Virus record (IMG/VR): IMGVR_UViG_3300034103_002265
DNA length: 64,000 bases
Reading direction: 5' to 3' (one strand)
Source of the DNA: a virus
Shown: positions 1 to 64,000 of the stretch, piece by piece
Layout: every line of letters begins with the position of its first letter
Position numbering within the stretch: position 1 is the stretch's first letter
Program-made: the position numbers and the translations under genes
Notes under the pieces: generated by a model
Databases searched by the model: none
Seen by the model: only the letters and a program-made list of their open reading frames with translations
What the model was told of the DNA's origin: nothing

Positions 1-1
1 G

Positions 2-466
2 GTAGAAAATAGAATTTACATAGGTAATGGAAACATTATTAGTTTAATCTTACAAGACGAAATTCTTCACGCAGATTGGACTGCATGGATTATTAATCAA
101 GTTGTCAAAGAAGATGAAGATTTTGCTAAACTAGCAGAAGAATGTCGAGAAGAAGTTTACTCAATGTATTTAGAAGTAATCCAAGAAGAAAAATCTTGGG
201 CTGATTATTTGTTTACTAAAGGAGTAGTCATTGGTCTTAATCCTGCAATTCTAAAAGATTTTGTTGATTATACTGCATTTACTAGATTAAAAGATATTGG
301 CATCAAATATCTAGAAGAACATCCCAAGACTAATCCAATTCCGTGGTTTAATAAGCATGTAAACATTAATAAAAAACAAACGGCTTTACAAGAAAATGAG
401 AGTACAAATTACGTCATTGGTGTAATGAGTGATGTAGTCGATTATGATGTATTGCCAGATTTATAA
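2..466 (+). CDS. nrdB: Ribonucleotide reductase small subunit (NrdB/R2), C-terminal part; 5' end lies outside the window
   Basis: Frame 2 is open from position 2 into ORF 164..466. The upstream in-frame sequence reads ...IISLILQDEILHADWTAW..., resembling the E-x-x-H iron-ligand region of class Ia R2. Confidence 0.65.
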   Translation, partial: VENRIYIGNGNIISLILQDEILHADWTAWIINQVVKEDEDFAKLAEECREEVYSMYLEVIQEEKSWADYLFTKGVVIGLNPAILKDFVDYTAFTRLKDIGIKYLEEHPKTNPIPWFNKHVNINKKQTALQENESTNYVIGVMSDVVDYDVLPDL

Positions 467-480
467 GAAAAGGAATCATT

Positions 481-711
481 ATGCAGGCTATTGTATGGAG
501 TAAGTATCACTGTCCTTATTGCGATCAAGCAAAGGCGTTATTAAAACAAAAAGGTATTCCCTTTGAAGAAAGAAAAATTGGCGATGGATGGAGTAAAGAA
601 GAATTATTAGAATCTATTCCTACGGCACGAACCGTACCTCAAATTATTTTAGATGGAAAATTAATTGGAGGATTTACTGAACTTAGGAGTTTATTAAGTG
701 AGCAACAATGA
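481..711 (+). CDS. Glutaredoxin / NrdH-like redoxin
   Basis: 76 aa with a CPYC active site and thioredoxin-fold length, immediately after nrdB. Confidence 0.8.
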   Translation: MQAIVWSKYHCPYCDQAKALLKQKGIPFEERKIGDGWSKEELLESIPTARTVPQIILDGKLIGGFTELRSLLSEQQ

Positions 712-1117
712 TTTATCTTCAACCAGTTTAGATGATTTGCTCGCTGATACTATTGATATATCAACAGTTGATATGCATTCAGTTACCTTACCACCTACAC
801 CATATTACGGAAATATAACTATTGCGCCCACAACTGGTCCGTTGGGGCAATATACATACAATAATACAATTTTATCAAACGGAACTTATTCTACAACAAA
901 TCCAGGTCTACATGTTTCTGGAAACGCAGAGTTTGAAGGTGATATTAAAATCAAAGGAAAAAGCATTCTAAAATTTTTAGAAACTATTGAAAAAAGATTA
1001 GCCATATTACAACCAGATCCTGCAAAATTGGAAAAATTTGCAGCATTACGCAAGGCCTATGAACATTATAAAACATTAGAAGCCTTGTGTGATTTAGAAG
1101 AAAAGAAAGAAGATTAA
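698..1117 (+). CDS. Hypothetical protein (possible virion protein)
   Basis: ORF only; 139 aa; no recognisable motif. Confidence 0.4.
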   Translation: MSNNDLSSTSLDDLLADTIDISTVDMHSVTLPPTPYYGNITIAPTTGPLGQYTYNNTILSNGTYSTTNPGLHVSGNAEFEGDIKIKGKSILKFLETIEKRLAILQPDPAKLEKFAALRKAYEHYKTLEALCDLEEKKED

Positions 1118-1118
1118 A

Positions 1119-1406
1119 ATGTTATTTGAAAAACCAATCGCATCGGGAGATGTAGTTAGTATTAAATTAATCAGCGGTGAAGAACTCATTGCTAGATTTG
1201 AAGAGGAAACAAGTGACGTTGTCAAAGTTTCTAAACCTTTGACAGTTAGTTTAGGGCCACAGGGCCTGGGAATGATTCCTTTTGTATTCTTAGGTAATAA
1301 AGAAAAGATTACTTTAAAACAGCAACACGTTATTGCAATGATGCCGTCTAAAAAAGAAGCAGCAGATCAGTATATGCAAGGAACAACTGGGATTGCTTTA
1401 AGTTAA
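1119..1406 (+). CDS. Hypothetical protein
   Basis: ORF tightly packed behind 698..1117. Confidence 0.4.
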   Translation: MLFEKPIASGDVVSIKLISGEELIARFEEETSDVVKVSKPLTVSLGPQGLGMIPFVFLGNKEKITLKQQHVIAMMPSKKEAADQYMQGTTGIALS

Positions 1407-1427
1407 ATAATAATTTAAGGGATCACA

Positions 1428-1892
1428 ATGGCAACATATTCTATCACTTCAAACGTTACCGAAGTTAATGAAGGTGGTAGCGTTGTCTTCACAGTTAGTG
1501 TAACTGATGGCTCCACAACCACTTATGGCATTACTATTGTATCTGGAACAAGTACCTATGCAAATGCATTAGATTTTAGTGATGTATTTGGTCTTTACAA
1601 TACTGTAACTTTACCTGGGGGATTTCTTTCAGGAGTTACAACTTTTACCAAGACATTAGCCTCCAACGTTACAACACCACCCGAAGGGCCGGAATTTTTT
1701 GTTGTCCAATTAAGAGAAAATAATACCTCCGGCGCAGTATTAGCAGTATCTCAAAACATTACAGTTATAGATACGCCAGTTAGCACTGATCCAGAAAATG
1801 GAAAAATTGGCTTCGGATCATCAAACCAACCAATATTTTATTTTGATAGTAATTGGTATAAAATGACCGGAACACAAATTCAATTAACTTAA
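1428..1892 (+). CDS. Hypothetical Thr/Ser/Val-rich protein (Ig-like structural protein?)
   Basis: 154 aa ORF with RBS-like aagggatcacaATG. Confidence 0.4.
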   Translation: MATYSITSNVTEVNEGGSVVFTVSVTDGSTTTYGITIVSGTSTYANALDFSDVFGLYNTVTLPGGFLSGVTTFTKTLASNVTTPPEGPEFFVVQLRENNTSGAVLAVSQNITVIDTPVSTDPENGKIGFGSSNQPIFYFDSNWYKMTGTQIQLT

Positions 1893-1902
1893 GGAGTTTT
1901 TA

Positions 1903-2739
1903 ATGCCATACGTACCAGGTGGTGGAAGAATCAGTGACGTTTATCGTAGCGGAAACGTATATGTAAACAATGTGCCTGTTGCCCTGTGGCTTGCACCTGC
2001 TGGCAGTGCAAATTTTGTAGGAGTAGAAGATTCTCCAGTAGTAGTTGTTCCTCCAGAAGCCACTACAAAAATTACTAACCAAACAAATGCAATAATCACT
2101 GCACAGATATCAAATCCAACTGCAGAAATACCAGCATATTATAAACCAGAAGCAGCAGCCGATGGCGTTAAAGGAAATTATGCACCTGTTGATGATCAAA
2201 CAACCAGTACTGGAATCATATCGACATCTACGTCTGCGGCTGATTTAATTCCTTTCTTACAAAGAACTGTAGAAGAAGCAGGAAGAGGAATGTGGGCAGA
2301 AACTGGAATGGGCGGAAAACCTAGTAATCAAAATATTGTCGGTATTTGGAAAAGTTTAGGATATCCTTCATCCGGTCCTTGGCTTTCAGATCAAACAGCA
2401 TGGTGTATGGGATTTGTCAATTTTGCATTAAAATGTTCTGGATACAAATATGTACAAACTGCGGCCGCAGCAGCGATAACTACACAACCTGAACGATGGG
2501 GTGCAGTACAAGTTCCAAAAAATCAAGCGCAGCCTGGGGATATTGCCTTTTGGAGTTATAGACACGTTAATTTTGTGTATGAGAAAAAAGGAACAAAATT
2601 TAACTTTGTTGGAGGCAACCAATCCGGATCGTCGGCAAAAAACAATCCAAATAATGGTGATGTGACTATAAGTTGGCCAAACGGTATAGATCCAAATCAC
2701 CCAACTTGGGTCAGTTGTTGGAGACCTACCAGACTGTAA
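1903..2739 (+). CDS. Putative cell-wall hydrolase, CHAP/NlpC-like C-terminal domain
   Basis: RBS aaggag upstream. The C-terminal region contains Cys...His (WCMGFVNF...FWSYRHVNFVY), resembling CHAP-like phage lysin domains. Confidence 0.4.
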   Translation: MPYVPGGGRISDVYRSGNVYVNNVPVALWLAPAGSANFVGVEDSPVVVVPPEATTKITNQTNAIITAQISNPTAEIPAYYKPEAAADGVKGNYAPVDDQTTSTGIISTSTSAADLIPFLQRTVEEAGRGMWAETGMGGKPSNQNIVGIWKSLGYPSSGPWLSDQTAWCMGFVNFALKCSGYKYVQTAAAAAITTQPERWGAVQVPKNQAQPGDIAFWSYRHVNFVYEKKGTKFNFVGGNQSGSSAKNNPNNGDVTISWPNGIDPNHPTWVSCWRPTRL

Positions 2740-2809
2740 TTTTGGTAATTTTATAGATTGATTAAAATCTGATTTTGTAGTATACTAGTTCAACAGTAGT
2801 AGAAAGGTA

Positions 2810-3016
2810 GTGAAAATGCAAGGAAAAGTAAAGTGGTTTAACAATACCAAAGGTTTTGGATTTATTCTTCCAGATAATGAAACTGTAGATGTGTTTGCAC
2901 ATTTCAGCCAAATTCAAATGGACGGATATAAAACACTAAAGACTAATCAAATTGTAGAATTTGATCTAGTTAATGGTGAAAAAGGTAAGCAGGCTCAAAA
3001 CATTAGACCAGTGTGA
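2810..3016 (+). CDS. cspA: Cold-shock protein CspA family
   Basis: 68 aa with KGTVKWFN-like [14 protein letters not shown] and VFAHFS RNP motifs. Confidence 0.9.
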
Positions 3017-3118
3017 AAGGCGTAATCATGTATACCTACGAAGTTTGGATTAGACTCAATCCTTATCAAACTGCCCATGTTCGTGTCCAAGCCAGTGACG
3101 ATTATCAAGCAAAAATGA

Positions 3119-3661
3119 TTGCCGAGGCTCAATATGGTCAGGGTAATGTCCTCAATTGGACCAGAATTGACTGATGAAAATAAGCCAAATTCCGCAAAAG
3201 GGCGTGATAGTTTTGACATCACCCCTGGCGGAAGTCTTGTAAATTTTTTCAATAGAAATGTAACCCCTTACGCTACAGAAGCAGGGGGACCTAAATTTGA
3301 TTTGGTTCCAGTAACCAAACAAAAAGACATTATGGTCAATGTTGCTAGGCTTCATGCCCAGCAAGAATATGACCGAATAATGGAATTAGTCACGGTATTG
3401 CAAAAACAAGCAGCACAAATCAAAAGAAGGTTAGAGATAACTGATGCGGTACATGCTGCTCATTATCAATTTCAAGTTTATCATAACCAAATTTATTGGT
3501 TAGTTTACGATAGTAGAAAAAATTTTACTAGATTAGTACATCATGGTCCGACAGAATGGAGTTGTGGTCCTCCAACAGAGTATGAATATATTTGCAGAGT
3601 AAAATGGTTAGGTGATCATAGTTGGATCGAAGTTGATAACAGCGGTAATCCTGTAAATTAA
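3119..3661 (+). CDS. Hypothetical protein
   Basis: 180 aa ORF; start uncertain. Confidence 0.35.
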   Translation: MPRLNMVRVMSSIGPELTDENKPNSAKGRDSFDITPGGSLVNFFNRNVTPYATEAGGPKFDLVPVTKQKDIMVNVARLHAQQEYDRIMELVTVLQKQAAQIKRRLEITDAVHAAHYQFQVYHNQIYWLVYDSRKNFTRLVHHGPTEWSCGPPTEYEYICRVKWLGDHSWIEVDNSGNPVN

Positions 3662-3662
3662 T

Positions 3663-4832
3663 ATGAATTACGTAAATGGCCTTTATGAAGTTGAGAATCA
3701 AATTTATCTGAATAAAGTTCAAGCCATCCTTGAAGGATCAAAAAATAGATCCAAGGTAAAATGGAAATACTATGATGATATTTTTTCTAAAGCCGCTGCA
3801 AAACCAATAGAAAAAATTTCAATAGTGGAATTGTACAGACAGAGGGCCGAGCAACTTAGAGGATCATATGATTATTTGATACTAAATTATAGTGGAGGTT
3901 CGGACAGTCATAACATTCTTCAAACGTTTATCAAATATAATATCAAACTAGATGCAATTTATGTGCAGTGGCCAGAAAGTTTAATGGACAAAGGTCTATA
4001 TGTTCCTAATAGTGTTGATAAAAGTAATGCTAATTTTCATAGCGAATGGGATCTAGTTCTTAAGAAAGATTTAGAGTGGATTTCAAAAAACAAGCCTGAA
4101 ATTAAAATTGAAATCGACGATTGGGCACATAGCATAAAAGAGAAATTTTATAATGATGATCTGTTTTTGGCCAATGTTAGTAACTTGCCAAGCATTGCGA
4201 GATCTCAAAAACAAAATACTTTTTCTAAGTTTGAAACAAAGTGGGCCAGTCAAGGAAAAAAGGTAGCAAGTATTTTCGGAGTTGATAAAACAAATATAGT
4301 TTCTAGAGGTAATGAATGGTATTTCTATTTTATGGATACTGCGTTTATGGCACAACCTAATCCAGAAAATCCATATGGTCTAGAATATTTTTATCACACG
4401 CCAAAGTTTCCAGAACTAGCAGTGGTGCAGGCAAAAATGTTGATTGAATGGTATAAACAGAATCCAAAACACTTGTTTTTGGTTAAGTCTAGAAGTGAAA
4501 GAGAAATAGATGATCCAACTTATAAAAGTTGGCCTAGATCTCGTCATTATGAAGAATTTTCTCAAGTATCTGAAATTTTTAAATTTGTTTGTTATCCATT
4601 TTGGGATTTTAATAGATTTCAAGCCGATAAGCCGTTTGCTGTTCTTGATGGATTTAAAATGGGAACGCGAGCATGGGATAACATACTCACTGCGTTACCA
4701 AATTTTAAAATTGTTCAACAAAAATGGGAATATAATTGGAAATCTTATCTAAAATTGATAGATCCCGATTTTATGAGAAATAGAGACACATTGGGTGTAA
4801 TTTCATCTAGGTGGCACAGAATTTGTATATAA
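3663..4832 (+). CDS. PP-loop superfamily ATP pyrophosphatase (PAPS reductase / QueC / TilS-like fold)
   Basis: SGGSDS PP-loop motif (ILNYSGGSDSHNIL) about 75 aa from the N-terminus. Confidence 0.5.
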   Translation: MNYVNGLYEVENQIYLNKVQAILEGSKNRSKVKWKYYDDIFSKAAAKPIEKISIVELYRQRAEQLRGSYDYLILNYSGGSDSHNILQTFIKYNIKLDAIYVQWPESLMDKGLYVPNSVDKSNANFHSEWDLVLKKDLEWISKNKPEIKIEIDDWAHSIKEKFYNDDLFLANVSNLPSIARSQKQNTFSKFETKWASQGKKVASIFGVDKTNIVSRGNEWYFYFMDTAFMAQPNPENPYGLEYFYHTPKFPELAVVQAKMLIEWYKQNPKHLFLVKSRSEREIDDPTYKSWPRSRHYEEFSQVSEIFKFVCYPFWDFNRFQADKPFAVLDGFKMGTRAWDNILTALPNFKIVQQKWEYNWKSYLKLIDPDFMRNRDTLGVISSRWHRICI

Positions 4833-4937
4833 ATATTAATCTATCTGGTAGGGGTAAGGATGCATAGCAACCTGTATGAGTGTAAGACTCATAGTCTTGA
4901 CAGAGGACCTACACGCCCTACGGAGTCTGTCAAATTT

Positions 4938-5012
4938 GCGCTAGAGGCTAATTGGAATAGCAAGGGTCTCTAAAGCCCGAGATAGCAGGTTCGATCCCTG
5001 TCTAGCGCACCA
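4938..5012 (+). tRNA. tRNA with CUA anticodon (amber-reading, suppressor-type), CCA encoded
   Basis: Hand-folded cloverleaf: acceptor gcgctag/ctagcgc (7 bp), D arm gcta-attggaa-tagc, anticodon arm agggt-cTCTAaa-gcccg, V agata, T arm gcagg-ttcgatc-cctgt, discriminator A, CCA. Confidence 0.7.
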
Positions 5013-5026
5013 AATATAATTTTATT

Positions 5027-5272
5027 ATGACTACATTGGCTGAATATTTTGAAAAAAATAGACCTAAACCAGTTTGGTTTATAGGTGATAGAGTTTTCGG
5101 TCGATGGAACAAAATTCCATTTATCGGAACTGTTGGTAATGATAACGTGGTTTCTGAGGAACAAGGACCAAGAGTTAGTGTCATGTTAGATTTACCAATT
5201 AAATACGAAGATAAAATTTACAATTTAATTTTTGTAAAACAAAAAGACATTACTAAACTAAAGGAGTATTAA
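5027..5272 (+). CDS. Hypothetical protein
   Basis: 81 aa ORF directly after the tRNA. Confidence 0.4.
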   Translation: MTTLAEYFEKNRPKPVWFIGDRVFGRWNKIPFIGTVGNDNVVSEEQGPRVSVMLDLPIKYEDKIYNLIFVKQKDITKLKEY

Positions 5273-5306
5273 TATGTCGTAGATTGAATATGCTTGTAAA
5301 GATGTA

Positions 5307-5876
5307 GTGTTTCACTTTAATAAGAAGCACTTAGAAGATCAAACCATCCCAATGTGGGTGTTAAAAACTCAAGGTGAGAGTTTTTATGTCAATCATGTAG
5401 ATTGTTCAGTTCCGTGGAGTACTAAAGAAACTGTAGACAATCCGCACACTAAAGGCAGCATCAAGGTCAAAGATTGTTTATTGACCATTAACGAAGATAA
5501 CTGTGCTACAATTTCTCAACTTACTTCTGTAGATAAGATTAGACTGCGTAATCAGAAGTTAGGTATTACTCGCGTCATTGTTCTAGAAGGCAAAGATTAT
5601 TTGCGTTTTCGAGAAGCCATTAAGCAACTTAAAATCAAACATAGTCCTTTCAAAAGTATTGGTGGGGCCTGTAGTTCTAGGTTCTATATCTGTGACATCT
5701 TGGATAAGAAGCAATACACTTTGTTAAGTTTGGCCCTTAGTGATATCTCGAGTTTTAGGCCACTTATGCCAAATGAAGGGTACTATAAAGTCTACGACGA
5801 CCCAAAGTATCAAAAAGTCAACGATATCGATTTGGATGCCGTTGACTACGATGATGAAGAAGATGAAAATGCTTGA
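5307..5876 (+). CDS. Hypothetical protein with acidic C-terminus
   Basis: 189 aa ORF. Confidence 0.4.
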   Translation: MFHFNKKHLEDQTIPMWVLKTQGESFYVNHVDCSVPWSTKETVDNPHTKGSIKVKDCLLTINEDNCATISQLTSVDKIRLRNQKLGITRVIVLEGKDYLRFREAIKQLKIKHSPFKSIGGACSSRFYICDILDKKQYTLLSLALSDISSFRPLMPNEGYYKVYDDPKYQKVNDIDLDAVDYDDEEDENA

Positions 5877-5924
5877 CAAAGGTTTCGACAGCATATACAA
5901 TATTAAAAATTTCAAGAGTATATC

Positions 5925-6200
5925 ATGAGCAGTGGTAAAATATCGGAAGACCGTAAAACAATATCTTTTGAATTAAACTCCCATCAAATGGTAGGTCATT
6001 TTACACTGGCTCACATAGATGGTAACGAGTTGAACCCAGACAAGATTTACATGAAACTAGATACGCAAATCATTCACGATACTACCAATGTCAACAACAC
6101 GAATAGTATTATAATTGACAAACGATATGCAAAAGTATTATCCATCTGGTTCAAGCATGCCGCAGAATTAATGGACGAATGGTATAAAGAAGAAGATTAA
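5925..6200 (+). CDS. Hypothetical protein
   Basis: 91 aa ORF. Confidence 0.4.
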   Translation: MSSGKISEDRKTISFELNSHQMVGHFTLAHIDGNELNPDKIYMKLDTQIIHDTTNVNNTNSIIIDKRYAKVLSIWFKHAAELMDEWYKEED

Positions 6201-6225
6201 ATAAGAATATTGCTGTAAAGACCGC

Positions 6226-6465
6226 AAGGAAAGATACGACGAGAAATGAGTCTCGGACCCGGGGGCAGTGCCCGGCATCTCCACCTAAGTGTATTTGGTA
6301 TATTTAGGTGGGGATGACACAGTTTCGACGGGGCAAAGAGTAACAGAGTGGACAGCACGGTAGGCGATGACCGTAAATCAAGCAAAATTAATACTCGCAA
6401 ACGACGAAGTATTCGCAATGGCCGCTTGAGGCCTGCTGAGGTAGGAATACCAAGAAACAGAAACT
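6226..6465 (+). ncRNA. ssrA: tmRNA (ssrA), circularly permuted two-piece gene: acceptor piece upstream of coding piece. The 5' end of the acceptor piece is uncertain.
   Basis: Coding piece GGGGATGACACAGTTTCGACGGGG at 6311 closely resembles the canonical tmRNA 5' end. The tag frame GCA AAC GAC GAA GTA TTC GCA ATG GCC GCT TGA (6397..6429) encodes ANDEVFAMAA. Upstream T-arm-like ccggg-ggcagtg-cccgg plus catctcc-A-CC (6283..6296) pairs with GGGGATG including G3.U70. A terminator follows at 6470..6496. Confidence 0.7.
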
Positions 6466-6469
6466 CCAA

Positions 6470-6496
6470 AAGGCTACTTCGGTAGCCTTTTTTTTG
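6470..6496 (+). terminator. Rho-independent terminator
   Basis: aggctac-ttcg-gtagcct followed by T8. Confidence 0.8.
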
Positions 6497-6510
6497 TTAT
6501 AATAACATAG

Positions 6511-7494
6511 ATGAAAAATTTTTTCGAATTAGAACATATTTTTGTTGTGTTTCCCCCCGGGTCATCAGGGAATTTTATTTCTAATTTAATTAGAAATATA
6601 ATTTCTAATACCATGACTGAACAGCAGTTATCGTCTAGCGGAAATGCGCACCACGATCCTGGTACTGGAAATCCGTTAGGATGCAACATTTTATATCTTT
6701 ACCCTAATCATCAGTTGATAACAGATAATGACAAAATAAATTTTTATAAAAAAGATATCGAAACTAAATTTTTAAATGATTTAACTGTTAAAGTTTCTTG
6801 GACACATGATTTTTCTAATATAAGTTTTTACAAAAAGTTATTTCCAAATTGTAAAATTTTAGTAATTACCACCGAAACTCGAAAAGAAAAAATAACTGCA
6901 ATGATATTGCAAGAATTGAAAAATACTTTAGATACTCACGGGTATGTGTTTGTTGATGATGAAGAATTTCGTAAACCTTTAATTATTCGAACTGCTCGAA
7001 TGTTAAAAGAAATGTCAAATATAAAAGATATGGATTATTTGATAAAATTGCTAGACAATGGAAGATCACCTAAAAATTTTCCATTGTTTGTTTATCTTAC
7101 AATATATAGCATGATGACTTATTATGAGTTTACTAATGAAAAATACGATTTATTAGATTATTGCATAAATCCTGCTGGAACAATAACAGGAATTTGGGAT
7201 CAACAAATAATAAAAGTAATAGGACCTAAATATCAAGATTGTGTTACTGATGACTGTATCAAACTACACTTCTCTGATATTGTCACCAAAAATTCAAAAA
7301 GTTTAATAGACAGACTAGAAATACTATTAGGTATAATTTTAACAGAAAAGCAAAAAATATATGTTTCAAATTCATTAAAACAATATATTGAAAAACAAAA
7401 TCAAGAAGTTTTATCAAATCCTAAAAAATATTTCGAAACAATAAAATCACAGGCTCTTTTACGCATCCAAGAATTAAAAAACGAAACAGATTGA
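6511..7494 (+). CDS. Hypothetical protein (sulfotransferase-like fold is only a guess)
   Basis: 327 aa ORF with N-terminal FVVFPPGSSGNFISN. Confidence 0.35.
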   Translation: MKNFFELEHIFVVFPPGSSGNFISNLIRNIISNTMTEQQLSSSGNAHHDPGTGNPLGCNILYLYPNHQLITDNDKINFYKKDIETKFLNDLTVKVSWTHDFSNISFYKKLFPNCKILVITTETRKEKITAMILQELKNTLDTHGYVFVDDEEFRKPLIIRTARMLKEMSNIKDMDYLIKLLDNGRSPKNFPLFVYLTIYSMMTYYEFTNEKYDLLDYCINPAGTITGIWDQQIIKVIGPKYQDCVTDDCIKLHFSDIVTKNSKSLIDRLEILLGIILTEKQKIYVSNSLKQYIEKQNQEVLSNPKKYFETIKSQALLRIQELKNETD

Positions 7495-7543
7495 ACAGAA
7501 AACTAAGAAGTAATTAATCTTAGTAACTTTTTGAAAAGGCCCT

Positions 7544-7570
7544 ACGGGGCCTTTTCTTTTGGTAAATATT
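7544..7570 (+). terminator. Rho-independent terminator
   Basis: ggccc-tacg-gggcc followed by a T-run. Confidence 0.75.
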
Positions 7571-7591
7571 TTTTTGATTACCTTTAAAATT

Positions 7592-8866
7592 ATGAATAAA
7601 CATTTTTGTAGTGCTCCCTGGATTGGAACAACGTTCGAAACAACAGAATCATTTAAACCTTGTTGTTATATCGATAATTCAAAATTGAATATAAAAGCAA
7701 GTTCATTTGAAGAATATTATAATAGCACTGGAATTAAAAATTTAAGAAAACAATTTATAAACGGCGAAAAGCCGGATATGTGTAGAAGGTGTTGGTTATC
7801 GGAAAGCAATGATGAATCTGTTGTAGACAGTATGAGAAAAAGGATGAATATTCAAGCCAAAACTGATAAATTAATGGATAAAATATTTGAACTAACCAAT
7901 GAAGAGGGTGAGGTTTCAAAAAGTATAGTTTCGTGGGCCGATCTTCAATTTTCAAACAAGTGCAATTATAGTTGTATTATTTGTTCTCCATATAGATCAA
8001 GAAGCATAGAAAAAAAATATCTTAAAGAATATAGAATTTTATCTGGAGATATCAAAAAAATAGATCTTGAGAACGATAACGAAAGTAAAATTTTAAATTG
8101 GTTAGAAACAGAGGGATACAAAACAATTAAATTACTGGTTATAAACGGCGGCGAACCTTTTTTACAAGATGGTTTTTATAAAATGTTAGACATTTTTATG
8201 AAAAAGGGTGCAGATAAAGATTGTGTGTTATCGTTATCAACTAATGGATCAATTAGCAAATCTCCCGAAGGAAAAGATGTTATTAATGATTATTTGAAAA
8301 AATGGAATAATACAGTTAAACTTCAAATGAGCATTGATCATCATGGAAAAAAGGGAGAATTTTTAAGACCAGGGTACAGCGACGAAGTTTGGCTATCAAA
8401 CTACAATAAATTTAGCAGAGAAAAAAATATTTCTATAAGGACATCAATAGCATTATCGTTGCTCAATACTCCAACAATACACCAACTTTTTGAAATGTTT
8501 TCAAACAAATTATTACCAGAAACAATCAATTACACTCATTTAGTTCATTCTCCGGAAAGTATTTCTTTTGGTCAAATACAATTAGAAAAAAATCTATTAG
8601 ATACTTCAATAAAAAGTTTAGATGAATCCATAAGAATAATGCAAAGTTTTTCTCCAAAAAATGTAGGACTAATCGAATCCGCAAAAGATGTTTTAGTAAA
8701 AAATTTCAAAGGAAATAAATTTTACTTACCGTATTTTAGAGAAGGTATTCGAGCAATCGAAGTTAGAAAAGATTTAAATTTCTTAGATATTTTTCCAGAA
8801 CATAAACAGTTTTGGGAGTTAAGTCTGCAATCTGGAGCGTACCCAAGACCAAATTTATTAAATTGA
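7592..8866 (+). CDS. Radical SAM domain protein
   Basis: CNYSCIIC (CxxxCxxC) cluster motif plus additional Cys-rich regions. Start chosen at MNKHF, downstream of the terminator. Confidence 0.55.
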   Translation: MNKHFCSAPWIGTTFETTESFKPCCYIDNSKLNIKASSFEEYYNSTGIKNLRKQFINGEKPDMCRRCWLSESNDESVVDSMRKRMNIQAKTDKLMDKIFELTNEEGEVSKSIVSWADLQFSNKCNYSCIICSPYRSRSIEKKYLKEYRILSGDIKKIDLENDNESKILNWLETEGYKTIKLLVINGGEPFLQDGFYKMLDIFMKKGADKDCVLSLSTNGSISKSPEGKDVINDYLKKWNNTVKLQMSIDHHGKKGEFLRPGYSDEVWLSNYNKFSREKNISIRTSIALSLLNTPTIHQLFEMFSNKLLPETINYTHLVHSPESISFGQIQLEKNLLDTSIKSLDESIRIMQSFSPKNVGLIESAKDVLVKNFKGNKFYLPYFREGIRAIEVRKDLNFLDIFPEHKQFWELSLQSGAYPRPNLLN

Positions 8867-8955
8867 AATTTTAAATTTCAAATTCTATTGACTTTAATTA
8901 CAATATCTATATATAATATAGACTGACAGACAGTCATTTTTAAAGGAAATAAAAT

Positions 8956-9405
8956 ATGAAGAAATTTGCAATCGCATCAATTATGGCTTTAGCCGCAACT
9001 GCCGCTTCCGCATGGGAAGTTGGTGTTACTACTGCTCGTGACTACAGCGGAACTAATCGAAACTCTGCTGGTTTGTATCTTGGGCAGAAATATGGTATTG
9101 TAGGCGTTGGTGCAGAAATTGATCGTGCTACTCGTGGCGCTGACGATCAAAATCGCTACAGCCTAGTTGGTACAGTTGATGTTACCAAAGTGGGCCCTGC
9201 AACTGTTTTTGTAAAAGGTGCAGGATCGTACCTTGATAACCAAACCAGTGTTGACGGTTATGCAGTATCTTTGGGAGCCGGTGTTAGTGTTCCGGTTGTA
9301 AAGAACGTGACTGCAACTTTTGATGTTACTCGTCAGTATGGGCAAGATCGTGTCAGTCAGTCTGATGGAAATCGTGTTGCTGTTGGTCTAAGATATAATT
9401 TCTAA
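8956..9405 (+). CDS. Small outer-membrane beta-barrel protein (Lom/Ail/OmpX-like)
   Basis: Signal peptide MKKFAIASIMALAATAASA, alternating amphipathic strands, C-terminal ...RYNF. Confidence 0.5.
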   Translation: MKKFAIASIMALAATAASAWEVGVTTARDYSGTNRNSAGLYLGQKYGIVGVGAEIDRATRGADDQNRYSLVGTVDVTKVGPATVFVKGAGSYLDNQTSVDGYAVSLGAGVSVPVVKNVTATFDVTRQYGQDRVSQSDGNRVAVGLRYNF

Positions 9406-9427
9406 TCTATCATTAGTTTAATAAATG

Positions 9428-9454
9428 AACCCGCTTCGGCGGGTTTATTTTTTC
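9428..9454 (+). terminator. Rho-independent terminator
   Basis: acccgc-ttcg-gcgggt followed by a T-run. Confidence 0.8.
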
Positions 9455-9488
9455 TTGACTAAAAGTTATTTTGATGCAATAATAAACT

Positions 9489-9713
9489 ATGAAACTTTGT
9501 CCGGATTGTGATACTCGAGCACTGTGTTGCGACCATTGTGCATTTTATCAATTTAATGGTGATGAACACGGACGTTATACTGGAAATGGCTGGTGTCGAC
9601 TGCACAAACGATCGGAAGATCCCGGTAGCCTATGCGATGATTATTTTTGTTTTCAAATTTTAAGGAAAGATACAGATGACAATGCATCTTCATCACCCTG
9701 CTCTCAGCCTTAA
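9489..9713 (+). CDS. Hypothetical Cys-rich small protein
   Basis: 74 aa with 11 Cys. Confidence 0.35.
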   Translation: MKLCPDCDTRALCCDHCAFYQFNGDEHGRYTGNGWCRLHKRSEDPGSLCDDYFCFQILRKDTDDNASSSPCSQP

Positions 9714-10071
9714 TGGTAAGAAAAAAGGCAAACAAAAATTTCGAAATGCCGAAGAAGCACGTAAGGCACGTGAACTTTCTCACGAATGGGAACGGAAACA
9801 GGCTGAATGGAAAGCCATGAGCAAGCCCGCAGGCAATCAAAAACAAAAATCCAATACTTCGACATTAGTTCCTATTGGACCTTATATTCGAGATACTGGC
9901 CCAAAAATTCCCAGTCTCAATGGTGGCAGAGATATGAGTCCTGCAGTATTGAAACCTACTCAAATGTATACTGGTAGTAAGGTAAAAGGTATTACAGTTG
10001 TACACAAAAGTTGTTTGCAGCCTGTATTTACTAACCAAGAAGCAATTGATGCTGCTCATATGCGTAGATAA
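9676..10071 (+). CDS. Hypothetical Lys-rich protein
   Basis: 131 aa ORF. Confidence 0.35.
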   Translation: MTMHLHHPALSLNGKKKGKQKFRNAEEARKARELSHEWERKQAEWKAMSKPAGNQKQKSNTSTLVPIGPYIRDTGPKIPSLNGGRDMSPAVLKPTQMYTGSKVKGITVVHKSCLQPVFTNQEAIDAAHMRR

Positions 10072-10080
10072 ATATCATCT

Positions 10081-10476
10081 ATGAACGGAAAAATTACATT
10101 AATCACTCCCCCTGATATTTTTGAAAACGATTCAAGAAGTATTTTATTTTTGCATCTGTCCGATGAAGACCAAGAATCAGTCAGCAAATGGTTGGCACAG
10201 TCAGACATTACGGAAGATATTAATATATACTTTTACGATCATGATAAAGACCTCGATTGGTTGTTTCATGCCTTTGCTAACTGTGATTTCAAATTTATTG
10301 ATATTAGTAGATCTAAAATTGCAACCGGTGTGCTAGTAGGATATTTTTTAGGAAAGAAAAATACTTTCTATAAAATTGATAACGAAACTCAATCAGAAAT
10401 TTTTCAGTACATTAATCAAAATAGAATAACTAATATAAATTCCTTTTTAGAAAGAGCATTAAATGGCAAAAATTGA
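10081..10476 (+). CDS. Hypothetical protein
   Basis: 131 aa ORF. Confidence 0.4.
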   Translation: MNGKITLITPPDIFENDSRSILFLHLSDEDQESVSKWLAQSDITEDINIYFYDHDKDLDWLFHAFANCDFKFIDISRSKIATGVLVGYFLGKKNTFYKIDNETQSEIFQYINQNRITNINSFLERALNGKN

Positions 10477-11695
10477 TTCTAACCATGTTTGTTCATTTTG
10501 TAATAAGAGCAAAGAAGATGTTGAAAAATTGATAGTTGGTGAACAGGCTGCTATATGCAACGACTGTGTAGACCTTTGTGTTGATATTTTAAAGGACGAA
10601 AAAGTTAAAAGTTTACCAATTCAGAAAAAATTGTTAAATCCTGTAGATATTAAAGAATATCTTGATCAATATGTTATTGGCCAAGAAGAAGCAAAAATTG
10701 CCTTAAGCGTGGCAGTCAGTCAGCATTTTAAAAGAATTAATAATCCTAGCAAAGATATTGAACTAGAAAAAACCAACGTGCTGCTGTTAGGACCCACTGG
10801 TTGTGGTAAAACTATGATGGCAAGAAAGATTGCCGAATTCCTAGACTTACCGTTTGCTATCTGCGATGCTACTAGTATTACAGAAGCAGGCTATGTTGGC
10901 GACGATGTTGAAAGTATTTTAACTAGACTAATAAATGAAGCCGACGGCGATATAACAAAGGCCAGTCGTGGAATCGTTTACATAGATGAAATTGATAAAA
11001 TTTCTAAAAAAGGTGAAAATGTCAGCATCACTCGTGATGTAAGTGGTGAAGGTGTTCAGCAAGCATTGTTAAAAATGATAGAAGGTTCTGTATGCAGAGT
11101 TCCTTCATCGGGAAGGCGCAAGCATCCGGGATCTGAAGTTCAAGAAATCGATACAAGAGGAATTCTTTTTATCTGTGGCGGAGCATTTGTTGGTATTGAT
11201 GCTGTTGTTCGACAAAGAAAAGATGCAAAAAGTATTGGCTTTAGTGCTGAAATAAAAACTGATTCTGAAATTAACAACTACTACAGAGAAGTCAATACCA
11301 AGGATCTTATCAAGTATGGTTTGATCCCTGAATTTGTTGGTAGGTTTGGACTTCATATCAACGTTGATGAATTGTCAGTAAAAGAATTAGTTCGAGTATT
11401 GAAAGAACCAAGGAACAGTCTTATTAATCAGTACCAATATCTTTTTAAGTTAGATAAAATTGATCTGACATTTGATGATGAAAGTCTAGAAAGCATAGCG
11501 CAAAAAGCCAAAGAACTTAAAACCAATGCTCGTGGATTAAAAAATATTATAGAAAAGATATTGTTACCTTATCAATTTGATGCTATTAATCTTGTCGAAC
11601 GCGGATTAAATGCAATTAGGATAAGTAAAGACACAGTTGAGGGAAAGACTGCAATACTAATTTTTGATAAAAAGAAAAATGAACAAAACAAATAA
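10463..11695 (+). CDS. clpX: ATP-dependent protease ATPase subunit ClpX-like
   Basis: N-terminal C4 zinc finger (CSFCNK...CNDC), Walker A GPTGCGKT, Walker B IVYIDEIDK, ClpX-like length. Confidence 0.85.
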   Translation: MAKIDSNHVCSFCNKSKEDVEKLIVGEQAAICNDCVDLCVDILKDEKVKSLPIQKKLLNPVDIKEYLDQYVIGQEEAKIALSVAVSQHFKRINNPSKDIELEKTNVLLLGPTGCGKTMMARKIAEFLDLPFAICDATSITEAGYVGDDVESILTRLINEADGDITKASRGIVYIDEIDKISKKGENVSITRDVSGEGVQQALLKMIEGSVCRVPSSGRRKHPGSEVQEIDTRGILFICGGAFVGIDAVVRQRKDAKSIGFSAEIKTDSEINNYYREVNTKDLIKYGLIPEFVGRFGLHINVDELSVKELVRVLKEPRNSLINQYQYLFKLDKIDLTFDDESLESIAQKAKELKTNARGLKNIIEKILLPYQFDAINLVERGLNAIRISKDTVEGKTAILIFDKKKNEQNK

Positions 11696-11699
11696 ACTA

Positions 11700-11912
11700 A
11701 TGGGAAATACGGTTATTGTTGGCGACATGCCACTTAACACAGCATTAAAAAGGTTCAAGCAAAAAGTTGATGATTCTGGAGTACTTGAAGTACTTAGAAA
11801 GAAAATGCATTACGAAAAACCAACCACAACGAGAAAAAGAAAAGCAGGTGCTGCTAGAGCACGTTGGTTAAAAAAATTATCCGAACAAGAACTACCTAAA
11901 AAAATGTATTGA
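11700..11912 (+). CDS. rpsU: Ribosomal protein bS21 homolog
   Basis: MGNTVIVGDMPLNTALKRFKQKVDDSGVLEVLRKKMHYEKPTTTRKRK... aligns with E. coli S21 ([35 protein letters not shown]). Start taken at the in-frame ATG at 11700, just after the clpX stop. Confidence 0.8.
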   Translation: MGNTVIVGDMPLNTALKRFKQKVDDSGVLEVLRKKMHYEKPTTTRKRKAGAARARWLKKLSEQELPKKMY

Positions 11913-11942
11913 CAATAATGTTTTGCTATGTTAATATAAATC

Positions 11943-12473
11943 ATGGCAAAACATTTAATGATAGACATGGAGACTATGGCAGTCTCCCCGAGAGCAGTGG
12001 TCCTAACTTTGGGCGCTGTACACTTTAATCCCTGGGGTAATGGTTACAGTGATAAACTTTATTTTAAAGTAAGTCTCGATGATCAGGATGCCTTAGGCAG
12101 AGAAATTGATCCCAACACACTAGATTGGTGGGCAAAACAAGATCCAAAAATAATGGAAGAGGCATTTAGTGCTGATGATAGGATTCCATTATCCGATGCA
12201 ATGGATCAGTTCCATAAGTTTGCTTGGGGTTGCGATGCATTTTGGAGTCACGGTGCTACTTTCGACTTGATGATTATCCAAGATATCTATACACAACTTA
12301 AAAAACCGTTACCTTGGAATTATTGGCAGTTGCGGGATACTCGTACACTATTTGATCTCGGATATGATCCAGACATGCCGCAAGGCAACAAACATGATGC
12401 CCTACAAGATGCTATTCGGCAATCAGTTGGTGTACAAAATATCTATACCAAAATGAAAATAAGGGAAAAATAA
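11943..12473 (+). CDS. DEDDh 3'-5' exonuclease (DnaQ / RNase T-like)
   Basis: Exo I IDMET, ...FDL..., Exo III HDALQDA. Confidence 0.7.
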   Translation: MAKHLMIDMETMAVSPRAVVLTLGAVHFNPWGNGYSDKLYFKVSLDDQDALGREIDPNTLDWWAKQDPKIMEEAFSADDRIPLSDAMDQFHKFAWGCDAFWSHGATFDLMIIQDIYTQLKKPLPWNYWQLRDTRTLFDLGYDPDMPQGNKHDALQDAIRQSVGVQNIYTKMKIREK

Positions 12474-12727
12474 TGTTTAACTTTTTTGGTCGAACACCAC
12501 TACCTCCTCCACCTCCCCTTCTTCCAGTGGAACTTATGAATAATCAGTCTACAGAACTTTATCGAGTTGGTATAACAACTGATGGCCGAGTTGCTCTAAC
12601 TCTTATTGCCCAGCCCGGAAATACTATGACTATTACTATGACTCCAGAGTCTTGTGAGCGTATGATACGTATGCTTCGGGCTGTATATGAGGATTCGGAC
12701 GATGATCAATCTGAGATTCAGTCTTGA
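12473..12727 (+). CDS. Hypothetical protein
   Basis: 84 aa ORF with a Pro-rich N-terminus. Confidence 0.35.
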   Translation: MFNFFGRTPLPPPPPLLPVELMNNQSTELYRVGITTDGRVALTLIAQPGNTMTITMTPESCERMIRMLRAVYEDSDDDQSEIQS

Positions 12728-12977
12728 AAATCCCTGGTGGGATAGATTTGAAAACATCTATGCCACACACGGGTCAACACCATTTAAACATAAATTTTGG
12801 GAAGTTCAGTTGATGAAGAGTGACGATATTGTTACTTTTGATCTTCGTATGACTACCCGTAGAGATCATGCAGGATTTGATCTGTGGTTAGGCCTAATCG
12901 GATACGCTATTAATTTCATGATCTACGATCACAGGCACTGGAATACCGAAGAAAACAATTGGGAAAAACATGACTAA
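12687..12977 (+). CDS. Hypothetical protein
   Basis: 96 aa ORF; start uncertain. Confidence 0.3.
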   Translation: MRIRTMINLRFSLENPWWDRFENIYATHGSTPFKHKFWEVQLMKSDDIVTFDLRMTTRRDHAGFDLWLGLIGYAINFMIYDHRHWNTEENNWEKHD

Positions 12978-13212
12978 AGAACTACCAAAGCACAAAGATA
13001 AATTGGGTAGAGATTTAGAAATTGGTGATTGTGTTGTTTATCCTCAAGATAACTCTCTTGCCATTGGACTTATTAAAAAGTTTAATCCTATAATGATCAA
13101 AGTGTCTGCAATTGGAAGGCGCCGAGAACAGAATAAGTATCCCCAAGATCTTTTAAAAGTAGACGGTCCAGAAGTTAGCGTGTATTTGTTAACAAAATCA
13201 AAAAATAATTGA
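12970..13212 (+). CDS. Hypothetical protein
   Basis: 80 aa ORF. Confidence 0.35.
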   Translation: MTKELPKHKDKLGRDLEIGDCVVYPQDNSLAIGLIKKFNPIMIKVSAIGRRREQNKYPQDLLKVDGPEVSVYLLTKSKNN

Positions 13213-13245
13213 GATATTATTATAAATATCTCAAAGGACGAAAGC

Positions 13246-13500
13246 ATGAAAATGTTTATAATTATTGCTTCTGTTTGCTTGTTAGCAGGTTGTGCAACTA
13301 AAGAACAACTTTACTACGATGCTAGTAAGGCAATTAGCAAAGATACTACAGTATCTCAAGCAGCATGTTGGGCCGCAGTAGGAGAAATTGCTAAAAGTGG
13401 CGATAATGCTGTTAAAGTTGGTGCTATTGCTCTTGCTGAAAAATGTAAAGCAGAAACTATCAAATTAGAACCACCAAAAAGAAATATTTTAGGTTTTTAA
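13246..13500 (+). CDS. Small lipoprotein
   Basis: Lipobox LLAGC following a signal peptide. Confidence 0.5.
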   Translation: MKMFIIIASVCLLAGCATKEQLYYDASKAISKDTTVSQAACWAAVGEIAKSGDNAVKVGAIALAEKCKAETIKLEPPKRNILGF

Positions 13501-13636
13501 TATTTCTTATTTTTAAAAATCCTATTTCCTACATAGGAAAATACAATAGGATTTAAATAACTTTTTATTGATTTTTATTATAAGACATCTTATAATAAAT
13601 TTTGCATTTCATTTAACACACAGAAAGGAATTAAAA

Positions 13637-14176
13637 ATGAAAACAGTAGGTGATAGACTTGAATTTTTTACCGTAACCGGTGTTAATCCAGGTAGTGATC
13701 AATTTTTCGACATTACACAAAAAAGTTTTGAAGGTAAGTGGAAGGTAATTGTTTTTTATCCAAAAGATTTTACTTTTGTTTGCCCCACAGAAATCGTAGC
13801 ATATGACAAGTTGTTCCAAGATTTCGCCGATCGTGATGCAGTATTGTTAACTGGCAGCACCGACAATGAATTTTGTAAGTTGGCCTGGCAGAATGCTCAT
13901 CCTGATCTAAAGAAGATTAGGCACATTCAATTTGCTGACACACACCGTGGTGATTTCAGTCTCGCAGAACAACTAGGCGTATTTTTTAAGCCAGCGGGTG
14001 CTGCACTTCGCGCAACATTTATTGTTGACCCTGGTAATGAGATCCAACACGTTACAGTCAACAATTTGAACGTTGGTCGTAGTCCAGAAGAAACACTTCG
14101 TATTCTCGATGCGCTGCAAACTGGCGAACTCTGTGCATGTAACCGTACTGTTGGCGGCGAGACACTAGGCGGCTAA
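13637..14176 (+). CDS. Peroxiredoxin (AhpC/Prx family)
   Basis: FTFVCPTEI peroxidatic Cys motif. Start at MKTVGDR with RBS aaaggaa. Confidence 0.8.
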   Translation: MKTVGDRLEFFTVTGVNPGSDQFFDITQKSFEGKWKVIVFYPKDFTFVCPTEIVAYDKLFQDFADRDAVLLTGSTDNEFCKLAWQNAHPDLKKIRHIQFADTHRGDFSLAEQLGVFFKPAGAALRATFIVDPGNEIQHVTVNNLNVGRSPEETLRILDALQTGELCACNRTVGGETLGG

Positions 14177-14177
14177 A

Positions 14178-14789
14178 ATGTTAGAAACGATTTCTGAATT
14201 ATTTCAGGAAGCGTACAAGCGGAACTGGATTACTGCCCGAGATGGCAATGCCAGTATCCGCTGGCACGATAGGGATCACTTTTATGTTACTCCTAGTGGT
14301 ATACGTAAGCAGACCCTTCAGCCTGAAATGTTTAAAAAAATTAACCTAAATGGCGGAGTGCTGCCTTATACCGATATCAGTGCTAATTTGAAACCCAGTG
14401 GCGAACTACCTTTACACCTGGCTATTCAAAATAAAATTGACACTGAAGTTCGAGTTGTATTGCATTTTCATCCAACTTATACTGTAGCCGCAATGTATGC
14501 AGGTATTCAACTGCCGGATCTTCTCAAAGAATTTCCAGAATTGAGTCGTTATACGACAGTTGCACCTAATGTACCGTTGATCCCGCCTATTACTAAAGAA
14601 CTAGCAGATGCCTGTGTTAAAAATATCGGGTATCATCCGATCAATGGTACAGTAAAATACAATATCGTCGGTATGGATCGTCATGGTGTAGTAGCAGTTG
14701 ATACTAGTCCCTGGCGTGCATTTGAGCACATCGAGAGATTAGAACATATTTGCAAAATCGTTTTAAGTTCAAAAGGTTATCATGCTTGA
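14178..14789 (+). CDS. Class II aldolase/adducin-like domain protein
   Basis: RDGNASIRW...YVTPSG resembles the fuculose-phosphate aldolase N-terminal motif. Confidence 0.45.
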   Translation: MLETISELFQEAYKRNWITARDGNASIRWHDRDHFYVTPSGIRKQTLQPEMFKKINLNGGVLPYTDISANLKPSGELPLHLAIQNKIDTEVRVVLHFHPTYTVAAMYAGIQLPDLLKEFPELSRYTTVAPNVPLIPPITKELADACVKNIGYHPINGTVKYNIVGMDRHGVVAVDTSPWRAFEHIERLEHICKIVLSSKGYHA

Positions 14790-15195
14790 ATGTTTAATTT
14801 TAGGTGATAGTATTGCAGTAGGCACACATAAGGCTAGACCAGAATGTGTTGCCTACGCTAAGGGAGGCTGGAATAGTTGGCAATGGAATAAAGATTATCT
14901 AGCCAAAGCCGCTGGTCAACCAGCAAAGACCGTTATTATCAGTTTAGGCGCCAATGACCACAAGGGTGTAAAAACTGAACAAGAGTTACGTAAAATGCGT
15001 GAAACAATCAAAAGCGGTCGTGTATTCTGGATCGATCCGGGAAAAGATCGCAAGCCTGTGCCACATGACGCTATTGTCCGTATTGCTCAAGAATACGGCG
15101 ATATTATTCTACCTCGACCTAAGGATCATATGAGTGCCGACGGTATTCATCCTACGGGAAAGGGATATAAAATTTTAGGAGAACAAACAAAATGA
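14782..15195 (+). CDS. SGNH/GDSL hydrolase
   Basis: Blocks GDSIA, GAND and DGIHP. Confidence 0.65.
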   Translation: MLECLILGDSIAVGTHKARPECVAYAKGGWNSWQWNKDYLAKAAGQPAKTVIISLGANDHKGVKTEQELRKMRETIKSGRVFWIDPGKDRKPVPHDAIVRIAQEYGDIILPRPKDHMSADGIHPTGKGYKILGEQTK

Positions 15196-15710
15196 CAACA
15201 TGGGTTGATGCTCTTAAAGAGCAAAGCATTCCAGATTATGCCAAGGATATTAGGCTAAATTTGGACGCTGTAATTAAACGTAGCAGTCTTCCAGTCGATG
15301 AAGCCGAAACTATTGCGTTGGCTGCTGCTTTTGCAACTGGCAAAAGCGGATTCTGGACATGGTTGCATTCGCAAATATCTGATCGTAAAGAAGCCGAGGC
15401 CGCAATTACCGCTGCCAGTATCATGGCTATGAACAATGTATGGTATCCCTATGTCGAAATGGTCAATGATGAACAACTAACAGGCCTCCCTGCACAATTG
15501 CGAATGAATGCCATTGCCTCACATGGCGGAACTACTAAGGCTCGATTCGAAGCATATAGCCTTGCTGCCAGTATTGTAGGCAAATGTCATTTTTGTGTTA
15601 AGGCACATTATGATACCCTGAAGAAAGAAGGATATACTGTAGAACAACTTCGTGATATTGGTCGTATTGCTTCGGTGATCAATGCTGTGGGAAAAGTTCT
15701 GAGAGATTAA
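15192..15710 (+). CDS. AhpD-like alkylhydroperoxidase / carboxymuconolactone decarboxylase family
   Basis: CHFCVKAH (CxxCxxxH) motif. Confidence 0.7.
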   Translation: MTTWVDALKEQSIPDYAKDIRLNLDAVIKRSSLPVDEAETIALAAAFATGKSGFWTWLHSQISDRKEAEAAITAASIMAMNNVWYPYVEMVNDEQLTGLPAQLRMNAIASHGGTTKARFEAYSLAASIVGKCHFCVKAHYDTLKKEGYTVEQLRDIGRIASVINAVGKVLRD

Positions 15711-15719
15711 TTCTTAATT

Positions 15720-16640
15720 ATGGTCAAAAATAATTGGTATAGATACAGATACGATGATCAAGAATATGATCAACCAAAAACTAGTTTTGATCAAATTTTT
15801 ACAACATCAATTTTTACAAAAAATACAAAAATTTTTGATTCATACAAAGATGCCTTGCTGTTTAATGCTCGAGAGATTGTAAATGATTTTGATAATCCTA
15901 AATTTGCATTAATGCTGTCTGGAGGTTCCGATAGCGAAATTATGTTTAAGGCTTCATTGGAATCTGGTGTTAAATTTAACACTTACATATTTAGATATGA
16001 AAATGATTCAAATCTATATGACGTTGCATATGCAATAGTTTTATGTGAATCTCATGATGTAAAATACAAATTAATTGATTTCAATGCAACTAAGTTTTTT
16101 GAAACAGAAGCACTAAAATTTGCAGAATTGGCTCAAACTGATAGACCTAGAGCGTTGCCGCAACTTAAATTTATGGATTATGTAGACGAAGAATATTGTT
16201 TATATGGTCAAGGAGATATTAACTGGAAACGTATGAATCATGATGACTATTCTAAAAAAGGTCAGTGGGTACACAGTTGCAATGAACATGAAATTTCATG
16301 GGAAAAATATTTAAAAGCAACTGGTAGAAAAGGAGTTCCGTTGTGGTTTAAATACACTCCAGAACTACAATTGGCCACTGCAATGACTAACTGGTCTCAA
16401 AAATTGATCAACGATAAAATGCATGGAAAAGCAGGAACTAGTTCGTCTAAGTTAATTGGTTATCGAGAAGCGTATCCAGATATCCATTTTAGGATAAAGA
16501 AAACCGGCTTTGAAAGTTATTTAAATTTGGTCACTGAAGTAGAAAAGAAATTAATTGAGTTGAATGGGGGTTTGGTCAATAGGCAATCATATTATCGACC
16601 GGCGTTCCAATACATTTCTGAATTAAAGGGAATTGGATAA
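15720..16640 (+). CDS. PP-loop superfamily ATP pyrophosphatase, second divergent copy
   Basis: LMLSGGSDSEIMF PP-loop motif. Confidence 0.5.
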   Translation: MVKNNWYRYRYDDQEYDQPKTSFDQIFTTSIFTKNTKIFDSYKDALLFNAREIVNDFDNPKFALMLSGGSDSEIMFKASLESGVKFNTYIFRYENDSNLYDVAYAIVLCESHDVKYKLIDFNATKFFETEALKFAELAQTDRPRALPQLKFMDYVDEEYCLYGQGDINWKRMNHDDYSKKGQWVHSCNEHEISWEKYLKATGRKGVPLWFKYTPELQLATAMTNWSQKLINDKMHGKAGTSSSKLIGYREAYPDIHFRIKKTGFESYLNLVTEVEKKLIELNGGLVNRQSYYRPAFQYISELKGIG

Positions 16641-16668
16641 AATTGGACTATTTTTATTCAAATTTTTG

Positions 16669-16697
16669 TTGACAAGATAATTAAATGACTACATAAT
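16669..16697 (+). promoter_or_regulatory. sigma70-like promoter
   Basis: TTGACA, 17 nt spacer, CATAAT. It heads about 590 nt of ORF-free sequence before 17244. Confidence 0.55.
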
Positions 16698-16881
16698 ATT
16701 GTTATTAAGGCACAAAAATTTTTAGGTAAGGTTCAGCAACATTCCAAACATGGAACTGCTGGGGAGTTGGGTATAGCCGGAGGGTTCGCCCTGTGAAGGT
16801 TATACTTGAAGACAAACCAGATATGCGTGTTTCGATTTTGACGCAGAAAAATACTCAAAGTAGAAAACTTACCTGTTGATT

Positions 16882-17138
16882 CTTAGGATGAATGCAGCAA
16901 TCTAAAACATTAACGAAACCGCTTATTGCAGTAGACGGTGGCCCGGAAGGCTTTATCTAGTAGCAATACTAGACGCTTAAGGAACTGATGACACAGGGGA
17001 AAGTACCTTGTATGATGTTTGTACAGAAAAATACAATCTAGGCGACATGAATTGTATGCTAGGCTTGAGGAACTGAACCGATGTACTGGGGATGAGGTCA
17101 AGCAGAAAATAAAAACCGTTCCGATCATCCTGCTATAT
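16882..17138 (+). repeat. Member of a conserved-terminus element family (putative structured ncRNA), upstream of the vWA gene
   Basis: 5' TTAGGATGAATG-CAGCAA-TCTAAAA and 3' TCATCCTGCTATAT. The termini form a covarying stem with the other family members. Confidence 0.5.
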
Positions 17139-17243
17139 CTAGATTAGGTACAGCAATTTTTTTAATCACCATGAAAAAGACCCGAATCTGGTCGGACACC
17201 GTGATAGGCCCAATGATAACTAATCTGTTGAAAGGAAAAAGAA

Positions 17244-18647
17244 ATGAACGCATTTGTTGAAGCAGTTGAAAATGTTCAACTGGAAACTCGTACCGCAAAT
17301 GGTATGAAGTCTTTTGATTCGTCAAAGTCTGCCCTTGTTGACCTGTTCTTCTCTATCGGTGCAAGCCGTGGTAAGAACCTGAACGTACCGTTTACCAAGG
17401 CTCTCAAGCAGGACGAAACTCTGGCACTACGTCTGTTGATGTGGGCTCGTGACGTTCGTGGCGGAGCCGGTGAACGTCAAATCGTTCGCGACATTCTGTT
17501 GCATTTGGAAAAGAACTATCCAGAAGCACTGGATCGTGTGTTCGCACATATTCCAGAATTTGGTCGTTGGGACGACATGTTGGTCTTTAAGACCAAGCGT
17601 TTTAAGAATCGTGCATACACTATGATCGGTGACGCACTTCGTGCTCGTAACGGTCTGTGTGCCAAGTGGATGCCTCGTCAAGGCTCTATCGCAGTCGAAC
17701 TGCGTAACTTTTTCGGTATGAGCCCAAAGTTCTATCGTAAGAGTCTTGTGTCCTTGACCAAGGTTGTCGAACAAAACATGTGCGCTAACGATTGGACTGG
17801 TATCAACTACAGCCACGTTCCTAGCCTGGCTGCTAGCCGTTACCAAAAGGCTTTTGGCAAGCATGACCCTACAGGGTATGGTGCTTACAAGGCCGCTCTG
17901 GTCAAGGGTGATCCTAGTGTTAAGGTAAATGCAGCCGCAGTTTACCCATATGACGTTATCAAGAGCCGCCGTTTTGGTGGTGCCGATGAAGTCATCCAAG
18001 CACAATGGGATGCGCTGCCTAACTACTGCGGTGACGAACTGGTTCTGCCAGTCTGTGACGTTTCGGGCTCTATGAGTTCGCCAGTAGGTGGTAACGCTAA
18101 CTTGACCTGTATGGATGTCTGTGTCTCGCTGGGCCTATACCTAGCAGACAAGAACAAGGGTCCATTCAAGGATATGTTCCTAACTTTCTCTGAAAAGAGC
18201 AAGTTGCATATCCTTAAGGGCAATCTGCTTGACAAGTTGAACCAACTTGAAAGAGCAGAATGGGGCATGAGCACTAACCTGCACTCGGCATTTGAGGCTG
18301 TCCTCAAGTATGCCAAGGAATGGAAGGTCCCTGAAAAGCACATGCCAAAGTATCTGCTGATCATGAGTGACATGGAATTCAACCACTGCACCAAGTTCGA
18401 TGACTCTGCTATGCAGATGATCGAACGTAAGTATAAGGAAGCAGGATACAATGTTCCTAACATTGTATTTTGGAACCTAAATGCTCGTAGTGGCAACGTT
18501 CCGGTCAAGCATGACAAGCGTGGTGTGGCATTGGTCAGTGGGTTCAGCCCAAGCATCATGACTTCAATCCTAGGTGCGAAGTCTATGGATCCAACATCTG
18601 TGATGTTGGAAACCCTAAACAGCCCACGCTACAGCGTGATCGCTTAA
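17244..18647 (+). CDS. vWA (MIDAS) domain protein, DUF2828/TROVE-like, possibly Ro60-like
   Basis: DVSGSMSS (DxSxS) MIDAS motif; N-terminal ...TANGMKSF...LFFSIG...ARDVRGGAGER; 467 aa. Confidence 0.5.
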   Translation: MNAFVEAVENVQLETRTANGMKSFDSSKSALVDLFFSIGASRGKNLNVPFTKALKQDETLALRLLMWARDVRGGAGERQIVRDILLHLEKNYPEALDRVFAHIPEFGRWDDMLVFKTKRFKNRAYTMIGDALRARNGLCAKWMPRQGSIAVELRNFFGMSPKFYRKSLVSLTKVVEQNMCANDWTGINYSHVPSLAASRYQKAFGKHDPTGYGAYKAALVKGDPSVKVNAAAVYPYDVIKSRRFGGADEVIQAQWDALPNYCGDELVLPVCDVSGSMSSPVGGNANLTCMDVCVSLGLYLADKNKGPFKDMFLTFSEKSKLHILKGNLLDKLNQLERAEWGMSTNLHSAFEAVLKYAKEWKVPEKHMPKYLLIMSDMEFNHCTKFDDSAMQMIERKYKEAGYNVPNIVFWNLNARSGNVPVKHDKRGVALVSGFSPSIMTSILGAKSMDPTSVMLETLNSPRYSVIA

Positions 18648-18664
18648 ACTCGAAAGAGTTTTCC

Positions 18665-18728
18665 AAGGCCCTTAGGGGCCTTTTTTATTGTTTGGATAAA
18701 TGCCCACTTTACAGTGGGCGTTTTTTTC
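18665..18728 (+). terminator. Two tandem Rho-independent terminators
   Basis: aaggccc-ttag-gggcctt plus T-run, then gcccact-ttaca-gtgggc plus T7. Confidence 0.75.
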
Positions 18729-18792
18729 TGTATAATAAATACATACAGCAAAGAGATAGACTCTGCGCTACAACTATAGAAAGGATTTTTCT

Positions 18793-19821
18793 ATGTCTAA
18801 GAAGTACGGTACACTAGTATATATTGGCAGGTTTCAACCGGTTCATACCGCACATATTGAAACTATTCGTCGTGCCACAGAGTTGGCTCGACAAGTTGTA
18901 ATTATCGTAGGTAGTGCTAACCAACCGCGTACCTACAAGAATCCGTTTACCAGCAAAGAACGGGAAGCCATGTTGATCGGTGCTCTGCGTGGTGTTGGTG
19001 ATCCGACATGTTCAATTCACGTTGACCACAACATCGACACCATTTACAACGATCAGGCTTGGGCTACCCGTGTACAGGGTATCCATAGCAAGTATCGTGT
19101 TCTTGGTACCAAGGATGGCATTATCGGCCATGACAAGGACGAAACCACTTTCTATCTTAAAATGTTCCCGCAATGGGAGCGTGTGGATGTAGAATTGATT
19201 GAGCCACTGAACGCCACTGATATCCGCGACATTTATTTCCGTCGTGATGCTAATCTAAACTTCTTGCGTGGGGTAGTTCCGCAATCTACAATGCAGTTTC
19301 TCAATAGTTTCAAGGAAACACATGCATACGAACAAGTTGTCCGTGAACGTGAATTCATTGCGAATTATCGTAAGCAATATGAAAGTCTGCCCTATCCTCC
19401 AGTATTCGTTACTGTGGATTCAGTAGTGATTCAGAGTGGGCATGTGTTGATGATTCGTCGTCGTAGTGAACCTGGTAAGGGATTGTGGGCATTGCCTGGT
19501 GGATTCCTGAATGCTGCTAGTGACCGTAGTGTACGTGATGCTGCCATTCGTGAACTACGTGAAGAAACTGGCATCAAAGTTCCTGCTCCGGTTTTGACAG
19601 GAAGTATCAAAGATGTTAAAGTTTTTGATGCTGTGGAACGTAGTGCCAGGGGCAGGACAATCACACATGCCTTCAAGATCGTGTTGCCTGATGGCGAACT
19701 GCCTAAGGTCAAGGGACAAGATGATGCTGATCGTGCCCGTTGGGTGCCACTAGTAGATGTTAAGTCAGACGAATGTTTTGAAGATCATTGGGAAATTATT
19801 CAACATTTTGTAGGAGCCTAA
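18793..19821 (+). CDS. nadM: Bifunctional NMN adenylyltransferase / Nudix hydrolase (NadM-Nudix)
   Basis: GRFQPVHTAH nucleotidyltransferase motif and Nudix box GLWALPGGFLNAASDRSVRDAAIRELREETG. Confidence 0.85.
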   Translation: MSKKYGTLVYIGRFQPVHTAHIETIRRATELARQVVIIVGSANQPRTYKNPFTSKEREAMLIGALRGVGDPTCSIHVDHNIDTIYNDQAWATRVQGIHSKYRVLGTKDGIIGHDKDETTFYLKMFPQWERVDVELIEPLNATDIRDIYFRRDANLNFLRGVVPQSTMQFLNSFKETHAYEQVVREREFIANYRKQYESLPYPPVFVTVDSVVIQSGHVLMIRRRSEPGKGLWALPGGFLNAASDRSVRDAAIRELREETGIKVPAPVLTGSIKDVKVFDAVERSARGRTITHAFKIVLPDGELPKVKGQDDADRARWVPLVDVKSDECFEDHWEIIQHFVGA

Positions 19822-19822
19822 A

Positions 19823-20020
19823 ATGAGTGAATATAAGTTTAATTTTGCTGTCAGTGCTGAAATCTCTCCAGAAACAATCAAGGAGATGATCAAGGCTTCT
19901 GTGGAAGAACAAACCGGACGTAAGGTCAGGGATGTGATTTTCAATGTCTCCATGTCTTATGATTATCGTGATGAACCCGGATCTCCGACATTATCTGGTT
20001 GTACTGTTCATTTTGAATAA
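19823..20020 (+). CDS. Hypothetical small protein
   Basis: 65 aa ORF. Confidence 0.35.
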   Translation: MSEYKFNFAVSAEISPETIKEMIKASVEEQTGRKVRDVIFNVSMSYDYRDEPGSPTLSGCTVHFE

Positions 20021-20031
20021 GGAGTATTAAC

Positions 20032-20382
20032 ATGCCATGTAGAGATTATTATGACGATCATCCCCATCAATATTTTAAGGATGTAACTGAACCTGCCCTC
20101 AAGAAGCAAATTGCCTTTGCTGAAAGTGCCCTATGTCAAGCATTGGTAGCATTGGAGCATGTTGACAGTCTAGTAGAAACCTTAAAGCCTAAGACGGGTG
20201 ACTTCTATGATTGGATCAACTACAAGGAAGCGGGTATTACCAAATCTGAGTTAATCAAGTGGCATAAAAATCATCGTAAACTTGATGCCCAGCATAGAGA
20301 ACAAGAACGTATTAAGCAGGTACGAGAATCTGCACTGGCAAAACTCAGTGATGAAGAACGAAAGGTGTTGGGTGTAAAATGA
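20032..20382 (+). CDS. Hypothetical protein
   Basis: 116 aa ORF with RBS aaggag. Confidence 0.45.
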   Translation: MPCRDYYDDHPHQYFKDVTEPALKKQIAFAESALCQALVALEHVDSLVETLKPKTGDFYDWINYKEAGITKSELIKWHKNHRKLDAQHREQERIKQVRESALAKLSDEERKVLGVK

Positions 20383-20639
20383 ACGAACGAATTGAACAAC
20401 TTGCAGTGCGGGCCGGTGCTACCTTAGAAAAAGGATACATTGAATTGTCCGATGGACAATTTATGCTGTCTGACAATATAGACCTAGATAAAACTAACCT
20501 GGATTTGGAAAAGTTCGCCGAATTGATTGTTCGGGAATGTGTCACTACACTAGAACGGCATCATCCCTTTACCAAAGATCCAGAAGCATATTTGTATGCT
20601 ATCTCATTGATTGAGGAACATTTCGGAGTTGAAGAATGA
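20379..20639 (+). CDS. Small protein, paralog 1 of the MNERI...HFGVEE family
   Basis: Shares N-terminal MNERIEQL and C-terminal EHFGVEE with the two following ORFs. Confidence 0.5.
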   Translation: MNERIEQLAVRAGATLEKGYIELSDGQFMLSDNIDLDKTNLDLEKFAELIVRECVTTLERHHPFTKDPEAYLYAISLIEEHFGVEE

Positions 20640-20854
20640 CCAAACTTTCAGATGTTCCGCACGATAAGGTAATAGGCTTGCAGGTAATTAGCTGTAGTAC
20701 AGGTGCCAAAGGCATAGTGACTGAAGCATATAGAGACACCCGCTATATAGAAGATGATATTGATGGTTATTTTGTTCACATTGAGTGGGATAATGGTAAT
20801 ATCAGCAGGCAACGACATTATATGTTAGATCGAGTGGAGGTTATTGAGCAATGA
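20636..20854 (+). CDS. Hypothetical small protein
   Basis: 72 aa ORF between the paralogs. Confidence 0.4.
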   Translation: MTKLSDVPHDKVIGLQVISCSTGAKGIVTEAYRDTRYIEDDIDGYFVHIEWDNGNISRQRHYMLDRVEVIEQ

Positions 20855-21081
20855 ACGAACGAATTAAAGAACTGATTAATCAATGCACCTCCTATAGTGA
20901 TGGCAGCACCTGGACTTCCCGTGAAGAATTTGATAAGGAGAAGTTCGCCGAGCTTATTGTGAAAGAATGTGCCGACATTGCTCTAAAGAGTGGTAGCGTT
21001 ACTAACAAGTCTGCGGTAGCCGTCGCAGAGGCAGATAGGATCTATCACAAGATTAACGAACATTTCGGAGTTGAAGAATGA
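20851..21081 (+). CDS. Small protein, paralog 2 of the MNERI...HFGVEE family
   Basis: MNERIKELINQ...EKFAELIVKECADIA...EHFGVEE. Confidence 0.5.
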   Translation: MNERIKELINQCTSYSDGSTWTSREEFDKEKFAELIVKECADIALKSGSVTNKSAVAVAEADRIYHKINEHFGVEE

Positions 21082-21305
21082 ACGAACGAATTAAAGAATT
21101 CATTGAACAGTCCGGCGCTGGCGATGTTACTCCTCCGGGCTTTCACAAGTATCTAGCAAAATTCGCCGATATGATTGTTCAGGAATGTGTGGACATCATT
21201 CAGCGAGAATCCGAGAAAGCAATTCGCAATAATACTTATATGGGAGATGATGTTCCAGCATCAGTAACTCAATGGGCAATCAAAAAACATTTCGGAGTTG
21301 AATAA
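21078..21305 (+). CDS. Small protein, paralog 3 of the MNERI...HFGVEE family
   Basis: MNERIKEFIEQ...FADMIVQECVDII...HFGVE. Confidence 0.5.
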   Translation: MNERIKEFIEQSGAGDVTPPGFHKYLAKFADMIVQECVDIIQRESEKAIRNNTYMGDDVPASVTQWAIKKHFGVE

Positions 21306-21604
21306 TGGTTAACCCCGTCTTAAAAAGACAACGCAAATTAGAAAGGCGGTTGGCAAGAAAGCGTGAATCAGAAGTCTACTATAGCATAGATGAAATCCGT
21401 GATATCTTATCTAATCAAGATTGTAATTGTGTATTTGAACTAAATGCTCCTGAAAAACTCTTAAATCGCCTAAGCATTTATACTAAAGGTGAATGGTTTT
21501 CAAAAGAACACATAGATCAATTTAGAGAAAGTTTTAAGCAAAGTATCCTTTACTGTCTAAATTTAGGCATTGATCGCATTAATAAATCCGGAGACAAAGA
21601 ATGA
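21305..21604 (+). CDS. Hypothetical protein
   Basis: 99 aa ORF. Confidence 0.4.
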   Translation: MVNPVLKRQRKLERRLARKRESEVYYSIDEIRDILSNQDCNCVFELNAPEKLLNRLSIYTKGEWFSKEHIDQFRESFKQSILYCLNLGIDRINKSGDKE

Positions 21605-21834
21605 ACAGTCTAGTACATCGCAGTCCTCGTAAACGTGCAGAACATAATGACATATATGCCCTATCAAAAGGTGGAATTGGGCAATCTAGAATTCGTGTCT
21701 TTATAACTAGACGAGAAAAAATCAAATCTTGTCAAAAAATGAATGCTAGATATTGGTCTAAGAAAGTACAAAAATTTGTTCAGTATTGGGCGTTTGGAAA
21801 AGGTTCTAAATCAAGGAAAAAAAATGCTAACTAA
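21601..21834 (+). CDS. Hypothetical basic protein
   Basis: 77 aa ORF. Confidence 0.35.
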   Translation: MNSLVHRSPRKRAEHNDIYALSKGGIGQSRIRVFITRREKIKSCQKMNARYWSKKVQKFVQYWAFGKGSKSRKKNAN

Positions 21835-22072
21835 AACTCCTATTACAGTTGGGCGAGAAAGTTGGAGAAGCCGACTTGAATATATTCGCATTGATCAAAA
21901 GTTTTTTGCTGGACTAAAAACTAAACGACACCGTTGGCACACCCGCATTGGCCGTGTTGAAAAATATGGTACAGCCATGTCAAAAAGATATCTATACCAA
22001 AAGCGTTTGGCGGTAATTAAAACATTTCATCGTCAAGCATGGATCAACAAAAATAAGCAGGAAGAATCATGA
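21824..22072 (+). CDS. Hypothetical basic protein
   Basis: Start moved to the ATG at 21824 (RBS aaggaaaaaaaATG) within ORF 21743..22072. Confidence 0.35.
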   Translation: MLTKTPITVGRESWRSRLEYIRIDQKFFAGLKTKRHRWHTRIGRVEKYGTAMSKRYLYQKRLAVIKTFHRQAWINKNKQEES

Positions 22073-22596
22073 CACATTTTACAAATACAGAAAATCCCAT
22101 CGATTTTCCAAAGCCAGCATTGAAACATGCTAAAGGTAATCTACTTGACCTAGCGGAAGCGGGCGAGTTTGACGTTATTATTCACGGCTGTAATTGTTTC
22201 AATACCATGGGTGGAGGTATCGCCCGAGAGATTCGTGAACGATATCCCGAAGTCGCTACAGTTGATTCAAAGACAGTTAGTGGGGACTACAGCAAACTAG
22301 GTAATTGGACTAAAGAAACAGTAATTCGCAAGAATGGTTCAGTCGAGTTTATTGTTTTGAACTGCTATACCCAATATCGTGTAAGTGGTGCCCATGACGT
22401 TTTTGAATACACCGCGTTCCAGTTGATTCTACAAAAATTGGAACACTTGTATGGAAACAGAAGGATAGGCTTGCCGTACATCGGCATGGGCCTAGCCTGC
22501 GGCAACAAGGAAAGAATTATGGCAATGATTGAAGATTTTGCCAACAAGGTTTCGGCTAAAGGGGGAACAACAACTTTAGTCGAATTTGGAGGTTGA
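22069..22596 (+). CDS. Macro domain protein (ADP-ribose binding / hydrolase)
   Basis: VIIHGCNCFNTMGGGIAREI matches the macro-domain ADP-ribose-binding signature (IVNAANxxLxxGGGVxxAI). Confidence 0.7.
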   Translation: MTHFTNTENPIDFPKPALKHAKGNLLDLAEAGEFDVIIHGCNCFNTMGGGIAREIRERYPEVATVDSKTVSGDYSKLGNWTKETVIRKNGSVEFIVLNCYTQYRVSGAHDVFEYTAFQLILQKLEHLYGNRRIGLPYIGMGLACGNKERIMAMIEDFANKVSAKGGTTTLVEFGG

Positions 22597-22597
22597 T

Positions 22598-23059
22598 ATG
22601 AAAATGATTAAGGCACCTGAACCAATGCCTAACGAAGGTATTCGTGTATTTCTTGCCGGATCAATCGAAATGGGTGTCGCTGAACAATGGCAAGAGCGTC
22701 TTGCCAAAATGTTAGAAGACGCCGATTGTGTCTTAGTTAATCCACGCCGTGATGATTGGGACGCATCTTGGGTCCAATCAATCGATAATCCCCAGTTCAA
22801 CGAACAGGTAAATTGGGAACTTTGTGGTTTGGAGAATGCTCATATTGTAGTGTTTTATTTTGATCCAAATACCAAGAGTCCAATTACCTTAATGGAATTG
22901 GGTTACGTGGCAAATATGCCATGCGAAGTTGTTGTATGTTGCCCAGAAGGATTCTGGCGCAAAGGCAATGTTGACATTATCTGTGCTAGATCAGGTATGG
23001 ATACTGTGAATTCTCTTGAAGAAATCGCAGAATATGTCAAAAAGAAGTTGACACAATAA
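22598..23059 (+). CDS. Nucleoside 2-deoxyribosyltransferase-like (Rossmann, DNPH1/Rcl-like) protein
   Basis: VFLAGSIEMG...EL...HIVVFYFD pattern. Start at ATG 22598 after RBS ggagg; the ORF track starts at an upstream TTG. Confidence 0.45.
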   Translation: MKMIKAPEPMPNEGIRVFLAGSIEMGVAEQWQERLAKMLEDADCVLVNPRRDDWDASWVQSIDNPQFNEQVNWELCGLENAHIVVFYFDPNTKSPITLMELGYVANMPCEVVVCCPEGFWRKGNVDIICARSGMDTVNSLEEIAEYVKKKLTQ

Positions 23060-23133
23060 TGGTGTTGTGTTATACTAGAAACAAGTCCTAGTGATAGACA
23101 TTAGGCAATTTAACTGATAAGGAGTTTATCAAA

Positions 23134-24531
23134 ATGAAGTTAGCAAGAAACATTATCCTGAACACAGACTCATACAAGGTCTCCATGTTCAACCAATACC
23201 CACTAGGAACCACTGGTGTTTATTCGTATATCGAAAGTCGAGGGGGTCGATACGATAGAACTGTATTCTTCGGACTACAGGCTTTTATCAAGGAATACCT
23301 GCTTGAGCCCATCACTCAAGCAGACATCGAAATTGCTGAAGAAATTCTTACCGCACACGGTGAGCCCTTTAACCGCCAAGGATGGCAATACATTCTGGAT
23401 AAGCACGGTGGATTTCTCCCAGTTGTTATCCGAGCCGTCCCAGAAGGAACAGTTGTACCGGTTAAGAATGTACTTGCCACAATTGAAAACACTGACCCAG
23501 AATGCTTCTGGCTGACCACTTGGCTAGAAACTGCTCTGCTACGTGCTATTTGGTATCCAACCACTGTAGCAACACAGAGTTGGCATATTCGTCAACTTAT
23601 TCTTAACTATTTGGAGAAGACCGGTGATCCTAGCCTCATTGATTTTAAACTTCATGACTTTGGTGCTCGTGGTGTATCTAGCCTTGAGTCTGCTGGAATC
23701 GGTGGAGCGGCGCATCTCGTTAACTTTATGGGCACGGACACTATTAGTGGCGTCCTGTATGCTCGTGAATATTACAATGCTGGTGTTGCTGGCTTCAGTA
23801 TTCCTGCCGCCGAACACAGTACAATCACTAGTTGGGGTCGTGACGGGGAGGTAAAGGCATATGAAAACATGGTTAAGCAGTTTGGCCGGCCTGGGTCTAT
23901 TTTTGCAGTGGTCAGCGATAGTTATGATATTTACAACGCGGCATCAAAGCTATGGGGTGAAGAACTTCGCCAGAAGGTTATTGATAGTGGCGCTACCCTT
24001 GTCATCCGTCCTGACAGTGGCGATCCTGTTGAGGTAAATAGTAGACTAATCCAAATTTTGGATAGCAAGTTTGGGAGTACGGTAAATGCCAAGGGATTCC
24101 GAGTTCTCAATAACGTCAGGCTTATCCAAGGAGACGGGATCAACTACAACTCTATTAAGAGTATTCTCGATGCTCTTATGGCCCTTGGCTATAGTGCCGA
24201 TAATATCGCTTTTGGTATGGGCGGTGCCTTACTTCAACAAGTGGATCGCGATACTCAAAAGTTTGCTATGAAGGCTAGTTCGGTTTGTATCAATGGTCAG
24301 TGGATTTCAATTGCCAAGGACCCAGTTACTGATCCAGGCAAGAAGAGCAAGGCTGGTCGTGTTACTCTTTGGAAGAGCGGCAGTGAATTGGTCAGTTCTG
24401 CAGAACAACCACATGGTTGGTATGATCGTAGTGTAGGTGAATTCCACGAAGTGCTAGAAACTGTGTTTGAAAACGGTGTATTGGTCAAGGAAATCAACTT
24501 TGATCAAGTCCGTGCAAACAGCAGGAAATGA
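23134..24531 (+). CDS. nadV: Nicotinamide phosphoribosyltransferase (NAMPT / NadV)
   Basis: N-terminal NIILNTDSYKVSMFNQYP; 465 aa, NAMPT-like length; RBS aaggag. Confidence 0.9.
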   Translation: MKLARNIILNTDSYKVSMFNQYPLGTTGVYSYIESRGGRYDRTVFFGLQAFIKEYLLEPITQADIEIAEEILTAHGEPFNRQGWQYILDKHGGFLPVVIRAVPEGTVVPVKNVLATIENTDPECFWLTTWLETALLRAIWYPTTVATQSWHIRQLILNYLEKTGDPSLIDFKLHDFGARGVSSLESAGIGGAAHLVNFMGTDTISGVLYAREYYNAGVAGFSIPAAEHSTITSWGRDGEVKAYENMVKQFGRPGSIFAVVSDSYDIYNAASKLWGEELRQKVIDSGATLVIRPDSGDPVEVNSRLIQILDSKFGSTVNAKGFRVLNNVRLIQGDGINYNSIKSILDALMALGYSADNIAFGMGGALLQQVDRDTQKFAMKASSVCINGQWISIAKDPVTDPGKKSKAGRVTLWKSGSELVSSAEQPHGWYDRSVGEFHEVLETVFENGVLVKEINFDQVRANSRK

Positions 24532-24546
24532 ACTTAAAAAACTAAC

Positions 24547-24576
24547 AAGGGTCTTTACTGACCCTTGTTTTTTAAG
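24547..24576 (+). terminator. Rho-independent terminator
   Basis: aacaagggtc-tttact-gacccttgtt followed by T4, then a TATAAT-like box. Confidence 0.7.
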
Positions 24577-24612
24577 TATAATAATTTGTTACCAACACAC
24601 TGAAAGACATAG

Positions 24613-25689
24613 ATGACTTACTTTCTAAAATCCGGCAACCGTTTTAATGTTAGCACCAAGGAAGCAATGGACCTGCATGATGCTTTACCTGCCGGCAACT
24701 ATACTGTCAAATTTGACAAAATGGCTAACTGCTTCTACCTCGAACAGATCGAAGGATTTGAAATCAAAGGTAAAGTCTACGGTGATACTCGTAAGCGAAC
24801 ACAACGTATTCTCAACACCTTCGATGACCGTACTGCCAGCACCGGTGTCTTGCTAACTGGCGAAAAGGGCAGTGGTAAAACGCTGTTGGCTAAAATGCTT
24901 TCTATTGAAGGCGCCAAGCAAGGTATTCCCACTATCGTTATCAATGCTCCTTGGTGTGGAGATGAGTTCAATGCCTTTATGCAGATGATTGAACAGCCTA
25001 CCATCATCCTCTTCGATGAATTTGAAAAAGTCTACGATCGAGAAGATCAAGAAAAGATGCTGACTCTGCTAGACGGCGTATATCCTAGCAAGAAACTGTT
25101 TGTCTTGACCTGTAATGACAAGTGGCGTGTCAATGAGCATATGCGTAACCGTCCAGGTCGTGTCTACTACATGATGGATTATAAAGGTCTGGAACAAGAC
25201 TTTATCGTCGAATACTGCATGGATAATCTGGATGCTACTGAACACATTCCCAGCATCTGCCGTATCGCTACTCTGTTTGATCAGTTCAACTTTGACATGC
25301 TTAAAGCCATGGTCGAAGAAATGAACCGTTATGATGAAACTCCGCAAGAAGCAATGAAGATGCTGAACACTCGTCCCGAGTTCAGTGGAGAAACCAAATA
25401 TAAGGTCAGTCTACAGATCAAGGGCATTGATATTCCTGAAAAGGATGCTGACAGTGAATGGGTTGGCAATCCGCTTACTCAAAATATCGGTCTTGATTAC
25501 AAAGTTTGGGGATCTTCTACTGAAGAAGGTGTTGATCCCGACTTCGATTGGGAACGGACACATTTTGTTAATTCCGATCTTAAACAAATCGATTCACAAA
25601 CTGGTAAGTTTATTTTCATGAACAAAGATGGCCATCGTTGTGTGTTGCAAAAAGTTCAAGAACGAACTTTTCATTGGGGTGCTTTTTAA
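24613..25689 (+). CDS. AAA+ ATPase
   Basis: Walker A GEKGSGKT and Walker B ILFDEFEK. Confidence 0.6.
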   Translation: MTYFLKSGNRFNVSTKEAMDLHDALPAGNYTVKFDKMANCFYLEQIEGFEIKGKVYGDTRKRTQRILNTFDDRTASTGVLLTGEKGSGKTLLAKMLSIEGAKQGIPTIVINAPWCGDEFNAFMQMIEQPTIILFDEFEKVYDREDQEKMLTLLDGVYPSKKLFVLTCNDKWRVNEHMRNRPGRVYYMMDYKGLEQDFIVEYCMDNLDATEHIPSICRIATLFDQFNFDMLKAMVEEMNRYDETPQEAMKMLNTRPEFSGETKYKVSLQIKGIDIPEKDADSEWVGNPLTQNIGLDYKVWGSSTEEGVDPDFDWERTHFVNSDLKQIDSQTGKFIFMNKDGHRCVLQKVQERTFHWGAF

Positions 25690-25709
25690 GGAATCAGATT
25701 GGAAATACT

Positions 25710-25907
25710 ATGAAATATCAATACCCAAACTTGCCACAGAGCAAAACGAATCCACGTAACGAACCAACGGGTCACTTTACGGGCCGTTGCGGAAAATGCG
25801 GCAGCAATAACCTCTGGGATGATAACCTTACCTACGGTTGCAATAACTGTGGTAAGATTTATTGGCCAGATTCAAATCCAGCACCTCGCTTGGTTAGGAA
25901 CTGGTAA
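25710..25907 (+). CDS. Small zinc-ribbon protein
   Basis: CGKCG...CNNCG. Start at MKYQYPN within ORF 25638..25907. Confidence 0.4.
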   Translation: MKYQYPNLPQSKTNPRNEPTGHFTGRCGKCGSNNLWDDNLTYGCNNCGKIYWPDSNPAPRLVRNW

Positions 25908-25989
25908 ATAAATTTGCGGGGATGGTCCCCGCAACCGACACTCTTTAAATTAACATGGCTTTAGAGTGTAGCCAGTAAAAGGAAAGAAA

Positions 25990-26844
25990 ATGATGTATCA
26001 ATCAAAGATGGTTGCCTCCATTAAAGTAAAAGGCAAAATTCTCCGCGAATTTAAAGATACTGTATATTGCCCATTTGGCGCAGAATATACGATCCTACTT
26101 AAAAACCTCAATACAGTTCGAGCCGTTGTCAATGTATTTGTCGACGGAGAGAATGCCGTTCCTGGCGGATTGGTCATAGACCCGGGTCAATCAATTGACC
26201 TCGAGCGTTGGATTAAAAACGTCAATCTCTCCGAAGGCAATCGTTTCAAGTTTATTGAACGCACTGCTAAAATTGAACAAGGACCCCGTGGCATTAAGGA
26301 AGAGGACGGACTGATTCGCATAGAGTATCAGTTTGAAATTCCTCGACCCATATTTAACTCTCTGCAATATCCTCCAGGAGTTAGAGCAACTAAATCGGGT
26401 AAAAGTGATTATTGCTTGAATAACATATCTGCAAGTTACAATGTGGGAGGAAAACTTCGCAGCGTGGATTGGAGTAAAAACGGTGAGGCAACTATTCATG
26501 CCGCAACCGCTATGGTCAATAACTATTGTGACCAAAACAGTATCCCAACTAGTGCTTCGGTCCACGATGGTATGACTACAATGGACTGGTGTGCTAACGA
26601 GACTGGTATTACTGTGCCCGGCAGCAAGAGTGAACAGAAGTTCCAAACTACTACAGTGGGCGCACTTGATCCTATGGTGTACAACATTGTTCTACGTATC
26701 GTTGGCGATCTTGGACATAACAAACCTGTTGAACAGGCTGTTACAGTCAAACACAAACCTCGATGCGTAACCTGCGGTCACCAAAATAAACATACAGCCA
26801 AATTCTGTAGTGAATGCGGTACTGCTTTGGAAATTTTTGCATAA
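25990..26844 (+). CDS. Hypothetical protein with C-terminal zinc ribbon
   Basis: CVTCG...CSECG at the C-terminus. Confidence 0.4.
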   Translation: MMYQSKMVASIKVKGKILREFKDTVYCPFGAEYTILLKNLNTVRAVVNVFVDGENAVPGGLVIDPGQSIDLERWIKNVNLSEGNRFKFIERTAKIEQGPRGIKEEDGLIRIEYQFEIPRPIFNSLQYPPGVRATKSGKSDYCLNNISASYNVGGKLRSVDWSKNGEATIHAATAMVNNYCDQNSIPTSASVHDGMTTMDWCANETGITVPGSKSEQKFQTTTVGALDPMVYNIVLRIVGDLGHNKPVEQAVTVKHKPRCVTCGHQNKHTAKFCSECGTALEIFA

Positions 26845-26862
26845 GTCTTTTTGAATGAAGTA

Positions 26863-26892
26863 AAGCCGGTTCTTGACAGGGCCGGCTTTTTA
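26863..26892 (+). terminator. Rho-independent terminator overlapping the next promoter
   Basis: agccgg-ttcttgacagg-gccggct followed by T5. Confidence 0.7.
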
Positions 26893-26901
26893 TTGTATAA
26901 T
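26873..26901 (+). promoter_or_regulatory. sigma70-like promoter
   Basis: TTGACA, 17 nt spacer, TATAAT, embedded in the terminator hairpin. Confidence 0.6.
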
Positions 26902-26937
26902 CTATACTGTACACAGACACTACTTGGAAGGTTTCAA

Positions 26938-29091
26938 ATGATTCTAAATAATGCTCCGCAAAACGAAGCAGTTTTGTCTAACGTTGGAGAAATTGGCGAA
27001 TTTCGAATTCGCAATTCAGCCAAGGCTTTTAATATTCTTTCTAGCGGTCTTTATGCTAACAAAATTCGTGCTATCATTCGCGAATTGAGTTGCAATGCTG
27101 TAGACAGTCACAAGGCTGCAGGTAAGAAAGATGTTCCCTTTGATGTCCATCTTCCTAATCAACTAGAACCATATTTTAGCATTCGCGACTATGGCACAGG
27201 ACTAGACCATGAGCAAGTTACCAACATCTATACCACGTACTTCGAAAGTACGAAGACCTCTTCGAACGAGTTTATTGGTGCTTTGGGCCTTGGCAGTAAG
27301 TCTCCTTTTAGTTATACTGATAATTTTACTGTCACAGCCACCAAGAATAGCCGGAAGCGAATCTACACTGCGTTCATCAACGAGCACGGGGTACCCAGCA
27401 TCGCGTTGATGATGGAAGAAGAAACTTCGGATCCCGACGGTGTTGAAGTTCGATTTGCTGTCAACGATCGTTATGACTTTGATAAGTTTCGCCAAGAGGC
27501 TCGCGAGGTCTATACCTATTTTTCTTTGAGACCTGTGATCGGTGGCAATAATAGTTTTTCTTTTTACGATCCTACATACGAAAGTAAGGATATCATTCCC
27601 GGAGTTCACGCTTACCAAAATAACAAAAAGAGTGTAGCGGTTATGGGAAACATTGCATATCCCATTGCTGTTCCGGAGGCTGATACAAGTTTGGGAGAAC
27701 TTCGCAGTTTGCTCAATTGCGGTCTTGAAATTCATTTTGATATTGGCGAATTGGATTTCCAAGCCAGTAGAGAAGGCCTTAGTTATATCCCACAGACTGT
27801 TGCATCTATTAAAAAGAAATTGGTTGCATTGAATGACGTACTGGCTGAAAAGATTTCGGAAGAAGCGAATTTGATTCCTAATCTTTGGGAACGTGCGTTT
27901 TATCTGTCTAACAAAATGCATCACAAACTTTGGGTGAATGCTGTTAACAAGTATTTTGCAGATAGTAAGATTCCTACTTTGTCGCCAAATACCTATTACA
28001 AACTTTCAAAATTTAAAATTCGCACTAAAAATCTTGCAGAAAACTTTAATATTAAAGTCAGTGCATATATATGGCATGACGGTCATAAGACTATGAATAC
28101 GATCAAGCCAAGCCACGAGTATGAACATAACCAAGAAACTGGAAAATCTGAATATTTTGACGAATGGGGATTCCCTGTTGCTCAAGAAATTAATTTTGTA
28201 ATTAGCGATATTAAAATCGGTGCTGTTAGTAGGGTTAAGTATAACTATCCCCTTAATAGAAATAACAGTGGTCTTACGGTTTATGTGATTGAACCATTTG
28301 ATAAATCCAAGGCCATGTTGATCGATGAATTTTTTGAGTTGATTTATAATCCGCCTAAAAAACTTATTATCAAAGCCAGCAGCCTTGCTGAGAAGCCTCG
28401 TGCTACCTATAAGAATGTTGATATTCTTAAACTGGAAGTTCGTGGTGGATCTAATCGAAGCAATCGAGATGAAATGGTTTGGAGGAATGCAGGTAAAATT
28501 GACAGTTTTGACAATACCAAAACCTACTACTACATTCCTCTCAATGGTTACATCATGCAGGGAAAAACTAACTACTCTAATGGACGTGAACTTTACGAAG
28601 ATGTGAAGTGCCTTGCTGGTTTGTTTTCTGAGAACATTTACGGTGTACGTAAAAAAGATATCAACGATATCAAAAATAAATCTAATTGGAAAAACTTTGA
28701 AGAGCATATCTCTGCTCAACTTGCAAGCCGAGACATGAACAAACTTATGATAAGTGTTGTTCGAAATCAAATTCAAGATTCGGAAATTATCGAACTTGGA
28801 ACAGATTTTCTTGACCTGATCAGTCCAACAAGTCCTTTTAGGCTTATGATGGAATCTATTGGTAGTGTTGAGCCGTTTAGGGGTTATACTTTTAATCTTC
28901 AACGACTACTTAAGAATTTTGCTCCTGGAATAACTATTGATACTGCGGTTTTGCTGGACAAGTATCAATCTCAAGTCAATGCTGTTAATACCAGGTATCC
29001 GCTGTTGTCGTTGATTAATCGACATCGTGCAAAAAAATATGATATTGCAGAGTACATTAATCTCGTCGATGCAAAGGATATGAGCAAATGA
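26938..29091 (+). CDS. GHKL-family ATPase (Hsp90/HtpG-like Bergerat fold)
   Basis: N box RELSCNAVDS (Hsp90: ELISNASDA), G1 DYGTGLD, G2 IGALGLGSKSPFS. Start at MILNNAP after RBS ggaagg; the ORF track start at 26851 lies upstream of the promoter. Confidence 0.6.
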   Translation: MILNNAPQNEAVLSNVGEIGEFRIRNSAKAFNILSSGLYANKIRAIIRELSCNAVDSHKAAGKKDVPFDVHLPNQLEPYFSIRDYGTGLDHEQVTNIYTTYFESTKTSSNEFIGALGLGSKSPFSYTDNFTVTATKNSRKRIYTAFINEHGVPSIALMMEEETSDPDGVEVRFAVNDRYDFDKFRQEAREVYTYFSLRPVIGGNNSFSFYDPTYESKDIIPGVHAYQNNKKSVAVMGNIAYPIAVPEADTSLGELRSLLNCGLEIHFDIGELDFQASREGLSYIPQTVASIKKKLVALNDVLAEKISEEANLIPNLWERAFYLSNKMHHKLWVNAVNKYFADSKIPTLSPNTYYKLSKFKIRTKNLAENFNIKVSAYIWHDGHKTMNTIKPSHEYEHNQETGKSEYFDEWGFPVAQEINFVISDIKIGAVSRVKYNYPLNRNNSGLTVYVIEPFDKSKAMLIDEFFELIYNPPKKLIIKASSLAEKPRATYKNVDILKLEVRGGSNRSNRDEMVWRNAGKIDSFDNTKTYYYIPLNGYIMQGKTNYSNGRELYEDVKCLAGLFSENIYGVRKKDINDIKNKSNWKNFEEHISAQLASRDMNKLMISVVRNQIQDSEIIELGTDFLDLISPTSPFRLMMESIGSVEPFRGYTFNLQRLLKNFAPGITIDTAVLLDKYQSQVNAVNTRYPLLSLINRHRAKKYDIAEYINLVDAKDMSK

Positions 29092-29642
29092 TTACTGATA
29101 ATATTTTGCAAGACCTAAAAAGTTTTGAATGGCAAGAAATTATTAATAAAGGAAATCAATTAGAAGACCTTAATGATCGTCAATGGCGGTTTATGAAAGG
29201 CCTTGTGGCCGAATTGATTATCGAAAAGCATAGTGGTCCAAACGGATTGGTTTATGTAGGAGAAGATCATAAAGATTATGACTGGCCTCATCATGGGCTC
29301 ACTGTAGAACTAAAGAGCGGTCTATCTGGATCTATGTACGGGAAAAAAGGAAAAGTTCAATCCAAATTTAATATTAAATTTAATAACAGTAATGGCACTA
29401 ACAAAAAAGATAAACTCGATCCAAATGAGGTCGCAGACATTTTGTTGGTTGTTAAAAACGATGGAGCATTCGCCGTTGACAAAAATACTGTTATTTCTCG
29501 TAGTAAAAAAGGCGGAGATGGTTTTGATGTTCACCTTTATAGGTCTGATATAATTGAGATCACCGGTAAAATGTCTGTAAATAATGCAGTATCACTTGAC
29601 ATAAAGAAAAGGCTAGAAGATGCTATTAGGCAAGCAATTTAA
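29088..29642 (+). CDS. Hypothetical protein, possible PD-(D/E)xK nuclease
   Basis: VGEDHKDYDW...LTVELKSG fits a D...ExK pattern. Weak. Confidence 0.3.
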   Translation: MITDNILQDLKSFEWQEIINKGNQLEDLNDRQWRFMKGLVAELIIEKHSGPNGLVYVGEDHKDYDWPHHGLTVELKSGLSGSMYGKKGKVQSKFNIKFNNSNGTNKKDKLDPNEVADILLVVKNDGAFAVDKNTVISRSKKGGDGFDVHLYRSDIIEITGKMSVNNAVSLDIKKRLEDAIRQAI

Positions 29643-30504
29643 TGTTTACAATCAAAACTGCATAGATGGAATGCAACAACATGTAAAAGACAATTCTATA
29701 GATTTGATTTTTACAGACCCACCGTACGGAATCGACGGTGATGAACTAGATGTTCATTATCATCGAGATGAATCAAATGTTGTTCCTGGATACGTTGATG
29801 TACCATTATCTCAATATGCAGAATTTAGTAAAAATTGGATTAAAGAATGTGAACGTGTTTTACGGCCGGGGGGTTCTATTTACATTGTAAGTGGATATAC
29901 TAATCTGCATCATGTGTTAAATGCACTTCATTCAACAGATCTTAAAGAAATCAATCATATTATTGCTCGATACAGTTTTGGTGTCAGCACTAAAAATAAA
30001 TTTGTCAGCAGTCATTATCATGTGTTGTTCTGGCAAAAACCAGACAAAGGAAAACAAAAAAGAACTTTTAACTCAAATTGGAAATACACTGATCAAAAAG
30101 ACAGTTATCACGATAGGTTATCTGTACAAGAAATGCCTCGAGATTACAAGCCTGGTCAAATCAAAAATAAAAACCAGTTGAGTGAAGATTTTATAATGAA
30201 ATTTATCATGTACAGCAGCAATCGAAGTGATACAGTTCTAGATTGTTTTGGTGGCGGAATGACCACTGGAAGAACTGCACTAAGATATGGTAGAAAGTTC
30301 ATAGGGTTTGAACTTAACAAAAATGCCTATGATGCTTTTGTTCCAACACTTGATACTGTGGAAGTTCTAACAGATCCAACTCCGGTAGAACCAGATGCAG
30401 TTGAATTGGCAAAAAGAGAAAAAATGAGAGAAGGGTGGAGGAAAGATAGGCTAAAAAGAAAACAGGAAAATAATTTTGACAAACTCGTAGTAAAAAATTC
30501 TTGA
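29620..30504 (+). CDS. DNA methyltransferase, beta-class amino-MTase (N6-adenine or N4-cytosine)
   Basis: Motif IV FTDPPYG near the N-terminus and motif I DCFGGGMTTG near the C-terminus. Confidence 0.8.
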   Translation: MLLGKQFNVYNQNCIDGMQQHVKDNSIDLIFTDPPYGIDGDELDVHYHRDESNVVPGYVDVPLSQYAEFSKNWIKECERVLRPGGSIYIVSGYTNLHHVLNALHSTDLKEINHIIARYSFGVSTKNKFVSSHYHVLFWQKPDKGKQKRTFNSNWKYTDQKDSYHDRLSVQEMPRDYKPGQIKNKNQLSEDFIMKFIMYSSNRSDTVLDCFGGGMTTGRTALRYGRKFIGFELNKNAYDAFVPTLDTVEVLTDPTPVEPDAVELAKREKMREGWRKDRLKRKQENNFDKLVVKNS

Positions 30505-30556
30505 CAATCGTTCTAATCTAAGTTAAATTATTAATCATCGCAACAAGGAGTATTTT

Positions 30557-31321
30557 ATGTCTTACCCGTTCGTTATCCAAGGTAATAATGTCACTGTGGT
30601 TATCGGTAATAAACCGCATACCATTTCCAAAACTCATATCACTTATCAAAAGGTAGTTGATGCCATTAAGGCAGGTGACTGGGATCAGGTCAAAGAAGTT
30701 ATTGATCCAAAAAAGGTTGTTCTAAACTATGGTCAAGGAAATGTTTCTGTACAAGGTGAGAAACTGTTCTGGAAGGGTGAAGAACTTAACGGTGCGTTGG
30801 CAGTTCGAATGATCACAATGCTACAAGAAGGTTTTGACGTTACTCCTTTTGTTCTGTTTATGGAAAACCTTATGCAGAACCCCAGCAAGCGAGCAGTTGA
30901 TGAACTGTATGGCTTCCTGGAAAAGAACAGTCTTCCTCTAACTCCGGATGGACACTTTCTTGCCTACAAGAAAGTTCGTGAAAACTTTTTTGATGTCCAT
31001 AGCGGTACTATGGATAACAGTCCGGGTAAAATTGTTGAAATGGAACGCAACAAGGTCGACGACAACAAAGACAATACTTGTTCCACAGGTCTGCACTTTT
31101 GTGGCATGAGTTATCTTAACCATTTTGGCGGTGCTCGAACTGTTATCGTTAAGGTCAATCCTCGCGATGTAGTTAGTATCCCCAGCGACTACAATGGAGC
31201 CAAGGGTCGTACCTGTAGGTACGAAGTTATCGGAGAACTTGGTGTTGATCCAGCGGCTGCGTTTGACAAGTCTGTTCAAGAAAATGCCAATGTTCATGAA
31301 AGTGAGCCTCACGGGTATTAA
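30557..31321 (+). CDS. Hypothetical protein
   Basis: 254 aa ORF with RBS aaggag. Confidence 0.45.
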   Translation: MSYPFVIQGNNVTVVIGNKPHTISKTHITYQKVVDAIKAGDWDQVKEVIDPKKVVLNYGQGNVSVQGEKLFWKGEELNGALAVRMITMLQEGFDVTPFVLFMENLMQNPSKRAVDELYGFLEKNSLPLTPDGHFLAYKKVRENFFDVHSGTMDNSPGKIVEMERNKVDDNKDNTCSTGLHFCGMSYLNHFGGARTVIVKVNPRDVVSIPSDYNGAKGRTCRYEVIGELGVDPAAAFDKSVQENANVHESEPHGY

Positions 31322-31323
31322 TC

Positions 31324-31503
31324 ATGATTAGAGTCATACTACTGTTTTTGGTACTAACGGCTCTAATTTGGGGCGGCATTCTTGGATTTCAAAAACTCTC
31401 AGGAAAGCAGGCCCTGAACTTGACAAAGGCTGCGGTATATGCTACAATTAGTTCGTCAGTTGCAGTTGCACTGATGTTTGGTCTGGTTCTTCTTTTTTAA
31501 GGA
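31324..31503 (+). CDS. Small membrane protein (not in the ORF track; below 60 aa)
   Basis: 59 aa: MIRVILLFLVLTALIWGGILGF...VALMFGLVLLF, with two predicted TM segments. Confidence 0.35.
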
Positions 31504-31510
31504 AACAAAA

Positions 31511-31612
31511 ATGACACATAGTCAGTTGACTGTTGAAGTGTTGGGTCGTGGTGTTTATTTCTTGATGGGCGCTGTTGTAGCAACCGTCGCAATCTTTACT
31601 TTCGTTATCTAA
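31511..31612 (+). CDS. Small membrane protein (33 aa)
   Basis: MTHSQLTVEVLGRGVYFLMGAVVATVAIFTFVI. Confidence 0.3.
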   Translation: MTHSQLTVEVLGRGVYFLMGAVVATVAIFTFVI

Positions 31613-31622
31613 GGAAAATCAA

Positions 31623-32423
31623 ATGAAGCGTATTTTTACTTTTGTTGTCCTCGCCGCTGCTGTTCTTGCCACAGGTTGCACTCGCATTGAAACCGGCGAA
31701 GTCGGTGTTCGAGTCGGTTTTGACAAGCAGGTTAAACCTGGAGAACTGCTACCTGGTTCGTTCAATCAGGTACTGATTGGTGATGTTCTTACGTTCCCCG
31801 TTAAGGACGTCAATGTAACAATGGAGAATATGACTCCTGTTGCCAAAGACAATAGCACCATGAAAGATTTGGATGCTGTGGTCGTGTATAACATCAATCC
31901 TAGTCAGGTCAGTGAACTCTACGCTACTAAGAACCGTGCGTTTCATGCTACTGATAAGAGCGGTGATGTATTCCTGATGTACAACTATGTGGTGCAGAAT
32001 GCACGTAATGCTATCTACAAGGCAGCACGTAAGTATGAAGCACTGGATATGGCAGACAACCGTAGTGATATGGAAAACTTCATCAAGGATGAGATTGTTC
32101 GCAACCTTGCTGAAGAAAAGTTGGACGGCAGTATCACTATCAGTCAGGTACTGATTCGTAATGTGGTTCCCGCTGATAGTGTTGTTGCAAGTGCAAATGA
32201 CCTGGTTCGTGCTAAGAATGAACTCAAGCAGAAAGAGGTTGAGGTCAAGACTGCCGAAGCAGAATCCCGTCGGATGGCAGCACTGGCTAACAACTCAGCA
32301 CAGAGTGTCCAATTCATGCAGGCTCAGGCTATGCTGAATATTTCGGAAGGCATTAAGAACGGTAAGGTTCAAACTATCGTTGTTCCTAGTAACTTTACTG
32401 CATTGATGACTCCTCAGCGTTAA
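31623..32423 (+). CDS. SPFH/band-7 (prohibitin-like) domain lipoprotein
   Basis: Lipobox LATGC. Overall SPFH-like pattern with a C-terminal coiled coil. Confidence 0.5.
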   Translation: MKRIFTFVVLAAAVLATGCTRIETGEVGVRVGFDKQVKPGELLPGSFNQVLIGDVLTFPVKDVNVTMENMTPVAKDNSTMKDLDAVVVYNINPSQVSELYATKNRAFHATDKSGDVFLMYNYVVQNARNAIYKAARKYEALDMADNRSDMENFIKDEIVRNLAEEKLDGSITISQVLIRNVVPADSVVASANDLVRAKNELKQKEVEVKTAEAESRRMAALANNSAQSVQFMQAQAMLNISEGIKNGKVQTIVVPSNFTALMTPQR

Positions 32424-32440
32424 TTGAATAAAAACAAGAA

Positions 32441-32470
32441 AAGGGCCTTGACGGCCCTTTTCTTTTTTGC
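32441..32470 (+). terminator. Rho-independent terminator
   Basis: aagggcc-ttgac-ggccctt followed by a T-run. Confidence 0.8.
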
Positions 32471-32653
32471 TACAATAATATTATGATTGCTGCTCGCAAG
32501 ACGTGGATTCCCGGAGGGCACGAAGGTAGTCAGAGGCTTAGCAGCGGCGCCCTTAAACTACTTAACGCAGGCATTCAAAATGTCATCGACGCAGAACATG
32601 AAGAATGGTTATCCGAAAACGAAGATGACGATGTAGAGTACATCGACGAATAA

Positions 32654-33070
32654 TTATTTCAGCCAACCCAGTTTTTCACCAGCGACCTTTCTACGGTCGC
32701 TTTCTTCTTTACTGCCTGGATATCTGCTGGCCCATAATAGTACCACTGCAAAAAATATCCCCATACCTAAAGTTGCTCTCCAATTTTGTGTTGCTAGATA
32801 GAAAGTTACCAAACTCACATCCATTACAAAAAACATAAACCATTTTACTTTTGTAGGGTACACTCGACCGTCCCGCCAATTTTTGATAAACGGTCCAAAT
32901 ACTTTATGATTCAACATATAGTTATGAAACCTTTCAGAGCTTTTGGCAAAACAATAGGCTGCAATTAAACTAGGTGTGCTCCATGGTATTCCAGGAACAA
33001 CAATTCCGATATATGCAATTCCTAAAAATAAGAAACCTGCTCCCATCCATAGATATTTTTTAATGTTCAT
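32654..33070 (-). CDS. YbaN/DUF454 family inner-membrane protein
   Basis: GIVVPGIP motif and two TM hairpins. Confidence 0.55.
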   Translation of the reverse strand: MNIKKYLWMGAGFLFLGIAYIGIVVPGIPWSTPSLIAAYCFAKSSERFHNYMLNHKVFGPFIKNWRDGRVYPTKVKWFMFFVMDVSLVTFYLATQNWRATLGMGIFFAVVLLWASRYPGSKEESDRRKVAGEKLGWLK

Positions 33071-34260
33071 AATATTTCCTTTAAACTTCTTGTCAAATAA
33101 TCGATGTCTGCTTCTGTATGATTAGGAGTAGGAGTTGCTCGTAGTCGCTCAGTTCCCCAAGGCACAGTTGGATAATTTATAGGCTGAAGATAAATTCCCT
33201 TTTCATCTAATAACCAATCACTGACTAGTTTACACTTCTTAGCATCCTTGATCATTATTGGTACAATATGACTGTCATTGACTAACACATCAATTCCATG
33301 CTGTAACAGATGCTCTCTGGTATCTTGTGCAATTCTAAAAATTTTACTTCGTAGTTCTGCATGGTCTTGTACATACTTTACGCTGGCTAATGCTCCTGCA
33401 CACAACACTGGGCTCATGCTGGTACTAAAAATAAATCCTTGAGCATAACTTCTTACCATATCTACTAAATCTCTTGTACCGGCAACATAGCCTCCTTGTA
33501 CTCCAAAAGCCTTGGCTAGAGTGCCTTGTATGACGTCAACGCCGTCTATGCAATGTTGTTCTTCGCTGACTCCTGCGCCTCTTGTTCCGTATAATCCAAC
33601 CGCATGAACTTCATCAACATAAACCATAGCACCATGTAGTCTTGCAATTTCGCAGACATCGGAAATTTTTCCTTTATCTCCGTCCATACTGTATACACCT
33701 TCTAAAACTATTATAGGTTGGATATTTTCATTGAACGTTAGTAATATTTCTTTTAAATGATCTAGATCATTATGTTTCCATACAGTTACAGGGCATCCGG
33801 ATGACTTCATTCCAACAATCATAGAATTATGATTTTCGCTATCACTAATATAATGTACGTTTGGAATCATTTTTCCTAGCACAGTTAAGGTTGCTTGATT
33901 TGCTACATAGCCGCTGGTAAAAAGCAAAGCACTGGTTTTATCGTGTAGTTTAGCCAGTTCATGTTCCAATGCTACATGATAATGAGTAGTTCCCGAAATG
34001 TTTCTAGTACCACCACTTCCTGCTCCGGCTGTCTCTAATGCTGTATGCATAGCATCTATAACTATCTTATGCTGACCCATACCTAAATAATCGTTTGAAC
34101 ACCAATTGGTAATTTTTTTAATATTGTATTTTCCGTACCATATGGCTGTTGGAAAACTCCCTCGTTGACGAAGGATATCAGTAAATACTCGATAATTGCC
34201 TTCAGTTTTAAGTTTTTCCAAACTTTGAGAGATTGCATCTTGTGTTTTTGGTTTGATCAT
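33067..34260 (-). CDS. hemA: 5-aminolevulinate synthase (ALAS; alpha-oxoamine synthase family)
   Basis: GAGSGGTRNISGTTHYHVALEHELAKLH...DEVHAVGLYGTRGAG closely parallels the ALAS core. Start at MIKPK, 14 codons inside ORF 33067..34302. Confidence 0.8.
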   Translation of the reverse strand: MIKPKTQDAISQSLEKLKTEGNYRVFTDILRQRGSFPTAIWYGKYNIKKITNWCSNDYLGMGQHKIVIDAMHTALETAGAGSGGTRNISGTTHYHVALEHELAKLHDKTSALLFTSGYVANQATLTVLGKMIPNVHYISDSENHNSMIVGMKSSGCPVTVWKHNDLDHLKEILLTFNENIQPIIVLEGVYSMDGDKGKISDVCEIARLHGAMVYVDEVHAVGLYGTRGAGVSEEQHCIDGVDVIQGTLAKAFGVQGGYVAGTRDLVDMVRSYAQGFIFSTSMSPVLCAGALASVKYVQDHAELRSKIFRIAQDTREHLLQHGIDVLVNDSHIVPIMIKDAKKCKLVSDWLLDEKGIYLQPINYPTVPWGTERLRATPTPNHTEADIDYLTRSLKEIL

Positions 34261-34308
34261 AATATAGGTATTTATTGACACGCAGACAAAAAGAAAGTAC
34301 AATTACAT

Positions 34309-34569
34309 ATGAAGATAAAAAAATTAGATCGCCGAATGAAAGGATTCGGCGATTTTAAATACAAAATAACATATCGAAAAAAAACTGAAAGAACTAAATT
34401 TATAGATGCTCGAAATTGGTGTTGGACACAGTGGAATTCAAGTTCAGAATATGAACTTTGGGATACAAGTGTTAATCAACACTGGTCTTGGGTAATTGAT
34501 GAATGGGAAACAAAGATACTGCTAGCATCTGACAAAGAAGCCCAGTGGTTTACACTCAAATGGGGATAA
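34309..34569 (+). CDS. Hypothetical protein
   Basis: 86 aa ORF. Confidence 0.4.
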   Translation: MKIKKLDRRMKGFGDFKYKITYRKKTERTKFIDARNWCWTQWNSSSEYELWDTSVNQHWSWVIDEWETKILLASDKEAQWFTLKWG

Positions 34570-34571
34570 AA

Positions 34572-35420
34572 ATGAAAATTAAAATTGTATCAGATCTGCA
34601 TCTAGAATTCAGTGACATCAACATCAAAAATGATGAGGATGCTGATCTCTTGATTTTATCCGGGGACATCATGATTGCTCACGATCTTTATGAGCATCCG
34701 GAAACCAGTTATGGCATGTACAGCAATGTTAACCTTGCTGACCTCGGCCGTAGGCAACAAACTGCTCTACGTTTTAGAGATTTTCTAAAGCGGGTCAGTT
34801 TCCAATTTCCTCATGTTATCTACGTAGCAGGTAATCATGAATTCTACCATTTCAGGTGGAATCAAACGTTAGAGGTTCTTCGAAATGAATGTGCAAAGCA
34901 CCCTAACATCTATTTTTTAGAAAATGATGTTAAGGTGATCGATGATGTTACGTTTGTCGGCGGAACACTTTGGACCAACATGAACAAAGGAGATCCAATA
35001 ACTCTACATGCTGCTAGAGATATGATGAATGATTTTCGGTTGATCAGAAAGGAAGACCTAGGATTTACTAGAGTTAAACCGATTGATACTTCAGTTCGGC
35101 ATAAAAAAACTTTAGACTATGTCAAACTAATAGTCGAATTAGATCCGACTAAAAAGTATGTTGTAGTTGGACACCACAGTCCAAGTTTTTTGAGTTGCCA
35201 TGAAATGTACAAAAATGATTATCTTATGAATGGCTGCTATCACAGCGATCTCAGCGAATTCATTTTAGATCATCCACAGATCAAATTATGGACTCATGGA
35301 CATACTCATCATCCTTTTGATTATGTAATCGGTGAAACTCGTGTAATTTGTAATCCTCGTGGTTACGAAGGATACGAGCCTGACAACGGTTGGGATGTGA
35401 ACAAAATTGTTGAGGTGTGA
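34572..35420 (+). CDS. Metallophosphoesterase (calcineurin-like)
   Basis: DLH, GDIM, GNHEF and GHTHH motifs. Start at MKIKIVSDLH. Confidence 0.7.
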   Translation: MKIKIVSDLHLEFSDINIKNDEDADLLILSGDIMIAHDLYEHPETSYGMYSNVNLADLGRRQQTALRFRDFLKRVSFQFPHVIYVAGNHEFYHFRWNQTLEVLRNECAKHPNIYFLENDVKVIDDVTFVGGTLWTNMNKGDPITLHAARDMMNDFRLIRKEDLGFTRVKPIDTSVRHKKTLDYVKLIVELDPTKKYVVVGHHSPSFLSCHEMYKNDYLMNGCYHSDLSEFILDHPQIKLWTHGHTHHPFDYVIGETRVICNPRGYEGYEPDNGWDVNKIVEV

Positions 35421-35649
35421 AGGAATAGAAATGATTAATTTAGAAGCAGCAAAAATAACAGCTAAAATTGTTGGAAAAACAATTGGCGTTATAGGTTCCT
35501 ATATTTTACTTTTTTATGTGCTGTTTAGCATATTTGACTTTTACGGGATCCTTGCTGGGCTTGTTATAATTGCACTGTCTTTATCTGTTAAAGTAATTTA
35601 CGAAACAGAAAAATCAAAAATTGAGTTTAAAAATCGAATTAAAAATTGA
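35407..35649 (+). CDS. Small membrane protein
   Basis: 80 aa with one or two TM segments. Confidence 0.4.
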   Translation: MLRCEGIEMINLEAAKITAKIVGKTIGVIGSYILLFYVLFSIFDFYGILAGLVIIALSLSVKVIYETEKSKIEFKNRIKN

Positions 35650-35753
35650 CAACTTCAACAGATTCTTGTATAAATATATTTGTAGGACGCCGATAGGGTC
35701 CTACAAATGGGCAAGGTGCCCAAATTGATTCTTGCTTAAAAAGGAGAAAAACT

Positions 35754-36176
35754 ATGAATCAACTCGCACGTTTCGATACATCTGCTCTAAACAGAGCACT
35801 TATTGGATTCGACAGAATTTTTAATGATTTTGAAAATCGCTTCCAACATTCCACAACAAACTACCCACCTTACAACATAATCAAAACAGACGAGAATACG
35901 TTTGAAATTGAAGTTGCCGTTGCAGGGTTTGACCGAGAAGATATCGTCATCGAAATCGATCAAGATCAATTACGTGTTAGAGGTCAGCGCAAGCAAACAG
36001 AAGATGTAAAAGAATACCTACATCGCGGACTTGCTGCTAGAGATTTCGAGCGCACATTTACTCTTGCAGAGCATATTATTGTGGGTGAAGCAGAATTGAC
36101 CAACGGTATCCTTCGTGTTAAACTAACAAGAGAAGTTCCAGAATCACTGAAACCAAGGTTAATTTCTATTAAGTAA
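35754..36176 (+). CDS. Small heat-shock protein (Hsp20 / alpha-crystallin)
   Basis: ACD-like core ...FEIEVAVAGF...GILRVKL; RBS aaaggag. Confidence 0.85.
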   Translation: MNQLARFDTSALNRALIGFDRIFNDFENRFQHSTTNYPPYNIIKTDENTFEIEVAVAGFDREDIVIEIDQDQLRVRGQRKQTEDVKEYLHRGLAARDFERTFTLAEHIIVGEAELTNGILRVKLTREVPESLKPRLISIK

Positions 36177-36182
36177 AGTAAA

Positions 36183-36207
36183 TACGGGGAGTAATCCCCG
36201 TATTTTA
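36183..36207 (+). terminator. Rho-independent terminator
   Basis: atacgggga-gtaa-tccccgtat followed by a T-run. Confidence 0.8.
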
Positions 36208-36219
36208 AAGGATCAGACA

Positions 36220-36537
36220 ATGGCTACCGAACATATTATTGAACAAGAATCTAAGGTAATTAGAAAAAATTCCGAAAAAATTAAAGAACCAGAAAAATTT
36301 AAAGTTATCGTGTGCAACGATGATGTTACTCCTATAGAGTTTGTTGTTTCAATGCTGATTGCAATATTTAGATATAATCAAAAATCTGCACTAGATCTAA
36401 CTATGCAAATTCATCACAAAGGTAGTGCTATAGCAGGAATTTTTCGCTATGAAATTGCAGAGCAAAAAGCCATAGACGCAACCAATCTTTCTAGATCACA
36501 TGGCTGGCCTTTGATAATTAAGATAGAACAAGAATGA
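36220..36537 (+). CDS. clpS: Clp protease adaptor ClpS
   Basis: FKVIVCNDDVTPIEFVVSML...QIHHKGSAIAGIF is colinear with E. coli ClpS ([20 protein letters not shown]...AVHYQGKAICGVF). Confidence 0.85.
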   Translation: MATEHIIEQESKVIRKNSEKIKEPEKFKVIVCNDDVTPIEFVVSMLIAIFRYNQKSALDLTMQIHHKGSAIAGIFRYEIAEQKAIDATNLSRSHGWPLIIKIEQE

Positions 36538-36545
36538 GGAAATAA

Positions 36546-37091
36546 ATGGTACTAAAGGACTTGACAGCAGAAAAACATAAAGAAGCCGAGTCTACACCAT
36601 TCATGAAGGCAGTGTTTAAAAAGACACTGCCTTCGTCATTATGGGCAGACTGGACTTATCAAAAATCATTATTTTATCATGCGATAGAAGGTTCTGCAGG
36701 ATCCTGCGGGCTTTTAAATGATTTACCAGATATTCGCAGAGCATTTTATTTGTATGAAGATTTTCAGGAATTATCAAATGGAAAATTCTCAGTAGAATAT
36801 CGAAAACCTGTATTAGATTATTACTCATACATTATGAGCATTTCTAAGGAACCAAAACGTATTATGGCTCACCTTTATGTATGGCACATGGGAGATATGT
36901 TTGGCGGACAAATGATCAAAAAAATAGTACCTGGGCCACACAGAAATTTAGAATTTAAAGATATTCAAGTACTAATGACTAATATTAGAGCAAAACTAGA
37001 CGACTCGATGGCCGAAGAAGCCAACTGTGCCTTTGATTGGGCAATTAAAATGATGAGAGATTATGACAGTAATTTGGAACAACATAATTAA
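36546..37091 (+). CDS. Heme oxygenase
   Basis: N-terminal LKDLTAEKHKEAESTPFMK, and LYVWHMGDMFGGQMIKK resembling the HO motif YTRYLGDLSGGQVL. Confidence 0.75.
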   Translation: MVLKDLTAEKHKEAESTPFMKAVFKKTLPSSLWADWTYQKSLFYHAIEGSAGSCGLLNDLPDIRRAFYLYEDFQELSNGKFSVEYRKPVLDYYSYIMSISKEPKRIMAHLYVWHMGDMFGGQMIKKIVPGPHRNLEFKDIQVLMTNIRAKLDDSMAEEANCAFDWAIKMMRDYDSNLEQHN

Positions 37092-37743
37092 TTTAGCAGA
37101 AACATTAAAAGAAAAATTCTCTGCAACGGGCAATTGCTACTCAAGCGAAAAAGATAACGGATGGGATAACTATCTTTATTCTAGTAGTTTATATAGAAGA
37201 GCACATATAGAGATTGTTGATTTTAGGGAAACTCATAAAATCTACATTTTACACAGTACAATATTCCCACATTATAACGATTCTAGTCCAATATGGGGAT
37301 TTGATGCTGTGTGTGGTCCAAATAAAATAACTGGTGCTTTTCATGATTTTAGTAACGGTGGAGAAAATACTCATTTTATGATGAAATGGTTTGCGGAAGA
37401 AACTATGCATTACGGTTGGCGAAAACCTAGAGATTTACCGCCCTGGGCAAAGGCTATTTTTAGCCCAAGCATGATTGCTGCCGGTAATATACAAGAAGGC
37501 GAAGAACTTGACGATCTTTGTAAAATTGCTAATAAAAGTGTCGATTACTATTTGAGTAATGTAGGCACGACCCAAAATTGGCCCAATGACTTTCACATGG
37601 TTCAAAATAGGTATTGTCATTATCAAAAGCAAAATCCCCATGTAGTTAATAGTATGATGGCTATGGGAATACCGGAAGAAAAAATAAAAAAATTCGTAGA
37701 CGAAGTTTTGTTCCCAGAAACAAAAGAACTAAGTTATGCATAA
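37063..37743 (+). CDS. Ferredoxin-dependent bilin reductase (PcyA/PebS/PcyX family)
   Basis: Family-typical regions ...ILHSTIFPHY... and ...FDAVCGPNKITGAFHDFS... Overlaps the end of the heme oxygenase gene by 29 nt. Confidence 0.7.
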   Translation: MTVIWNNIINLAETLKEKFSATGNCYSSEKDNGWDNYLYSSSLYRRAHIEIVDFRETHKIYILHSTIFPHYNDSSPIWGFDAVCGPNKITGAFHDFSNGGENTHFMMKWFAEETMHYGWRKPRDLPPWAKAIFSPSMIAAGNIQEGEELDDLCKIANKSVDYYLSNVGTTQNWPNDFHMVQNRYCHYQKQNPHVVNSMMAMGIPEEKIKKFVDEVLFPETKELSYA

Positions 37744-37774
37744 ATATTAAACTGTTAAAAACTAGGGCATAATA

Positions 37775-38866
37775 ATGCGAGCAAAAGAATTTCTTCACGA
37801 AGTAGACGCCAATGTTGCAAAAGTTCAATCGAATATTGTAGATAAAGTTAACACTATCTTCGATATAGATGAATTAAATCAAATTTATTCGTATGTCCGT
37901 AAAATTGATTTAGGAACTGGTTTTGAGCCTATTTTTAGCAAAGATGAAGATTTAAAACAAATTCAGGGTGTACTCAGCAGATCTATCATTGATGCAAAAG
38001 CCACTTTTGAAGAAAAACTAGAATTTGCTAAAGAAATGGCAACCACTGGAATTATTGATATAAACCAGTTGTTAACTCCGGGTGTTAAACAAAATTTGCA
38101 AAGTGTTGTTAAAACTAACTTTCCCAATATATTCAAGCAAATTGCTTCCGATATCTTAAACATTTCTGGTTCTTTTTTATCGGGAACTAAAAAAACAAAT
38201 AGAGGCAAGGGAGAATTTTTCCTAGCCATTGCTAGCCCTTTTATTTCGATGGCCAAAGGAGCCGGTGATCTTGATATCAATACTGGCAAGAATTCAATGG
38301 CAATAGAAGTAAAAGCAGATTTAGGAAGATTAAAAGGAAGAAAAGGTTACGGAACAACCGACACCGCATATAGAGAGATAAAATCAAATAGCAAACTTTT
38401 TCTAAAAAACAACATAAAAGAACCAGAAGGACAGGTAAACAAGCAGCATCCAGATTTTATTGTTACTTTAGGAGCCAAATCTAATTTTTGGTCTCAGTTT
38501 GGTCCCTATTGTATTCAACATGGTGTTGATCCGGGACTGGTTTCCTCTTTTATTAAAAGTCAACTAGAAATTGTAGTACGATCGTTATATATTAATTTAG
38601 ATCGAGAATCAATGGATAGTATGCTTACATCAGTTGATGAAACAACTGGAGTAGTTGATTTTAAAGCATTATCGCCTGCTGTAAAAGTAGCAGCATTTAC
38701 TTATTATCAACAGTCAGACGGATTTGACGGTTTGTTGTTAATTAACGGTGATTCATTAAATTTTATGTACATTCCAGATGCTACAACTTTCCAGCAGTCT
38801 GCTAGATATGCTAGATTAGGTTTTGAAGTTGGACAACAAAACGGAATGCAAGTTACAATTTCTTGA
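37775..38866 (+). CDS. Hypothetical protein
   Basis: 363 aa ORF. Confidence 0.45.
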   Translation: MRAKEFLHEVDANVAKVQSNIVDKVNTIFDIDELNQIYSYVRKIDLGTGFEPIFSKDEDLKQIQGVLSRSIIDAKATFEEKLEFAKEMATTGIIDINQLLTPGVKQNLQSVVKTNFPNIFKQIASDILNISGSFLSGTKKTNRGKGEFFLAIASPFISMAKGAGDLDINTGKNSMAIEVKADLGRLKGRKGYGTTDTAYREIKSNSKLFLKNNIKEPEGQVNKQHPDFIVTLGAKSNFWSQFGPYCIQHGVDPGLVSSFIKSQLEIVVRSLYINLDRESMDSMLTSVDETTGVVDFKALSPAVKVAAFTYYQQSDGFDGLLLINGDSLNFMYIPDATTFQQSARYARLGFEVGQQNGMQVTIS

Positions 38867-38878
38867 TTAAATACGTTT

Positions 38879-39250
38879 ATGGAAATCCTTGCTCTTTTTA
38901 CATTATTGCAAATAAAGCACTACTATGCTGATTTTGTAATACAAACATATGAACAAACCGTTCGTAAGGGTATCTATAGAGATTGGGTAGGGATCAGTCA
39001 CAGCCTAGATCATTTATCGGCCACACTTTTTATCTTAATAATTTTTAATTTTTTTGTTCCTCTTTCGGTACTAGCAATTTTAAGCATCGCATTGTTTGAG
39101 TTCGTCTGCCATTATCACATTGATTGGTTCAAGGTTCATTATGGATGCAAAGATATGACCAGAGGCCTATTCTGGAACCAATTTGGATTAGATCAACTAG
39201 CACATCAATTGACATATATTTTAATGGCTTGGTATTTACTACTGTTATAA
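38879..39250 (+). CDS. Hypothetical membrane protein
   Basis: 123 aa, hydrophobic. Confidence 0.4.
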   Translation: MEILALFTLLQIKHYYADFVIQTYEQTVRKGIYRDWVGISHSLDHLSATLFILIIFNFFVPLSVLAILSIALFEFVCHYHIDWFKVHYGCKDMTRGLFWNQFGLDQLAHQLTYILMAWYLLLL

Positions 39251-39292
39251 TTTCATACAACTGCTCCTTAAATATTAAGTATAGGAGCCACT

Positions 39293-39751
39293 ATGAAATA
39301 TATTATTGTAACACTATGTATAGTCTCGAGCATGTCACATGCAGCCGAGATAGTTCATCAATTTAATAGTCCCAGTTTTTCTGGTATCGGTTTCTCCAGT
39401 CATGCATTGACAATTTACACACAGGAATTAAGTCGTAAATTATCATTGAACGCTGAAAAGAAAGCCGAACTGCTTAAAGCAGAACAAGACGCAAAAAACA
39501 CTACAATGGCTAAATTTATCTCGAATTTAGAATCGAGAGTATATAATGAATTGGCCAGACAAATTACTGAAAAACTTTTTGAAGGTACAGGAACACAGGC
39601 AACTGGAAAGTTTGCATTTAATGGTGGAAATATCGAATACAAAAAGTTAGGCAGCATTTTAGAAATTACCATTACCGACGAAAACGGTAATATTACAACT
39701 ATGACCGTACCAATTGGTGATTTTGGTTGGTTGGCACCAACAGGAGGATAA
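39293..39751 (+). CDS. csgF: Curli assembly component CsgF-like
   Basis: Signal peptide, then VHQFNSPSFSG (E. coli CsgF: TFQFRNPNFGG). Confidence 0.55.
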   Translation: MKYIIVTLCIVSSMSHAAEIVHQFNSPSFSGIGFSSHALTIYTQELSRKLSLNAEKKAELLKAEQDAKNTTMAKFISNLESRVYNELARQITEKLFEGTGTQATGKFAFNGGNIEYKKLGSILEITITDENGNITTMTVPIGDFGWLAPTGG

Positions 39752-39752
39752 T

Positions 39753-40550
39753 ATGAAAAAATTATTGTTATTAACTTCGGTGCTATTAATTACTACAGGA
39801 TGTGCATCTTTGAATTACACTGTTCAAGGATATGACGAACCTGTAGTTACAAAACCATTTGTAAAATCTGAAGAAGGATTAAAAGGGCCAGCAAATGGCC
39901 AAATACCAGTAGCAGTTTACAACTTTAGAGATATGACCGGTCAACGAAAAGCCAGCCAAACAATTGCTAGTTTAAGTTCGGCAGTTACACAAGGCGCAGA
40001 TGCTTACCTTGTTAAAAGCCTACAAGAAATTGGCGGTGGCAAATGGTTTAAAGTATTAGAACGAGGAGGTTTAGATAATCTTATTAAAGAAAGACAGTTA
40101 ATAAGACAAATGAGAGAACTATATCAAGGAAAGGATGCACAACCACTACCCCCAATGTTATTTGCTGGTATGATTCTAGAAGGAGGAATCATAGGTTATG
40201 ACAGCAATTTGTTGAGCGGAGGAACAGGCGCACGAATTCTTGGAATCGGAGCAACAACTGAATATCGTCAAGATGAAGTTACTATCAGTCTTAGAGCGGT
40301 GAGTGTAGCAACTGGTGAAGTTTTAGTTGCTATTAATACAACAAAGACTGTTATAAGTTTCCAAGATAAGGCCGGAATTTTACGTTTCTATGATGCCGGC
40401 ACTAGGGCATTAGAATTAGAAACAGGAAATGCAACAAATGAATCAATGAATAAAGCGGTACAACTTGCAATACACGAAGCGGTTGTCGCAATGATTCATA
40501 AAGGTGCAGAGAATGGCCATTGGGGCTTTAAAACAGAAGAGAAAAAATGA
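39753..40550 (+). CDS. csgG: Curli secretion channel CsgG family lipoprotein
   Basis: Lipobox ITTGC and CsgG-like body (VAVYNFRDMTGQ...GGLDNLIKERQL...GYDSNLLSGG). Start at MKKLLLL after RBS aggagg. Confidence 0.8.
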   Translation: MKKLLLLTSVLLITTGCASLNYTVQGYDEPVVTKPFVKSEEGLKGPANGQIPVAVYNFRDMTGQRKASQTIASLSSAVTQGADAYLVKSLQEIGGGKWFKVLERGGLDNLIKERQLIRQMRELYQGKDAQPLPPMLFAGMILEGGIIGYDSNLLSGGTGARILGIGATTEYRQDEVTISLRAVSVATGEVLVAINTTKTVISFQDKAGILRFYDAGTRALELETGNATNESMNKAVQLAIHEAVVAMIHKGAENGHWGFKTEEKK

Positions 40551-40718
40551 GTTGGTTTAGACGAACACCTCACTACAAGGAAGAACCAAAACATTTACCT
40601 CATAAAAAAAGAAGCCCGATGGCAGAAGAAATTATTCGACAGATAGAAGAAATTCGGTCAACATCGAATAAAAATCCTATTAATAATGATAAGGATAGAA
40701 AAAAGGAGCGAACCTAAA

Positions 40719-41393
40719 ATGTTAAGAAAGATAAAATTATCTATTCTTGCTAGCATGTTGTTTACAGGTATTGCATTTGCTGATAACTCAGTTTATATAC
40801 AGCAATCTGGAAATAGCAATACTGTTACAATTACACAAGTTGGTAGTACCAATAGAGTAGGTGCAAGTGGAATTGGAAATCAAAGCATTATTAACGGATC
40901 TAACAATAATTTGTCTGTTACTCAAACAGGAGCAGGCAATATGTTAGATTATGATGTTGTTGGTAATGGAAACACAGTTACAAAAACCGTAACTGGAGAT
41001 ACTAATCAAATCACTTTCACCTGCGGCGACGGGACAACTGGTTGTACCAATGTAACTAGCACAATGTCCTTGCAAGGAAATAATAATACAATTACAAGTA
41101 CTTTGAAAGGAAATAGTATTAATAATACATTGAATATTACAGGTGATAACAATTCAGTAACACAATCTATACTTACTAGTCTAAGTACAAGCCAAATTAC
41201 TATATTAGGTGATAGTAATCTTTTTACATCTAGTATGTCAGGTGCTGGTGCAGGTCTAGGTCATAGTTTAGTTGCTGCTGTTACTGGAACAAGCAATAAT
41301 CATTCTGTGACACAAAGTGGAACTGTTAATACCAGTGTTACTATAACAACCACAGGTAATAGCAATACTGTAACAATTAATACTGGCAATTAA
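40719..41393 (+). CDS. Curlin-repeat secreted protein (CsgA/CsgB-like amyloid subunit candidate)
   Basis: Signal peptide, then imperfect repeats of the type SGNSNTVTITQVGSTN / GSNNNLSVTQTGAGN (S-x5-Q-x-G-x-x-N). Confidence 0.6.
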   Translation: MLRKIKLSILASMLFTGIAFADNSVYIQQSGNSNTVTITQVGSTNRVGASGIGNQSIINGSNNNLSVTQTGAGNMLDYDVVGNGNTVTKTVTGDTNQITFTCGDGTTGCTNVTSTMSLQGNNNTITSTLKGNSINNTLNITGDNNSVTQSILTSLSTSQITILGDSNLFTSSMSGAGAGLGHSLVAAVTGTSNNHSVTQSGTVNTSVTITTTGNSNTVTINTGN

Positions 41394-42481
41394 TGAAATT
41401 TATTTGTTTATTATTTTTCTTTTTGTTTTCAACAAACGTATTTGCAATCGGTAAAATTACCGAAGTGCAAGGATCTGCTGTTGAAATAAAAAGAGGAAAA
41501 AACACAATTAAAGGGTCAACGGGCACAACTATCGAATCAAACGATGTTGTGTCCGTTGGATCTGCTAGTAAAATTACTATTACATTTGAAGATAGTTCAA
41601 CTGCAAAAATTTCTGAAAATAGTAAATTAATAATCGACGACTTCGTTTATGATCCCAATGGAAGAAGTAAAAGCAGTATGCGTGTTGGATTAGGAACTGT
41701 TCGAATGGCTAGTGGTGGCATCGCTAAACAAGATTCTAAAAATGTAAACATAAGAACACCTACTGCGGCAATTGCAGTTCGTGGAACAGATTTTGCAATG
41801 ACTGTAGATGAACTTGGTCGCAGTACCGTTGTACTATTGCCAACTTGCAAAAATGATCAAGATGCTCAACGAGTAGAACTTCCTGGAAATTGCACCTGTG
41901 GAAAAATTGATGTAGCGACATCTGCTGGAGTAGTTAGTATGGAAAGTCCGTTTTATGCAACGCATGTTTCTGCTGCTCAAGAAACTCCAACAATTCCGGT
42001 AAGAGTCGATCCGACAATCATGAATGTTAGCGGAGAAGGCAGTTTAAATAAACCGCATCAAGTTGCCAAAGTTGTAGCGGAACATCAAGAAAAGAAAGAA
42101 TCACACAAAGATCGAAGTAAAGCCAGTGCTGATGAACAAAAGGCTGCTAAAGATAGTGGTAAAGAAGTTGATAAGAAAAAAGCAGAATCAGAGAATGATG
42201 CTATAAAAAAGGCATCGGCTGGGGAGTTAAGTGAAATTAAAGTTGCTACAGCAGAAGAAACAAAAATAAATCCTTGTTGGCCTTTTACTAGTTGCGGAAC
42301 TGAAAAAGGATTCAATTGGTATGAACATATTGATCCTTTACGGGGCAACACAATACATGTCAGTACTCTTGAAACAAACGACAACACTACCTACAACATC
42401 AGCGTTAATAATGTTGATATCAGTCAGAAGATAGTAGGCAGTGGAACTAATCACGTTACTATACGACAATGGAACAGATAA
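41393..42481 (+). CDS. Secreted hypothetical protein
   Basis: Signal peptide MKFICLLFFFLFSTNVFA; 362 aa. Confidence 0.45.
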   Translation: MKFICLLFFFLFSTNVFAIGKITEVQGSAVEIKRGKNTIKGSTGTTIESNDVVSVGSASKITITFEDSSTAKISENSKLIIDDFVYDPNGRSKSSMRVGLGTVRMASGGIAKQDSKNVNIRTPTAAIAVRGTDFAMTVDELGRSTVVLLPTCKNDQDAQRVELPGNCTCGKIDVATSAGVVSMESPFYATHVSAAQETPTIPVRVDPTIMNVSGEGSLNKPHQVAKVVAEHQEKKESHKDRSKASADEQKAAKDSGKEVDKKKAESENDAIKKASAGELSEIKVATAEETKINPCWPFTSCGTEKGFNWYEHIDPLRGNTIHVSTLETNDNTTYNISVNNVDISQKIVGSGTNHVTIRQWNR

Positions 42482-44385
42482 TGTTTGGTGCTAGATTAAA
42501 ATATTGGTCTTACCTTTTTGTAGCAGTATTTTTATTACTTTTGAGCAAATTAACATATGCTCAAACAATTAGCAATGGATTAAATTACACTACATATCTG
42601 CCCACATCTGGCGGGTGGACTAGTCCCAACAGAGACTTATTAACACCTTTGACTTCTGGAACAGTATTAAATTTAGATTATAATTGGAACTATGTTTTAG
42701 ACAGCGGAAGAAATGATGGAGTTGTAGTTAAGTTTACAGGTTACTTTAAAGCAGACGCAGCAGGAACATACACATTTGGTATTACAGGTGACGATGGTAT
42801 TGAACTAATAATAAAAAATCAAACAGTTATAAGTTATTGGGCAGATCAAGGACCTACTCTAAGATCTGGATCAATTACTTTAGCAGCAGGAGAAGTAGTT
42901 CCTGTAACAATTTGGTTTTATGAAAACGGCGGGGGCGCTACATTAAGATGGTATCAGCAGATCAACGGAAGTTGGGTAATTGTTCCAACAACTAGTTTAG
43001 CAACTAGCGAAGCCTATTGGGGACCGCAGACTATTTCTACTGCTAATTCTAATATGGGATTCGAAACTAGTACACTACAAAATTGGACTGCTAATAGAGC
43101 AGGAACACAAAATAGTTCTAATTGGGGTTCGAGCGGAGTCGGTGCTAGTGTAGTAACAGGTATAACAAATTTTACACCAGGTGATAATAAAACATGGACT
43201 GTAACACCTTATGGCACATATATGGCTTCTTTGCAGCCCGGTCCTGGCGATGTATCATTTGATCAAATGACCATTGATCTTGGACTAACTTCTGGTGAAG
43301 TAACTGAAATTAAAAATGTTATTGCTGCTCAAGCAGCAGCAGCAGGAGGAGACCCTAATCCTACAGATGCTACATGGTTACGTAGAACAGTATCTTTAAA
43401 ATCGGGTGTTACATATACTATTGCATGGCAATATATTTCAACAGATTACGTTCCATTTAATGATGGAAGTATTATGGTACTGAGACATGCTACTGATGCT
43501 ACAAAGATACCAACACTAAACAATGAACAAAAACGATATGCTTTGTTAGGTTTTACAAATCCCAATACCGGCAATTACAGCGTAGGTAGTTATGGCGCAA
43601 CAGGATGGCAAGTTGCTGTGTTTACTGTGCCCGTTGATGGTGATTATGTTATAGGGTTTAGTTCTTTTAATTTAGGCGATACTGCACTAAGTCCTATTTT
43701 GTTAATAGATGAAATACAAGGAACAACATTACTGAACGGACAACCATTTGCTCCGGTACCACCAAATCCAGGATCTTCTAGTCCCAGTGCAGGACCAGTG
43801 TTATGTTGTGGTGGAAGTGCTAATCAATTTACAGCAAACTCTGCATTCAGTAATAGGGTAACTGGATTTATTGCGAATAATAATGTAGACAATCGAGTTA
43901 TTATTCAACAAATTGGAAATAATAACAATATTACAGTTACACAAAGTGGTAGAAAAAATTACAGTGAAATAGAAATAACAGGGTCTAATAATTCAGTAAC
44001 TACAAATCAAACTAGCAATTCTAATACTTTAGCAAACTACAGTGAATTATATATTTCTGGTAGCGGAAATACAGTTAGTTTAACGCAGTCTAGTACAGGC
44101 GGGAATAAAGGAATTTATGTAACGACAGCAGATTCAACAAATAATATAACTATAAATCAAAGTGGTTCAGGAAATCATTATTCTGAATTAAATTTACTTG
44201 GCGGAAACAAGACTGTTAATATAAATCAAAGCGGAAGTGTAGGGCATATGGCCAAGGTAGAACTAAACGGCGGGTCTACTTCTATTAATGTTACGCAATC
44301 TGGATCTACGCAACAATTTTATTCTATTACTCATAACTGTGCTCAAATAAGTTGTTCTGCCATTACAGTTACACAGGGCCAATAA
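42469..44385 (+). CDS. Secreted PA14-domain protein with C-terminal curlin-like repeats
   Basis: PA14-like GYFKADAAGTYTFGITGDDGIELIIKNQ. C-terminal repeats VTQSGRKNYSEIEITGSNNSVTTNQTSNSN...NINQSGSVGH. Confidence 0.55.
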   Translation: MEQIMFGARLKYWSYLFVAVFLLLLSKLTYAQTISNGLNYTTYLPTSGGWTSPNRDLLTPLTSGTVLNLDYNWNYVLDSGRNDGVVVKFTGYFKADAAGTYTFGITGDDGIELIIKNQTVISYWADQGPTLRSGSITLAAGEVVPVTIWFYENGGGATLRWYQQINGSWVIVPTTSLATSEAYWGPQTISTANSNMGFETSTLQNWTANRAGTQNSSNWGSSGVGASVVTGITNFTPGDNKTWTVTPYGTYMASLQPGPGDVSFDQMTIDLGLTSGEVTEIKNVIAAQAAAAGGDPNPTDATWLRRTVSLKSGVTYTIAWQYISTDYVPFNDGSIMVLRHATDATKIPTLNNEQKRYALLGFTNPNTGNYSVGSYGATGWQVAVFTVPVDGDYVIGFSSFNLGDTALSPILLIDEIQGTTLLNGQPFAPVPPNPGSSSPSAGPVLCCGGSANQFTANSAFSNRVTGFIANNNVDNRVIIQQIGNNNNITVTQSGRKNYSEIEITGSNNSVTTNQTSNSNTLANYSELYISGSGNTVSLTQSSTGGNKGIYVTTADSTNNITINQSGSGNHYSELNLLGGNKTVNINQSGSVGHMAKVELNGGSTSINVTQSGSTQQFYSITHNCAQISCSAITVTQGQ

Positions 44386-44409
44386 ATATAATTTTAAGGA
44401 GAAGCCACT

Positions 44410-44736
44410 ATGAAAAAAATAGCAGTGGCGTTCCTATTCTGCTTGACCAGCACCATAGCCAACGCCCAGGGTACTAGTGAATTTAGACAAGTTAATAAGC
44501 CAGTTGTATGTGGTCCTATAGAAACTATACTTAAACATCTTACAGGTCCCGATGTTCGAGAAATGCCCTTTTGGACAGGAAAAGACGATAGTAGGATAGG
44601 AGAATACATGGTTCTTATTAACCCCAAAGATGATACATTTACAATCATACAATTTTCAGATAAAATAGGATGTATCGTAGGTATGGGAAACAAGAACAAT
44701 TTTTTTAAAATTCAGCAAAATTTACAAAGATTGTAA
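44410..44736 (+). CDS. Small secreted protein
   Basis: Signal peptide ...TIANAQG; 108 aa. Confidence 0.4.
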   Translation: MKKIAVAFLFCLTSTIANAQGTSEFRQVNKPVVCGPIETILKHLTGPDVREMPFWTGKDDSRIGEYMVLINPKDDTFTIIQFSDKIGCIVGMGNKNNFFKIQQNLQRL

Positions 44737-44797
44737 CAGTACTGTAATCTTTCTCTGCTAATATAATTGTAAATAATTTTACAACAAGGAGAAAGAT

Positions 44798-45811
44798 ATG
44801 AAAAAGTTATTTGCATTTATTGCAGCATTTGCTCTAAGTACATTTGCATTTGCATCTGATATCACTGGAGCAGGCGCTACATTTCCCTACCCAATTTACG
44901 CTAAATGGGCAGAAGCCTATAAGAAAGCCACCGGAGTCGGTCTTAACTATCAAAGTATTGGTAGTTCAGGAGGTATCCGACAAATCAATGCTAAGACTGT
45001 GACATTTGGTGCAACAGATGCTCCAGTTAAAGGTGAAGAACTTGATCGACGCGGACAAGTTCAATTTCCTGCTATCATCGGCGGTACTGTACCGGTAGTT
45101 AACCTAGATGGATTTAAGCCAGGCGAATTGCGTATTACTGGTACGATCCTTGCAGAAGTTTTCATGGGCAACATTACAAAATGGAACGATCCAAAATTAG
45201 TTGCAATTAATCCAGGAAAGCGTTTGCCAGATCAAAATATCACTGTAATACATCGTGCGGATGGTAGTGGTACTACGTTTAATTGGACTGATTATCTAAC
45301 AGTGGTTAGTCCAGAATGGGCTCAGAGAGTGGGTCGAGGCGCTGCTGTGAAGTGGCCGGCTGCTAGTTCAGTAGGCGGTAAAGGCAATGAAGGAGTTGCT
45401 GCTAATGTAAACAGAATTAAAGGTTCTATTGGTTATGTTGAGTATGCCTACGTTAAGAAGAATAATATGAATTTCATGTTGTTACAAAACAAATCTGGTA
45501 AGTTTGTTGCTCCGGATGATGCAGCATTTGCTGCGGCTGCAGACGGCGCTGACTGGTTTTCAGTTCCGGGTATGGGTTTGAGTATTGTAGATCAAGCCAA
45601 TCCTAATGCTTGGCCAGTTAGTTCAGCAAGTTTTATTATTATGTACAAAGATCCTGTAAATAAAGAACAAAGTCGTGAAGTCTTAAAGTTTTTTGATTGG
45701 GCATTTAAAAACGGTAAACAGGCAGCATTAGAATTAGATTATGTTCCATTACCAGACAGTCTGACACAACAGATTCGACAGCGTGTTTGGACTCAAATAA
45801 ATAACAAGTAA
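44798..45811 (+). CDS. pstS: Phosphate ABC transporter substrate-binding protein PstS
   Basis: GAGATFPYPIYAKWAEAYKKATGVGLNYQSIGSSGGIRQI. Confidence 0.85.
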   Translation: MKKLFAFIAAFALSTFAFASDITGAGATFPYPIYAKWAEAYKKATGVGLNYQSIGSSGGIRQINAKTVTFGATDAPVKGEELDRRGQVQFPAIIGGTVPVVNLDGFKPGELRITGTILAEVFMGNITKWNDPKLVAINPGKRLPDQNITVIHRADGSGTTFNWTDYLTVVSPEWAQRVGRGAAVKWPAASSVGGKGNEGVAANVNRIKGSIGYVEYAYVKKNNMNFMLLQNKSGKFVAPDDAAFAAAADGADWFSVPGMGLSIVDQANPNAWPVSSASFIIMYKDPVNKEQSREVLKFFDWAFKNGKQAALELDYVPLPDSLTQQIRQRVWTQINNK

Positions 45812-45825
45812 ATCGCCTACAAAGA

Positions 45826-45880
45826 TAGAGTAGGGCTGGAATTCGTAACCAGCAGTAGGGCCGCAAGGCTCTATTTTTTT
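45826..45880 (+). terminator. Long hairpin terminator
   Basis: atagag...ctctat followed by T7. Confidence 0.6.
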
Positions 45881-45892
45881 GGTAAATAAAAG

Positions 45893-46654
45893 ATGCGAGC
45901 AACAGAGTTTATTACAGAAAAAAAACACAAAAAGCAAAAGACAAAACATGCTGCTTACGGACCGGGTCCATATGGATGGTATGGTTTTGATTCAGGATAT
46001 AGCGGTGATGGGGGCGGTATTGAAGAAAGTCAACACGATCAATCAGCAGAAAAATACCGTGAACATTTAATTAAGACATTGCCACAGATAATGAAGTTTT
46101 TTGACCAAGCCGTTAAAGGCTGGAAGCCTTCTGAGGAACAAATGATGGCTGCTATCGAAACTGCTTATACTGTAATGAAGCACACCGGAGATATAAAACA
46201 AGCAGGCCGTGCAATGATGGATGAATTAAACACTTTGCATAGAATGAGTCAGGGTCAGCAAGGTGTGGCGGAAAGTGGAAATAAAAAAGAAGCAGTTCGT
46301 CGAATACAAAAAATGTTAAACAAGAAATTTAATGCTAATTTAGATATTGATGGTATTCTAGGGCCTCTTACACTGCAATCGATAAACAAATTTATGCCTA
46401 GTGCAAAGGTGGGGCTTGCTGACGAGCCGAATAAAACTACATCTGTTCAGGGTAAAACTATTAAAAAGAAAGATATAGAGGAAAACTTTGCTGATGGTCG
46501 AAATCCTCAAGACAAAGGAGATGCAAAGCGACACGGAATTAATACCAAAGCATCTGTAAGTAGCCTACGTAAAACTGCTAAACAAGGTGGTCGTAAAGGA
46601 CAGTTAGCACATTGGTTAGCAAATATGAAAGCAGGAAGAGCCAAGGCTAAATGA
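45893..46654 (+). CDS. Protein with a peptidoglycan-binding domain
   Basis: LDIDGILGPLTLQSINKFM (PG_binding_1-like) and a Gly-rich N-terminus. Confidence 0.45.
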   Translation: MRATEFITEKKHKKQKTKHAAYGPGPYGWYGFDSGYSGDGGGIEESQHDQSAEKYREHLIKTLPQIMKFFDQAVKGWKPSEEQMMAAIETAYTVMKHTGDIKQAGRAMMDELNTLHRMSQGQQGVAESGNKKEAVRRIQKMLNKKFNANLDIDGILGPLTLQSINKFMPSAKVGLADEPNKTTSVQGKTIKKKDIEENFADGRNPQDKGDAKRHGINTKASVSSLRKTAKQGGRKGQLAHWLANMKAGRAKAK

Positions 46655-48702
46655 AAAAAATATTGTTAAACCCGTGGACAGCACTTATTACTTTGATGCT
46701 AGTTGTGGGTGTTAGATTTTTAGATCCTAGTTTTATAGAATCAGTTAGATTGCGTTATTTTGATCAATTGATTATAAGTCAACCCGAAAAGCCTGTTCCT
46801 GTACACACTGTTAATGTCGATGAAGCAGCATTAGAAAAATATGGGCAATGGCCTTTTCCTCGAAACCTATATGCAGAAATTATTAAAGAATTATACAATA
46901 GAGATGCTGGTCTTGTTGTTTTTAATGTATTAATGCCAGAAAAAGATAGATTTAATCAAGATAAAACTTTAGCAGAAACAATTAAAGAATATCCTGTAGT
47001 ATTACCTGCTCTAGGAAGCACCAAAGGAAAAAATACTGATCATGGCAGTTCAGTTCAAATTGTAGGACAAGATCCTAGTGGAAAAATTGTAGAGTATCCT
47101 GGATTAATTAATAGTGTAGATCAAATTTCTAAACTAGCACTGGGAATCGGAATTGCTAATACATTTCCAGAAATAGATGGTGTAGTGCGTAGGATGCCGT
47201 TAATCATTATTGCAGGTGGTAATGTTCATGCTGCATTAAGTTTAGAAACATTGAGAGCAGCAGGAGATGATAAAATTCAAGTAAAGATAAATGACATCGG
47301 TGTAGAAGCAGTTAGAATTCCCAGTGTTGGAAGATTTAATACAGATGACTTATCTAGAATATGGATCGATTGGGCAGCAAAACCTCAAGAACATAGTCTT
47401 GCAAATTTACCTAGAAGTTTTGATAAAGGCATAGTTGTAGTGGGTTTGAGTGCAGCAGGTTTAGTAAATCCGATAGCAACTGCTCGAGGAGAAGTTTGGC
47501 CTCAGTATTTGCAGGCCAGTGTAATGGGAACTATGCTATCTGAATCGAGTATTCAGCGTCCAGGATATGCAGATACATATGAAATAATTGCTATCATAGT
47601 AGCAGGCATAATTTTAATATTTTTAATGAGGTGGACATATGTGGGCATTGCGGCAACTGTGGTTACGATTGGTGGGGTTATTGCTGGCAGCATTTATTCT
47701 TACAGTAACTTTTCAATACTATACGACTCAACTGCCTTTGCAGTTGGCGTTGGATTGGTCGCTTTGCACGCCTACATGGTCAAGTTCGTTTCAGAATTCT
47801 TACAAAAACAACAGATCAGAAAACAGTTCCAAAGTTACCTTAGCCCCGACCTCGTAGCCAAATTGATCAAAGATCCTAGCCTATTAAAACTCGGAGGTGA
47901 AGAAAAAGAACTAAGTATCATGTTTACTGATGTTCGAGGATTTACCAGCATCAGTGAACATTATGGTAAAGATGTGCAAGGTTTAACAAAAATTATGAAT
48001 CGCTATATGACAGCGATGACTCGTAAGATTTTAGAAAATGATGGAACCCTAGACAAGTACATAGGTGATGCACAAATGGCATTCTGGAACGCTCCTTTAG
48101 ATGAAACACAACATTGTAAGGATGCAGTAAAAGCAGCATTGGAAATGTTAGATGACTTGGATAAATTTAATGATGAAATTACCAAAGAAGGTATTCCGGC
48201 TTTTGGTATGGGTCTTGGTATTAATACTGGCATTGTTGTTGTTGGTAACATGGGCAGTGAGCAACGTTTTGATTATACTTGTCTTGGCGATGCTGTCAAT
48301 CTTGCTTCCCGACTTGAAGGACAGTCTAAAAACTACGGTGTCAAAATTGTTCTGGGTCCCGTAACTGCTGAACGCTTAGGCGATGATTACTTTACACTTG
48401 AGTTAGATTGTATAGCCGTTAAGGGAAAAAAAGAAGGTGTAACAATTTATACTGTATTCCGAAATCCTAATGCAGGTTCTATACCAGAATGGATAATGGC
48501 TAAAGAGAAACATAATGAAATGTTAAAACTCTATAGACAACAAAAATGGGACAAAGCAGTTGGATTAGTTAACAAACTTCAGGGAGAATTCGATGGACAA
48601 ATGGAACACTATTATGAGTTATGGATCGAACGCATTGAAGAAATGCGTAGTGCTAACCTTCCTGGTAATTGGGACGGCGTATTCAGAGCCCAAAGCAAGT
48701 GA
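46651..48702 (+). CDS. CHASE2 sensor / class III adenylate (nucleotidyl) cyclase
   Basis: N-terminal TM plus CHASE2-like periplasmic region. Cyclase core FTDVRGFTSISE...YIGDAQMAFWNAP...GINTGIVVVGNMGS...GDAVNLASRLEG. Confidence 0.8.
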   Translation: MKKILLNPWTALITLMLVVGVRFLDPSFIESVRLRYFDQLIISQPEKPVPVHTVNVDEAALEKYGQWPFPRNLYAEIIKELYNRDAGLVVFNVLMPEKDRFNQDKTLAETIKEYPVVLPALGSTKGKNTDHGSSVQIVGQDPSGKIVEYPGLINSVDQISKLALGIGIANTFPEIDGVVRRMPLIIIAGGNVHAALSLETLRAAGDDKIQVKINDIGVEAVRIPSVGRFNTDDLSRIWIDWAAKPQEHSLANLPRSFDKGIVVVGLSAAGLVNPIATARGEVWPQYLQASVMGTMLSESSIQRPGYADTYEIIAIIVAGIILIFLMRWTYVGIAATVVTIGGVIAGSIYSYSNFSILYDSTAFAVGVGLVALHAYMVKFVSEFLQKQQIRKQFQSYLSPDLVAKLIKDPSLLKLGGEEKELSIMFTDVRGFTSISEHYGKDVQGLTKIMNRYMTAMTRKILENDGTLDKYIGDAQMAFWNAPLDETQHCKDAVKAALEMLDDLDKFNDEITKEGIPAFGMGLGINTGIVVVGNMGSEQRFDYTCLGDAVNLASRLEGQSKNYGVKIVLGPVTAERLGDDYFTLELDCIAVKGKKEGVTIYTVFRNPNAGSIPEWIMAKEKHNEMLKLYRQQKWDKAVGLVNKLQGEFDGQMEHYYELWIERIEEMRSANLPGNWDGVFRAQSK

Positions 48703-48937
48703 TAAACCTTTTAAAGTTTGTCCCGAAATAGTAACAGCAAAAGATACCCCTTGTCGAGTTTTAGGTCCTACTGTTGCCGTTGTTAGCAGAATGGAAATTG
48801 AAGATAAAAAAGACAAAGAAATAAAAGAATTAAAAGAAAAGATTAAAATACTAGAAGAAGAAATCAAATCTTTAAAAAATATTAAACCAAATGTAGATGT
48901 TGAAAAGCCTACTACAACTAGAGCAATACGAGGATGA
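48593..48937 (+). CDS. Hypothetical coiled-coil protein; start uncertain, overlaps the cyclase 3' end
   Basis: KEIKELKEKIKILEEEIKSLKN. Confidence 0.3.
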   Translation: MDKWNTIMSYGSNALKKCVVLTFLVIGTAYSEPKASDKPFKVCPEIVTAKDTPCRVLGPTVAVVSRMEIEDKKDKEIKELKEKIKILEEEIKSLKNIKPNVDVEKPTTTRAIRG

Positions 48938-49091
48938 AAAATCTTTACGAAGATTGTTGGTTCTGGTGGTTTGATGAATCGGTTAAAGTATTTTTAACGT
49001 ACTATTACTGGCCTAATTTTGTAATAGGCAATGCCGACGAATGGATTAAACTGGGCGTAACACTGAATGGAATACGCCCTATTTGTAAACC

Positions 49092-49508
49092 TTAATCACC
49101 GGAAGCGTTTTTAATTTCTTCAGCAGTGGCCTTTCTGCCCTTTGCTCCGCCAATTGATTTTTCTGATTCTAGTTGTTTCTTCTCTGCTTCACGTTTTGCT
49201 GCTTCTTCTTCTCTGCGTTTCTTAAATGGATCTTCGTTAATATCTTGTTCTGCTAGTATACGTTCTTTATCAATTGTTTTACCGCGTAATTGCAGTACAG
49301 TTTCAACTTTTTGATTTAATCTAATTAAATCGTTATCCAGCATACGTATACGATCGATTAAAGCAATTAGTGTCCCATTGGCTTGACTAATAACAGGCTT
49401 AATAACTGTAGTTACCCACTTCCATACAAAGTAGATAAAATATCCCATGCCGGCGGCACTAACAATAGGAAATCCATATTTGCCTATTAAATCTGCTACA
49501 TTATCCAT
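49092..49508 (-). CDS. Membrane-anchored coiled-coil protein (DUF948-like), paralog A
   Basis: N-terminal TM GFPIVSAAGMGYFIYFVW followed by a coiled coil. Confidence 0.45.
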   Translation of the reverse strand: MDNVADLIGKYGFPIVSAAGMGYFIYFVWKWVTTVIKPVISQANGTLIALIDRIRMLDNDLIRLNQKVETVLQLRGKTIDKERILAEQDINEDPFKKRREEEAAKREAEKKQLESEKSIGGAKGRKATAEEIKNASGD

Positions 49509-49795
49509 TAGTCTCTCCTTTGGTCAGTTTGATCTGCACGGCTGATACGAGTATAATCAGGTTGAAGACCGATGGCATGACTGATCTTTACATCGATACG
49601 TTGAACATCGTGATTCATAGTAGCAACACGACTATCTAACCCTTTAATGATTCCAGCCATACCGTTTACTGAACTTGTTACTCCGTCTAAAATAAATTTT
49701 AATGTAAGAAATACAAAATATCCTGCAGCCAGTGCTGCTGCAATGGGAAATCCTACATCTGCTACAAGTTTAAAAAAATCCATGAGGTTCTCCAA
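49508..49795 (-). CDS. Membrane-anchored protein (DUF948-like), paralog B
   Basis: N-terminal FFKLVADVGFPIAAALAAGYFVFL, similar to the neighbouring gene. Confidence 0.45.
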   Translation of the reverse strand: MENLMDFFKLVADVGFPIAAALAAGYFVFLTLKFILDGVTSSVNGMAGIIKGLDSRVATMNHDVQRIDVKISHAIGLQPDYTRISRADQTDQRRD

Positions 49796-49853
49796 TTTTA
49801 AATTATTTAATCACTTAATATTAACCAATAAATAGTACTTTAATTAAAATTGA

Positions 49854-50708
49854 ATGATAACACTTGTTTGGCAAACCAATAGAGAACTAAGTTGGGAAAC
49901 TGACTGGATAGAATTTCTATTCAACAATATCGATCATGTTACAATAACTGATTATGATTTTAAAACTGAAATAGATCAAAGTATTTTTATCTACAACAAA
50001 TATTCCTTCAACTATCATTATTTTGAAAGTCTTTACAAAAAAGGTATTAAGTTTGGATTAATACATTTAAGTGACGAATGGGGTCAAGATACTATTGATC
50101 ATTATAAATTTGCAAAATTTGTTCTGAGAAATTATTATAAAGATCTAGGACCCAATGTTTTAAATTTTCCATTAGGGTGGATGCAAACGTTCCCTCAAAA
50201 TTTAAATAGTAAAACAGTACAAGAAAGAAATTTGGTGTGGTCATTTAGTGGACATGTTGATAAAACTACAAGACCATTAATGGCAGAAAATATGTTAAAG
50301 ATAACCGGAGGCCAAGGATTTTTTAAAAAATGCGGTGAAATTTGGGGACCGTTTCAAGGGCACGCATTAAATCCTAACCAATTGGCAGACCTTTATAACA
50401 ACAGTATTTTTGTACCTTGTCCGCAAGGAAATTGCAGTATAGATAGTCTTAGAGTATGTGAAGCATTGCAGGTCGGTGCTATTCCTATTGTTGAAAAAAG
50501 CGAATATTGGAGCAAACTGTATGGTGATGATAATCCTCTAATAAAAATTTCATCATGGGATGAATCACCTACATTAATCAAAGATCTCCTCGATGATTTA
50601 GATCTGTTAGAAAATAAAAGAAAAAATATTTACGAATGGTGGAAAAATCATTGTGGTAAGGTTAAACTAGATATACAAAAATTAATTGAGAAATATTATG
50701 ATAATTGA
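49854..50708 (+). CDS. Putative glycosyltransferase (GT-B-like C-terminal motif)
   Basis: RVCEALQVGAIPIV resembles the GT1/GT4 C-terminal motif. Confidence 0.4.
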   Translation: MITLVWQTNRELSWETDWIEFLFNNIDHVTITDYDFKTEIDQSIFIYNKYSFNYHYFESLYKKGIKFGLIHLSDEWGQDTIDHYKFAKFVLRNYYKDLGPNVLNFPLGWMQTFPQNLNSKTVQERNLVWSFSGHVDKTTRPLMAENMLKITGGQGFFKKCGEIWGPFQGHALNPNQLADLYNNSIFVPCPQGNCSIDSLRVCEALQVGAIPIVEKSEYWSKLYGDDNPLIKISSWDESPTLIKDLLDDLDLLENKRKNIYEWWKNHCGKVKLDIQKLIEKYYDN

Positions 50709-51522
50709 TAATTTTTTATTTTGTAACGAATACGATATTCTAGAACTGCGTCTAGAAATTATGGGGGACTATGTTGATAAATTTGTCATTATCGAAGCAG
50801 ATACTACATTCACAGGAAATAAAAAAGATTACAATTTAGAAAAAGAATTTCATCGATTTAAAAAATGGGAAGATAAAATTCAGTATTTTAAAGTTAAAAA
50901 TACTAACATTAGGGATAGTTGGTCCAATGAAGACTGGCAAAGAGATCAATTTAGTCTCGGATGGGATAACGTAGGCAATGACGATGTTTTATTAATTAAT
51001 GATGTTGATGAAATTGTTCGTCCTGAAACTTTAGAATTTATTAAAAATACCGATTACAATTATTATTCGTTAATGATGCCTAGTAGTTATTACAAATTCA
51101 ATTACATTGATACTGCTTCTCATTATTCACCCTGGGGGAAAGCATTTCGAGGATATAAATCCAGAGGAAGTCAAATGAAAAACTTTAATGGGACTGTTAA
51201 TAAATCAATCACCTTGCATCATGCAGGTTGGCATTTTAGTTGGATAGGAAATGAAGATTTCGTTCGATACAAAAGTGTAAGTTTTAGCCACACTGAATTA
51301 AACAACGAACACATTTTAAATAATGTTAATCTAGAAAAACATATATCAGAAGGAAAAGATCATTGGAGAAATAACTCAAATTGGAAAGCAGTTAATCTTG
51401 ATGAGTATTTTCCTGAGCATATTTTAAAAAATAAAGAACGGTATCAATATTATATTCTTAATGATTCCGGAATAAAAGTACAAGATGTATACCCATATAA
51501 AATTTTAGAGGAGAAGAAATGA
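50686..51522 (+). CDS. Putative glycosyltransferase
   Basis: ORF within the sugar-modification cluster; family unclear. Confidence 0.35.
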   Translation: MRNIMIIDNFLFCNEYDILELRLEIMGDYVDKFVIIEADTTFTGNKKDYNLEKEFHRFKKWEDKIQYFKVKNTNIRDSWSNEDWQRDQFSLGWDNVGNDDVLLINDVDEIVRPETLEFIKNTDYNYYSLMMPSSYYKFNYIDTASHYSPWGKAFRGYKSRGSQMKNFNGTVNKSITLHHAGWHFSWIGNEDFVRYKSVSFSHTELNNEHILNNVNLEKHISEGKDHWRNNSNWKAVNLDEYFPEHILKNKERYQYYILNDSGIKVQDVYPYKILEEKK

Positions 51523-52118
51523 ATTCAATAGAAGAATGGTTTAATTTAAGAAAAAATACTCCAGGTGATATTAACGAACACTTAGATACACTTAGGAAAT
51601 ATGCCGAAGAATGTGATCATATAACAGAATTTGGAACAGGAGGTGTTTATAGTTCTTGGGGATTTTTAATTACAAATCCAAAAAAATTTATTACTGTAGA
51701 TATTTTAGAGCCACATGTTCGTCCTGGAGTTAAAGAAGCAGTAGAATCTGCAAAAACACTTGCCGAAAAACAAGGAATAGATTTTACTTTTTTAGTTGCA
51801 GATACCACATCTGATTCATTTGATATCGAAGAAACTGATCTCCTATTTATAGATACATATCATGTCTACGAGCACTTAAAAAAAGAATTAGAGAAATTTT
51901 CTCCTAAAGTAAAAAAATATATCATAATGCATGATACTACAACGTTTGCTTTTACTGGAGAAGTACAAGCATATAACAGTAATATAATTCCACCAAACAG
52001 ACAAAGTCCAAAAGGTCTTTGGCCGGCTGTCGAAGAATTTCTTGCATCGAACCCTCAATGGATGATACAAGAAAGATTCCATAATAATAACGGCTTGACC
52101 ATTCTCAAAAAAATTTAA
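51519..52118 (+). CDS. Putative class I SAM-dependent methyltransferase (TylF/CmcI-like)
   Basis: HITEFGTGGVYSS...FIDTYH pattern. Confidence 0.4.
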   Translation: MNSIEEWFNLRKNTPGDINEHLDTLRKYAEECDHITEFGTGGVYSSWGFLITNPKKFITVDILEPHVRPGVKEAVESAKTLAEKQGIDFTFLVADTTSDSFDIEETDLLFIDTYHVYEHLKKELEKFSPKVKKYIIMHDTTTFAFTGEVQAYNSNIIPPNRQSPKGLWPAVEEFLASNPQWMIQERFHNNNGLTILKKI

Positions 52119-52123
52119 ATATC

Positions 52124-53062
52124 TTGAAGATCTTACTTTTACGTCAGCCACAAACACCTGCAGGTTTTCCCGGGGGTATTGCCGGTGGAGCATGTTATCT
52201 AACAGACATGTTGTTTCACGGACTAAAAAAGTTGTTCGGTAACACAGTTATCGATTATGAAAGAAGTTGGTGGATGTATTCTGGTGATTTTGGTCCAGGT
52301 AAATTTGATCCTAGTATCTATTGTCCCAGAGGTTTTACAATTTATAGAACGTTAGGCGATGACAGTTCAGTTGACAGGTCAGATGTAGAACAAAAAATTA
52401 TTTCTAATTATTATGATTTAATAATATTTGGATATACACATTACGGACTAAGACCAGGATCGTGGGATCTAGTAACAAAACATTATCCCCCAAACAAGAT
52501 AGCATTTATAGATGGCGGTGATAATACAACAATTCAAAAATTTGATGCTGTAAACAAATCCATATATTTTAAACGAGAGTTAATTAGTAACGACACTGGC
52601 ATATTTCCTATAAGTTTTGCAATGCCCTCTGAAAAAATAGATACAATTGAAACTGATAAAGATAAACTTATTGCTCCAATGGATCCAAGAAATAGACTTA
52701 GTTACATATATGATGATGAAAATTCATATTACAAACAATATGCCGAAAGCATGTTTGGGGTAACTATGAAAAAGGCAGGATGGGACTGTGTACGGCATTA
52801 TGAAATAATGGCCAATAACTGTATTCCGTTATTTTTAGATATAGAAGATTGTCCAAACACAATAATGCAAACACTGCCTAAGAACGAACTAATAGATGTA
52901 ATTAGACTGACTAAGGAAAAGGGAATTGATTGGTGGATTACTGATCAAGGAAAAGATTCTTGGTATCATTTCAATGATCTAATACAAAATCATTTTAAAG
53001 AAAATTGTACCACAGAAAAATTAGCAAAGTACTTTTTAGATACCGTTAATCAATTTAAGTAG
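52124..53062 (+). CDS. Hypothetical protein
   Basis: 312 aa; ends with a TAG stop. Confidence 0.4.
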   Translation: MKILLLRQPQTPAGFPGGIAGGACYLTDMLFHGLKKLFGNTVIDYERSWWMYSGDFGPGKFDPSIYCPRGFTIYRTLGDDSSVDRSDVEQKIISNYYDLIIFGYTHYGLRPGSWDLVTKHYPPNKIAFIDGGDNTTIQKFDAVNKSIYFKRELISNDTGIFPISFAMPSEKIDTIETDKDKLIAPMDPRNRLSYIYDDENSYYKQYAESMFGVTMKKAGWDCVRHYEIMANNCIPLFLDIEDCPNTIMQTLPKNELIDVIRLTKEKGIDWWITDQGKDSWYHFNDLIQNHFKENCTTEKLAKYFLDTVNQFK

Positions 53063-53762
53063 TTCTATCCAATACTTCCTTCCAATCTACCATCTTTGCC
53101 ATTACCCAAGAATCCATATGTGTTGCATATCCGGGGATGGGAGTTATTAGTCCTCTTCTTTCTGATATAGCAGAAAACAATTGAGTGTCGTGTGTCCAGT
53201 TGTCGGTACCAAAACACCACTTGTAAAATAAGTCTTTATCTTTTAATAAAAATTGCACAGTTGATGCAAATGTCATTGTAGTAGATTCTGTAGTCCTCCA
53301 ATGAACATCGTTGGTCATAAAAATTGTAGATTGTTTATTAACATTTCCACCCCAATACTTGTCAGGATGATCATACAAACTGACATATGGAGAAATTGAC
53401 AGTCCTTGTTCTATAATTAAATCAGAACCTTCATGATGAATGTAATCATCTTCAACAAAATAAACAATTGTTGCTGGATCTAATGTACAGGCTTCTTCGA
53501 GAGAAAAAATAAAACTTCCTGCATTACTGCCAAAATTAGTTCTTTCAACATTTACATCAGGATATAATGATATTAATTTTTGATATGCGTCATCATTAAC
53601 ATTGTCAGCAACTATAGTAATGTCGTTATGTTCAGAAAATACTGTCATAAAATTTTTTAACGAAAGCCATTTATCAAACCATTCTGGCCTAACTGGTCTA
53701 TTTCTAGGCTTACCTAAATGATCGGGCATGTGCCCAAAACTTATTCTGTAATAGACCTTCAT
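53055..53762 (-). CDS. Hypothetical protein
   Basis: 235 aa ORF. Confidence 0.4.
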   Translation of the reverse strand: MKVYYRISFGHMPDHLGKPRNRPVRPEWFDKWLSLKNFMTVFSEHNDITIVADNVNDDAYQKLISLYPDVNVERTNFGSNAGSFIFSLEEACTLDPATIVYFVEDDYIHHEGSDLIIEQGLSISPYVSLYDHPDKYWGGNVNKQSTIFMTNDVHWRTTESTTMTFASTVQFLLKDKDLFYKWCFGTDNWTHDTQLFSAISERRGLITPIPGYATHMDSWVMAKMVDWKEVLDRTT

Positions 53763-54451
53763 TATTTTTTTATAACTCCAATAAAATATCCGTTATGCCA
53801 ATCACTGTTCTGTCCGGAAATTTGAGGGTGTGATTCATTGTCAGTAGTCCTAATTACAATACTGGCAAGGATTGTTGAATTTAGATTGCTAATTGCATCC
53901 ATAGTTCCTTTTCGAACAGAATTCCAATTCCAATCATCCACAATTAAAATATAAGTATCGTCTAATGCAGGTTGAGTTACTTCTATCCCATGGAATTGCT
54001 CGTGTTCTTCATGAGGTCCATCAAACAAATACACATTAAATTTTCCAATTTTAGAATAATCGACATCTCTATAATTACTTTCAATAAAATCAAATTTAAT
54101 ATTTCCAGACAATGAAGCATTTACATTTTGTTGAAATTCATTTTTTGGTCCCCCAAAATGACTCCAATTTTCTATGCATAAAACTCTACAAAAGTTATCC
54201 CACATTGCACTACAGGCTGTACTACCTTTCCAACTACCAATTTCTAAATATCTGGGATCTTTTAAACTTCCTATTAGGTTGTTAATAAAATAGCGATATT
54301 TTTTTCCGCTCATGCCATCCATGTACCTAATAAAATCTGGCAACTTGTGTTCTATAGCCAATGCTGAGAACCATGCATTAATCACTGGTTCTGTTTCCGG
54401 AAGGGTCCAGTCTCCTTCTAACGTAATTGATGTTTCTTCATTATTTGACAT
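53762..54451 (-). CDS. Class I SAM-dependent methyltransferase (TylF-like O-MTase)
   Basis: YLEIGSWKGSTACSAM motif I. Confidence 0.5.
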   Translation of the reverse strand: MSNNEETSITLEGDWTLPETEPVINAWFSALAIEHKLPDFIRYMDGMSGKKYRYFINNLIGSLKDPRYLEIGSWKGSTACSAMWDNFCRVLCIENWSHFGGPKNEFQQNVNASLSGNIKFDFIESNYRDVDYSKIGKFNVYLFDGPHEEHEQFHGIEVTQPALDDTYILIVDDWNWNSVRKGTMDAISNLNSTILASIVIRTTDNESHPQISGQNSDWHNGYFIGVIKK

Positions 54452-54467
54452 TTTTAACCTTATATTA

Positions 54468-55190
54468 TTAAGTAGGTATATGCCTACTCCACCCTATATG
54501 CTGAACTCGGCCTTCTGGTTCTAAACTTGCACACCACATACCTAATTTTTGATAATTTTCAGCATTTGTTCTTTCAATTAAGCAGCCATCTTTGACATTA
54601 AAATCTGGACCATATCTATCAGAAACTGGAGTTCTTAAACCTTTGATTTTTTTATAATCTACCAATCTTCGTAATCCAGGATTGAAACTAAAACCAAATC
54701 CCCCATCGTGTTGAATCCACGGTCTAGTTTTCCAATATGATAAAGTACCATGTTCGTCAGATAACTTATATTCCTGATCTTCAATCCAACTTCTATTAAA
54801 ATTTTCTTGCCATTGATCTCTGTGACTTCGTAAATGTACCATCAAACAATTTTCTTCTTGCTTTAAAATTCTATAACTATCTTCAATAAAATTTGGCTTA
54901 GTAAATTCCCAATCATCTTCGCAATGAAAAATGTAAGGAGTTTTAATTTTACTATATGCCCATTCAATATTGAGTAACTGTCCCCTTCTAGGTACAAGGC
55001 TATTTAACAGATTAAAAGACTTAACTGTGGGCATTAAATTTTTTACAAAACTATTATCTACAGGACCGTCTTCGACAATGATTAATTCGTCAAGTGTATT
55101 TGGCGCAAATTTTTCAAATGAAACCAAAGTTTTTTCTAAAAGATCTTGTCGACCACAACTGGTGACAACCATTGTAATTCCTAATGTCAT
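54468..55190 (-). CDS. Glycosyltransferase family 2-like (GT-A)
   Basis: VVTSCGRQDLLEKTLVSF...DELIIVEDG. Confidence 0.5.
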   Translation of the reverse strand: MTLGITMVVTSCGRQDLLEKTLVSFEKFAPNTLDELIIVEDGPVDNSFVKNLMPTVKSFNLLNSLVPRRGQLLNIEWAYSKIKTPYIFHCEDDWEFTKPNFIEDSYRILKQEENCLMVHLRSHRDQWQENFNRSWIEDQEYKLSDEHGTLSYWKTRPWIQHDGGFGFSFNPGLRRLVDYKKIKGLRTPVSDRYGPDFNVKDGCLIERTNAENYQKLGMWCASLEPEGRVQHIGWSRHIPT

Positions 55191-55197
55191 ATTTTTC

Positions 55198-55839
55198 CTA
55201 ATCTATCCAAACGGCTAATATTACACTATCCGGTTTACCTGTTTTGTTCCTAAAATCAAATAATTTATGCTTATGATGTTTAATTGGGTCAATCAAATTA
55301 TTTTGTATAGTCCAACCGGGAGTCATACCAATCGGTTTTTCTTGGATGTCCTCGATAACTAGTAATCCACCAGGACGTATTTTGGGTAGATATAACCGAT
55401 ATAATTCTTCCCATTGGTCAACACTGTGCCAGCCATCATCAACAATAATATCTACTTGAGGAAGACTGTTCGCAAATTCTGATTTATATGCATTTTGTCC
55501 TACATAAAATTTTATATTTTCACGTTGAAATACTTCGGGGATAAATTCTTCATTATACCAAATAAAATTAGTCTCTGTTTTTTGTCTTTGAATCTTACCT
55601 TGGTATGTATGATCTCGTAATTCAGTTCCAATTATTTGAGCATCGGTAAACCAATCATCCCAACATAATAATGCACCTCCCCAGGCAGATCCAATCTCTA
55701 ATAGTGTAATTGGTTTATCACGATACGGCAATAAATTTTCTTCATAGAATCCGCTAAAATAAGTGTGCAGTTCTTTGTCAGTTCCTAAGCCTGAATACTT
55801 AACTCGTTGTTGATTAGCAAGTTCTGCTAATGTGGTCAT
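55198..55839 (-). CDS. Class I SAM-dependent methyltransferase
   Basis: LLEIGSAWGGALL and GGLLVIEDI; ends with a TAG stop. Confidence 0.5.
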   Translation of the reverse strand: MTTLAELANQQRVKYSGLGTDKELHTYFSGFYEENLLPYRDKPITLLEIGSAWGGALLCWDDWFTDAQIIGTELRDHTYQGKIQRQKTETNFIWYNEEFIPEVFQRENIKFYVGQNAYKSEFANSLPQVDIIVDDGWHSVDQWEELYRLYLPKIRPGGLLVIEDIQEKPIGMTPGWTIQNNLIDPIKHHKHKLFDFRNKTGKPDSVILAVWID

Positions 55840-55944
55840 AAATTTTTCCTTGAGAATAAAATTTTAAATAAGTACTAACATATTTATAAAGTAAAAATGC
55901 TGTTAAAATTATTTTACTGACAAACAAAAATAATAAATATCACT

Positions 55945-56676
55945 ATGAGTTTTATACCGCTTTATTGTTTGACCTACAAAAGACCTGATAGAAAAGAAAG
56001 AATGACCAATCGATTCTCATATCTAGGTTTAGAATTTAATTTTGTTGAAGGCATCGATCCATTGGATCCGAGTGTAGTTCCTTCATTAGAAATAATTGAG
56101 CAAGCAAAATCTTTAGACAGATGGAAACCGCATTCTGGTTACGGATGTATGATAGGACATTTTTTGGCTCTAGAACAATTTTTAAGTAGTGGCCAAGACA
56201 TTGGAATAATCTGTGAAGATGATGTTTTAATTAGAAAAGATTTTAAAGATGAACTTCCGATAATTGTTGAAAATTTTAAAAGGCAAAAACTCGATGTGCT
56301 TATGTTAGGCTATCTTTCTATGTTCGACGATCCAGCAGAAGTAAAACATAGAAAGCCGCTAAAATCTCCAGCGTTTAGTTACCACAGGTACGATATGGAC
56401 CCAGACATTTGGGGTACTCAAATGTATATGATCAGCAGGAAACACGCACAGCATTTAATTGATAACTATGGTCTTCAAACAGATTATAGATTTAGATCTT
56501 TAGTTGATACCAACCTAGAACATTGGATAGCAGATTGTCTAATTACTAAGACTGGTAACAGAGCAATGATAAGTCCGATGATAGCAGTTGAAGAGGGTGT
56601 TGGATCGTGGCCCCCTAATCAACCAATTCACGGAACTAGTTTCAAAAAAAATTATAACCCAAATATTCATATATAA
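55945..56676 (+). CDS. Glycosyltransferase family 25-like
   Basis: N-terminal PLYCLTYKRPDRKERM resembles the GT25 I-x-V-I-N-L-x-R-R-P-D-R motif. Confidence 0.45.
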   Translation: MSFIPLYCLTYKRPDRKERMTNRFSYLGLEFNFVEGIDPLDPSVVPSLEIIEQAKSLDRWKPHSGYGCMIGHFLALEQFLSSGQDIGIICEDDVLIRKDFKDELPIIVENFKRQKLDVLMLGYLSMFDDPAEVKHRKPLKSPAFSYHRYDMDPDIWGTQMYMISRKHAQHLIDNYGLQTDYRFRSLVDTNLEHWIADCLITKTGNRAMISPMIAVEEGVGSWPPNQPIHGTSFKKNYNPNIHI

Positions 56677-56688
56677 TTAGGAGATACA

Positions 56689-57690
56689 ATGAAAATTTTT
56701 ATTACTGGTATAGCAGGATTTCTTGGTAGTCATGTGGCAAACAGAATGCTTGACCTAGGACACCAAGTAGCAGGAAATGATAACCTTATAGGCGGATACA
56801 TAGACAATGTCCCTGCTGGTGCTACTTTTTATCAGATCGATTGTTGCGACATGGATAAAATGACTGAAGCCATGAAAGGTAGTGATATTGTATTTCACGC
56901 AGCAGCAACCGCTCACGAAGGATTATCAGTTTTTAGTCCAGCATTTATCACAAGAAATATTTTCGAAGCAAGTGTTGTTACTATTAGTGCAGCAATTCAA
57001 AACAAAGTTAAAAGATTTGTCTTTTGCTCTACTATGGGACGTTATGGTAATCAACCCACTCCTTATACTGAAGAACAGCGTCCTATGCCAGAAGATCCTT
57101 ATGCTGTGGCAAAAGTTGCGGCAGAAGATGTATTGAAGATTTTAGGTGAAACACATGGAATGGAATGGAACATTGCAGTTCCACACAACATTGTTGGACC
57201 TCGACAGCGTTACGATGATCCCTTCCGTAATGTTATGAGCATTATGATTAATCGTAATTTGCAGGGGAAACCTAGCATTATCTATGGAGATGGAAGTCAA
57301 ACCCGCTGCTTTAGCAACGTATATGATTGCGTTCAATGTTTAGAAAAAATGTTATTAGACTCAAGTATTGTTAGTCAAATTATTAACATCGGCCCCGATG
57401 AAGAAACTGTAACTGTAAAAGAAGTTGCAGATCTTATATCTAAAGAATGTCAAATGACTGATCCTCACATTTTTATGCCAGAAAGACCAAGAGAATTAAA
57501 ACATGCAACTTGTTCTGCTGACAAGGCTCGACAGTTGTTAAATTACAAAACTCAAACAACTTTAGAACAAAGTATTAAACAAACAGTTGAATATATAAAA
57601 CAACGAGGAACTAAACCATTTGATTATTCATATCCATTAGAAATTCTCAATGAAAAAACTCCTAAAACTTGGTCAGAAAGATTGATTTAA
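56689..57690 (+). CDS. NAD-dependent epimerase/dehydratase (SDR family)
   Basis: GIAGFLGSH Rossmann motif and a YxxxK region. Confidence 0.7.
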   Translation: MKIFITGIAGFLGSHVANRMLDLGHQVAGNDNLIGGYIDNVPAGATFYQIDCCDMDKMTEAMKGSDIVFHAAATAHEGLSVFSPAFITRNIFEASVVTISAAIQNKVKRFVFCSTMGRYGNQPTPYTEEQRPMPEDPYAVAKVAAEDVLKILGETHGMEWNIAVPHNIVGPRQRYDDPFRNVMSIMINRNLQGKPSIIYGDGSQTRCFSNVYDCVQCLEKMLLDSSIVSQIINIGPDEETVTVKEVADLISKECQMTDPHIFMPERPRELKHATCSADKARQLLNYKTQTTLEQSIKQTVEYIKQRGTKPFDYSYPLEILNEKTPKTWSERLI

Positions 57691-58562
57691 TGAAAGCATT
57701 GTTTACTGGTGCCTTGGGGGATTTTATTGGCGCAGAATCTTTTATGACTGAGTATGAAAAAGACAGTGTAACAACCCTTCTGTGGGCTACTCGTAATAGA
57801 TCGGAAATTCAGTCAGCAATTAATCTAGAAGAAATTTTTCCTAACTTAAAAGAACAGAAAATTTTATTTGATGATTTTTGTGATGAGCGTCCGACTAGAC
57901 CTTGGCAACCAGGAGATAAATTTATTAACATACACAAAAAAGACGACCTAAATAGAATGTGTGGTCTTAATCTTAGCCAAGAAGAACTAAACAGTATCAG
58001 TGACCATAGTTTAGATGCAACTTTAGAAGGAATTTTTTCTCGAAGAAGAACATTTCAAACATCAAGAATAGCCACAAAAATGTCTTTACCAGACATTTCA
58101 AAATTTAACTTACCTAACAGATATGCGGTAATCCATCCGTGGAGTGATGCAGAAATTAATGGAAGAGAGTTTAATCAAAATGATTGGGGAGAAATTTATA
58201 AATTTTTAGAAAATAATCAAATATACGGAGTTGTAATTAATAGAAGTAAACATCATCCAGACCGGCACTCTCGCATGATCGATTTAACAAATCAAACTAG
58301 TTTACAAGAATCATTTTCTATATTAAAATCTGCTGAGTACTGCATTTTGTGTGCTAGTAGTCTAGCCACATTTGCTACTAAAATTTTTCCTAAAAATAAA
58401 ATTTGGTTAAAGGGCGGGCATGATCATATGTTTACACAGTGGGCTACCTATTTTTATCACGGTCCATTTATTCAACCAAATGAAATTATTTTTAAAAATC
58501 TATCAATTATTAACCCAATTAATAATTTTTCTAATACCGAAGGATGCGTAAGCGTTTTATGA
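57669..58562 (+). CDS. Hypothetical protein (possible GT9-like)
   Basis: N-terminal ALGDFIGAE. Confidence 0.3.
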   Translation: MVRKIDLMKALFTGALGDFIGAESFMTEYEKDSVTTLLWATRNRSEIQSAINLEEIFPNLKEQKILFDDFCDERPTRPWQPGDKFINIHKKDDLNRMCGLNLSQEELNSISDHSLDATLEGIFSRRRTFQTSRIATKMSLPDISKFNLPNRYAVIHPWSDAEINGREFNQNDWGEIYKFLENNQIYGVVINRSKHHPDRHSRMIDLTNQTSLQESFSILKSAEYCILCASSLATFATKIFPKNKIWLKGGHDHMFTQWATYFYHGPFIQPNEIIFKNLSIINPINNFSNTEGCVSVL

Positions 58563-59410
58563 CAAAAAATTTAACCATTGTTGCTGTAGACACAGCATAT
58601 CATGAACTTACAAAACAAGCATTGGATGCTGCTGTAAAAATTACAAAATCGTCTAATGTTTTGTTATTAAGTGATAAAAATTTCTTTCCAGGATCTAAGT
58701 TTGTTCAAATTGACAACATTTCTCAAAAAGAATATAATAGAATTGTTCTCAAAGAGTTAAACAACTATGTAGATACTGACCATTATATGATTGTTCAGTA
58801 CGACGGAATGCCAACTGACGAATCAAATTGGGAAGATGATTATCTAAAATATGATTACATCGGTGCTCCGTGGAATTGGTTACCAAGAAATAAAAATGTA
58901 GGAAATGGCGGATTTAGTATTCGTAGTAAAAAATTAGCAGAGATTTGTGCAAGGCCAGATGTAGTATTTGAACCAAATGATCCTTCATTCAACAGTATTG
59001 CAGAAGATGATCACATTTGTCATTACTATAAAAATTATTTAGAATCAAACGGCATTGCTTTTGCACCAACAGATTTAGCACTAAAATTTAGTGCAGAAAA
59101 TCCTGGGGGAAAATTTCCAACGTATGGATTTCATGGTACACTTTGTCTACCATATTATCTAACTGATGATCAATTAGAATTTTATATATCAAACATGCAA
59201 CCACAACAGTTCAATAGTGCAATGCAGATCAGAATAATTTTTGGTTTATACATGGCTCAAAGATACGACCACCTTGAGTTGATGATGGATGCAGGCATTA
59301 AAGTGAACCCAAACTTCAAAAATGTAGTGCTCAATCAACTGCTAAATGATCTACACTTCTTTCCAGGACTGACGGTTGGACACATAGAAGACCTCCTAAT
59401 AAATTATTGA
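58544..59410 (+). CDS. Hypothetical protein
   Basis: 288 aa ORF. Confidence 0.4.
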   Translation: MRKRFMTKNLTIVAVDTAYHELTKQALDAAVKITKSSNVLLLSDKNFFPGSKFVQIDNISQKEYNRIVLKELNNYVDTDHYMIVQYDGMPTDESNWEDDYLKYDYIGAPWNWLPRNKNVGNGGFSIRSKKLAEICARPDVVFEPNDPSFNSIAEDDHICHYYKNYLESNGIAFAPTDLALKFSAENPGGKFPTYGFHGTLCLPYYLTDDQLEFYISNMQPQQFNSAMQIRIIFGLYMAQRYDHLELMMDAGIKVNPNFKNVVLNQLLNDLHFFPGLTVGHIEDLLINY

Positions 59411-59439
59411 CCGTGGCAAAAAAGCCACAAAATCAGGGG

Positions 59440-59468
59440 TTGACAAAGAAGATAAATAAATATATAGT
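59440..59468 (+). promoter_or_regulatory. sigma70-like promoter, copy 1 of a tandem duplicated pair
   Basis: AGGGGTTGACA, 17 nt spacer, TATAGT. Confidence 0.55.
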
Positions 59469-59532
59469 AGATGACATAGGAAGTTAGGCGCTGACGAAGA
59501 CCCTACAATTTGCTCAAATTTGCAAATAGGGG

Positions 59533-59561
59533 TTGACACAGAGACTAAATAACTATACAAT
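59533..59561 (+). promoter_or_regulatory. sigma70-like promoter, copy 2
   Basis: AGGGGTTGACA, 17 nt spacer, TACAAT. Confidence 0.55.
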
Positions 59562-59780
59562 AGAGGCATGCGTTAGAAATAGCGCATAAATTTTTAAGGA
59601 AAATTGAAAGAAAATGAAAACCGTAGCGTATCAATTTAGACATTATTGTTTAGCCAAACAGGCAGGCTCGATGCCCTCTGTGTGGTTTAGCAATCTGTCA
59701 AACGATCGCACACCAGAGATTAGCCAGGGGTCCCGGAGGACCGAAGTGTAAAAGTACACTACAGAACTCCAAAGGACCCC

Positions 59781-59806
59781 AGGATTAAAAACCCTGGGGT
59801 TTTTGT
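59781..59806 (+). terminator. Rho-independent terminator
   Basis: ccccagg-attaaaaa-ccctgggg followed by T5. Confidence 0.75.
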
Positions 59807-60142
59807 TTACCGAAGGAAAATGAACAGACAGACAATTGAACAATTTTTGAATACGAGTAGAGTCTACCTTGGACAACCACTGTAGATTGCTCAAAAGTGT
59901 GATAGGGAACGCGACCCTGCTGGGCACTTAAAACATCTGGCTATTAATGAGGGCGGAGACGGGGATGAGAAGACTGTGGCGATAACACAGTTGGTAAAAA
60001 CCGTCGTAGTAAAGCATACTAACAACCACTGCCTTCGAAAGCAGAACGGGACTCATAGAGATCAGTGTGCTTTACTACACACATTCTCCTTTCCGCCCCT
60101 GACGCGGTCAAAAAGCATAGCGGAGAGTGTGTTACAAAATTC

Positions 60143-60229
60143 GGAGCCCTTTCCCGCTTGCGGTCTGTAAAATCGTAGCCATAATAAGGTGGGTGGTGGC
60201 AAGAGGTTCGATTCCTTGGGGCTCCACCA
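60143..60229 (+). pseudogene. Degenerate tRNA-like gene (Tyr-like anticodon arm; D arm missing; 25-nt variable region)
   Basis: Acceptor ggagccc/gggctcc, T arm agagg-ttcgatt-ccttg, discriminator A, CCA, internal arm gcggt-cTGTAaa-atcgt. Only 8 nt lie between the acceptor and anticodon arms. Confidence 0.35.
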
Positions 60230-60234
60230 AATTT

Positions 60235-60309
60235 GCTCTGTAAGCATTGCTGGCGATGCAGGCGCCTTGTAAGCGTCAGAACCGGGTTCGATTCCTGGAC
60301 AGAGCACCA
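60235..60309 (+). tRNA. tRNA-Thr(UGU)
   Basis: Hand-folded cloverleaf with anticodon loop ctTGTaa; CCA encoded. Confidence 0.8.
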
Positions 60310-60316
60310 GATATTT

Positions 60317-60391
60317 GCTCCGTTCGTCTATTGGTTAGGACGCTGGCCTTTCACGCCGGAAAGACGAGTTCGATTCTCGTACGGAGTACCA
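60317..60391 (+). tRNA. tRNA-Glu(UUC)
   Basis: Anticodon loop ctTTCac; D arm TTCGTCTATTGGTTAGGAC, Glu-like. Confidence 0.8.
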
Positions 60392-60397
60392 AACAAT

Positions 60398-60473
60398 GCC
60401 AACTTAGCTGATGTGGTCATAGCGGCGGTCTGAAGAACCGTGGAAGTAGGTTCGATCCCTGCAGTTGGCACCA
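60398..60473 (+). tRNA. tRNA-Phe(GAA)
   Basis: Anticodon loop ctGAAga. Confidence 0.8.
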
Positions 60474-60479
60474 AACATA

Positions 60480-60557
60480 GGTTTCATAGTTCAGCCTGGC
60501 CTAGAATAACTGCCTGTCACGCAGTAGACACGGGTTCGAATCCCGTTGGAACCGCCA
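60480..60557 (+). tRNA. tRNA-Asp(GUC)
   Basis: CTGCCTGTCACGCAG anticodon arm. Confidence 0.8.
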
Positions 60558-60559
60558 AG

Positions 60560-60626
60560 TTTTAGGATGCTTCCAGCAAATTAAATAACTTTTTATTTGA
60601 AAAAAGCAAAACAGCATCCTGTTATT
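60560..60626 (+). repeat. Conserved-terminus element, member 1
   Basis: 5' TTTAGGATGCTTCCAGCAAA ... 3' AGCATCCTGTTAT, with an 8-bp terminal inverted repeat. Confidence 0.5.
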
Positions 60627-60633
60627 TTTCATT

Positions 60634-60711
60634 CTGGGTATATTGTCAACCAGGTAGACGGCCGGGCTTGGAACTCGGAGGCTGTAGGTTCGAATCCTAC
60701 TACCCAGACCA
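60634..60711 (+). tRNA. tRNA-Pro(UGG)
   Basis: Anticodon loop ctTGGaa. Confidence 0.8.
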
Positions 60712-60720
60712 GATCATTGT

Positions 60721-60811
60721 GGAAGGTCAAATCGATTGGTGACGAAAACTGTCTTGAAAACAGCCGAGTGTTAATAACGCCTTGAGGGTTCGACTCCCTT
60801 GCCTTCCGCCA
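60721..60811 (+). tRNA. tRNA-Ser(UGA), class II
   Basis: GTCTTGAAAACAG anticodon arm; 91 nt with a long variable arm. Confidence 0.75.
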
Positions 60812-60819
60812 CAAAAATG

Positions 60820-60848
60820 TTGACAAGTTCCATTGATGGTAGCATAAT
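60820..60848 (+). promoter_or_regulatory. sigma70-like promoter
   Basis: TTGACA, 17 nt spacer, CATAAT. The predicted start site coincides with 60855. Confidence 0.55.
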
Positions 60849-60854
60849 TACTAT

Positions 60855-60968
60855 GCGACCGTGAGTGGAAACATGGCAGACCTCCAAAAATACATTGTAT
60901 GTATTGAGGGAAGGCACAAAGACCTAGTCACCGTAGCCTTGTAGGTTCGAATCCTACCGGTCGTACCA
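60855..60968 (+). ncRNA. 114-nt tRNA-like RNA (good acceptor and T arm, irregular interior)
   Basis: Acceptor gcgaccg/cggtcgt, T arm gtagg-ttcgaat-cctac, discriminator A, CCA. Interior holds hairpin aatac-attgtat-gtatt and direct repeats agacc. Confidence 0.4.
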
Positions 60969-60974
60969 GATTAT

Positions 60975-61067
60975 CGAGAGTGGGCAGGATGGTAATGCAG
61001 CGGATTGCTAATCCGTAGGTTTAGTGATGAACTAGGCCACAGGGTTCGACTCCCTGACTCTCGGCCA
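60975..61067 (+). tRNA. tRNA-Ser(GCU), class II
   Basis: Anticodon loop ttGCTaa; 93 nt. Confidence 0.75.
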
Positions 61068-61075
61068 AAGAATTT

Positions 61076-61151
61076 GCGGGTATAGTACAGTTGGTAGTAC
61101 ATCACTTTGCCAAAGTGAAGGTCACGAGTTCGAATCTCGTTACCCGCTCCA
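61076..61151 (+). tRNA. tRNA-Gly(GCC)
   Basis: Anticodon loop ttGCCaa. Confidence 0.8.
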
Positions 61152-61157
61152 AACAAT

Positions 61158-61231
61158 ATCTCCGTGGTGTAATGGCAGCATAGCAGTCTCCAAAACTGTT
61201 TGTGGGAGTTCGAGTCTCTCCGGGGATGCCA
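61158..61231 (+). tRNA. tRNA-Trp(CCA)
   Basis: Anticodon loop ctCCAaa. Confidence 0.8.
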
Positions 61232-61234
61232 AAG

Positions 61235-61308
61235 TTTTTAGGATCGATTCAGCAAACTAAAAAACTCAATCTTTCAAATTGACTAAAAAGACGATCCTGT
61301 TGTATAAT
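61235..61308 (+). repeat. Conserved-terminus element, member 2
   Basis: 5' TTTTAGGATCGATTCAGCAAA ... 3' CGATCCTGTTGTATAAT. Confidence 0.5.
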
Positions 61309-61382
61309 GGCTATGTAGCTCAATGGCAGAGCAATCGGCTGATAACCGATAGATGATGGTTCGATTCCATACTTAGCTACCA
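61309..61382 (+). tRNA. tRNA-Ile(GAU)
   Basis: Anticodon loop ctGATaa; one U.U mismatch in the acceptor stem. Confidence 0.75.
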
Positions 61383-61390
61383 ATTTCAAT

Positions 61391-61477
61391 TCCGCTCGTG
61401 GTGGCATGGCGAAACCCCCTGGCTGTTAACCAGAGAGCACGAAAGTGAGCGAGGTTCGATCCCTCGGAGCGGAGCCA
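61391..61477 (+). tRNA. tRNA-Asn(GUU) with an unusual 15-nt variable arm
   Basis: U1, G73 and loop ctGTTaa match Asn. The V region gagcac-gaaa-gtgag forms a GNRA-capped hairpin. Confidence 0.6.
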
Positions 61478-61722
61478 TATTGAAGCACATTCTACCCATC
61501 TGTGGCACGGAACGGAGTCGTCACAGAATGGCGAAAAGACCCGTTTGAGTGTGTTTCAATATGGCTAGACGATAGTTTTGAGTCCCACACAACCTAGCGT
61601 AAGGACTCACTTATGCGACTACAACAGAGTGGTTGAACCGTGGTAGTTAAACTTGACTATCGAGACAATCCATCGAGGCCTCCTAGCACCCAGGGAGGAT
61701 AGGTGGGCTGCCAGACTATATT

Positions 61723-61797
61723 GGGCTGTTAGTGATAATGGGAGCACGGGGGCCTTGCAAGTCCTAGGTAGGGGTTCGATTCCCCTACGGTCCACCA
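61723..61797 (+). tRNA. tRNA-Ala(UGC)
   Basis: Anticodon loop ctTGCaa and a G3.U70 pair. Confidence 0.85.
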
Positions 61798-61803
61798 AAC
61801 AAC

Positions 61804-61877
61804 ATCGCGTTAGACTTCTGGGAGGTCCCTAGGCTTTCAACCTAGTCAGGCGGGTTCGATCCCCGTACGCGATACCA
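61804..61877 (+). tRNA. tRNA-Glu(UUC), second copy
   Basis: Anticodon loop ctTTCaa. Confidence 0.75.
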
Positions 61878-61924
61878 TCCATGCTACCTCTGACTCCTAG
61901 AGTCGAGATGTGTGGCCTTATATT

Positions 61925-61999
61925 GCCGTTGTAGCTCTCTGGGAGGGCACTGCACTGTCGATGCATGTCAGGAGGGTTCGATTCCCTTCAGCGGCGCCA
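61925..61999 (+). tRNA. tRNA-Asp(GUC)-like, second copy
   Basis: Anticodon loop ctGTCga with a 27-43 mismatch. Confidence 0.65.
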
Positions 62000-62000
62000 A

Positions 62001-62066
62001 ATTTTAGGATGCATACAGCAAACAAAAACATACTGCAAATATGGTAAAAAACGCATCCTGTTATAT
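62001..62066 (+). repeat. Conserved-terminus element, member 3
   Basis: 5' TTTTAGGATGCATACAGCAAA ... 3' GCATCCTGTTATATTTG. Confidence 0.5.
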
Positions 62067-62068
62067 TT

Positions 62069-62143
62069 GCCTGGTTAGCTCAGAGGTAGAGCAGCGTCTT
62101 GATAAGGCGTTGGCCGCTGGTTCGATCCCAGCACTAGGCACCA
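62069..62143 (+). tRNA. tRNA-Ile(GAU), second copy
   Basis: Anticodon loop ttGATaa. Confidence 0.75.
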
Positions 62144-62151
62144 AATACTGT

Positions 62152-62225
62152 TGGGGGTTAGTTAAATGGTATAACAACGGACTTTGACTCCGTGATTATA
62201 GGTTCGATTCCTATACCCTCTGCCA
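62152..62225 (+). tRNA. tRNA-Gln(UUG)
   Basis: Starts with U1 (TGGGGGT); anticodon loop ctTTGac. Confidence 0.75.
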
Positions 62226-62236
62226 AATATTTCAAT

Positions 62237-62310
62237 GGTGTCTTTAGTGTAGTGGTAGCAAATCTGACTGTGAATCAGAAGGCGAGGGTTCGATTCCCCA
62301 AGGCACCCCA
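62237..62310 (+). tRNA. tRNA-His(GUG); the 3' end and T stem are imperfect
   Basis: Anticodon arm tctga-ctGTGaa-tcaga, C73, only 3 GC pairs in the T stem, and CCA does not fall in register. Confidence 0.6.
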
Positions 62311-62320
62311 AACAATTTAT

Positions 62321-62398
62321 GCCCGTGTAGCGCAATAGGTAGAGGCGACAGACTTAAAATCTGTAAAGGTGCGAGTTCGAATCTCGCCACGGGTACCA
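62321..62398 (+). tRNA. tRNA-Leu(UAA) with a short (6-nt) variable region
   Basis: Anticodon arm acaga-ctTAAaa-tctgt, A73, 78 nt. Confidence 0.7.
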
Positions 62399-62404
62399 AA
62401 CATT

Positions 62405-62528
62405 GCCGCTGTAGCTCAATTGGATAGAGCGCTAAAGAAGGTGATCCTGTCTTTAGGATACATACAGCAAATTTTTCAATCCACTGATAATGGAGAGGTT
62501 TCTGGTTCGAATCCAGACGGCGGCACCA
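62405..62528 (+). pseudogene. tRNA-Ile(GAU)-like gene carrying a 47-nt insertion between the D and anticodon arms
   Basis: A canonical 5' part (gccgctg-ta-gctc-aattggata-gagc) and 3' part (tcca-cTGATAa-tgga, T arm, cggcggc-A-CCA) are separated by ...GATCCTGTCTTTAGGATACATACAGCAAA..., which carries the element-family termini. Confidence 0.5.
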
Positions 62529-62534
62529 ATTAAT

Positions 62535-62609
62535 ACCACCTTCGTATAATGGACAATACTCTTGGCTACGAACTAAGAAATGTGGGTTCGATTCCTGCAG
62601 GTGGTGCCA
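62535..62609 (+). tRNA. tRNA-Arg(ACG)
   Basis: Anticodon loop ctACGaa. Confidence 0.8.
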
Positions 62610-62626
62610 ATTTTTAGGAGCACTGT

Positions 62627-62758
62627 TATGGCACATAACAAAAAAGGCAATCTTACTCGCAGTCCTCAATGGTGGAAGCATCTAAAGGATTGGAAACGTG
62701 TTTGGCATAAACAAGAACGCCAAGCGTACAAAAAAGAGATTGACAAGGCAACGAGTTG
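62627..62758 (+). CDS. Small basic protein (43 aa) within the tRNA array
   Basis: RBS aggag, then MAHNKKGNLTRSPQWWKHLKDWKRVWHKQERQAYKKEIDKATS. Confidence 0.35.
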
Positions 62759-62875
62759 ATCATAAAATATTGAAACTGAAACAAAGGAGAATGACATGAA
62801 ACGAGGTAAACTCTAGTGTCATCCTAGTACTCCGTATGGTCTAGGGTGGCACGTAAAATCAAAAAGTACGAACAC

Positions 62876-62950
62876 CCTTGCTAAACTTTGCTGGCGAAGT
62901 ACCCGGCTCTTACCCGGGAAAACAGAGTTCGATTCTCTGAGCAAGGACCA
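62876..62950 (+). tRNA. tRNA-Lys(CUU)
   Basis: Anticodon loop ctCTTac. Confidence 0.75.
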
Positions 62951-62953
62951 ATA

Positions 62954-63029
62954 CGGAGTATAGTGAAACGGTTATCACAGCAGACTTTTAATCTGCCAAT
63001 TCTGGGTTCGAATCCCAGTGCTCCGACCA
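62954..63029 (+). tRNA. tRNA-Lys(UUU)
   Basis: Anticodon loop ctTTTaa. Confidence 0.8.
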
Positions 63030-63114
63030 TATAAAAGCACATTTACAGATCCGCCCGATAGTAAGGGAGATAGCGACTAGCGTTGAAGGACTGTTTAAAA
63101 GTGTGCTTCTATAT

Positions 63115-63192
63115 GGTGATGTAGCATAGAAGGTCTGTGCGCTTCCCTCATAAGGAAGAATGGGGTCAGTTCGATTCTGACCATCACCACCA
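63115..63192 (+). tRNA. tRNA-Met(CAU) (elongator, or Ile-lysidine type)
   Basis: Anticodon loop ctCATaa; 6-nt variable region. Confidence 0.7.
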
Positions 63193-63200
63193 AACTTAAT

Positions 63201-63277
63201 GCCCTCGTAGCGCAATTGGTAGAGGCAATGGCCTTAGAAGTCATACAGTGAGAGTTCGAATCTCTCCGAGGGTACCA
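63201..63277 (+). tRNA. tRNA-Leu(UAG) with a short variable region
   Basis: Anticodon arm atggc-ctTAGaa-gtcat, A73, 77 nt. Confidence 0.7.
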
Positions 63278-63288
63278 AGAAATTAAAT

Positions 63289-63365
63289 GCCCAAGTAGCG
63301 CAATAGGTAGAGGCAACTGGCTCAAAATCAGTTTAGTGTGGGTTCGAATCCCTCCTTGGGTACCA
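63289..63365 (+). tRNA. tRNA-Leu(CAA) with a short variable region
   Basis: Anticodon arm actgg-ctCAAaa-tcagt, A73, 77 nt. Confidence 0.7.
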
Positions 63366-63370
63366 AATAT

Positions 63371-63446
63371 AGGTCTTTAGATTAGCGGCTAAATCGTCAC
63401 GTTGACATCGTGAAGACCGCTGGTTCGATTCCAGCAAGACCTACCA
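63371..63446 (+). tRNA. tRNA-Val(GAC)
   Basis: Anticodon loop ttGACat; A1-U72 pair. Confidence 0.8.
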
Positions 63447-63447
63447 G

Positions 63448-63562
63448 TTTAGGGATGACTACAGCAATCTTAAAATACTCTTACCATTCTCAAGAGGCCG
63501 GCCCGCTGGGGGTAGTGTCATGGGTTCGAGTCCCGGTTTTAGACACAGCATCCCGTTTTATT
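63448..63562 (+). repeat. Conserved-terminus element, member 5, enclosing a tRNA-like T arm
   Basis: 5' TTTAGGGATGACTACAGCAATCTTAAAA ... internal GC-rich tgggttcgagtccc T-arm-like hairpin ... 3' GCATCCCGTTTTAT. Confidence 0.5.
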
Positions 63563-63814
63563 ATTCAATGTTCGAGCTAACGCAGGAAACTGAGGAAGTT
63601 CGGGACTTGTGGCAAGTGCGTGTGGGAGATGGTACTGAATTTGAGATGAGTAAATGTCGCGGTAATCAATCCGTACAGCCATCGTCTTACCACCGTGATA
63701 TAACAAGCAACACAAACAGAACTAGGTAACACTTGCACTATTAGTTCGGGTTGTGGCGAAGATGAATGTTAGCATAGAACAGAATCCCGGCTACGGAACA
63801 TTGAATTTTTTTAT

Positions 63815-63893
63815 GCTCCTGTGGCGCAATCTGGGTAGACGCTGCGGGCTGAGAACTCGTATGTTGGAGGTTCGAATCCTCTCAGGAGCACCA
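63815..63893 (+). tRNA. tRNA-Leu(GAG) with a short variable region
   Basis: Anticodon loop ctGAGaa, A73, 79 nt. Confidence 0.65.
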
Positions 63894-63896
63894 ATT

Positions 63897-63970
63897 GCCC
63901 TATTAGTTAAATGGTATAACAGGGCCCTCGTAATGCTCAGTTAGCAGTTCGATTCTGTTATAGGGCACCA
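63897..63970 (+). tRNA. tRNA-Thr(CGU)
   Basis: Anticodon loop ctCGTaa. Confidence 0.7.
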
Positions 63971-64000
63971 AACAATAGTGAGTTGACAGAGAGGCCTATT

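Follow-up and report, generated by a model that had tools for sequence, protein, structure and literature searches.

The betaproteobacterial two-piece tmRNA is the 'third lineage' of such molecules reportedly recognized by Sharkady and Williams in 2004. Among phages, ssrA is encoded by mycobacteriophages (Bxz1 group) and by Bacillus phage G (PMC4131195). In the paper on the phage Melnitz (Buchholz et al., 2022), a tmRNA was encoded by 402 of 18,146 phage genomes (PMC9004378). Two-piece forms made up 53 of those 402, and 50 of the 53 came from aquatic samples; permuted tmRNA was present on 17 of 47 Melnitz-like contigs (PMC9004378). A phage two-piece tmRNA has therefore already been published and the kind of gene reported here is not new (PMC9004378). 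The 2025 tmRNA database contains just 79 phage sequences (PMC11915505).

The window analysed here is the whole 64-kb stretch of DNA from IMG/VR record IMGVR_UViG_3300034103_002265. Its tmRNA is phage-encoded, as are those of the Bxz1 group and of phage G, but the latter are one-piece and non-permuted and have other hosts and other tags. Melnitz has an annotated two-piece tmRNA, with the tag ANDNYVPVDYALAA according to ARAGORN and a score of 106.7 bits for alpha_tmRNA. In both Melnitz and the window, a permuted tmRNA is found in an aquatic T4-like myophage with CsgG/F, a CHASE2 cyclase and ribosomal protein S21, and the T loop is of the alpha type (GGCAGUA in Melnitz, GGCAGUG in the window). 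The Melnitz gene has a 143-nt spacer, an alpha-type tag of 14 residues (ANDNYVPVDYALAA) and alpha_tmRNA as its best model, whereas the window gene has a 24-nt spacer, a beta-type tag of 10 residues and beta_tmRNA as its best model. The former is followed by a glutamine riboswitch, while the latter ends in a plain terminator with no riboswitch match. No DNA similarity between the two was detectable by blastn.

With the betaproteobacterial two-piece tmRNA (RF01850, represented here by Rhodocyclales-type genomes), the window gene shares the gene order, the P2 architecture, a short spacer and the terminal hairpin. The PK1 core AGGCGA...CGTAA...GCAAA and the tag type ANDExFA[LIVM]AA are also in common. 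However, all 19 Rhodocyclales genes have a canonical T loop (UUCGAUU or UUCGACU) and lie on chromosomes of ~62% GC, whereas the T arm of the window gene is alpha-type and the phage DNA around it is 33-43% GC. Over the P2-PK1 segment, identity between the two is only 50-58%. Among the permuted tmRNAs of IMG/VR, the T loop is mostly canonical or of the UGCGAAU type and the spacer mostly 55-110 nt long. The GGCAGUG loop of the window is also unlike most of the viral tag family, and no single locus in IMG/VR matches the window across the whole gene. The mosaic gene, the viral pool in IMG/VR and the nesting of the Rhodocyclales genes in a crude tree are modestly new. The locus is also a clean, structurally validated example of a phage two-piece tmRNA.

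ARAGORN called a permuted tmRNA with the tag ANDEVFAMAA at 6194-6520 (+). Two Rfam models matched at the gathering threshold. The first was tmRNA_permuted (RF04321), with 119.5 bits for a cut-off of 47, E = 1e-22 and the whole model (1-213) matched; the second was beta_tmRNA (RF01850), with 118.8 bits for a cut-off of 84, E = 1e-35 and model positions 1-331 matched. Across the whole gene, beta_tmRNA was the top-scoring member of the clan and alpha_tmRNA (RF01849) was not the best member, nor is the tag of the alpha type (ANDN..., 12-14 residues). The resemblance to tmRNA is well beyond chance. The original prediction had been that of a permuted tmRNA with this same tag, to be checked with ARAGORN and Infernal-type models; these were run, and a permuted tmRNA was returned by ARAGORN and by Rfam. 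Reading the sequence directly, the canonical-like 5' end GGGGATGACACAGTTTCGACGGGG and the mRNA-like tag stretch GCAAACGACGAAGTATTCGCAATGGCCGCTTGA that it described were found at 6310-6333 and 6397-6429, respectively. The assignment to phage DNA also held, phage genes flanking the tmRNA on both sides across the 64 kb. The permuted gene order had been attributed to alphaproteobacteria and some cyanobacteria. This is correct but incomplete, as the order is also that of a betaproteobacterial lineage, whose model scores best here. The explanation of the locus as a whole, in which we have high confidence, is a phage-borne, circularly permuted ssrA that would tag proteins via host factors and would have become an alpha/beta mosaic by module exchange.

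A 90-aa open reading frame (ORF) does exist on the opposite strand at 6197-6469. The chance that it codes for a real protein, with the likeness to tmRNA incidental, is negligible. It begins with TTG and has no translated match in related loci whose DNA is 70-90% identical. No CDS was placed by gene callers over the tmRNA interval on L242 and L245, two independent contigs of the same phage. In addition, the E-values of the Rfam RNA matches at the locus range from 1e-22 to 1e-35. The ORF had already been regarded as spurious from the start, and it is treated as such here.

The gene consists, in order, of an acceptor piece (about 6205-6285), a 24-nt spacer and a coding piece (6310-6497). Its parts and the adjoining features are the following.

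5873-5901, + strand: best sigma-70-like promoter match (TTGACA-17-TACAAT), upstream of a 91-aa ORF (5925-6200)
6197-6469, - strand: mechanical ORF of 90 aa with a TTG start, wholly inside the RNA gene and judged not to be a gene
6211-6257, + strand: 5' part of the acceptor piece with the P2 3' strand (outer 6211-6216, middle 6222-6225, inner 6250-6251 and 6253-6255), from the co-fold and, for inner P2a, Rfam
6259-6275, + strand: T arm CCGGG-GGCAGTG-CCCGG, with the stem at 6259-6263/6271-6275 and the non-canonical, alpha-type T loop GGCAGUG at 6264-6270
6276-6285, + strand: acceptor 3' strand CAUCUCC (6276-6282), discriminator A6283 and CC (6284-6285), from the sequence, Rfam and the co-fold
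6286-6309, + strand: spacer of 24 nt between the pieces, which would be lost on maturation, from the precursor fold
6310-6334, + strand: 5' end of the coding piece, with the acceptor 5' strand GGGGAUG (6310-6316), the D-loop equivalent (6317-6328) and the inner P2a 5' strand (6329-6334)
6348-6357, + strand: middle and outer P2 5' strand, partner of 6211-6225 in the acceptor piece, from the co-fold and covariation
6358-6383, + strand: candidate PK1, with stem 1 at 6358-6361/6370-6373 and stem 2 at 6364-6365/6382-6383 and 6368-6370/6378-6380
6397-6429, + strand: tag frame ANDEVFAMAA, with the resume codon GCA at 6397-6399 and the stop TGA at 6427-6429
6430-6467, + strand: 3' tail of the coding piece, with a small hairpin (6440-6443/6448-6451) and the conserved ACAGAAAC motif
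6468-6497, + strand: intrinsic terminator, with a 10-bp stem, a CUUCGG-type loop and then a T run, corresponding to the last hairpin of the beta_tmRNA model

The T arm and the acceptor 3' strand lie upstream of the GGGG 5' end, as had been predicted, with a gap of 24 nt (6286-6309). All seven pairs of the acceptor stem form between 6310-6316 and 6276-6282. They include G6312·U6280, which is the G3·U70 alanine identity pair that had been pointed out beforehand. The gene does not encode the last A of CCA, position 6286 being a T. In the precursor fold, the spacer lengthens the acceptor stem into a 19-bp hairpin. The tag frame (GCA AAC GAC GAA GTA TTC GCA ATG GCC GCT TGA) comprises 10 codons, opens with an alanine resume codon in a typical context and ends with AA-stop. 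The gene had been thought to start at 6226, but this was corrected because the outer P2 helix occupies 6211-6216; the start is therefore at or before 6211. No promoter-like site was found directly upstream of 6205. The promoter match at 5873-5901 may drive a joint transcript of the 91-aa ORF (5925-6200) and the tmRNA.

For the co-fold, the acceptor piece (6196-6285 plus A) was folded with the coding piece (6310-6497). This gave the 7-bp acceptor stem, the T stem and an intermolecular helix (6211-6216/6352-6357 and 6222-6225/6348-6351). In the Rfam alignments, the acceptor stem, the T arm, inner P2a and the PK1 hairpin were recovered, and outer P2 was marked as mismatched. Covariation was examined in a set of 63 distinct permuted genes, obtained after duplicate removal from the window, 45 viral genes and 19 bacterial genes. 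P2a was 96% paired, with double changes at 5/5 pairs, versus 25-62% for slid partners. The outer P2 was 94% paired, with double changes at 5/6 pairs, versus 35-51% for slid partners. Together, the two helices showed double changes at 10/11 pairs. This support for P2 is independent, because P2 pairing was used neither to choose nor to parse the 63 genes. Pairing of the two pieces through P2 had been set beforehand as a refutation test of the prediction; it was recovered in the co-fold and the covariation agreed with it. A G·U was present at the G3·U70 position in all 63 genes. The pairing figures for the acceptor and T stems are partly circular, as these helices were demanded by the parser, and tag conservation in the first viral set is circular, as its loci were retrieved by tag.

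The stems of PK1 were 59-63% paired versus 18-38% for slid controls, with TA/CG and GC/AT swaps, in an imperfect cross-subfamily alignment. These figures lend the PK1 model moderate support. Several viral loci have exactly the same PK1 sequence. A helix between 6358-6365 and 6431-6438 that appeared in the co-fold was not conserved in relatives, and the PK1 hairpin was preferred to it. Strain-level contigs are 99-100% identical and thus carry no covariation information. The strain variant L242 differs by six substitutions within 5900-6600. Every one of them falls in the upstream ORF and the RNA gene is unchanged, which may be taken as weak evidence of constraint on the RNA gene.

The affinities of the gene differ from one part to another. 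Submitted alone, the acceptor piece (6180-6309) matched alpha_tmRNA best, and the whole gene matched beta_tmRNA best (Rfam). Its T loop GGCAGUG is similar to the alpha-type loops, which are GGCAGUA in Melnitz and GGCgGUA in the alpha consensus. Most loci in a panel of 20 viral ones were beta-type, and three (L038, L083 and L096) leaned towards alpha. The tRNA-like domain of the window was 93-96% identical to that of L038, a locus on a 236-kb viral contig with the tag ANAANDEVFALAA (also given as ANDEVFALAA). Its P2-PK1 segment was 90-92% identical to those of L013, L014 and L120, whose T loops are canonical. By these similarities, the window gene is a mosaic of an alpha-type tRNA-like domain and a P2-PK1/tag region closest to the beta-tag viral pool.

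IMG/VR was also searched with the alpha-like tRNA-like domain, which is free of the circularity of ascertainment by tag. More than 119 contigs with such a domain were obtained, carrying alpha-type tags of the ANDN type (ANDNYAPEMALAA, ANDNFVASEIRLAA and others). Among the matches listed, only L038 and the window join an alpha-like tRNA-like domain to a beta-type decapeptide. L341 and L252 share the tRNA-like domain of the window, are identical to it in PK1 and resemble it in the tail and the terminator, but their tags of 26-29 residues are unrelated. As the scaffolds of L341 and L252 carry the PK1 of the window, the PK1 core, which is also present on some alpha-domain scaffolds, is not exclusive to the beta-tag pool. 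The alpha-type tRNA-like pool occurs in pelagimyophage-like viruses. These distributions suggest module exchange among phage tmRNAs, the tag being fitted to a betaproteobacterial host. Most simply, viral permuted tmRNAs would form a pool whose modules are exchanged, and the tag module of this phage matches the betaproteobacterial degron. The mosaic suggests that a phage can adapt the degradation tag to its host and still keep its own scaffold. The L341 (3645-4031) and L252 (626-1072) genes are permuted tmRNAs whose atypical tags are AKASTGEVTVSGKNVKFSARTAKAESFAV, which does not end in AA, and ANADTFEIGTFSFTGNTVKGGVAVAA, respectively.

A degenerate tag scan (ANDExFAxAA plus stop) retrieved at least 120 loci from IMG/VR and at least 120 from a bacterial genome collection. 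Among the matches listed, the 120 viral loci included 90 permuted tmRNAs and no standard one, and the bacterial loci, nearly all from Betaproteobacteria, included 80 standard and 18 permuted ones. The tag pattern thus appears almost confined, for bacterial genomes and among the matches listed, to Betaproteobacteria. The permuted bacterial loci belong to Rhodocyclales-type genomes (Azonexus/Dechloromonas, Accumulibacter, Thauera, Azoarcus and Methyloversatilis). Median GC among the matches listed was 38% for viral loci, like the window, versus 62% for bacterial loci. The best blastn matches of the window gene were all viral, on contigs of up to 236 kb. Locus L006 is syntenic with the window, and its neighbouring proteins are 53-76% identical to those of the window. 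In the relatives, the spacer was 4-172 nt long. Two tmRNA patterns are matched by well over 200 viral contigs in IMG/VR, and at least 158 of them were called permuted by ARAGORN. The viral pool of permuted tmRNAs in IMG/VR is large and little described, and exceeds what curated databases reflect.

These counts bear on whether the locus could be a passively carried host fragment, arising for example by imprecise excision at an ssrA attachment site and of no use to the phage. Integration at tmRNA genes is common, and fragments of such genes are found in prophages (PMC9004378, PMC4131195). Here, however, the gene is full length and lies among lytic T4-type genes, no integrase match was found among the window ORFs scanned, and strain variants show no substitutions in the gene. 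Its closest relatives are all viral, and the ratio of permuted to standard genes is 90:0 for the 120 viral loci versus 18:80 for the bacterial ones, among the matches listed. A host fragment is therefore very improbable, and the gene is considered below as one of the phage.

Several other loci were noted in these searches. On L006, ARAGORN reported a standard tmRNA (tag EAKHTLGSLLKVIAV) overlapping a permuted one, with the coordinates given as 5307-5633 and 5541-5950; the standard call is probably a false positive produced by the tRNA-like domain of the permuted gene. The tmRNAs of L043 and L067, both from IMG/VR, fall inside the Rhodocyclales clade and have canonical T loops and spacers of 25-29 nt. 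These two loci may be host DNA flanking a prophage or may belong to Rhodocyclales phages. In some other viral loci, the tag is extended at its N-terminus, as in ANVSTFKFWQSPVSVAANDEAFALAA.

Following established tmRNA biology, host RNase P would cleave the precursor at G6310, with 3' trimming at C6285. The unencoded terminal A would be supplied by the host CCA-adding enzyme, and the molecule would be charged with alanine by host AlaRS. Host SmpB and EF-Tu would bring it to ribosomes that have stalled on mRNAs that are broken or lack a stop codon. Translation would then resume at GCA, and the nascent chain would gain ANDEVFAMAA, a presumed ClpXP degron of the betaproteobacterial type. During infection, ribosomes would be kept free and truncated proteins would be cleared while host mRNA is degraded. 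No SmpB family match was found among the scanned window ORFs of at least 105 aa, and no ClpP was found among the scanned window ORFs. As the 64-kb window thus provides no SmpB, function would depend on host SmpB accepting the non-canonical T loop.

A T loop that is non-canonical for a betaproteobacterial setting, with no phage SmpB in the window, could also be expected of a decoy, that is, of an RNA inhibiting host trans-translation by titrating host SmpB, EF-Tu or AlaRS. There is a precedent in mycobacteriophage DS6A, for which a molecule with only the tRNA-like domain was proposed to act as such a decoy (PMC4131195). We consider a decoy unlikely here because the full mRNA-like domain is kept. 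The resume context is complete, the 10-codon frame is intact up to its AA-stop end, and P2 and the candidate PK1 are both present; a decoy would have no need of the mRNA-like part. The T-loop type is, moreover, the norm in alpha-type tmRNAs, which are functional in Alphaproteobacteria. Tagging through host factors is therefore the preferred reading. The alpha/beta mosaic is relevant to how phages, as they take over the cell, handle proteolysis and the rescue of ribosomes, and to where the third two-piece lineage came from.

A neighbour-joining tree was built on 191 columns, with standard betaproteobacterial tmRNAs included; it is crude, and long-branch and compositional artefacts are possible. 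All permuted genes were split from the standard ones in 100/100 bootstraps. The Rhodocyclales genes grouped in one clade in 100/100 bootstraps and the viral genes were monophyletic in only 7/100, so that the Rhodocyclales clade nests within the viral diversity in this tree. A bolder scenario can be put forward tentatively, although we consider it rather doubtful. The beta-type two-piece tmRNA would be primarily virus-borne and would swap modules (tRNA-like domain, PK1 scaffold and tag), and the chromosomal ssrA of Rhodocyclales would descend from a phage gene that replaced a one-piece ancestor. If this were true, the hybrid in the window would be a phage tmRNA caught in the middle of a refit to a new host class, after transitions of the SAR11-to-OM43 type proposed for Melnitz.

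By its gene content, the window comes from a large aquatic T4-like phage, a distant relative of the OM43 phage Melnitz and of the pelagiphage HTVC008M. Its ORFs matched phage rIIA, NAMPT, a Ro/TROVE-like RNA-binding protein, a ClpX-like ATPase, a radical SAM protein, an Rv2179c-like exoribonuclease, AhpC, heme oxygenase, bilin reductase, CsgF, Hsp20, CsgG, an NMNAT/NUDIX protein and a DNA methylase. The CHASE2 cyclase was 38% identical to those of the Methylophilales (OM43) phage Melnitz and the Pelagibacter phage HTVC008M. ARAGORN found 26 tRNA genes at 60235-63970. The tmRNA and the first 20 kb gave no match to GenBank phages by blastn and megablast, and an exact 24-mer scan of IMG/VR gave no match. 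By exact protein look-up, the same phage was found on ~20 metagenome contigs from JGI and ENA, 99-100% identical. L242 and L245 are the ones covering the tmRNA interval, and on them ClpX is followed by ribosomal protein S21. The tmRNA arrangement is thus repeated on independent metagenome contigs.

The ClpX homologue (zf-C4_ClpX + AAA_2) is encoded at 10463-11695 (+), 4 kb downstream of the tmRNA, and is ~51% identical to the ClpX of the jumbo phages Atu_ph07 and Phosso. It belongs to a cluster at 10463-12473 (+) that also includes ribosomal protein S21 (about 11679-11912) and the Rv2179c-like 3'-5' exoribonuclease. A tmRNA-ClpX module is not claimed, as ClpX was linked to tmRNA in 0/120 viral loci among the matches listed.

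A tRNA with the anticodon CUA (amber) lies at 4938-5012 (+), 1.2 kb upstream of the tmRNA. It was labelled tRNA-Pyl by ARAGORN and scored 53.6 bits with the Rfam tRNA model. The stops of 56 window ORFs were TAG (1), TAA (33) and TGA (22). Suppressor tRNAs raise the load on tmRNA. A general link between amber-suppressor-type tRNA and viral tmRNA was rejected, as only one of the 120 related viral loci listed (L086) has such a tRNA nearby. An Rfam tRNA match of 45.5 bits extends over 121 nt at 62405-62525 (+), within the tRNA array, without an ARAGORN call; it may have a long insertion or an intron.

The Ro/TROVE-like protein is encoded at 17244-18647 (+) and matched DUF2828, DUF7788 and PHROG 850 ('RNA-binding protein', E = 7e-145). 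At the gathering threshold, Rfam gave no Y-RNA-like partner for it. An NAD salvage pair lies at 18793-19821 and 23134-24531 (+), comprising an NMNAT-like cytidylyltransferase fused to NUDIX, and NAMPT. Finally, an auxiliary block at 36546-48702 (+) contains heme oxygenase and a ferredoxin-dependent bilin reductase, CsgF/CsgG of curli secretion, a PA14/curlin-repeat protein and the CHASE2-adenylate/guanylate cyclase. This block is shared in kind with Melnitz and HTVC008M.

What the first reader, a model, noticed from the sequence alone, without database searches (positions are those of the whole stretch)
16669..17243. Family of short elements with conserved, covarying termini between tRNAs and upstream of a Ro60-like vWA gene: candidate Y-RNA-like ncRNAs
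At least six elements share a 5' end TTTAGGATG-N5-CAGCAA(A/T) and a 3' end (G)CATCCTGTTATAT, with 50-260 nt of variable sequence between. They lie at 16882-17138, 60560-60626, 61235-61308, 62001-62066, 62441-62478 (inside a tRNA) and 63448-63562.
The 5' and 3' termini are reverse complements. The variable position next to GGAT changes in a compensatory way (GGATGCT/AGCATCC, GGATCG/CGATCC, GGATGA/TCATCC, GGGATG/CATCCC), which is the signature of a conserved RNA terminal stem.
Four copies sit exactly between the CCA end of one tRNA and the 5' end of the next, so they would be released by RNase P / RNase Z. One copy encloses a tRNA-like T arm (tgggttcgagtccc).
The longest copy lies in the 590-nt ORF-free leader, driven by a clean sigma70 promoter at 16669, immediately upstream of a vWA/MIDAS protein (17244..18647) whose architecture may be Ro60/TROVE-like.
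Bacterial and mycobacteriophage Ro60 orthologs are known to be encoded next to Y-RNA-like RNAs that contain tRNA-like modules. This configuration looks analogous and is not an annotated element type.
Basis: partly seen in the sequence, partly recalled or inferred. Interest (0 to 1): 0.85.

Follow-up and report, generated by a model that had tools for sequence, protein, structure and literature searches.

The report
Y-RNA-like partners of phage Ro60-like protein
This phage carries small structured RNAs built on one scaffold (a 7-bp terminal stem plus a CAGCAA motif, often enclosing tRNA-like pieces) beside a Ro60-like gene, and the same pairing recurs in phages of three bacterial phyla, so they are probably the undescribed RNA partners of that widespread protein.

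Summary
The window holds seven complete elements (three in tandem in the gene leader, four in the tRNA array). An eighth, circularly permuted copy sits inside a tRNA-like gene. Architecture: UUUU-[7-bp arm]-N3-CAGCAA-(30-240 nt)-[arm]-GUU.

- **Covariation:** of 315 AG-N5-N3-CAGCAA sites in related contigs, 221 have the exact complement downstream, against 4.8 in permuted controls.
- **Co-occurrence:** in 80 bacterial-genome loci chosen by protein alone, 82 elements lie on the gene strand and 1 on the other. Cultured phages of Proteobacteria, Firmicutes and Actinobacteria show the same pairing.
- **Inserts:** they include anticodon-stem-loop mimics, tRNA bodies and YrlA-like permuted tRNA domains.

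No Rfam family reaches its threshold. The best sub-threshold models are YrlA and, unexpectedly, Dictyostelium Class I RNA.

Best reading: these work like Y RNAs for a Ro60-like protein but belong to a separate RNA family with a different protein-side motif. Binding and expression are inferred, not shown.

The parts
16669..16697 (+). sigma70-like promoter TTGACA-17-CATAAT heading the leader
   Evidence: 11 of 12 matches. A consensus match only; transcription was not shown.
16724..16874 (+). Element A (151 nt): arms AGGTAAG/CTTACCT, CAGCAA at 16734-16739. Conserved 'A-class' RNA with a long central hairpin, a GAGUUUCGA hairpin and AAAGUAGAAAAC before the 3' arm.
   Evidence: 9-sequence alignment; 21 of 33 predicted pairs show compensatory changes.
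16885..17131 (+). Element B (247 nt): arms AGGATGA/TCATCCT, CAGCAA at 16895-16900. Conserved 'B-class' RNA.
   Evidence: 11 orthologues from related contigs. MFE z-score is only -0.38.
17141..17226 (+). Element C (86 nt): arms AGATTAG/CTAATCT, CAGCAA at 17151-17156. The 3' arm is followed by GUUG and then the RBS AAAGGA of the gene.
   Evidence: 31.2 bits, E 2.6e-5 with model R1; orthologues at L009:4202 and L034:865.
17244..18647 (+). Gene for a 467-aa DUF2828+DUF7788 protein: predicted Ro60-like HEAT ring plus vWA domain, with MIDAS residues D272-x-S274-x-S276.
18665..18723 (+). Two terminator-like hairpins with T runs closing the unit promoter-A-B-C-gene.
60564..60620 (+). Element D (57 nt, short class) between tRNA-Asp (ends 60557) and tRNA-Pro (starts 60634).
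   Evidence: 68.5 bits; Dicty_Class_I_RNA 32.7 bits.
61240..61298 (+). Element E (59 nt) between tRNA-Trp and tRNA-Ile. Inner hairpin UCAAU-CUUUCAA-AUUGA has an anticodon-loop-like 7-nt loop.
   Evidence: 62.9 bits.
62006..62059 (+). Element F (54 nt) between tRNA-Asp and tRNA-Ile. Inner loop is CUGCAAA.
   Evidence: 59.6 bits; 26.8 bits to Dicty_Class_I_RNA.
62405..62525 (+). 121-nt tRNA-like gene with acceptor stem, D arm, anticodon arm (loop CUGAUAA), T arm and CCA. It carries copy H (62444-62470), the closed, permuted scaffold, between the D arm and the anticodon arm.
   Evidence: tRNA model 45.5 bits; 17.5 bits. The same layout occurs in Cronobacter phage S13 'tRNAs' L121:7896-8016 and 8026-8138.
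63452..63554 (+). Element G (103 nt) directly after tRNA-Val: a V-like hairpin plus the T-arm-like GGGUUCGAGUCCC.
   Evidence: 18.9 bits; 5-sequence alignment; T arm invariant; terminal stem and hairpin covary.

Best explanation
The elements are genes for small non-coding RNAs built on a common protein-binding 'handle'. The handle is a 7-bp helix formed by the RNA's two ends, a 3-nt linker and the single-stranded motif CAGCAA on the 5' side, an A-rich strand on the 3' side, and a 3' G(U).

The handle is most likely bound by the Ro60-like DUF2828 protein encoded at 17244-18647, as Y RNAs are bound by Ro60.

Inside the handle each RNA carries a different insert:
- an anticodon-stem-loop mimic (short class; D, E and F in the window)
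- a tRNA body
- a permuted tRNA-like domain as in YrlA
- larger conserved folds (A, B and C in the window).

The handle can also be inserted, closed by a loop, into an otherwise complete tRNA (H).

Proposed steps:
1. A, B and C are transcribed from the promoter at 16669 as the leader of the protein's own mRNA. D to G are transcribed within the tRNA array (inferred).
2. D, E and F are released when RNase P and tRNA 3' processing cut the flanking tRNAs. Elsewhere, ends are probably set by endonucleolytic cuts in the U/A-rich flanks and trimming back to the protected stem (inferred).
3. The protein binds the handle (inferred from co-occurrence).
4. The tRNA-like insert then engages tRNA-directed factors. 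It could act as a tether, as Y RNA tethers Ro60 to PNPase, or as a decoy for anticodon nucleases or other defence or processing enzymes (speculative).

Binding at element C next to the RBS could also autoregulate the gene (speculative).
For: **Structure under selection**
- 116 of 153 TTTAGGATNN...CAGCAA sites have the exact 7-nt complement downstream. Only 3 have it upstream, and 4.8 are expected for the wrong NN.
- 221 of 315 AG-N5-N3-CAGCAA sites pair at all five free positions, against 4.8 in permuted controls, using 44 different stems.
- 6 of 7 pairs show double changes; covariation score 0.59 against 0.13 in shuffles.

**Independent model**
- R1, built without the window, scores D, E, F and C at 68.5, 62.9, 59.6 and 31.2 bits.

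**Protein**
- MIDAS residues are invariant.
- Homologues are annotated 'Ro-like RNA binding protein' in mycobacteriophages.

**Co-occurrence**
- 36 of 120 motif-fetched viral loci carry the gene, usually with 1-3 elements directly upstream.
- 13 cultured-phage loci have 35 elements on the gene strand and 0 opposite. These include Listeria P100plus, Staphylococcus S-CoN_Ph6, Campylobacter CP39, Mycobacterium Samty, Salmonella Si3, Aeromonas LAh_9 and Ralstonia RSP15.
- 80 protein-selected bacterial-genome loci have 82 against 1, with up to 7 in tandem directly upstream.
- The position flips between upstream and downstream of the gene in different lineages, as expected for a trans partner.

**tRNA-like inserts**
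- 41 of 60 seven-nt loops are Y-U-NNN-R on 5-bp stems.
- The ~112-nt class has V, T, closed acceptor and D hairpins in YrlA order and aligns full length to Rfam YrlA (30.8 bits, E 7e-5).

**Negative control**
- The T5 tRNA region (50 kb) has no hit.

**Precedent**
- Ro60 genes lie within 4 kb of, and on the same strand as, their Y RNAs (PMC4201824).
- Thermus phage Ro60 binds two upstream Y-like RNAs (PMC12135203).
- Felixounavirus Bas63 gp130 is Ro60-like, lies next to the tRNA array and counters the Ppl defence system (PMC11482910).
Against: - No expression, end-mapping or binding data exist for any member.
- Rfam Y_RNA and YrlA do not match the window's copies. Pfam TROVE does not match the protein.
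- The conserved RNA motif differs from every known Ro60-binding motif.
- Four of the window's elements lie 43-46 kb from the gene.
- 42 of 80 protein-selected loci had no strict match within 3 kb, although many of those loci are truncated and the search pattern is strict. Citrobacter Ci1 has only closed variants and Lak-B7 has none.
- MFE z-scores of B, C, E and G are unremarkable: -0.38, 0.30, -0.73 and 0.04.
- A host factor could be what reads the handle.
- The tether or decoy role of the inserts is conjecture.
Confidence: 0.7

Rival explanations
1. The elements are processing or stability 'punctuation' read by host enzymes (RNase P, E, III or exonucleases). They shape tRNA-array and mRNA transcripts and have no specific link to the DUF2828 protein.
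For: - 66 of 231 elements are sandwiched between tRNAs with stereotyped spacing: tRNA 3' end to 5' arm 6-7 nt, and 3' arm end to next tRNA start 10-11 nt, both as counted.
- The 7-bp stem has the length of an acceptor stem.
- Flanks are U/A-rich.
Against: - The same handle sits next to the DUF2828 gene in phages without neighbouring tRNAs and in hosts with different RNase sets: Listeria, Staphylococcus, Mycobacterium, Campylobacter and Clostridia.
- The T5 tRNA array lacks it.
- The closed version inside complete tRNAs has no free ends to process.
Confidence: 0.1
2. The leader copies A to C are purely cis-regulatory: an autoregulatory operator or attenuator of the DUF2828 mRNA, not stable trans-acting RNAs.
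For: - The last element ends a few nt before the RBS here and in many loci (...CU-G-AAAGGA).
- No terminator separates the RNAs from the gene.
Against: - It cannot explain the copies in tRNA arrays or downstream of the gene (Samty, Staphylococcus, S13, Si3).
- It cannot explain the tRNA-like inserts.
- It cannot explain up to 7-8 tandem copies.
- It is compatible with the main explanation as an added role for the last copy.
Confidence: 0.1
3. The short elements are extremely reduced ('armless') tRNAs, or tRNA pseudogenes, that act in or derive from translation. The handle would be a degenerate acceptor stem.
For: - A 7-bp terminal stem plus a 5-bp stem with a 7-nt CU-NNN-AA loop.
- Location in tRNA arrays.
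- Some copies hold full tRNA bodies.
Against: - No CCA or discriminator context.
- The invariant CAGCAA has no tRNA counterpart.
- Many inserts are not tRNA-like (A, B, C).
- Association with the gene holds in phages without tRNA arrays.
- ARAGORN and the Rfam tRNA model do not call them.
Confidence: 0.04
4. They are miniature inverted-repeat mobile elements, promoter/terminator cassettes, or a new self-cleaving ribozyme.
For: - Terminal inverted repeats.
- Multiple copies.
- E's 3' end plus flank resembles a sigma70 promoter (61279-61308).
- About 12 conserved nucleotides, similar in number to small ribozymes.
Against: - Arms covary instead of being conserved.
- Strict strand bias: 35 to 0 and 82 to 1.
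- No target-site duplications were seen.
- Orthologous copies hold their position across contigs.
- The arms are 30-240 nt apart and are not followed by T runs.
- No Rfam ribozyme match.
- Inserts of any size are tolerated where a catalytic core would be.
Confidence: 0.04

Closest known systems
Ro60 with Y RNA / YrlA (Rfam RF00019, RF02553; Chen et al. 2014, PMC4201824; Thermus phage phiLo Ro60-Yrl, PMC12135203)
   Same: - A ring-plus-vWA protein encoded beside, and on the same strand as, one to several small RNAs.
- The RNA ends pair to form a stem, with a conserved single-stranded motif next to the 5' strand.
- A second module mimics tRNA, with V, T, closed acceptor and D hairpins in the same order.
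- Found in phages.
- RtcB, Rnl2 or CCA-adding enzyme genes lie nearby in several phages.
   Different: - The protein is Pfam DUF2828+DUF7788, with no TROVE hit and no sequence hit to any solved Ro60.
- The motif is N3-CAGCAA, not GNCGAAN0-1G or the bulged GGUCCGA helix.
- Most members carry only an anticodon-stem-loop mimic, which YrlA lacks.
- The handle also occurs circularly permuted inside complete tRNAs.
- Up to 7-8 tandem copies.
- The YrlA model scores 30.8 bits against a gathering score of 69.
Dictyostelid Class I RNAs (Rfam RF01414; Kjellin et al. 2021, PMC7919456)
   Same: - About 55-60 nt.
- A covarying terminal stem beginning (A)AG and ending CUG(U).
- A conserved motif ending in CAGCAA immediately after the 5' arm (CCUUACAGCAA).
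- An A-rich run before the 3' arm, with the rest variable.
- Many copies per genome.
- The Rfam model aligns full length (1-56) to window D (32.7 bits) and F (26.8 bits), and to seven tandem elements of Aeromonas phage LAh_9 at 18-29.6 bits. Sequences were read.
   Different: - All scores are below the gathering score of 41.5.
- The linker is one nt shorter in phages.
- Class I RNAs are eukaryotic, with a DUSE promoter, and are reported as unique to Dictyostelia.
- Their known direct binder is the RRM protein Rnp1A. Three further pull-down proteins are GuaB, NdkC and the uncharacterised DDB_G0281243 (bioRxiv 10.1101/2020.04.05.026054).
- Whether Dictyostelium has a DUF2828 protein could not be tested here.
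Stable RNAs of unknown function in phage tRNA clusters (T5 RNAI, RNAIII, RNA1, RNA2 and others as annotated in NC_005859; T4 species 1 and 2 from my own knowledge)
   Same: Small stable RNAs, some tRNA-like, interleaved with phage tRNA genes and presumably released by tRNA processing.
   Different: The T5 tRNA region gives no hit with model R1 at E of 1 or below with filters off. No CAGCAA handle or linked Ro60-like gene is described for these RNAs.
Permuted or armless tRNAs (Cyanidioschyzon permuted tRNA genes; nematode mitochondrial armless tRNAs; from my own knowledge)
   Same: - The ~112-nt class has T arm, acceptor 3' strand, loop, acceptor 5' strand and D arm. In Cronobacter phage S13 it even has ACCA after the acceptor 3' strand.
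- The short class resembles an acceptor stem plus anticodon arm only.
   Different: - No evidence of circularisation, re-cutting or aminoacylation.
- The invariant CAGCAA handle is foreign to tRNAs.

Membership tests
Y RNA / YrlA | 5' and 3' ends pair to form a terminal stem | tested here: met
   A 7-bp stem in all window copies, with strong covariation.
Y RNA / YrlA | Ro60-binding motif (GNCGAAN0-1G in bacteria; bulged GGUCCGA helix in animals) | tested here: not met
   The invariant motif is N3-CAGCAA. The defining motif is taken from PMC4201824.
Y RNA / YrlA | tRNA-like domain with V, T, acceptor-like and D stem-loops | tested here: inconclusive
   Present in the ~112-nt class of related loci and in Cronobacter phage S13. 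In the window only G (T arm) and H (whole tRNA) are tRNA-like; D, E and F have an anticodon-arm mimic instead.
Y RNA / YrlA | Reaches the Rfam gathering score | tested here: not met
   No Y_RNA or YrlA hit covers any of the window's elements (the only YrlA row, 62370-62430 at 27.7 bits, is a partial match across a tRNA junction). The best related element scores 30.8 bits against 69.
Y RNA / YrlA | Encoded within about 4 kb of, and on the same strand as, a Ro60 orthologue | tested here: met
   A, B and C lie directly upstream of the Ro60-like gene. The same holds across phyla. The protein is Ro60-like by fold only.
Y RNA / YrlA | Physically bound by Ro60 | not testable with these tools
   Needs EMSA, RIP or CLIP.
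Ro60 / TROVE proteins | HEAT-repeat ring followed by a vWA domain | tested here: met
Ro60 / TROVE proteins | Matches Pfam TROVE or solved Ro60 by sequence | tested here: not met
   Only DUF7788 (3e-52) and DUF2828 (1e-24) match. A profile search of PDB sequences found nothing below E 0.28.
Ro60 / TROVE proteins | MIDAS motif DxSxS in the vWA domain | tested here: met
   D272, S274 and S276 are invariant in 38 homologues.
Dictyostelid Class I RNA | 42-65 nt with a short covarying stem joining the ends, starting (A)AG and ending CUGU | tested here: met
   The short class peaks at 50-62 nt, with consensus UUUU-AG...CU-GUU. True RNA ends are unknown.
Dictyostelid Class I RNA | 11-nt motif CCUUACAGCAA adjacent to the 5' arm | tested here: inconclusive
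   CAGCAA is invariant and the U two nt before it is 83% conserved, but the linker is 1 nt shorter and otherwise variable.
Dictyostelid Class I RNA | Reaches the Rfam gathering score (41.5 bits) | tested here: not met
   Best scores are 32.7 bits (window D) and 29.6 bits (LAh_9).
Dictyostelid Class I RNA | DUSE promoter; dictyostelid genome | tested here: not met
   The context is a phage with sigma70-like promoters.
MITE / IS-derived repeat | Conserved terminal inverted repeats, target-site duplication, either orientation | tested here: not met
   The arms covary (44 different stems). Strand bias is 35 to 0 and 82 to 1. Orthologues hold position.
Intrinsic terminator / promoter cassette | Short GC-rich hairpin plus T run, or -35/-10 hexamers as the conserved part | tested here: not met
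   The arms are 30-240 nt apart and the 3' flank conserves only G(U) across phyla. The scan calls no terminator at any element.

The most novel reading that the evidence does not exclude
The phage CAGCAA-handle RNAs and the enigmatic Class I RNAs of dictyostelid amoebae are one RNA class. Both would be ligands of DUF2828-family Ro60-like proteins, a family that also has eukaryotic members. This would define a third, cross-kingdom branch of Ro/Y-type ribonucleoproteins.

In phages, the handle would act as a universal adaptor that displays interchangeable tRNA parts to tRNA-directed enzymes. These parts include anticodon loops of Lys-UUU, Thr-UGU, Arg-UCU and Tyr-GUA type. One possible use is as decoys for anticodon nucleases of host defence systems.
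Probability: 0.25. Interest if true: 0.95.

Novelty: new variant of a known kind. Interest (0 to 1): 0.85.

Why it matters
**Scale.** DUF2828 proteins occur in at least 709 GenBank phage records. All 251 Felixounavirus-type records matched by the Si3 gene carry it, and thousands of metagenomic protein clusters were found. Annotation calls them only 'RNA-binding protein'; no RNA ligand is described in Rfam or in the literature I could search.

**What the finding provides.**
- A concrete, easily recognised RNA partner. This turns a domain of unknown function into a testable ribonucleoprotein in cultivable model phages: Felix O1/Bas63, Listeria P100/A511, Aeromonas LAh_9 and cluster L mycobacteriophages.
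- An explanation for unannotated gaps and over-long 'tRNA-OTHER' calls in phage tRNA arrays.
- Identification of several probably spurious ORF calls.
- A handle that tolerates almost any insert and even circular permutation, which could be useful for engineering.

**Links to open questions.**
- How the Ro60-like Bas63 gp130 counters the Ppl defence system.
- Why phages carry tRNA-like RNAs.
- What Dictyostelium Class I RNAs do, unresolved since 2004.

Tried and rejected
- **Rfam at gathering thresholds** on the window and 12 related loci returned only tRNA and tmRNA. At E-value thresholds only sub-threshold YrlA and Dicty_Class_I hits were informative.
- **Megablast of the locus and the tRNA array** against GenBank phages found no close relative.
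- **A profile search of PDB sequences** with the protein family found nothing; only fold comparison worked.
- **Foldseek against AFDB** was unavailable. I therefore could not look for eukaryotic, and in particular Dictyostelium, structural relatives.
- **Testing whether the Class I pull-down protein DDB_G0281243 is a DUF2828 protein** failed. Full-text and supplement searches found nothing useful. A peptide-motif search of the truncated proteome files hit one unrelated vWA protein.
- **Model R1** was trained on one AU-rich clade. It has low sensitivity on Clostridia-type loci (7 hits), where the simple stem + N3 + CAGCAA + G rule finds 82. R1 is therefore not a family-wide detector.
- **Single-sequence MFE folding** is uninformative for B, C, E and G.
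- **A guessed accession for phage Bas63** was wrong. The identification of Bas63 gp130 with this family rests on its description and position in PMC11482910, and on the gene being found in all 251 matched Felixounavirus-type records.
- **Ideas considered and dropped:**
  - CAGC pairing with the 3' GUUG, which is not conserved.
  - An extended -10 promoter in the 3' flank, which is not conserved across phyla.
  - RNase III sites, because the stem is too short.
Full report
**What is in the window.** The window comes from an uncultured, probably jumbo phage; relatives of its proteins lie on contigs up to 375 kb. It has no close relative in GenBank. It carries 26 tRNA genes at 60.2-64 kb, a tmRNA and many auxiliary metabolic genes.

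A scan for 'stem, 3 nt, CAGCAA..., complementary arm' finds seven complete elements, all on the + strand and all non-coding:
- A 16724-16874
- B 16885-17131
- C 17141-17226
- D 60564-60620
- E 61240-61298
- F 62006-62059
- G 63452-63554

The common plan is UUUU-[7-bp 5' arm, usually AGGAUNN]-N3-CAGCAA-(30-240 nt)-[3' arm]-GUU.

The eighth copy (H, 62444-62470) has the arms in reverse order, joined by the loop GUCUUU and followed by AUA-CAGCAA. It sits between the D arm and the anticodon arm of an otherwise complete 121-nt tRNA-like gene.

The motif TAGG-N2-9-CAGCAA occurs 11 times against 0.71 expected. A sigma70-like promoter (16669-16697, 11 of 12) precedes A. Two terminator-like hairpins follow the gene, which delimits a unit promoter-A-B-C-gene-terminator.

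**The stem is under selection as RNA.** An exact-pattern scan of IMG/VR with TTTAGGATN5CAGCAA returned 120 loci, many with several matches.
- Of 153 distinct matches, 116 have the exact 7-nt complement within 400 nt downstream. Only 3 have it upstream, and 4.8 are expected for the 15 wrong dinucleotides at the two free stem positions.
- With only AG...CAGCAA fixed, 221 of 315 candidates pair perfectly at all five free positions followed by CUG. Controls with stems permuted among candidates give 4.8. Forty-four different stems are used.
- On an alignment of 80 short elements, 6 of 7 pairs show double changes. The covariation score is 0.59, against 0.13 in shuffles and 0.12 or less for slid registers. 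That alignment was selected for pairing, so only the variety of pair types is informative.
- A covariance model built from those 80 sequences, excluding the window, scores D, E and F at 60-68 bits (E 1e-12 to 1e-14), C at 31 bits, and G, H, A and B weakly. All are on the + strand.

**What the handle encloses.** Among 231 distinct elements, lengths peak at 50-69 nt (114 elements) and 90-119 nt (63 elements), with minor classes near 160 and 200-260 nt.
- **Short class (D, E, F).** An A-rich linker and one small hairpin. Sixty have 7-nt loops, and 41 of these read Y-U-NNN-R, mostly CU-NNN-AA on 5-bp stems. That is the signature of an anticodon arm. The 'anticodons' are UUU (13), UGU (9), UCU (4), GUA (3) and others. 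My rough estimate from base composition is that about 5 would be expected by chance. E shows CUUUCAA; F contains CUGCAAA by my reading of the sequence (the automatic hairpin call gave a 6-nt loop for F).
- **95-100-nt elements.** A D arm, an anticodon arm and a T arm, that is, a tRNA body whose acceptor stem is replaced by the handle.
- **~112-nt class.** A hairpin, a T arm, a closed acceptor hairpin and a D arm. In Cronobacter phage S13 the acceptor 3' strand is even followed by ACCA.
- **A and B.** These belong to conserved larger classes, with orthologues at the same position upstream of the gene in related contigs.
- **G.** It shares an invariant T-arm-like GGGUUCGAnUCCC with four orthologues.

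The closed, permuted handle of H recurs inside 113-121-nt 'tRNA-Ser' and 'tRNA-OTHER' calls of Cronobacter phage S13 and Citrobacter phage Ci1. A module that keeps its helix, its CAGCAA strand and its A-rich strand through changes of topology and of cargo behaves like a binding platform.

**The neighbouring protein.** Gene 17244-18647 matches Pfam DUF7788 (3e-52) and DUF2828 (1e-24). It does not match TROVE, and its profile finds no solved structure by sequence.

An AlphaFold2 model (pLDDT 75.6, pTM 0.71) finds Ro60 proteins first by Foldseek:
- Thermus phage phiLo, E 5e-7, TM 0.51-0.54 over about 500 columns
- D. radiodurans Rsr, E 3e-6
- next come vWA domains only, at E 9e-3 or above.

Homologues occur in 709 GenBank phage records. 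They are named 'RNA-binding protein' or, in mycobacteriophages, 'Ro-like RNA binding protein'. So the protein is Ro60-like by predicted fold, but it is a separate sequence family.

**RNA and protein travel together.**
- Thirty-six of the 120 loci fetched by the RNA motif alone contain the gene. It usually has one to three elements directly upstream, and the last 3' arm abuts the RBS. In more distant relatives the elements lie directly downstream.
- In 13 cultured-phage loci chosen by protein similarity (177 kb), a strict rule finds 35 elements on the gene's strand and none on the other. The rule is a perfect 7-bp stem, a 3-nt linker, CAGCAA and G after the 3' arm.
  - Ralstonia RSP15: six in the tRNA arrays around the gene.
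  - Aeromonas LAh_9: eight in the locus, six of them in tandem within 450 nt upstream of the gene; no tRNA gene is annotated in this locus.
  - Salmonella Si3 (Felixounavirus): three in the tRNA array just downstream.
  - Listeria P100plus: three directly upstream.
  - Staphylococcus S-CoN_Ph6: three directly downstream.
  - Campylobacter CP39: two directly upstream.
  - Enterococcus VRE9_4: one directly upstream.
  - Mycobacterium Samty: three directly downstream.
- In a sample blind to the RNA, 80 bacterial-genome or MAG loci were retrieved with two peptide patterns of the protein. The rule finds 82 elements on the gene strand and 1 opposite. Thirty-eight loci have at least one, and up to seven lie in tandem directly upstream.
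- The T5 tRNA region, 50 kb with its own stable RNAs, has no hit.

Only A-R-R at the stem base, CAGCAA and the 3' G survive across phyla. The stem sequence drifts: AGGAU.., AGACC.., UGGAC.., AAGGCAC.

**Comparison with Y RNAs.** Chen et al. (PMC4201824) define bacterial YrlA RNAs by three features:
- a GNCGAAN0-1G motif near the 5' end
- V, T, acceptor-like and D stem-loops
- location within 4 kb of, and on the same strand as, the Ro60 gene.

The ~112-nt class has the same order of modules. The Rfam YrlA model aligns to L030:2097-2212 over its full length at 30.8 bits (gathering score 69; E 7e-5 in that search).

The Ro-binding motif is absent, and no element reaches any Rfam threshold. The system therefore works like Ro60 with Y RNA, but neither partner is a member of the defined families.

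**An unexpected resemblance.** The best Rfam model for the short elements is Dicty_Class_I_RNA. It aligns full length (1-56):
- window D, 32.7 bits
- window F, 26.8 bits
- seven tandem LAh_9 elements, 18-29.6 bits
- window C, 15 bits, also aligned end to end.

The gathering score is 41.5.

Class I RNAs are described as:
- about 60 nt
- starting AAG and ending CUGU
- with a 6-bp covarying terminal stem
- with an 11-nt motif next to the 5' arm and a variable remainder
- unique to Dictyostelia (PMC7919456).

The D. discoideum sequences read GUUGAC-CUUA-CAGCAA-...-GUCAAC-UG. This is the phage plan with a linker one nt longer.

Their known direct binder is the RRM protein Rnp1A. One pull-down protein, DDB_G0281243, is uncharacterised (bioRxiv 10.1101/2020.04.05.026054). 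I could not test whether Dictyostelium has a DUF2828 protein. The resemblance may be homology, a shared protein partner, or convergence.

**How it most likely works.**
- **Shown:** a covarying terminal helix with an invariant adjacent motif; tRNA-like inserts; a Ro60-like predicted fold; and conserved, strand-specific linkage of RNA and gene.
- **Inferred:**
  - The RNAs are transcribed with the gene (A-C) or with the tRNA array (D-G).
  - D, E and F are released by tRNA processing. In the wider set, 66 of 231 elements are sandwiched between tRNAs at fixed distances of 6-7 nt and 10-11 nt.
  - The DUF2828 protein binds the handle, by analogy with Ro60, which contacts mainly the 5' strand of the Y RNA stem (PMC4201824).
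- **Speculative:**
  - The insert tethers the protein to, or titrates, tRNA-directed enzymes.
  - Circumstantial support comes from RtcB, Rnl2 and CCA-adding enzyme genes near the gene in several phages.
  - The window itself encodes a 3'-5' exoribonuclease.
  - The Ro60-like gp130 of Felixounavirus Bas63 is reported to counter the Ppl defence system (PMC11482910).
  - Element C next to the RBS may also let the protein repress its own translation.

**Rivals.**
- Host-read processing punctuation does not explain the linkage to the gene in phages without tRNA arrays, or the closed form inside tRNAs.
- A purely cis-regulatory leader does not explain copies in tRNA arrays or downstream of the gene.
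- Armless tRNAs are contradicted by CAGCAA, the lack of CCA and the non-tRNA inserts.
- Mobile elements, terminators or promoters are contradicted by covarying arms, 35:0 and 82:1 strand bias, positional orthology and the absence of T runs.
- A new ribozyme cannot be excluded, but it is unlikely given the free insert size.

**Limits.**
- There are no expression or binding data.
- The protein structure is a prediction of moderate confidence.
- The strict rule misses divergent copies, and model R1 is clade-specific.
- Forty-two of the 80 protein-selected loci had no strict match within 3 kb.
- Literature coverage is restricted to the held library. It contains no description of these RNAs.

Noticed in passing
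window 6194-6520: A phage-encoded tmRNA. ARAGORN calls it permuted, with tag peptide ANDEVFAMAA. The Rfam tmRNA_permuted model (119.5 bits, 6232-6429) and the beta_tmRNA model (118.8 bits, 6189-6492) both match this region.
   Followed up: no
window 4938-5012: A tRNA with anticodon CUA, read by ARAGORN as 'tRNA-Pyl'. It is an amber-suppressor-like tRNA lying far from the main tRNA array.
   Followed up: no
window 60721-60807 and 60850-60967: Two tRNA-like sequences not called by ARAGORN. The first scores 44.4 bits with the tRNA-Sec model (gathering score 47) and has anticodon loop CUUGAAA. The second ends in a T arm, acceptor strand and ACCA but has a long internal insert. Other unexplained gaps in the array are 61478-61722, 62610-62875 and 63563-63814.
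   Followed up: partly
window 61279-61308; also 60820-60848 and 62740-62768: The 3' part of element E plus its flank forms a near-consensus sigma70 site (TTGACT-18-TATAAT) immediately before tRNA-Ile. Two more 11-of-12 sites lie inside the tRNA array. Internal promoters are possible.
   Followed up: no
L123 5896-6000; L127 6583-6777; L129 7519-7608: GenBank ORF calls that overlap elements and are probably wrong. These are the N-terminal extension of Aeromonas LAh_9 gp043 (homology starts at 6001), Mycobacterium phage Samty gp55, and Staphylococcus phage S-CoN_Ph6 CDS0028.
   Followed up: partly
L121 7896-8016 and 8026-8138; L126 10012-10125: Over-long 'tRNA-Ser', 'tRNA-OTHER' and 'tRNA-Pseudo' annotations in Cronobacter phage S13 and Citrobacter phage Ci1. 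They are complete tRNAs carrying the closed CAGCA handle (GCAAACU-GAYA-AGUUUGU-AUU-CAGCA) between the D arm and the anticodon arm.
   Followed up: yes
L128 8851-10062; L123 11100-12023; L121 12280-13320; L126 13908-14993: RNA-repair or tRNA enzymes lie within a few kb of the DUF2828 gene: RtcB in Listeria P100plus, RNA ligase 2 in Aeromonas LAh_9, and CCA-adding enzyme in S13 and Ci1.
   Followed up: no
window 11943-12473, 10463-11695, 18793-19821, 23134-24531, 46651-48702: The window encodes an Rv2179c-like 3'-5' exoribonuclease, a ClpX-like ATPase, NadM/Nudix and NAMPT (NAD salvage), and a CHASE2-nucleotide cyclase. The exoribonuclease could matter if the RNP acts with a nuclease, as Ro60 does.
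   Followed up: no
one search hit list (Pectobacterium phage CBB, Erwinia phage pEa_SNUABM_12): Some DUF2828 homologues are annotated as 'structural protein', which raises the possibility that the protein or RNP is packaged in virions.
   Followed up: no
L135 (phage T5 20000-69999): T5 has eight annotated 'stable RNAs with unknown functions', some tRNA-like, in its tRNA region. None matches the CAGCAA-handle model, so they are a different kind of RNA.
   Followed up: partly
L169 2570-2835 (Oscillibacter valericigenes Sjm18-20 chromosome): Two elements lie directly upstream of a DUF2828 gene in a complete bacterial chromosome. Whether this is a prophage was not checked.
   Followed up: no

What the first reader, a model, noticed from the sequence alone, without database searches (positions are those of the whole stretch)
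33067..37743. Complete ALA-to-bilin route: ALAS, heme oxygenase and ferredoxin-dependent bilin reductase, flanked by Hsp20 and ClpS
33067..34260 (minus strand) matches 5-aminolevulinate synthase over its catalytic core. ALAS is the alphaproteobacterial/eukaryotic C4 route and is unusual in a phage.
Downstream on the plus strand, heme oxygenase (36546..37091) overlaps a PcyA/PebS/PcyX-family bilin reductase (37063..37743) by 29 nt, behind Hsp20 and ClpS.
The phage therefore carries both the entry step of tetrapyrrole synthesis and the heme-to-bilin exit steps. Together with ClpX/ClpS this implies reprogramming of host heme and proteolysis.
Basis: partly seen in the sequence, partly recalled or inferred. 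Interest (0 to 1): 0.7.

Follow-up and report, generated by a model that had tools for sequence, protein, structure and literature searches.

The report
Phage ALA synthase plus bilin genes
A large freshwater phage carries the first enzyme of haem synthesis together with the two enzymes that turn haem into a bilin pigment; the genes are real and look functional, but this gene set was already reported in phages in 2020 and tested biochemically in 2024.

Summary
33067-34260(-) is a 5-aminolevulinate synthase: it passes the TIGR01821 cutoff, fails the BioF and KBL cutoffs, and keeps the PLP lysine and substrate residues. 36546-37091(+) is a short heme oxygenase. It overlaps by 29 nt a ferredoxin-dependent bilin reductase at 37063-37743(+), whose closest solved structure is PcyX. 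Hsp20 and ClpS lie directly upstream.

The phage encodes the entry step and the two exit steps only. None of the seven ALA-to-haem enzymes and no ferredoxin was found in the window.

[quoted passage not shown] 2024, annotated earlier by Chen et al. 2020. This is a new member of a known kind.

Observations not found in the literature searched:
- Hsp20-ClpS-HO-FDBR is a fixed-spacing block in 47 of 76 related viral loci.
- A DUF454 membrane-protein gene accompanies valaS.
- This reductase has the PcyA-type Glu/Ile pair, not the PcyX Asp/Met pair, so phycocyanobilin is the more likely product.
- Relatives without valaS nearby carry a small protein resembling the GluTR dimerisation domain; the two never co-occur.

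A betaproteobacterial-type tmRNA hints at a C5-pathway host.

The parts
33067..34260 (-). valaS: viral 5-aminolevulinate synthase (397 aa), Shemin-pathway entry enzyme
   Evidence: TIGR01821 scores 544.7 bits against a cutoff of 338.55; bioF and KBL are below their cutoffs. PDB ALAS 7x98 and 2bwn score 423 and 409 bits. The Schiff-base Lys250 is conserved, as are PLP residues H144/D216/H219/T247, glycine residues N56/S191/R374 and succinyl-CoA residues R24/T85/N87/I88/S139. The haem ligand His342 is replaced by Lys, and the protein ends before Cys400. The N-terminal 112 aa are 89% identical to GROS21-1_SAMEA9560623 vAlaS and 79% to the biochemically tested CB_2 vAlaS.
32654..33070 (-). DUF454/YbaN-like small membrane protein; its start overlaps the valaS stop by 4 nt (ATGA), suggesting translational coupling
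   Evidence: PF04304 scores 99.1 bits. A homologue lies within the fetched locus in 58 of 80 IMG/VR valaS loci, 36 of them directly downstream on the same strand. It is absent within 5 kb of alaS in three bacterial genomes (L094, L095, L097).
32436..32464 (.). Bidirectional terminator-like hairpin (12-bp stem) closing the minus-strand valaS-DUF454 unit and the plus-strand Band_7 gene
   Evidence: This is a consensus scan only, not evidence of function.
34309..34569 (+). Hypothetical 86-aa protein, divergent from valaS across a 48-nt gap
   Evidence: No Pfam or NCBIfam match. The gene is called in identical contigs. A TTGACA-17-TACAAT match lies at 34275-34303.
34545..35420 (+). Calcineurin-like metallophosphoesterase
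   Evidence: PF00149 scores 40 bits. Homologues lie upstream of the block in many related loci.
35431..35649 (+). Small hydrophobic 72-aa protein, at the position where relatives carry the GluTR-dimerisation-domain mini-protein
   Evidence: Called gene in L082-L087. No family match. No homology to the GlutR_dimer minis.
35754..36176 (+). Hsp20 (IbpA/IbpB-like small heat-shock protein), first gene of the conserved four-gene block
   Evidence: PF00011 scores 64.9 bits. IbpA scores 133 bits and IbpB 129 bits, both below their equivalog cutoffs. Fixed position about 1.3 kb upstream of the FDBR start in related loci.
36220..36537 (+). ClpS, N-degron adaptor of ClpAP
   Evidence: PF02617 scores 85.1 bits. 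Against E. coli ClpS structures E = 9e-17. Pocket residues N33/D34/D35/T37/H65 match E. coli N34/D35/D36/T38/H66; Met40 is Ile39 here.
36546..37091 (+). vHemO: short heme oxygenase (181 aa)
   Evidence: PF01126 scores 57.7 bits. PDB HO 5kzl gives E = 3.7e-9. His11 aligns with the proximal His20 of HmuO, and the distal G-D-x-x-G-G motif is kept (HMGDMFGGQ). It is 47% identical to GROS823 vHemO and 27% to the experimentally active 175-aa CB_2 vHemO.
37063..37743 (+). Ferredoxin-dependent bilin reductase of the PcyA/PcyX lineage; overlaps vHemO by 29 nt
   Evidence: PF05996 scores 52.5 bits. PcyX 5owg gives E = 1.3e-47 against PcyA at 2.5e-7, with no PebS match. Catalytic His64/Asp81 correspond to PcyX His69/Asp86. 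Glu50 and Ile62 are the PcyA states (Glu76/Ile86), not the PcyX states Asp55/Met67.
10463..11695 (+). ClpX-like unfoldase; context gene, 21 kb from valaS
   Evidence: zf-C4_ClpX scores 53.7 bits, AAA_2 104.6 bits, plus ClpB_D2-small. Homologues lie 4-10 kb upstream of the FDBR in several relatives.

Best explanation
This is an auxiliary-metabolic-gene island of a large freshwater phage with T4-type rIIA/rIIB genes. It is one more example of the published 'broken cassette' of viral tetrapyrrole genes: hemO and pcyA/X adjacent, valaS nearby.

Proposed mechanism:
[quoted passage not shown] It lacks both haem-ligand residues used for feedback inactivation, so it should run unregulated.
2. The host's own HemB-HemH enzymes turn that ALA into haem.
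3. vHemO opens haem to biliverdin IXalpha, releasing iron and CO.
4. The translationally coupled reductase uses host ferredoxin to reduce biliverdin by four electrons to a phycobilin.

Together the genes push precursor into the host tetrapyrrole pathway and pull haem out of it.

Shown: gene identities, conserved catalytic residues, gene order and its conservation.

Inferred:
- Enzyme activity, by homology to tested relatives.
- The product. I favour phycocyanobilin because of the PcyA-type Glu50/Ile62 pair.
- The benefit to the phage, which is unknown here as it is in the literature.
For: Enzyme identities and catalytic residues.

Phage origin:
- rIIA and rIIB.
- A 26-tRNA array and a tmRNA.
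- Relatives on IMG/VR contigs of up to 322 kb.
- The same locus on 14 contigs in the searched collection; the six shown come from six different samples.

Published precedent:
- Wegner et al. 2024 (PMC11480375) define three-gene and broken cassettes.
- They show that CB_2 vAlaS rescues an E. coli ALA auxotroph, that the K250A mutant does not, and that CB_2 vHemO is active.
- They show that the CB_2 FDBR makes PCB, and that many vAlaS lack His342/Cys400.
- Chen et al. 2020 list ho1, pcyX-like and ALAS in large freshwater phages.

Closeness to tested proteins: the window vAlaS N-terminus is 79% identical to the tested CB_2 enzyme and has the same Lys250.

Product:
- Glu50/Ile62 hold in 118 and 120 of the 120 closest homologues.
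- The two positions covary as E+I/V or D+M across 96 distinct FDBR sequences (viral loci plus reference proteins).
- The only tested Glu-type viral enzyme (CB_2) makes PCB. Wegner et al. attribute this to the absence of the PcyX-specific Asp55.
Against: - No activity was measured for these proteins.
- The reductase is far closer overall to PcyX, which makes PEB (41% identity, E = 1e-47), than to CB_2 PcyA (29%) or cyanobacterial PcyA (23%). Two residues may not set regiospecificity.
- The NJ tree has no support values.
[quoted passage not shown] That does not favour a tight push-pull coupling.
- Most phages with this type of reductase have no valaS within 10 kb (2 of 24 do), so valaS is not needed for the HO/FDBR function.
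- NCBIfam has no model that the HO reaches.
Confidence: 0.85

Rival explanations
1. The reductase is a canonical PcyX that makes phycoerythrobilin (pink pigment), as shown for the marine PcyX enzymes, not phycocyanobilin.
For: The best solved-structure match by a wide margin is PcyX 5owg: 165.6 bits against 33.7 for PcyA. It is 41% identical to PcyX and Mosig. Wegner et al. placed the metagenomic viral sequences, including the nearest published relative GROS21-1_SAMEA9560623, within PcyX in their tree.
Against: The residue Wegner et al. call PcyX-specific (Asp55) is Glu here, and in 118 of the 120 closest homologues. The paired Met67 position is Ile, as in PcyA. In the NJ tree the window sits in a Glu-type clade that is sister to the Asp/Met clade holding 5owg and Mosig, not inside it.
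Confidence: 0.35
2. The island is a control module for the rate-limiting step of haem synthesis in a host that uses the C5 (GluTR) pathway. ClpS, Hsp20 and, in relatives, a stand-alone GluTR dimerisation domain act on host GluTR or its regulators. valaS is an alternative way to achieve the same de-regulated ALA supply. HO and FDBR remove the haem that would otherwise feed back.
For: - The Hsp20-ClpS-HO-FDBR block has fixed spacing in 25 of 29 Glu/Ile-type and 18 of 37 Asp/Met-type loci.
- A 64-100 aa protein passes the Pfam GlutR_dimer threshold (36.4, 32.0 and 27.5 bits against 22.9). It sits upstream of Hsp20 in 18 of 24 Glu/Ile loci.
- It never co-occurs with valaS: 15 loci have valaS only, 22 have the mini only, none has both.
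- The window carries a betaproteobacterial-type tmRNA (RF01850, 118.8 bits). From general knowledge, Betaproteobacteria use the C5 pathway.
- Also from general knowledge, not tested here: Salmonella GluTR is degraded by Lon and ClpAP in response to haem; plant ClpS1 selects GluTR; FLU binds the GluTR dimerisation domain.
Against: - The evidence is all gene order.
- Hsp20 is a core gene of related cyanophage-like phages and may sit here by descent.
- A profile of the mini-proteins reaches the Arabidopsis GluTR dimerisation domain 4yvq as top PDB hit, but only at E = 0.41.
- The exclusivity is judged within 10 kb only, and the loci are phylogenetically related.
- The window itself has no GlutR_dimer gene.
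- The host is unknown.
Confidence: 0.2
3. The purpose is iron recovery. HO releases Fe from host haem for phage iron enzymes, the reductase only clears biliverdin to keep HO turning over, and the bilin is a by-product.
For: Wegner et al. cite iron supply as a discussed role, and note that many source environments are nutrient-poor. HO and FDBR are always adjacent (75 of 78 loci with enough flank).
Against: Adding an ALA synthase makes more haem, which consumes iron rather than releasing it. Some relatives carry a ferrochelatase next to HO/FDBR, which also inserts iron. The active-site residues of the reductase are conserved within each class, which suggests that the product matters.
Confidence: 0.15
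4. The aminotransferase is a KBL, BioF or serine palmitoyltransferase paralogue rather than an ALA synthase.
For: It belongs to the same alpha-oxoamine synthase superfamily. All matches in deposited phage genomes are under 37% identity and, where annotated, are BioF or KBL.
Against: Only the ALAS model is passed; every other model is far below its cutoff. ALAS structures score about twice as high as KBL/BioF. The ALAS-specific substrate residues are conserved. A 79%-identical relative (over the N-terminal 112 aa) is an experimentally proven ALAS.
Confidence: 0.02

Closest known systems
Viral tetrapyrrole 'broken cassette' (hemO + pcyA/X adjacent, valaS nearby) of Wegner et al. 2024, Nat Commun 15:8783; nearest listed example GROS21-1_SAMEA9560623 (Grosse Fuchskuhle), tested example phage CB_2 (Crystal Bog)
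   Same: The same three genes on a large freshwater viral contig, with HO and FDBR adjacent and valaS a few kb away. vAlaS has Lys250 and lacks the haem ligands. The N-terminal 112 aa are 89% (GROS623) and 79% (CB_2) identical.
   Different: This contig is not in their Supplementary Data 1, and its sequences are not in their supplements. HO and FDBR are much more diverged from CB_2 (27% and 29%). Their main text does not mention DUF454, ClpS or Hsp20 next to these genes; their figures could not be read.
PcyX (PDB 5OWG, PcyX_EBK42635; Ledermann et al. 2016 and 2018), biliverdin to phycoerythrobilin
   Same: Best structural-sequence match (E = 1.3e-47). The His/Asp catalytic pair is conserved. 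The gene follows and overlaps a short hemO.
   Different: Glu50 replaces Asp55 and Ile62 replaces Met67. The window falls in a sister clade. The product is untested.
PcyA (Synechocystis, PDB 2D1E) and the viral PcyA of phage CB_2, biliverdin to phycocyanobilin
   Same: The Glu76/His88/Asp105-equivalent triad and the Ile86 equivalent are all present.
   Different: Only 23% (Synechocystis) and 29% (CB_2) identity. NCBIfam PcyA PRK02816 scores 70.5 bits against a cutoff of 206.
Pelagibacter phage Mosig EXVC030M (MT647606): ferrochelatase, heme oxygenase and FDBR
   Same: The closest match among 50,697 deposited phage genomes (FDBR 41%). HO and FDBR overlap, in a T4-like myovirus.
   Different: Mosig has no valaS, Hsp20 or ClpS next to the pair. 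It has a ferrochelatase and an Asp/Met-type PcyX.
Bradyrhizobium sp. ORS278 hemO-pcyA-alaS island with bphP (Jaubert et al. 2007, as cited by Wegner et al.)
   Same: The same three enzymatic functions clustered together.
   Different: It is cellular and linked to a phytochrome that uses the PCB. No phytochrome or other bilin-binding protein was recognised in the window.

Membership tests
5-aminolevulinate synthase (EC 2.3.1.37; TIGR01821) | Scores above the curated equivalog cutoff, and above sister alpha-oxoamine synthases | tested here: met
   544.7 bits against a cutoff of 338.55. bioF 318.3 (cutoff 426.45), KBL 306.3 (cutoff 460), and the serine palmitoyltransferase models 198-241 bits (cutoffs 500-670). 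PDB ALAS 423 and 409 bits against about 200 for the others.
5-aminolevulinate synthase (EC 2.3.1.37; TIGR01821) | PLP Schiff-base lysine and PLP, glycine and succinyl-CoA contact residues (R. capsulatus numbering) | tested here: met
   K248 maps to K250, H142 to H144, D214 to D216, H217 to H219, T245 to T247, N54 to N56, S189 to S191, R374 to R374, R21 to R24, and T83/N85/I86/S137 are conserved. K156 is Val; Wegner et al. also report deviations at 143, 156 and 158.
5-aminolevulinate synthase (EC 2.3.1.37; TIGR01821) | [quoted passage not shown] | not testable with these tools
   Shown for CB_2 vAlaS, which is 79% identical over the first 112 residues.
Heme oxygenase (PF01126, HO-1/HmuO type) | Passes the family profile threshold | tested here: met
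   57.7 bits against a cutoff of 23, covering residues 3-129. No NCBIfam model is matched. PDB HO 5kzl gives E = 3.7e-9.
Heme oxygenase (PF01126, HO-1/HmuO type) | Proximal haem-ligand His and distal-helix Gly-rich motif | tested here: met
   His11 aligns with HmuO His20. HMGDMFGGQ aligns with YLGDLSGGQ.
Ferredoxin-dependent bilin reductase (PF05996) | Passes the family profile threshold, with the central His/Asp catalytic pair | tested here: met
   52.5 bits against a cutoff of 31. His64 and Asp81 are invariant in the A1 alignment of 19 relatives and in the 120 closest homologues.
PcyX sensu stricto (biliverdin to PEB) | PcyX-specific catalytic Asp55, as named by Wegner et al. 2024 | tested here: not met
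   Glu50 occupies this position. 118 of the 120 closest homologues have Glu; PcyX 5owg and Mosig have Asp. It is therefore not filed as PcyX, only as PcyA/PcyX lineage.
PcyX sensu stricto (biliverdin to PEB) | Product is phycoerythrobilin via 15,16-DHBV | not testable with these tools
   Needs an anaerobic FDBR assay with HPLC.
PcyA (phycocyanobilin:ferredoxin oxidoreductase) | Passes the curated PcyA equivalog model | tested here: not met
   PRK02816 scores 70.5 bits against a cutoff of 206.
PcyA (phycocyanobilin:ferredoxin oxidoreductase) | Glu76/His88/Asp105 catalytic residues (roles recalled from the PcyA literature) | tested here: met
   Glu50, His64 and Asp81 align to them, and Ile62 aligns to Ile86.
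ClpS (PF02617) | Profile threshold and N-degron pocket residues (E. coli N34, D35, D36, T38, H66; roles recalled from the literature) | tested here: met
   85.1 bits against a cutoff of 23. N33, D34, D35, T37 and H65 are conserved; Met40 is Ile39. The NCBIfam equivalog cutoffs are not reached (84 bits against 143-149).
Viral valaS / hemO / pcyA-X 'broken cassette' (Wegner et al. 2024) | hemO and FDBR adjacent, with valaS nearby on a viral contig | tested here: met
   valaS lies 2.3 kb from hemO. Viral context comes from rIIA/rIIB, the tRNA array and the IMG/VR relatives.

The most novel reading that the evidence does not exclude
The three enzymes are part of a larger conserved phage module: DUF454, then either valaS or a stand-alone GluTR dimerisation domain, then Hsp20, ClpS, HO and FDBR. 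Its job would be to take over control of ALA synthesis, the regulated step of the tetrapyrrole pathway, in hosts that use the C5 route. valaS and the GluTR-domain mini-protein would be interchangeable solutions: a bypass versus a decoy or poison of host GluTR. ClpS would redirect ClpAP toward or away from GluTR. The Glu/Ile-type reductases would be a separate functional class that makes phycocyanobilin, distinct from PcyX.
Probability: 0.2. Interest if true: 0.7.

Novelty: new member of a known kind. Interest (0 to 1): 0.33.

Why it matters
In itself it adds one more well-preserved freshwater example to a published class of phage metabolic genes. It confirms that the class extends to phages that probably infect hosts which do not themselves use ALA synthase.

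The neighbourhood is more useful:
- A fixed Hsp20-ClpS-HO-FDBR block.
- A DUF454 partner of valaS.
- The valaS versus GluTR-domain alternation.
- The Glu/Ile versus Asp/Met split of the reductases.

These give concrete, cheap experiments on a question the literature leaves open: why phages of non-photosynthetic bacteria make bilins at all.

Tried and rejected
- Megablast of 30000-42000 against 50,697 phage genomes found nothing.
- tblastn of vAlaS against the same set found matches under 37% identity only. Where annotated they are BioF or KBL, and several sit in records that look like bacterial DNA or contamination.
- I looked for this contig or its proteins in the supplements of Wegner et al. 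and did not find them.
- I tried to read Ledermann et al. 2018 for the role of Asp55. The paper is not held, and a literature search for PcyX residue roles returned only Wegner et al..
- A literature search for a DUF454/YbaN function found nothing useful.
- A single-sequence PDB search with a GlutR_dimer mini-protein returned only spurious summed hits to designed repeat proteins. The profile search put GluTR 4yvq on top, but at a non-significant E = 0.41.
- Rfam found no riboswitch or other regulatory RNA near valaS or the HO/FDBR genes.
- A motif scan found no plant-type or 4Fe-4S ferredoxin in the window.
- The radical-SAM protein at 7559-8866 was considered as a HemN/BchE-type tetrapyrrole enzyme. 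It matches only the generic Radical_SAM domain, at threshold (29.7 against 29.5), with no HemN_C or B12-binding domain. It was left unassigned.
- The promoter scan gave many matches (41 against 27 expected) and was not used for more than the divergent-gap site.

Full report

Yes. ORF listing and profile searches confirm every gene at the stated coordinates.

The 397-aa product of 33067-34260 (minus strand) scores 544.7 bits on the ALAS equivalog model TIGR01821, against a cutoff of 338.55. It fails every sister model:
- bioF: 318.3 bits, cutoff 426.45.
- KBL: 306.3 bits, cutoff 460.
- Serine palmitoyltransferase models: 198-241 bits, cutoffs 500-670.

The best solved structures are bacterial ALAS 7x98 and 2bwn, at 423 and 409 bits. 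KBL, BioF and SPT score about 200 bits or less.

I mapped the protein onto Rhodobacter capsulatus ALAS:
- Schiff-base lysine: K248 maps to K250.
- PLP contacts: H144, D216, H219, T247.
- Glycine contacts: N56, S191, R374.
- Succinyl-CoA contacts: R24, T85, N87, I88, S139.
- Only K156 differs (Val). Wegner et al. also report deviations at 143, 156 and 158 in viral enzymes.
- The two residues used for haem-dependent inactivation are missing. His342 is Lys, and the protein ends at residue 397, before Cys400.

The ATG at 34260 is the correct start. The N-terminus aligns from residue 1 with published viral ALAS sequences.

The heme oxygenase (36546-37091, 181 aa) passes PF01126 at 57.7 bits, against a cutoff of 23. 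His11 aligns with the proximal His20 of HmuO. The distal GDxxGG motif is kept. It is short, but the experimentally active CB_2 phage enzyme has only 175 residues.

The bilin reductase (37063-37743, 226 aa) passes PF05996 at 52.5 bits, against a cutoff of 31. Its best solved structure is PcyX 5owg at E = 1.3e-47, against 2.5e-7 for PcyA, with no PebS match. The two genes overlap by 29 nt.

- Hsp20: 35754-36176, IbpA/B-like.
- ClpS: 36220-36537, with N-degron pocket residues N33, D34, D35, T37 and H65 conserved against E. coli ClpS.
- ClpX: 10463-11695, with the zinc finger, AAA_2 and D2-small domains.

**2. What is the surrounding sequence?**

It is a phage.
- The window holds rIIA (26851-29091) and rIIB (30557-31321).
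- It holds many PHROG families.
- It holds an array of 26 tRNAs at 60.2-64 kb, a CUA-anticodon tRNA and a tmRNA.
- Relatives of both valaS and the reductase lie on IMG/VR viral contigs of up to 322 kb.
- The identical vAlaS protein, with the same gene order, is on 14 contigs in the searched collection. The six shown come from JGI, ENA, NCBI and Logan assemblies of six different samples. The locus is therefore not an assembly artefact.

valaS and a DUF454/YbaN-like membrane-protein gene (32654-33070) form a two-gene minus-strand unit.
- Their stop and start overlap by 4 nt.
- The unit sits in an otherwise plus-strand region, and the GC skew flips there.
- It ends at a bidirectional terminator-like hairpin at 32436-32464.

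Hsp20, ClpS, HO and FDBR run co-directionally, with gaps of 43 and 8 nt and then the 29-nt overlap.

I found no other haem-pathway enzyme among the ORFs scanned and no ferredoxin motif. The title 'complete ALA-to-bilin route' is therefore wrong. The phage supplies step 1 and the last two steps. The seven steps from ALA to protoheme, and the reductant, must come from the host or from elsewhere in the phage genome.

**3. Is it known?**

Yes.
- Chen et al. 2020 listed ho1, pcyX-like and ALAS genes in large freshwater phages related to cyanophages.
- Wegner et al. 2024 (PMC11480375) named the gene valaS. [quoted passage not shown]
- They showed that CB_2 vAlaS rescues an E. coli ALA auxotroph, and that K250A does not.
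- They showed that CB_2 vHemO makes biliverdin and that the CB_2 reductase is a true PcyA making phycocyanobilin.
- They noted that many vAlaS lack His342 and Cys400.

The window's vAlaS N-terminus (112 aa) is 89% identical to their GROS21-1_SAMEA9560623 sequence and 79% to CB_2.

This contig is not in their contig table, and its sequences are not in their supplements. It is a new member of a known kind.

On the claim 'unusual in a phage':
- It holds for deposited genomes. Among 50,697 records no match exceeds 37% identity; the annotated ones are BioF or KBL. The nearest reductase is in Pelagibacter phage Mosig, at 41%.
- It does not hold for metagenomes. At least 247 IMG/VR contigs carry a vAlaS relative, and at least 527 carry a relative of the reductase.

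**4. What the neighbourhood adds**

I compared 83 non-redundant viral loci that were fetched using the reductase alone.

(a) A conserved four-gene block.
- Hsp20-ClpS-HO-FDBR recurs with nearly fixed spacing. The starts lie about 1300, 820 and 517 nt upstream of the FDBR start.
- The block persists from 100% down to 41% reductase identity.
- Among loci with at least 1.5 kb of upstream flank, it occurs in 25 of 29 loci of the window's reductase type, 18 of 37 of the PcyX type, 0 of 6 of a third type and all 4 loci with other residues: 47 of 76 in all.
- In the papers I could search, nothing describes this. Figures could not be read.

(b) DUF454 travels with valaS.
- It is present in 58 of 80 valaS-defined viral loci. 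In 36 of them it lies directly downstream on the same strand.
- It is absent within 5 kb of alaS in three bacterial genomes: Kordiimonas, Oceanomicrobium and a Pelagibacteraceae MAG.
- It also occurs in this neighbourhood without valaS, so it belongs to the island rather than to valaS alone.
- Its function is unknown.

(c) The reductases fall into residue classes.
- The position Wegner et al. call the PcyX-specific catalytic Asp55 is Glu50 in the window. It is Glu in 118 of its 120 closest homologues.
- Ile62 corresponds to PcyA Ile86 and PcyX Met67. It is Ile in all 120.
- Across 96 distinct reductase sequences (viral loci plus reference proteins) the two positions covary: Glu with Ile or Val, Asp with Met.
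- Cyanobacterial PcyA is Glu/Ile. CB_2, which makes PCB, is Glu/Val. PcyX 5owg and Mosig are Asp/Met.
- In a neighbour-joining tree rooted on PcyA, CB_2 branches first. A Glu-type clade that includes the window is then sister to the Asp/Met clade holding PcyX. The tree has no support values.
- I therefore do not file the protein as PcyX. I predict phycocyanobilin as the product, with moderate confidence. Overall similarity still favours PcyX, and that rival gets 0.35.

(d) A possible alternative to valaS.
- In 18 of 24 Glu/Ile loci with at least 9 kb of upstream flank, a 64-100 aa gene lies upstream of Hsp20.
- Its product passes the Pfam threshold for the GluTR dimerisation domain: 36.4, 32.0 and 27.5 bits, against a cutoff of 22.9.
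- A profile of 21 such proteins has the Arabidopsis GluTR dimerisation domain (4yvq) as its top PDB hit, but at a non-significant E = 0.41.
- Across all loci examined, 15 have valaS only, 22 have this mini-protein only, and none has both.
- The window has valaS and no such gene.
- This is gene order within 10 kb among related phages. It is a lead, not a result.

(e) A hint about the host.
- The window's tmRNA matches the betaproteobacterial model RF01850 at 118.8 bits, against a gathering score of 84. From general knowledge, Betaproteobacteria make ALA by the C5 (GluTR) route.
- Together with the GluTR-derived gene in relatives, this suggests a non-alphaproteobacterial host. That is the scenario in which Wegner et al. 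propose that vAlaS bypasses the tRNA-Glu-dependent pathway.
- The phage also carries two tRNA-Glu genes.

**5. Mechanism**

Best supported (0.85 for identity and biochemistry):
- An unregulated vAlaS pushes ALA into the host pathway.
- vHemO and the coupled reductase pull haem out as biliverdin and then a phycobilin, using host ferredoxin.

The benefit to the phage is unknown, as it is in the literature. One published observation argues against a tight push-pull coupling. Co-expressing a phage HO and FDBR did not lower the porphyrin build-up caused by vAlaS in E. coli.

Rivals and extensions:
- A canonical PEB-forming PcyX: 0.35, on the product only.
- A control module acting on host GluTR through ClpS, Hsp20 and the GluTR-domain protein: 0.2.
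- Iron recovery: 0.15. This is hard to reconcile with adding a haem-making enzyme, and with the ferrochelatase found in some relatives.
- A KBL or BioF enzyme: 0.02.

**6. Verdict**

- Novelty: new member of a known kind.
- Interest is modest for the finding as written. The conserved block, the DUF454 partner, the residue classes and the valaS versus GluTR-domain alternation are the parts worth following up.

Noticed in passing
L099:8366-8587, L100:2520-2714, L101:8297-8599 and about 20 further related loci (not in the window): A 64-100 aa stand-alone protein passes the Pfam GlutR_dimer threshold (glutamyl-tRNA reductase dimerisation domain). It is encoded upstream of Hsp20-ClpS-HO-FDBR. It never co-occurs with valaS within 10 kb: 22 loci have the mini only, 15 have valaS only, none has both. 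It could be a decoy or poison for host GluTR.
   Followed up: partly
window 32654-33070 (-): A DUF454/YbaN-like membrane-protein gene is translationally coupled to valaS by a 4-nt overlap. The pairing recurs in 58 of 80 viral valaS loci but not next to alaS in three bacterial genomes. The main text of the 2024 paper does not mention it.
   Followed up: partly
window 6189-6492 (+): A phage-encoded tmRNA matches the betaproteobacterial model (RF01850, 118.8 bits), with tag peptide ANDEVFAMAA. Together with ClpX and ClpS this gives the phage a three-part proteolysis-targeting kit. It also hints at a betaproteobacterial host.
   Followed up: partly
window 4938-5012 (+): A tRNA with anticodon CUA (called tRNA-Pyl by ARAGORN; Rfam tRNA at 53.6 bits). 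It is a possible amber-suppressor tRNA.
   Followed up: no
window 60235-63970 (+): A dense array of 26 tRNA genes, including two tRNA-Glu(UUC). It accounts for the GC rise at the end of the window. Rfam also calls an unusually long tRNA match at 62405-62525, possibly one with an intron or insert.
   Followed up: no
window 39293-44385 (+): A curli-type secretion set in a phage: CsgF, CsgG, a curlin-repeat protein, a FecR-domain protein and a PA14/GLEYA protein with curlin repeats. CsgG lies 2-6 kb downstream of the FDBR in many related loci.
   Followed up: partly
window 13568-14176 and 15192-15710 (+): An AhpC/TSA peroxiredoxin and a CMD (AhpD-like) protein. They may be relevant to the oxidative or photodynamic stress expected from ALA-driven porphyrin build-up.
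   Followed up: no
window 44798-45811 and 46651-48702 (+): A PstS-like phosphate-binding protein and a CHASE2 sensor fused to an adenylate/guanylate cyclase. The same pair occurs downstream of the island in L101.
   Followed up: no
window 18793-19821, 22586-23059, 23134-24531 (+): NAD-salvage and nucleoside genes: an NMN adenylyltransferase/Nudix fusion, a nucleoside 2-deoxyribosyltransferase-like protein and nicotinamide phosphoribosyltransferase.
   Followed up: no
window 7559-8866 (+): A 435-aa radical-SAM protein that matches only the generic domain, at threshold. It may correspond to what Chen et al. list as 'bchE' in related phages. It could not be assigned to tetrapyrrole metabolism.
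   Followed up: partly
L136, L137, L147, L172, L175, L111; L001 (Mosig): Ferrochelatase homologues lie next to HO/FDBR, mainly in loci whose reductase is of the Glu/Val type. These loci lack the Hsp20-ClpS block. The viral tetrapyrrole toolkit looks modular.
   Followed up: partly
L099:13866-15059 (-): A 397-aa gene with a RuBisCO_large Pfam hit lies on a 263-kb viral contig, 3 kb from the HO/FDBR pair.
   Followed up: no
window 36180-36205: A perfect 11-bp-stem hairpin fills the 43-nt gap between Hsp20 and ClpS. It may be an attenuator or an mRNA-stability element inside the operon.
   Followed up: no
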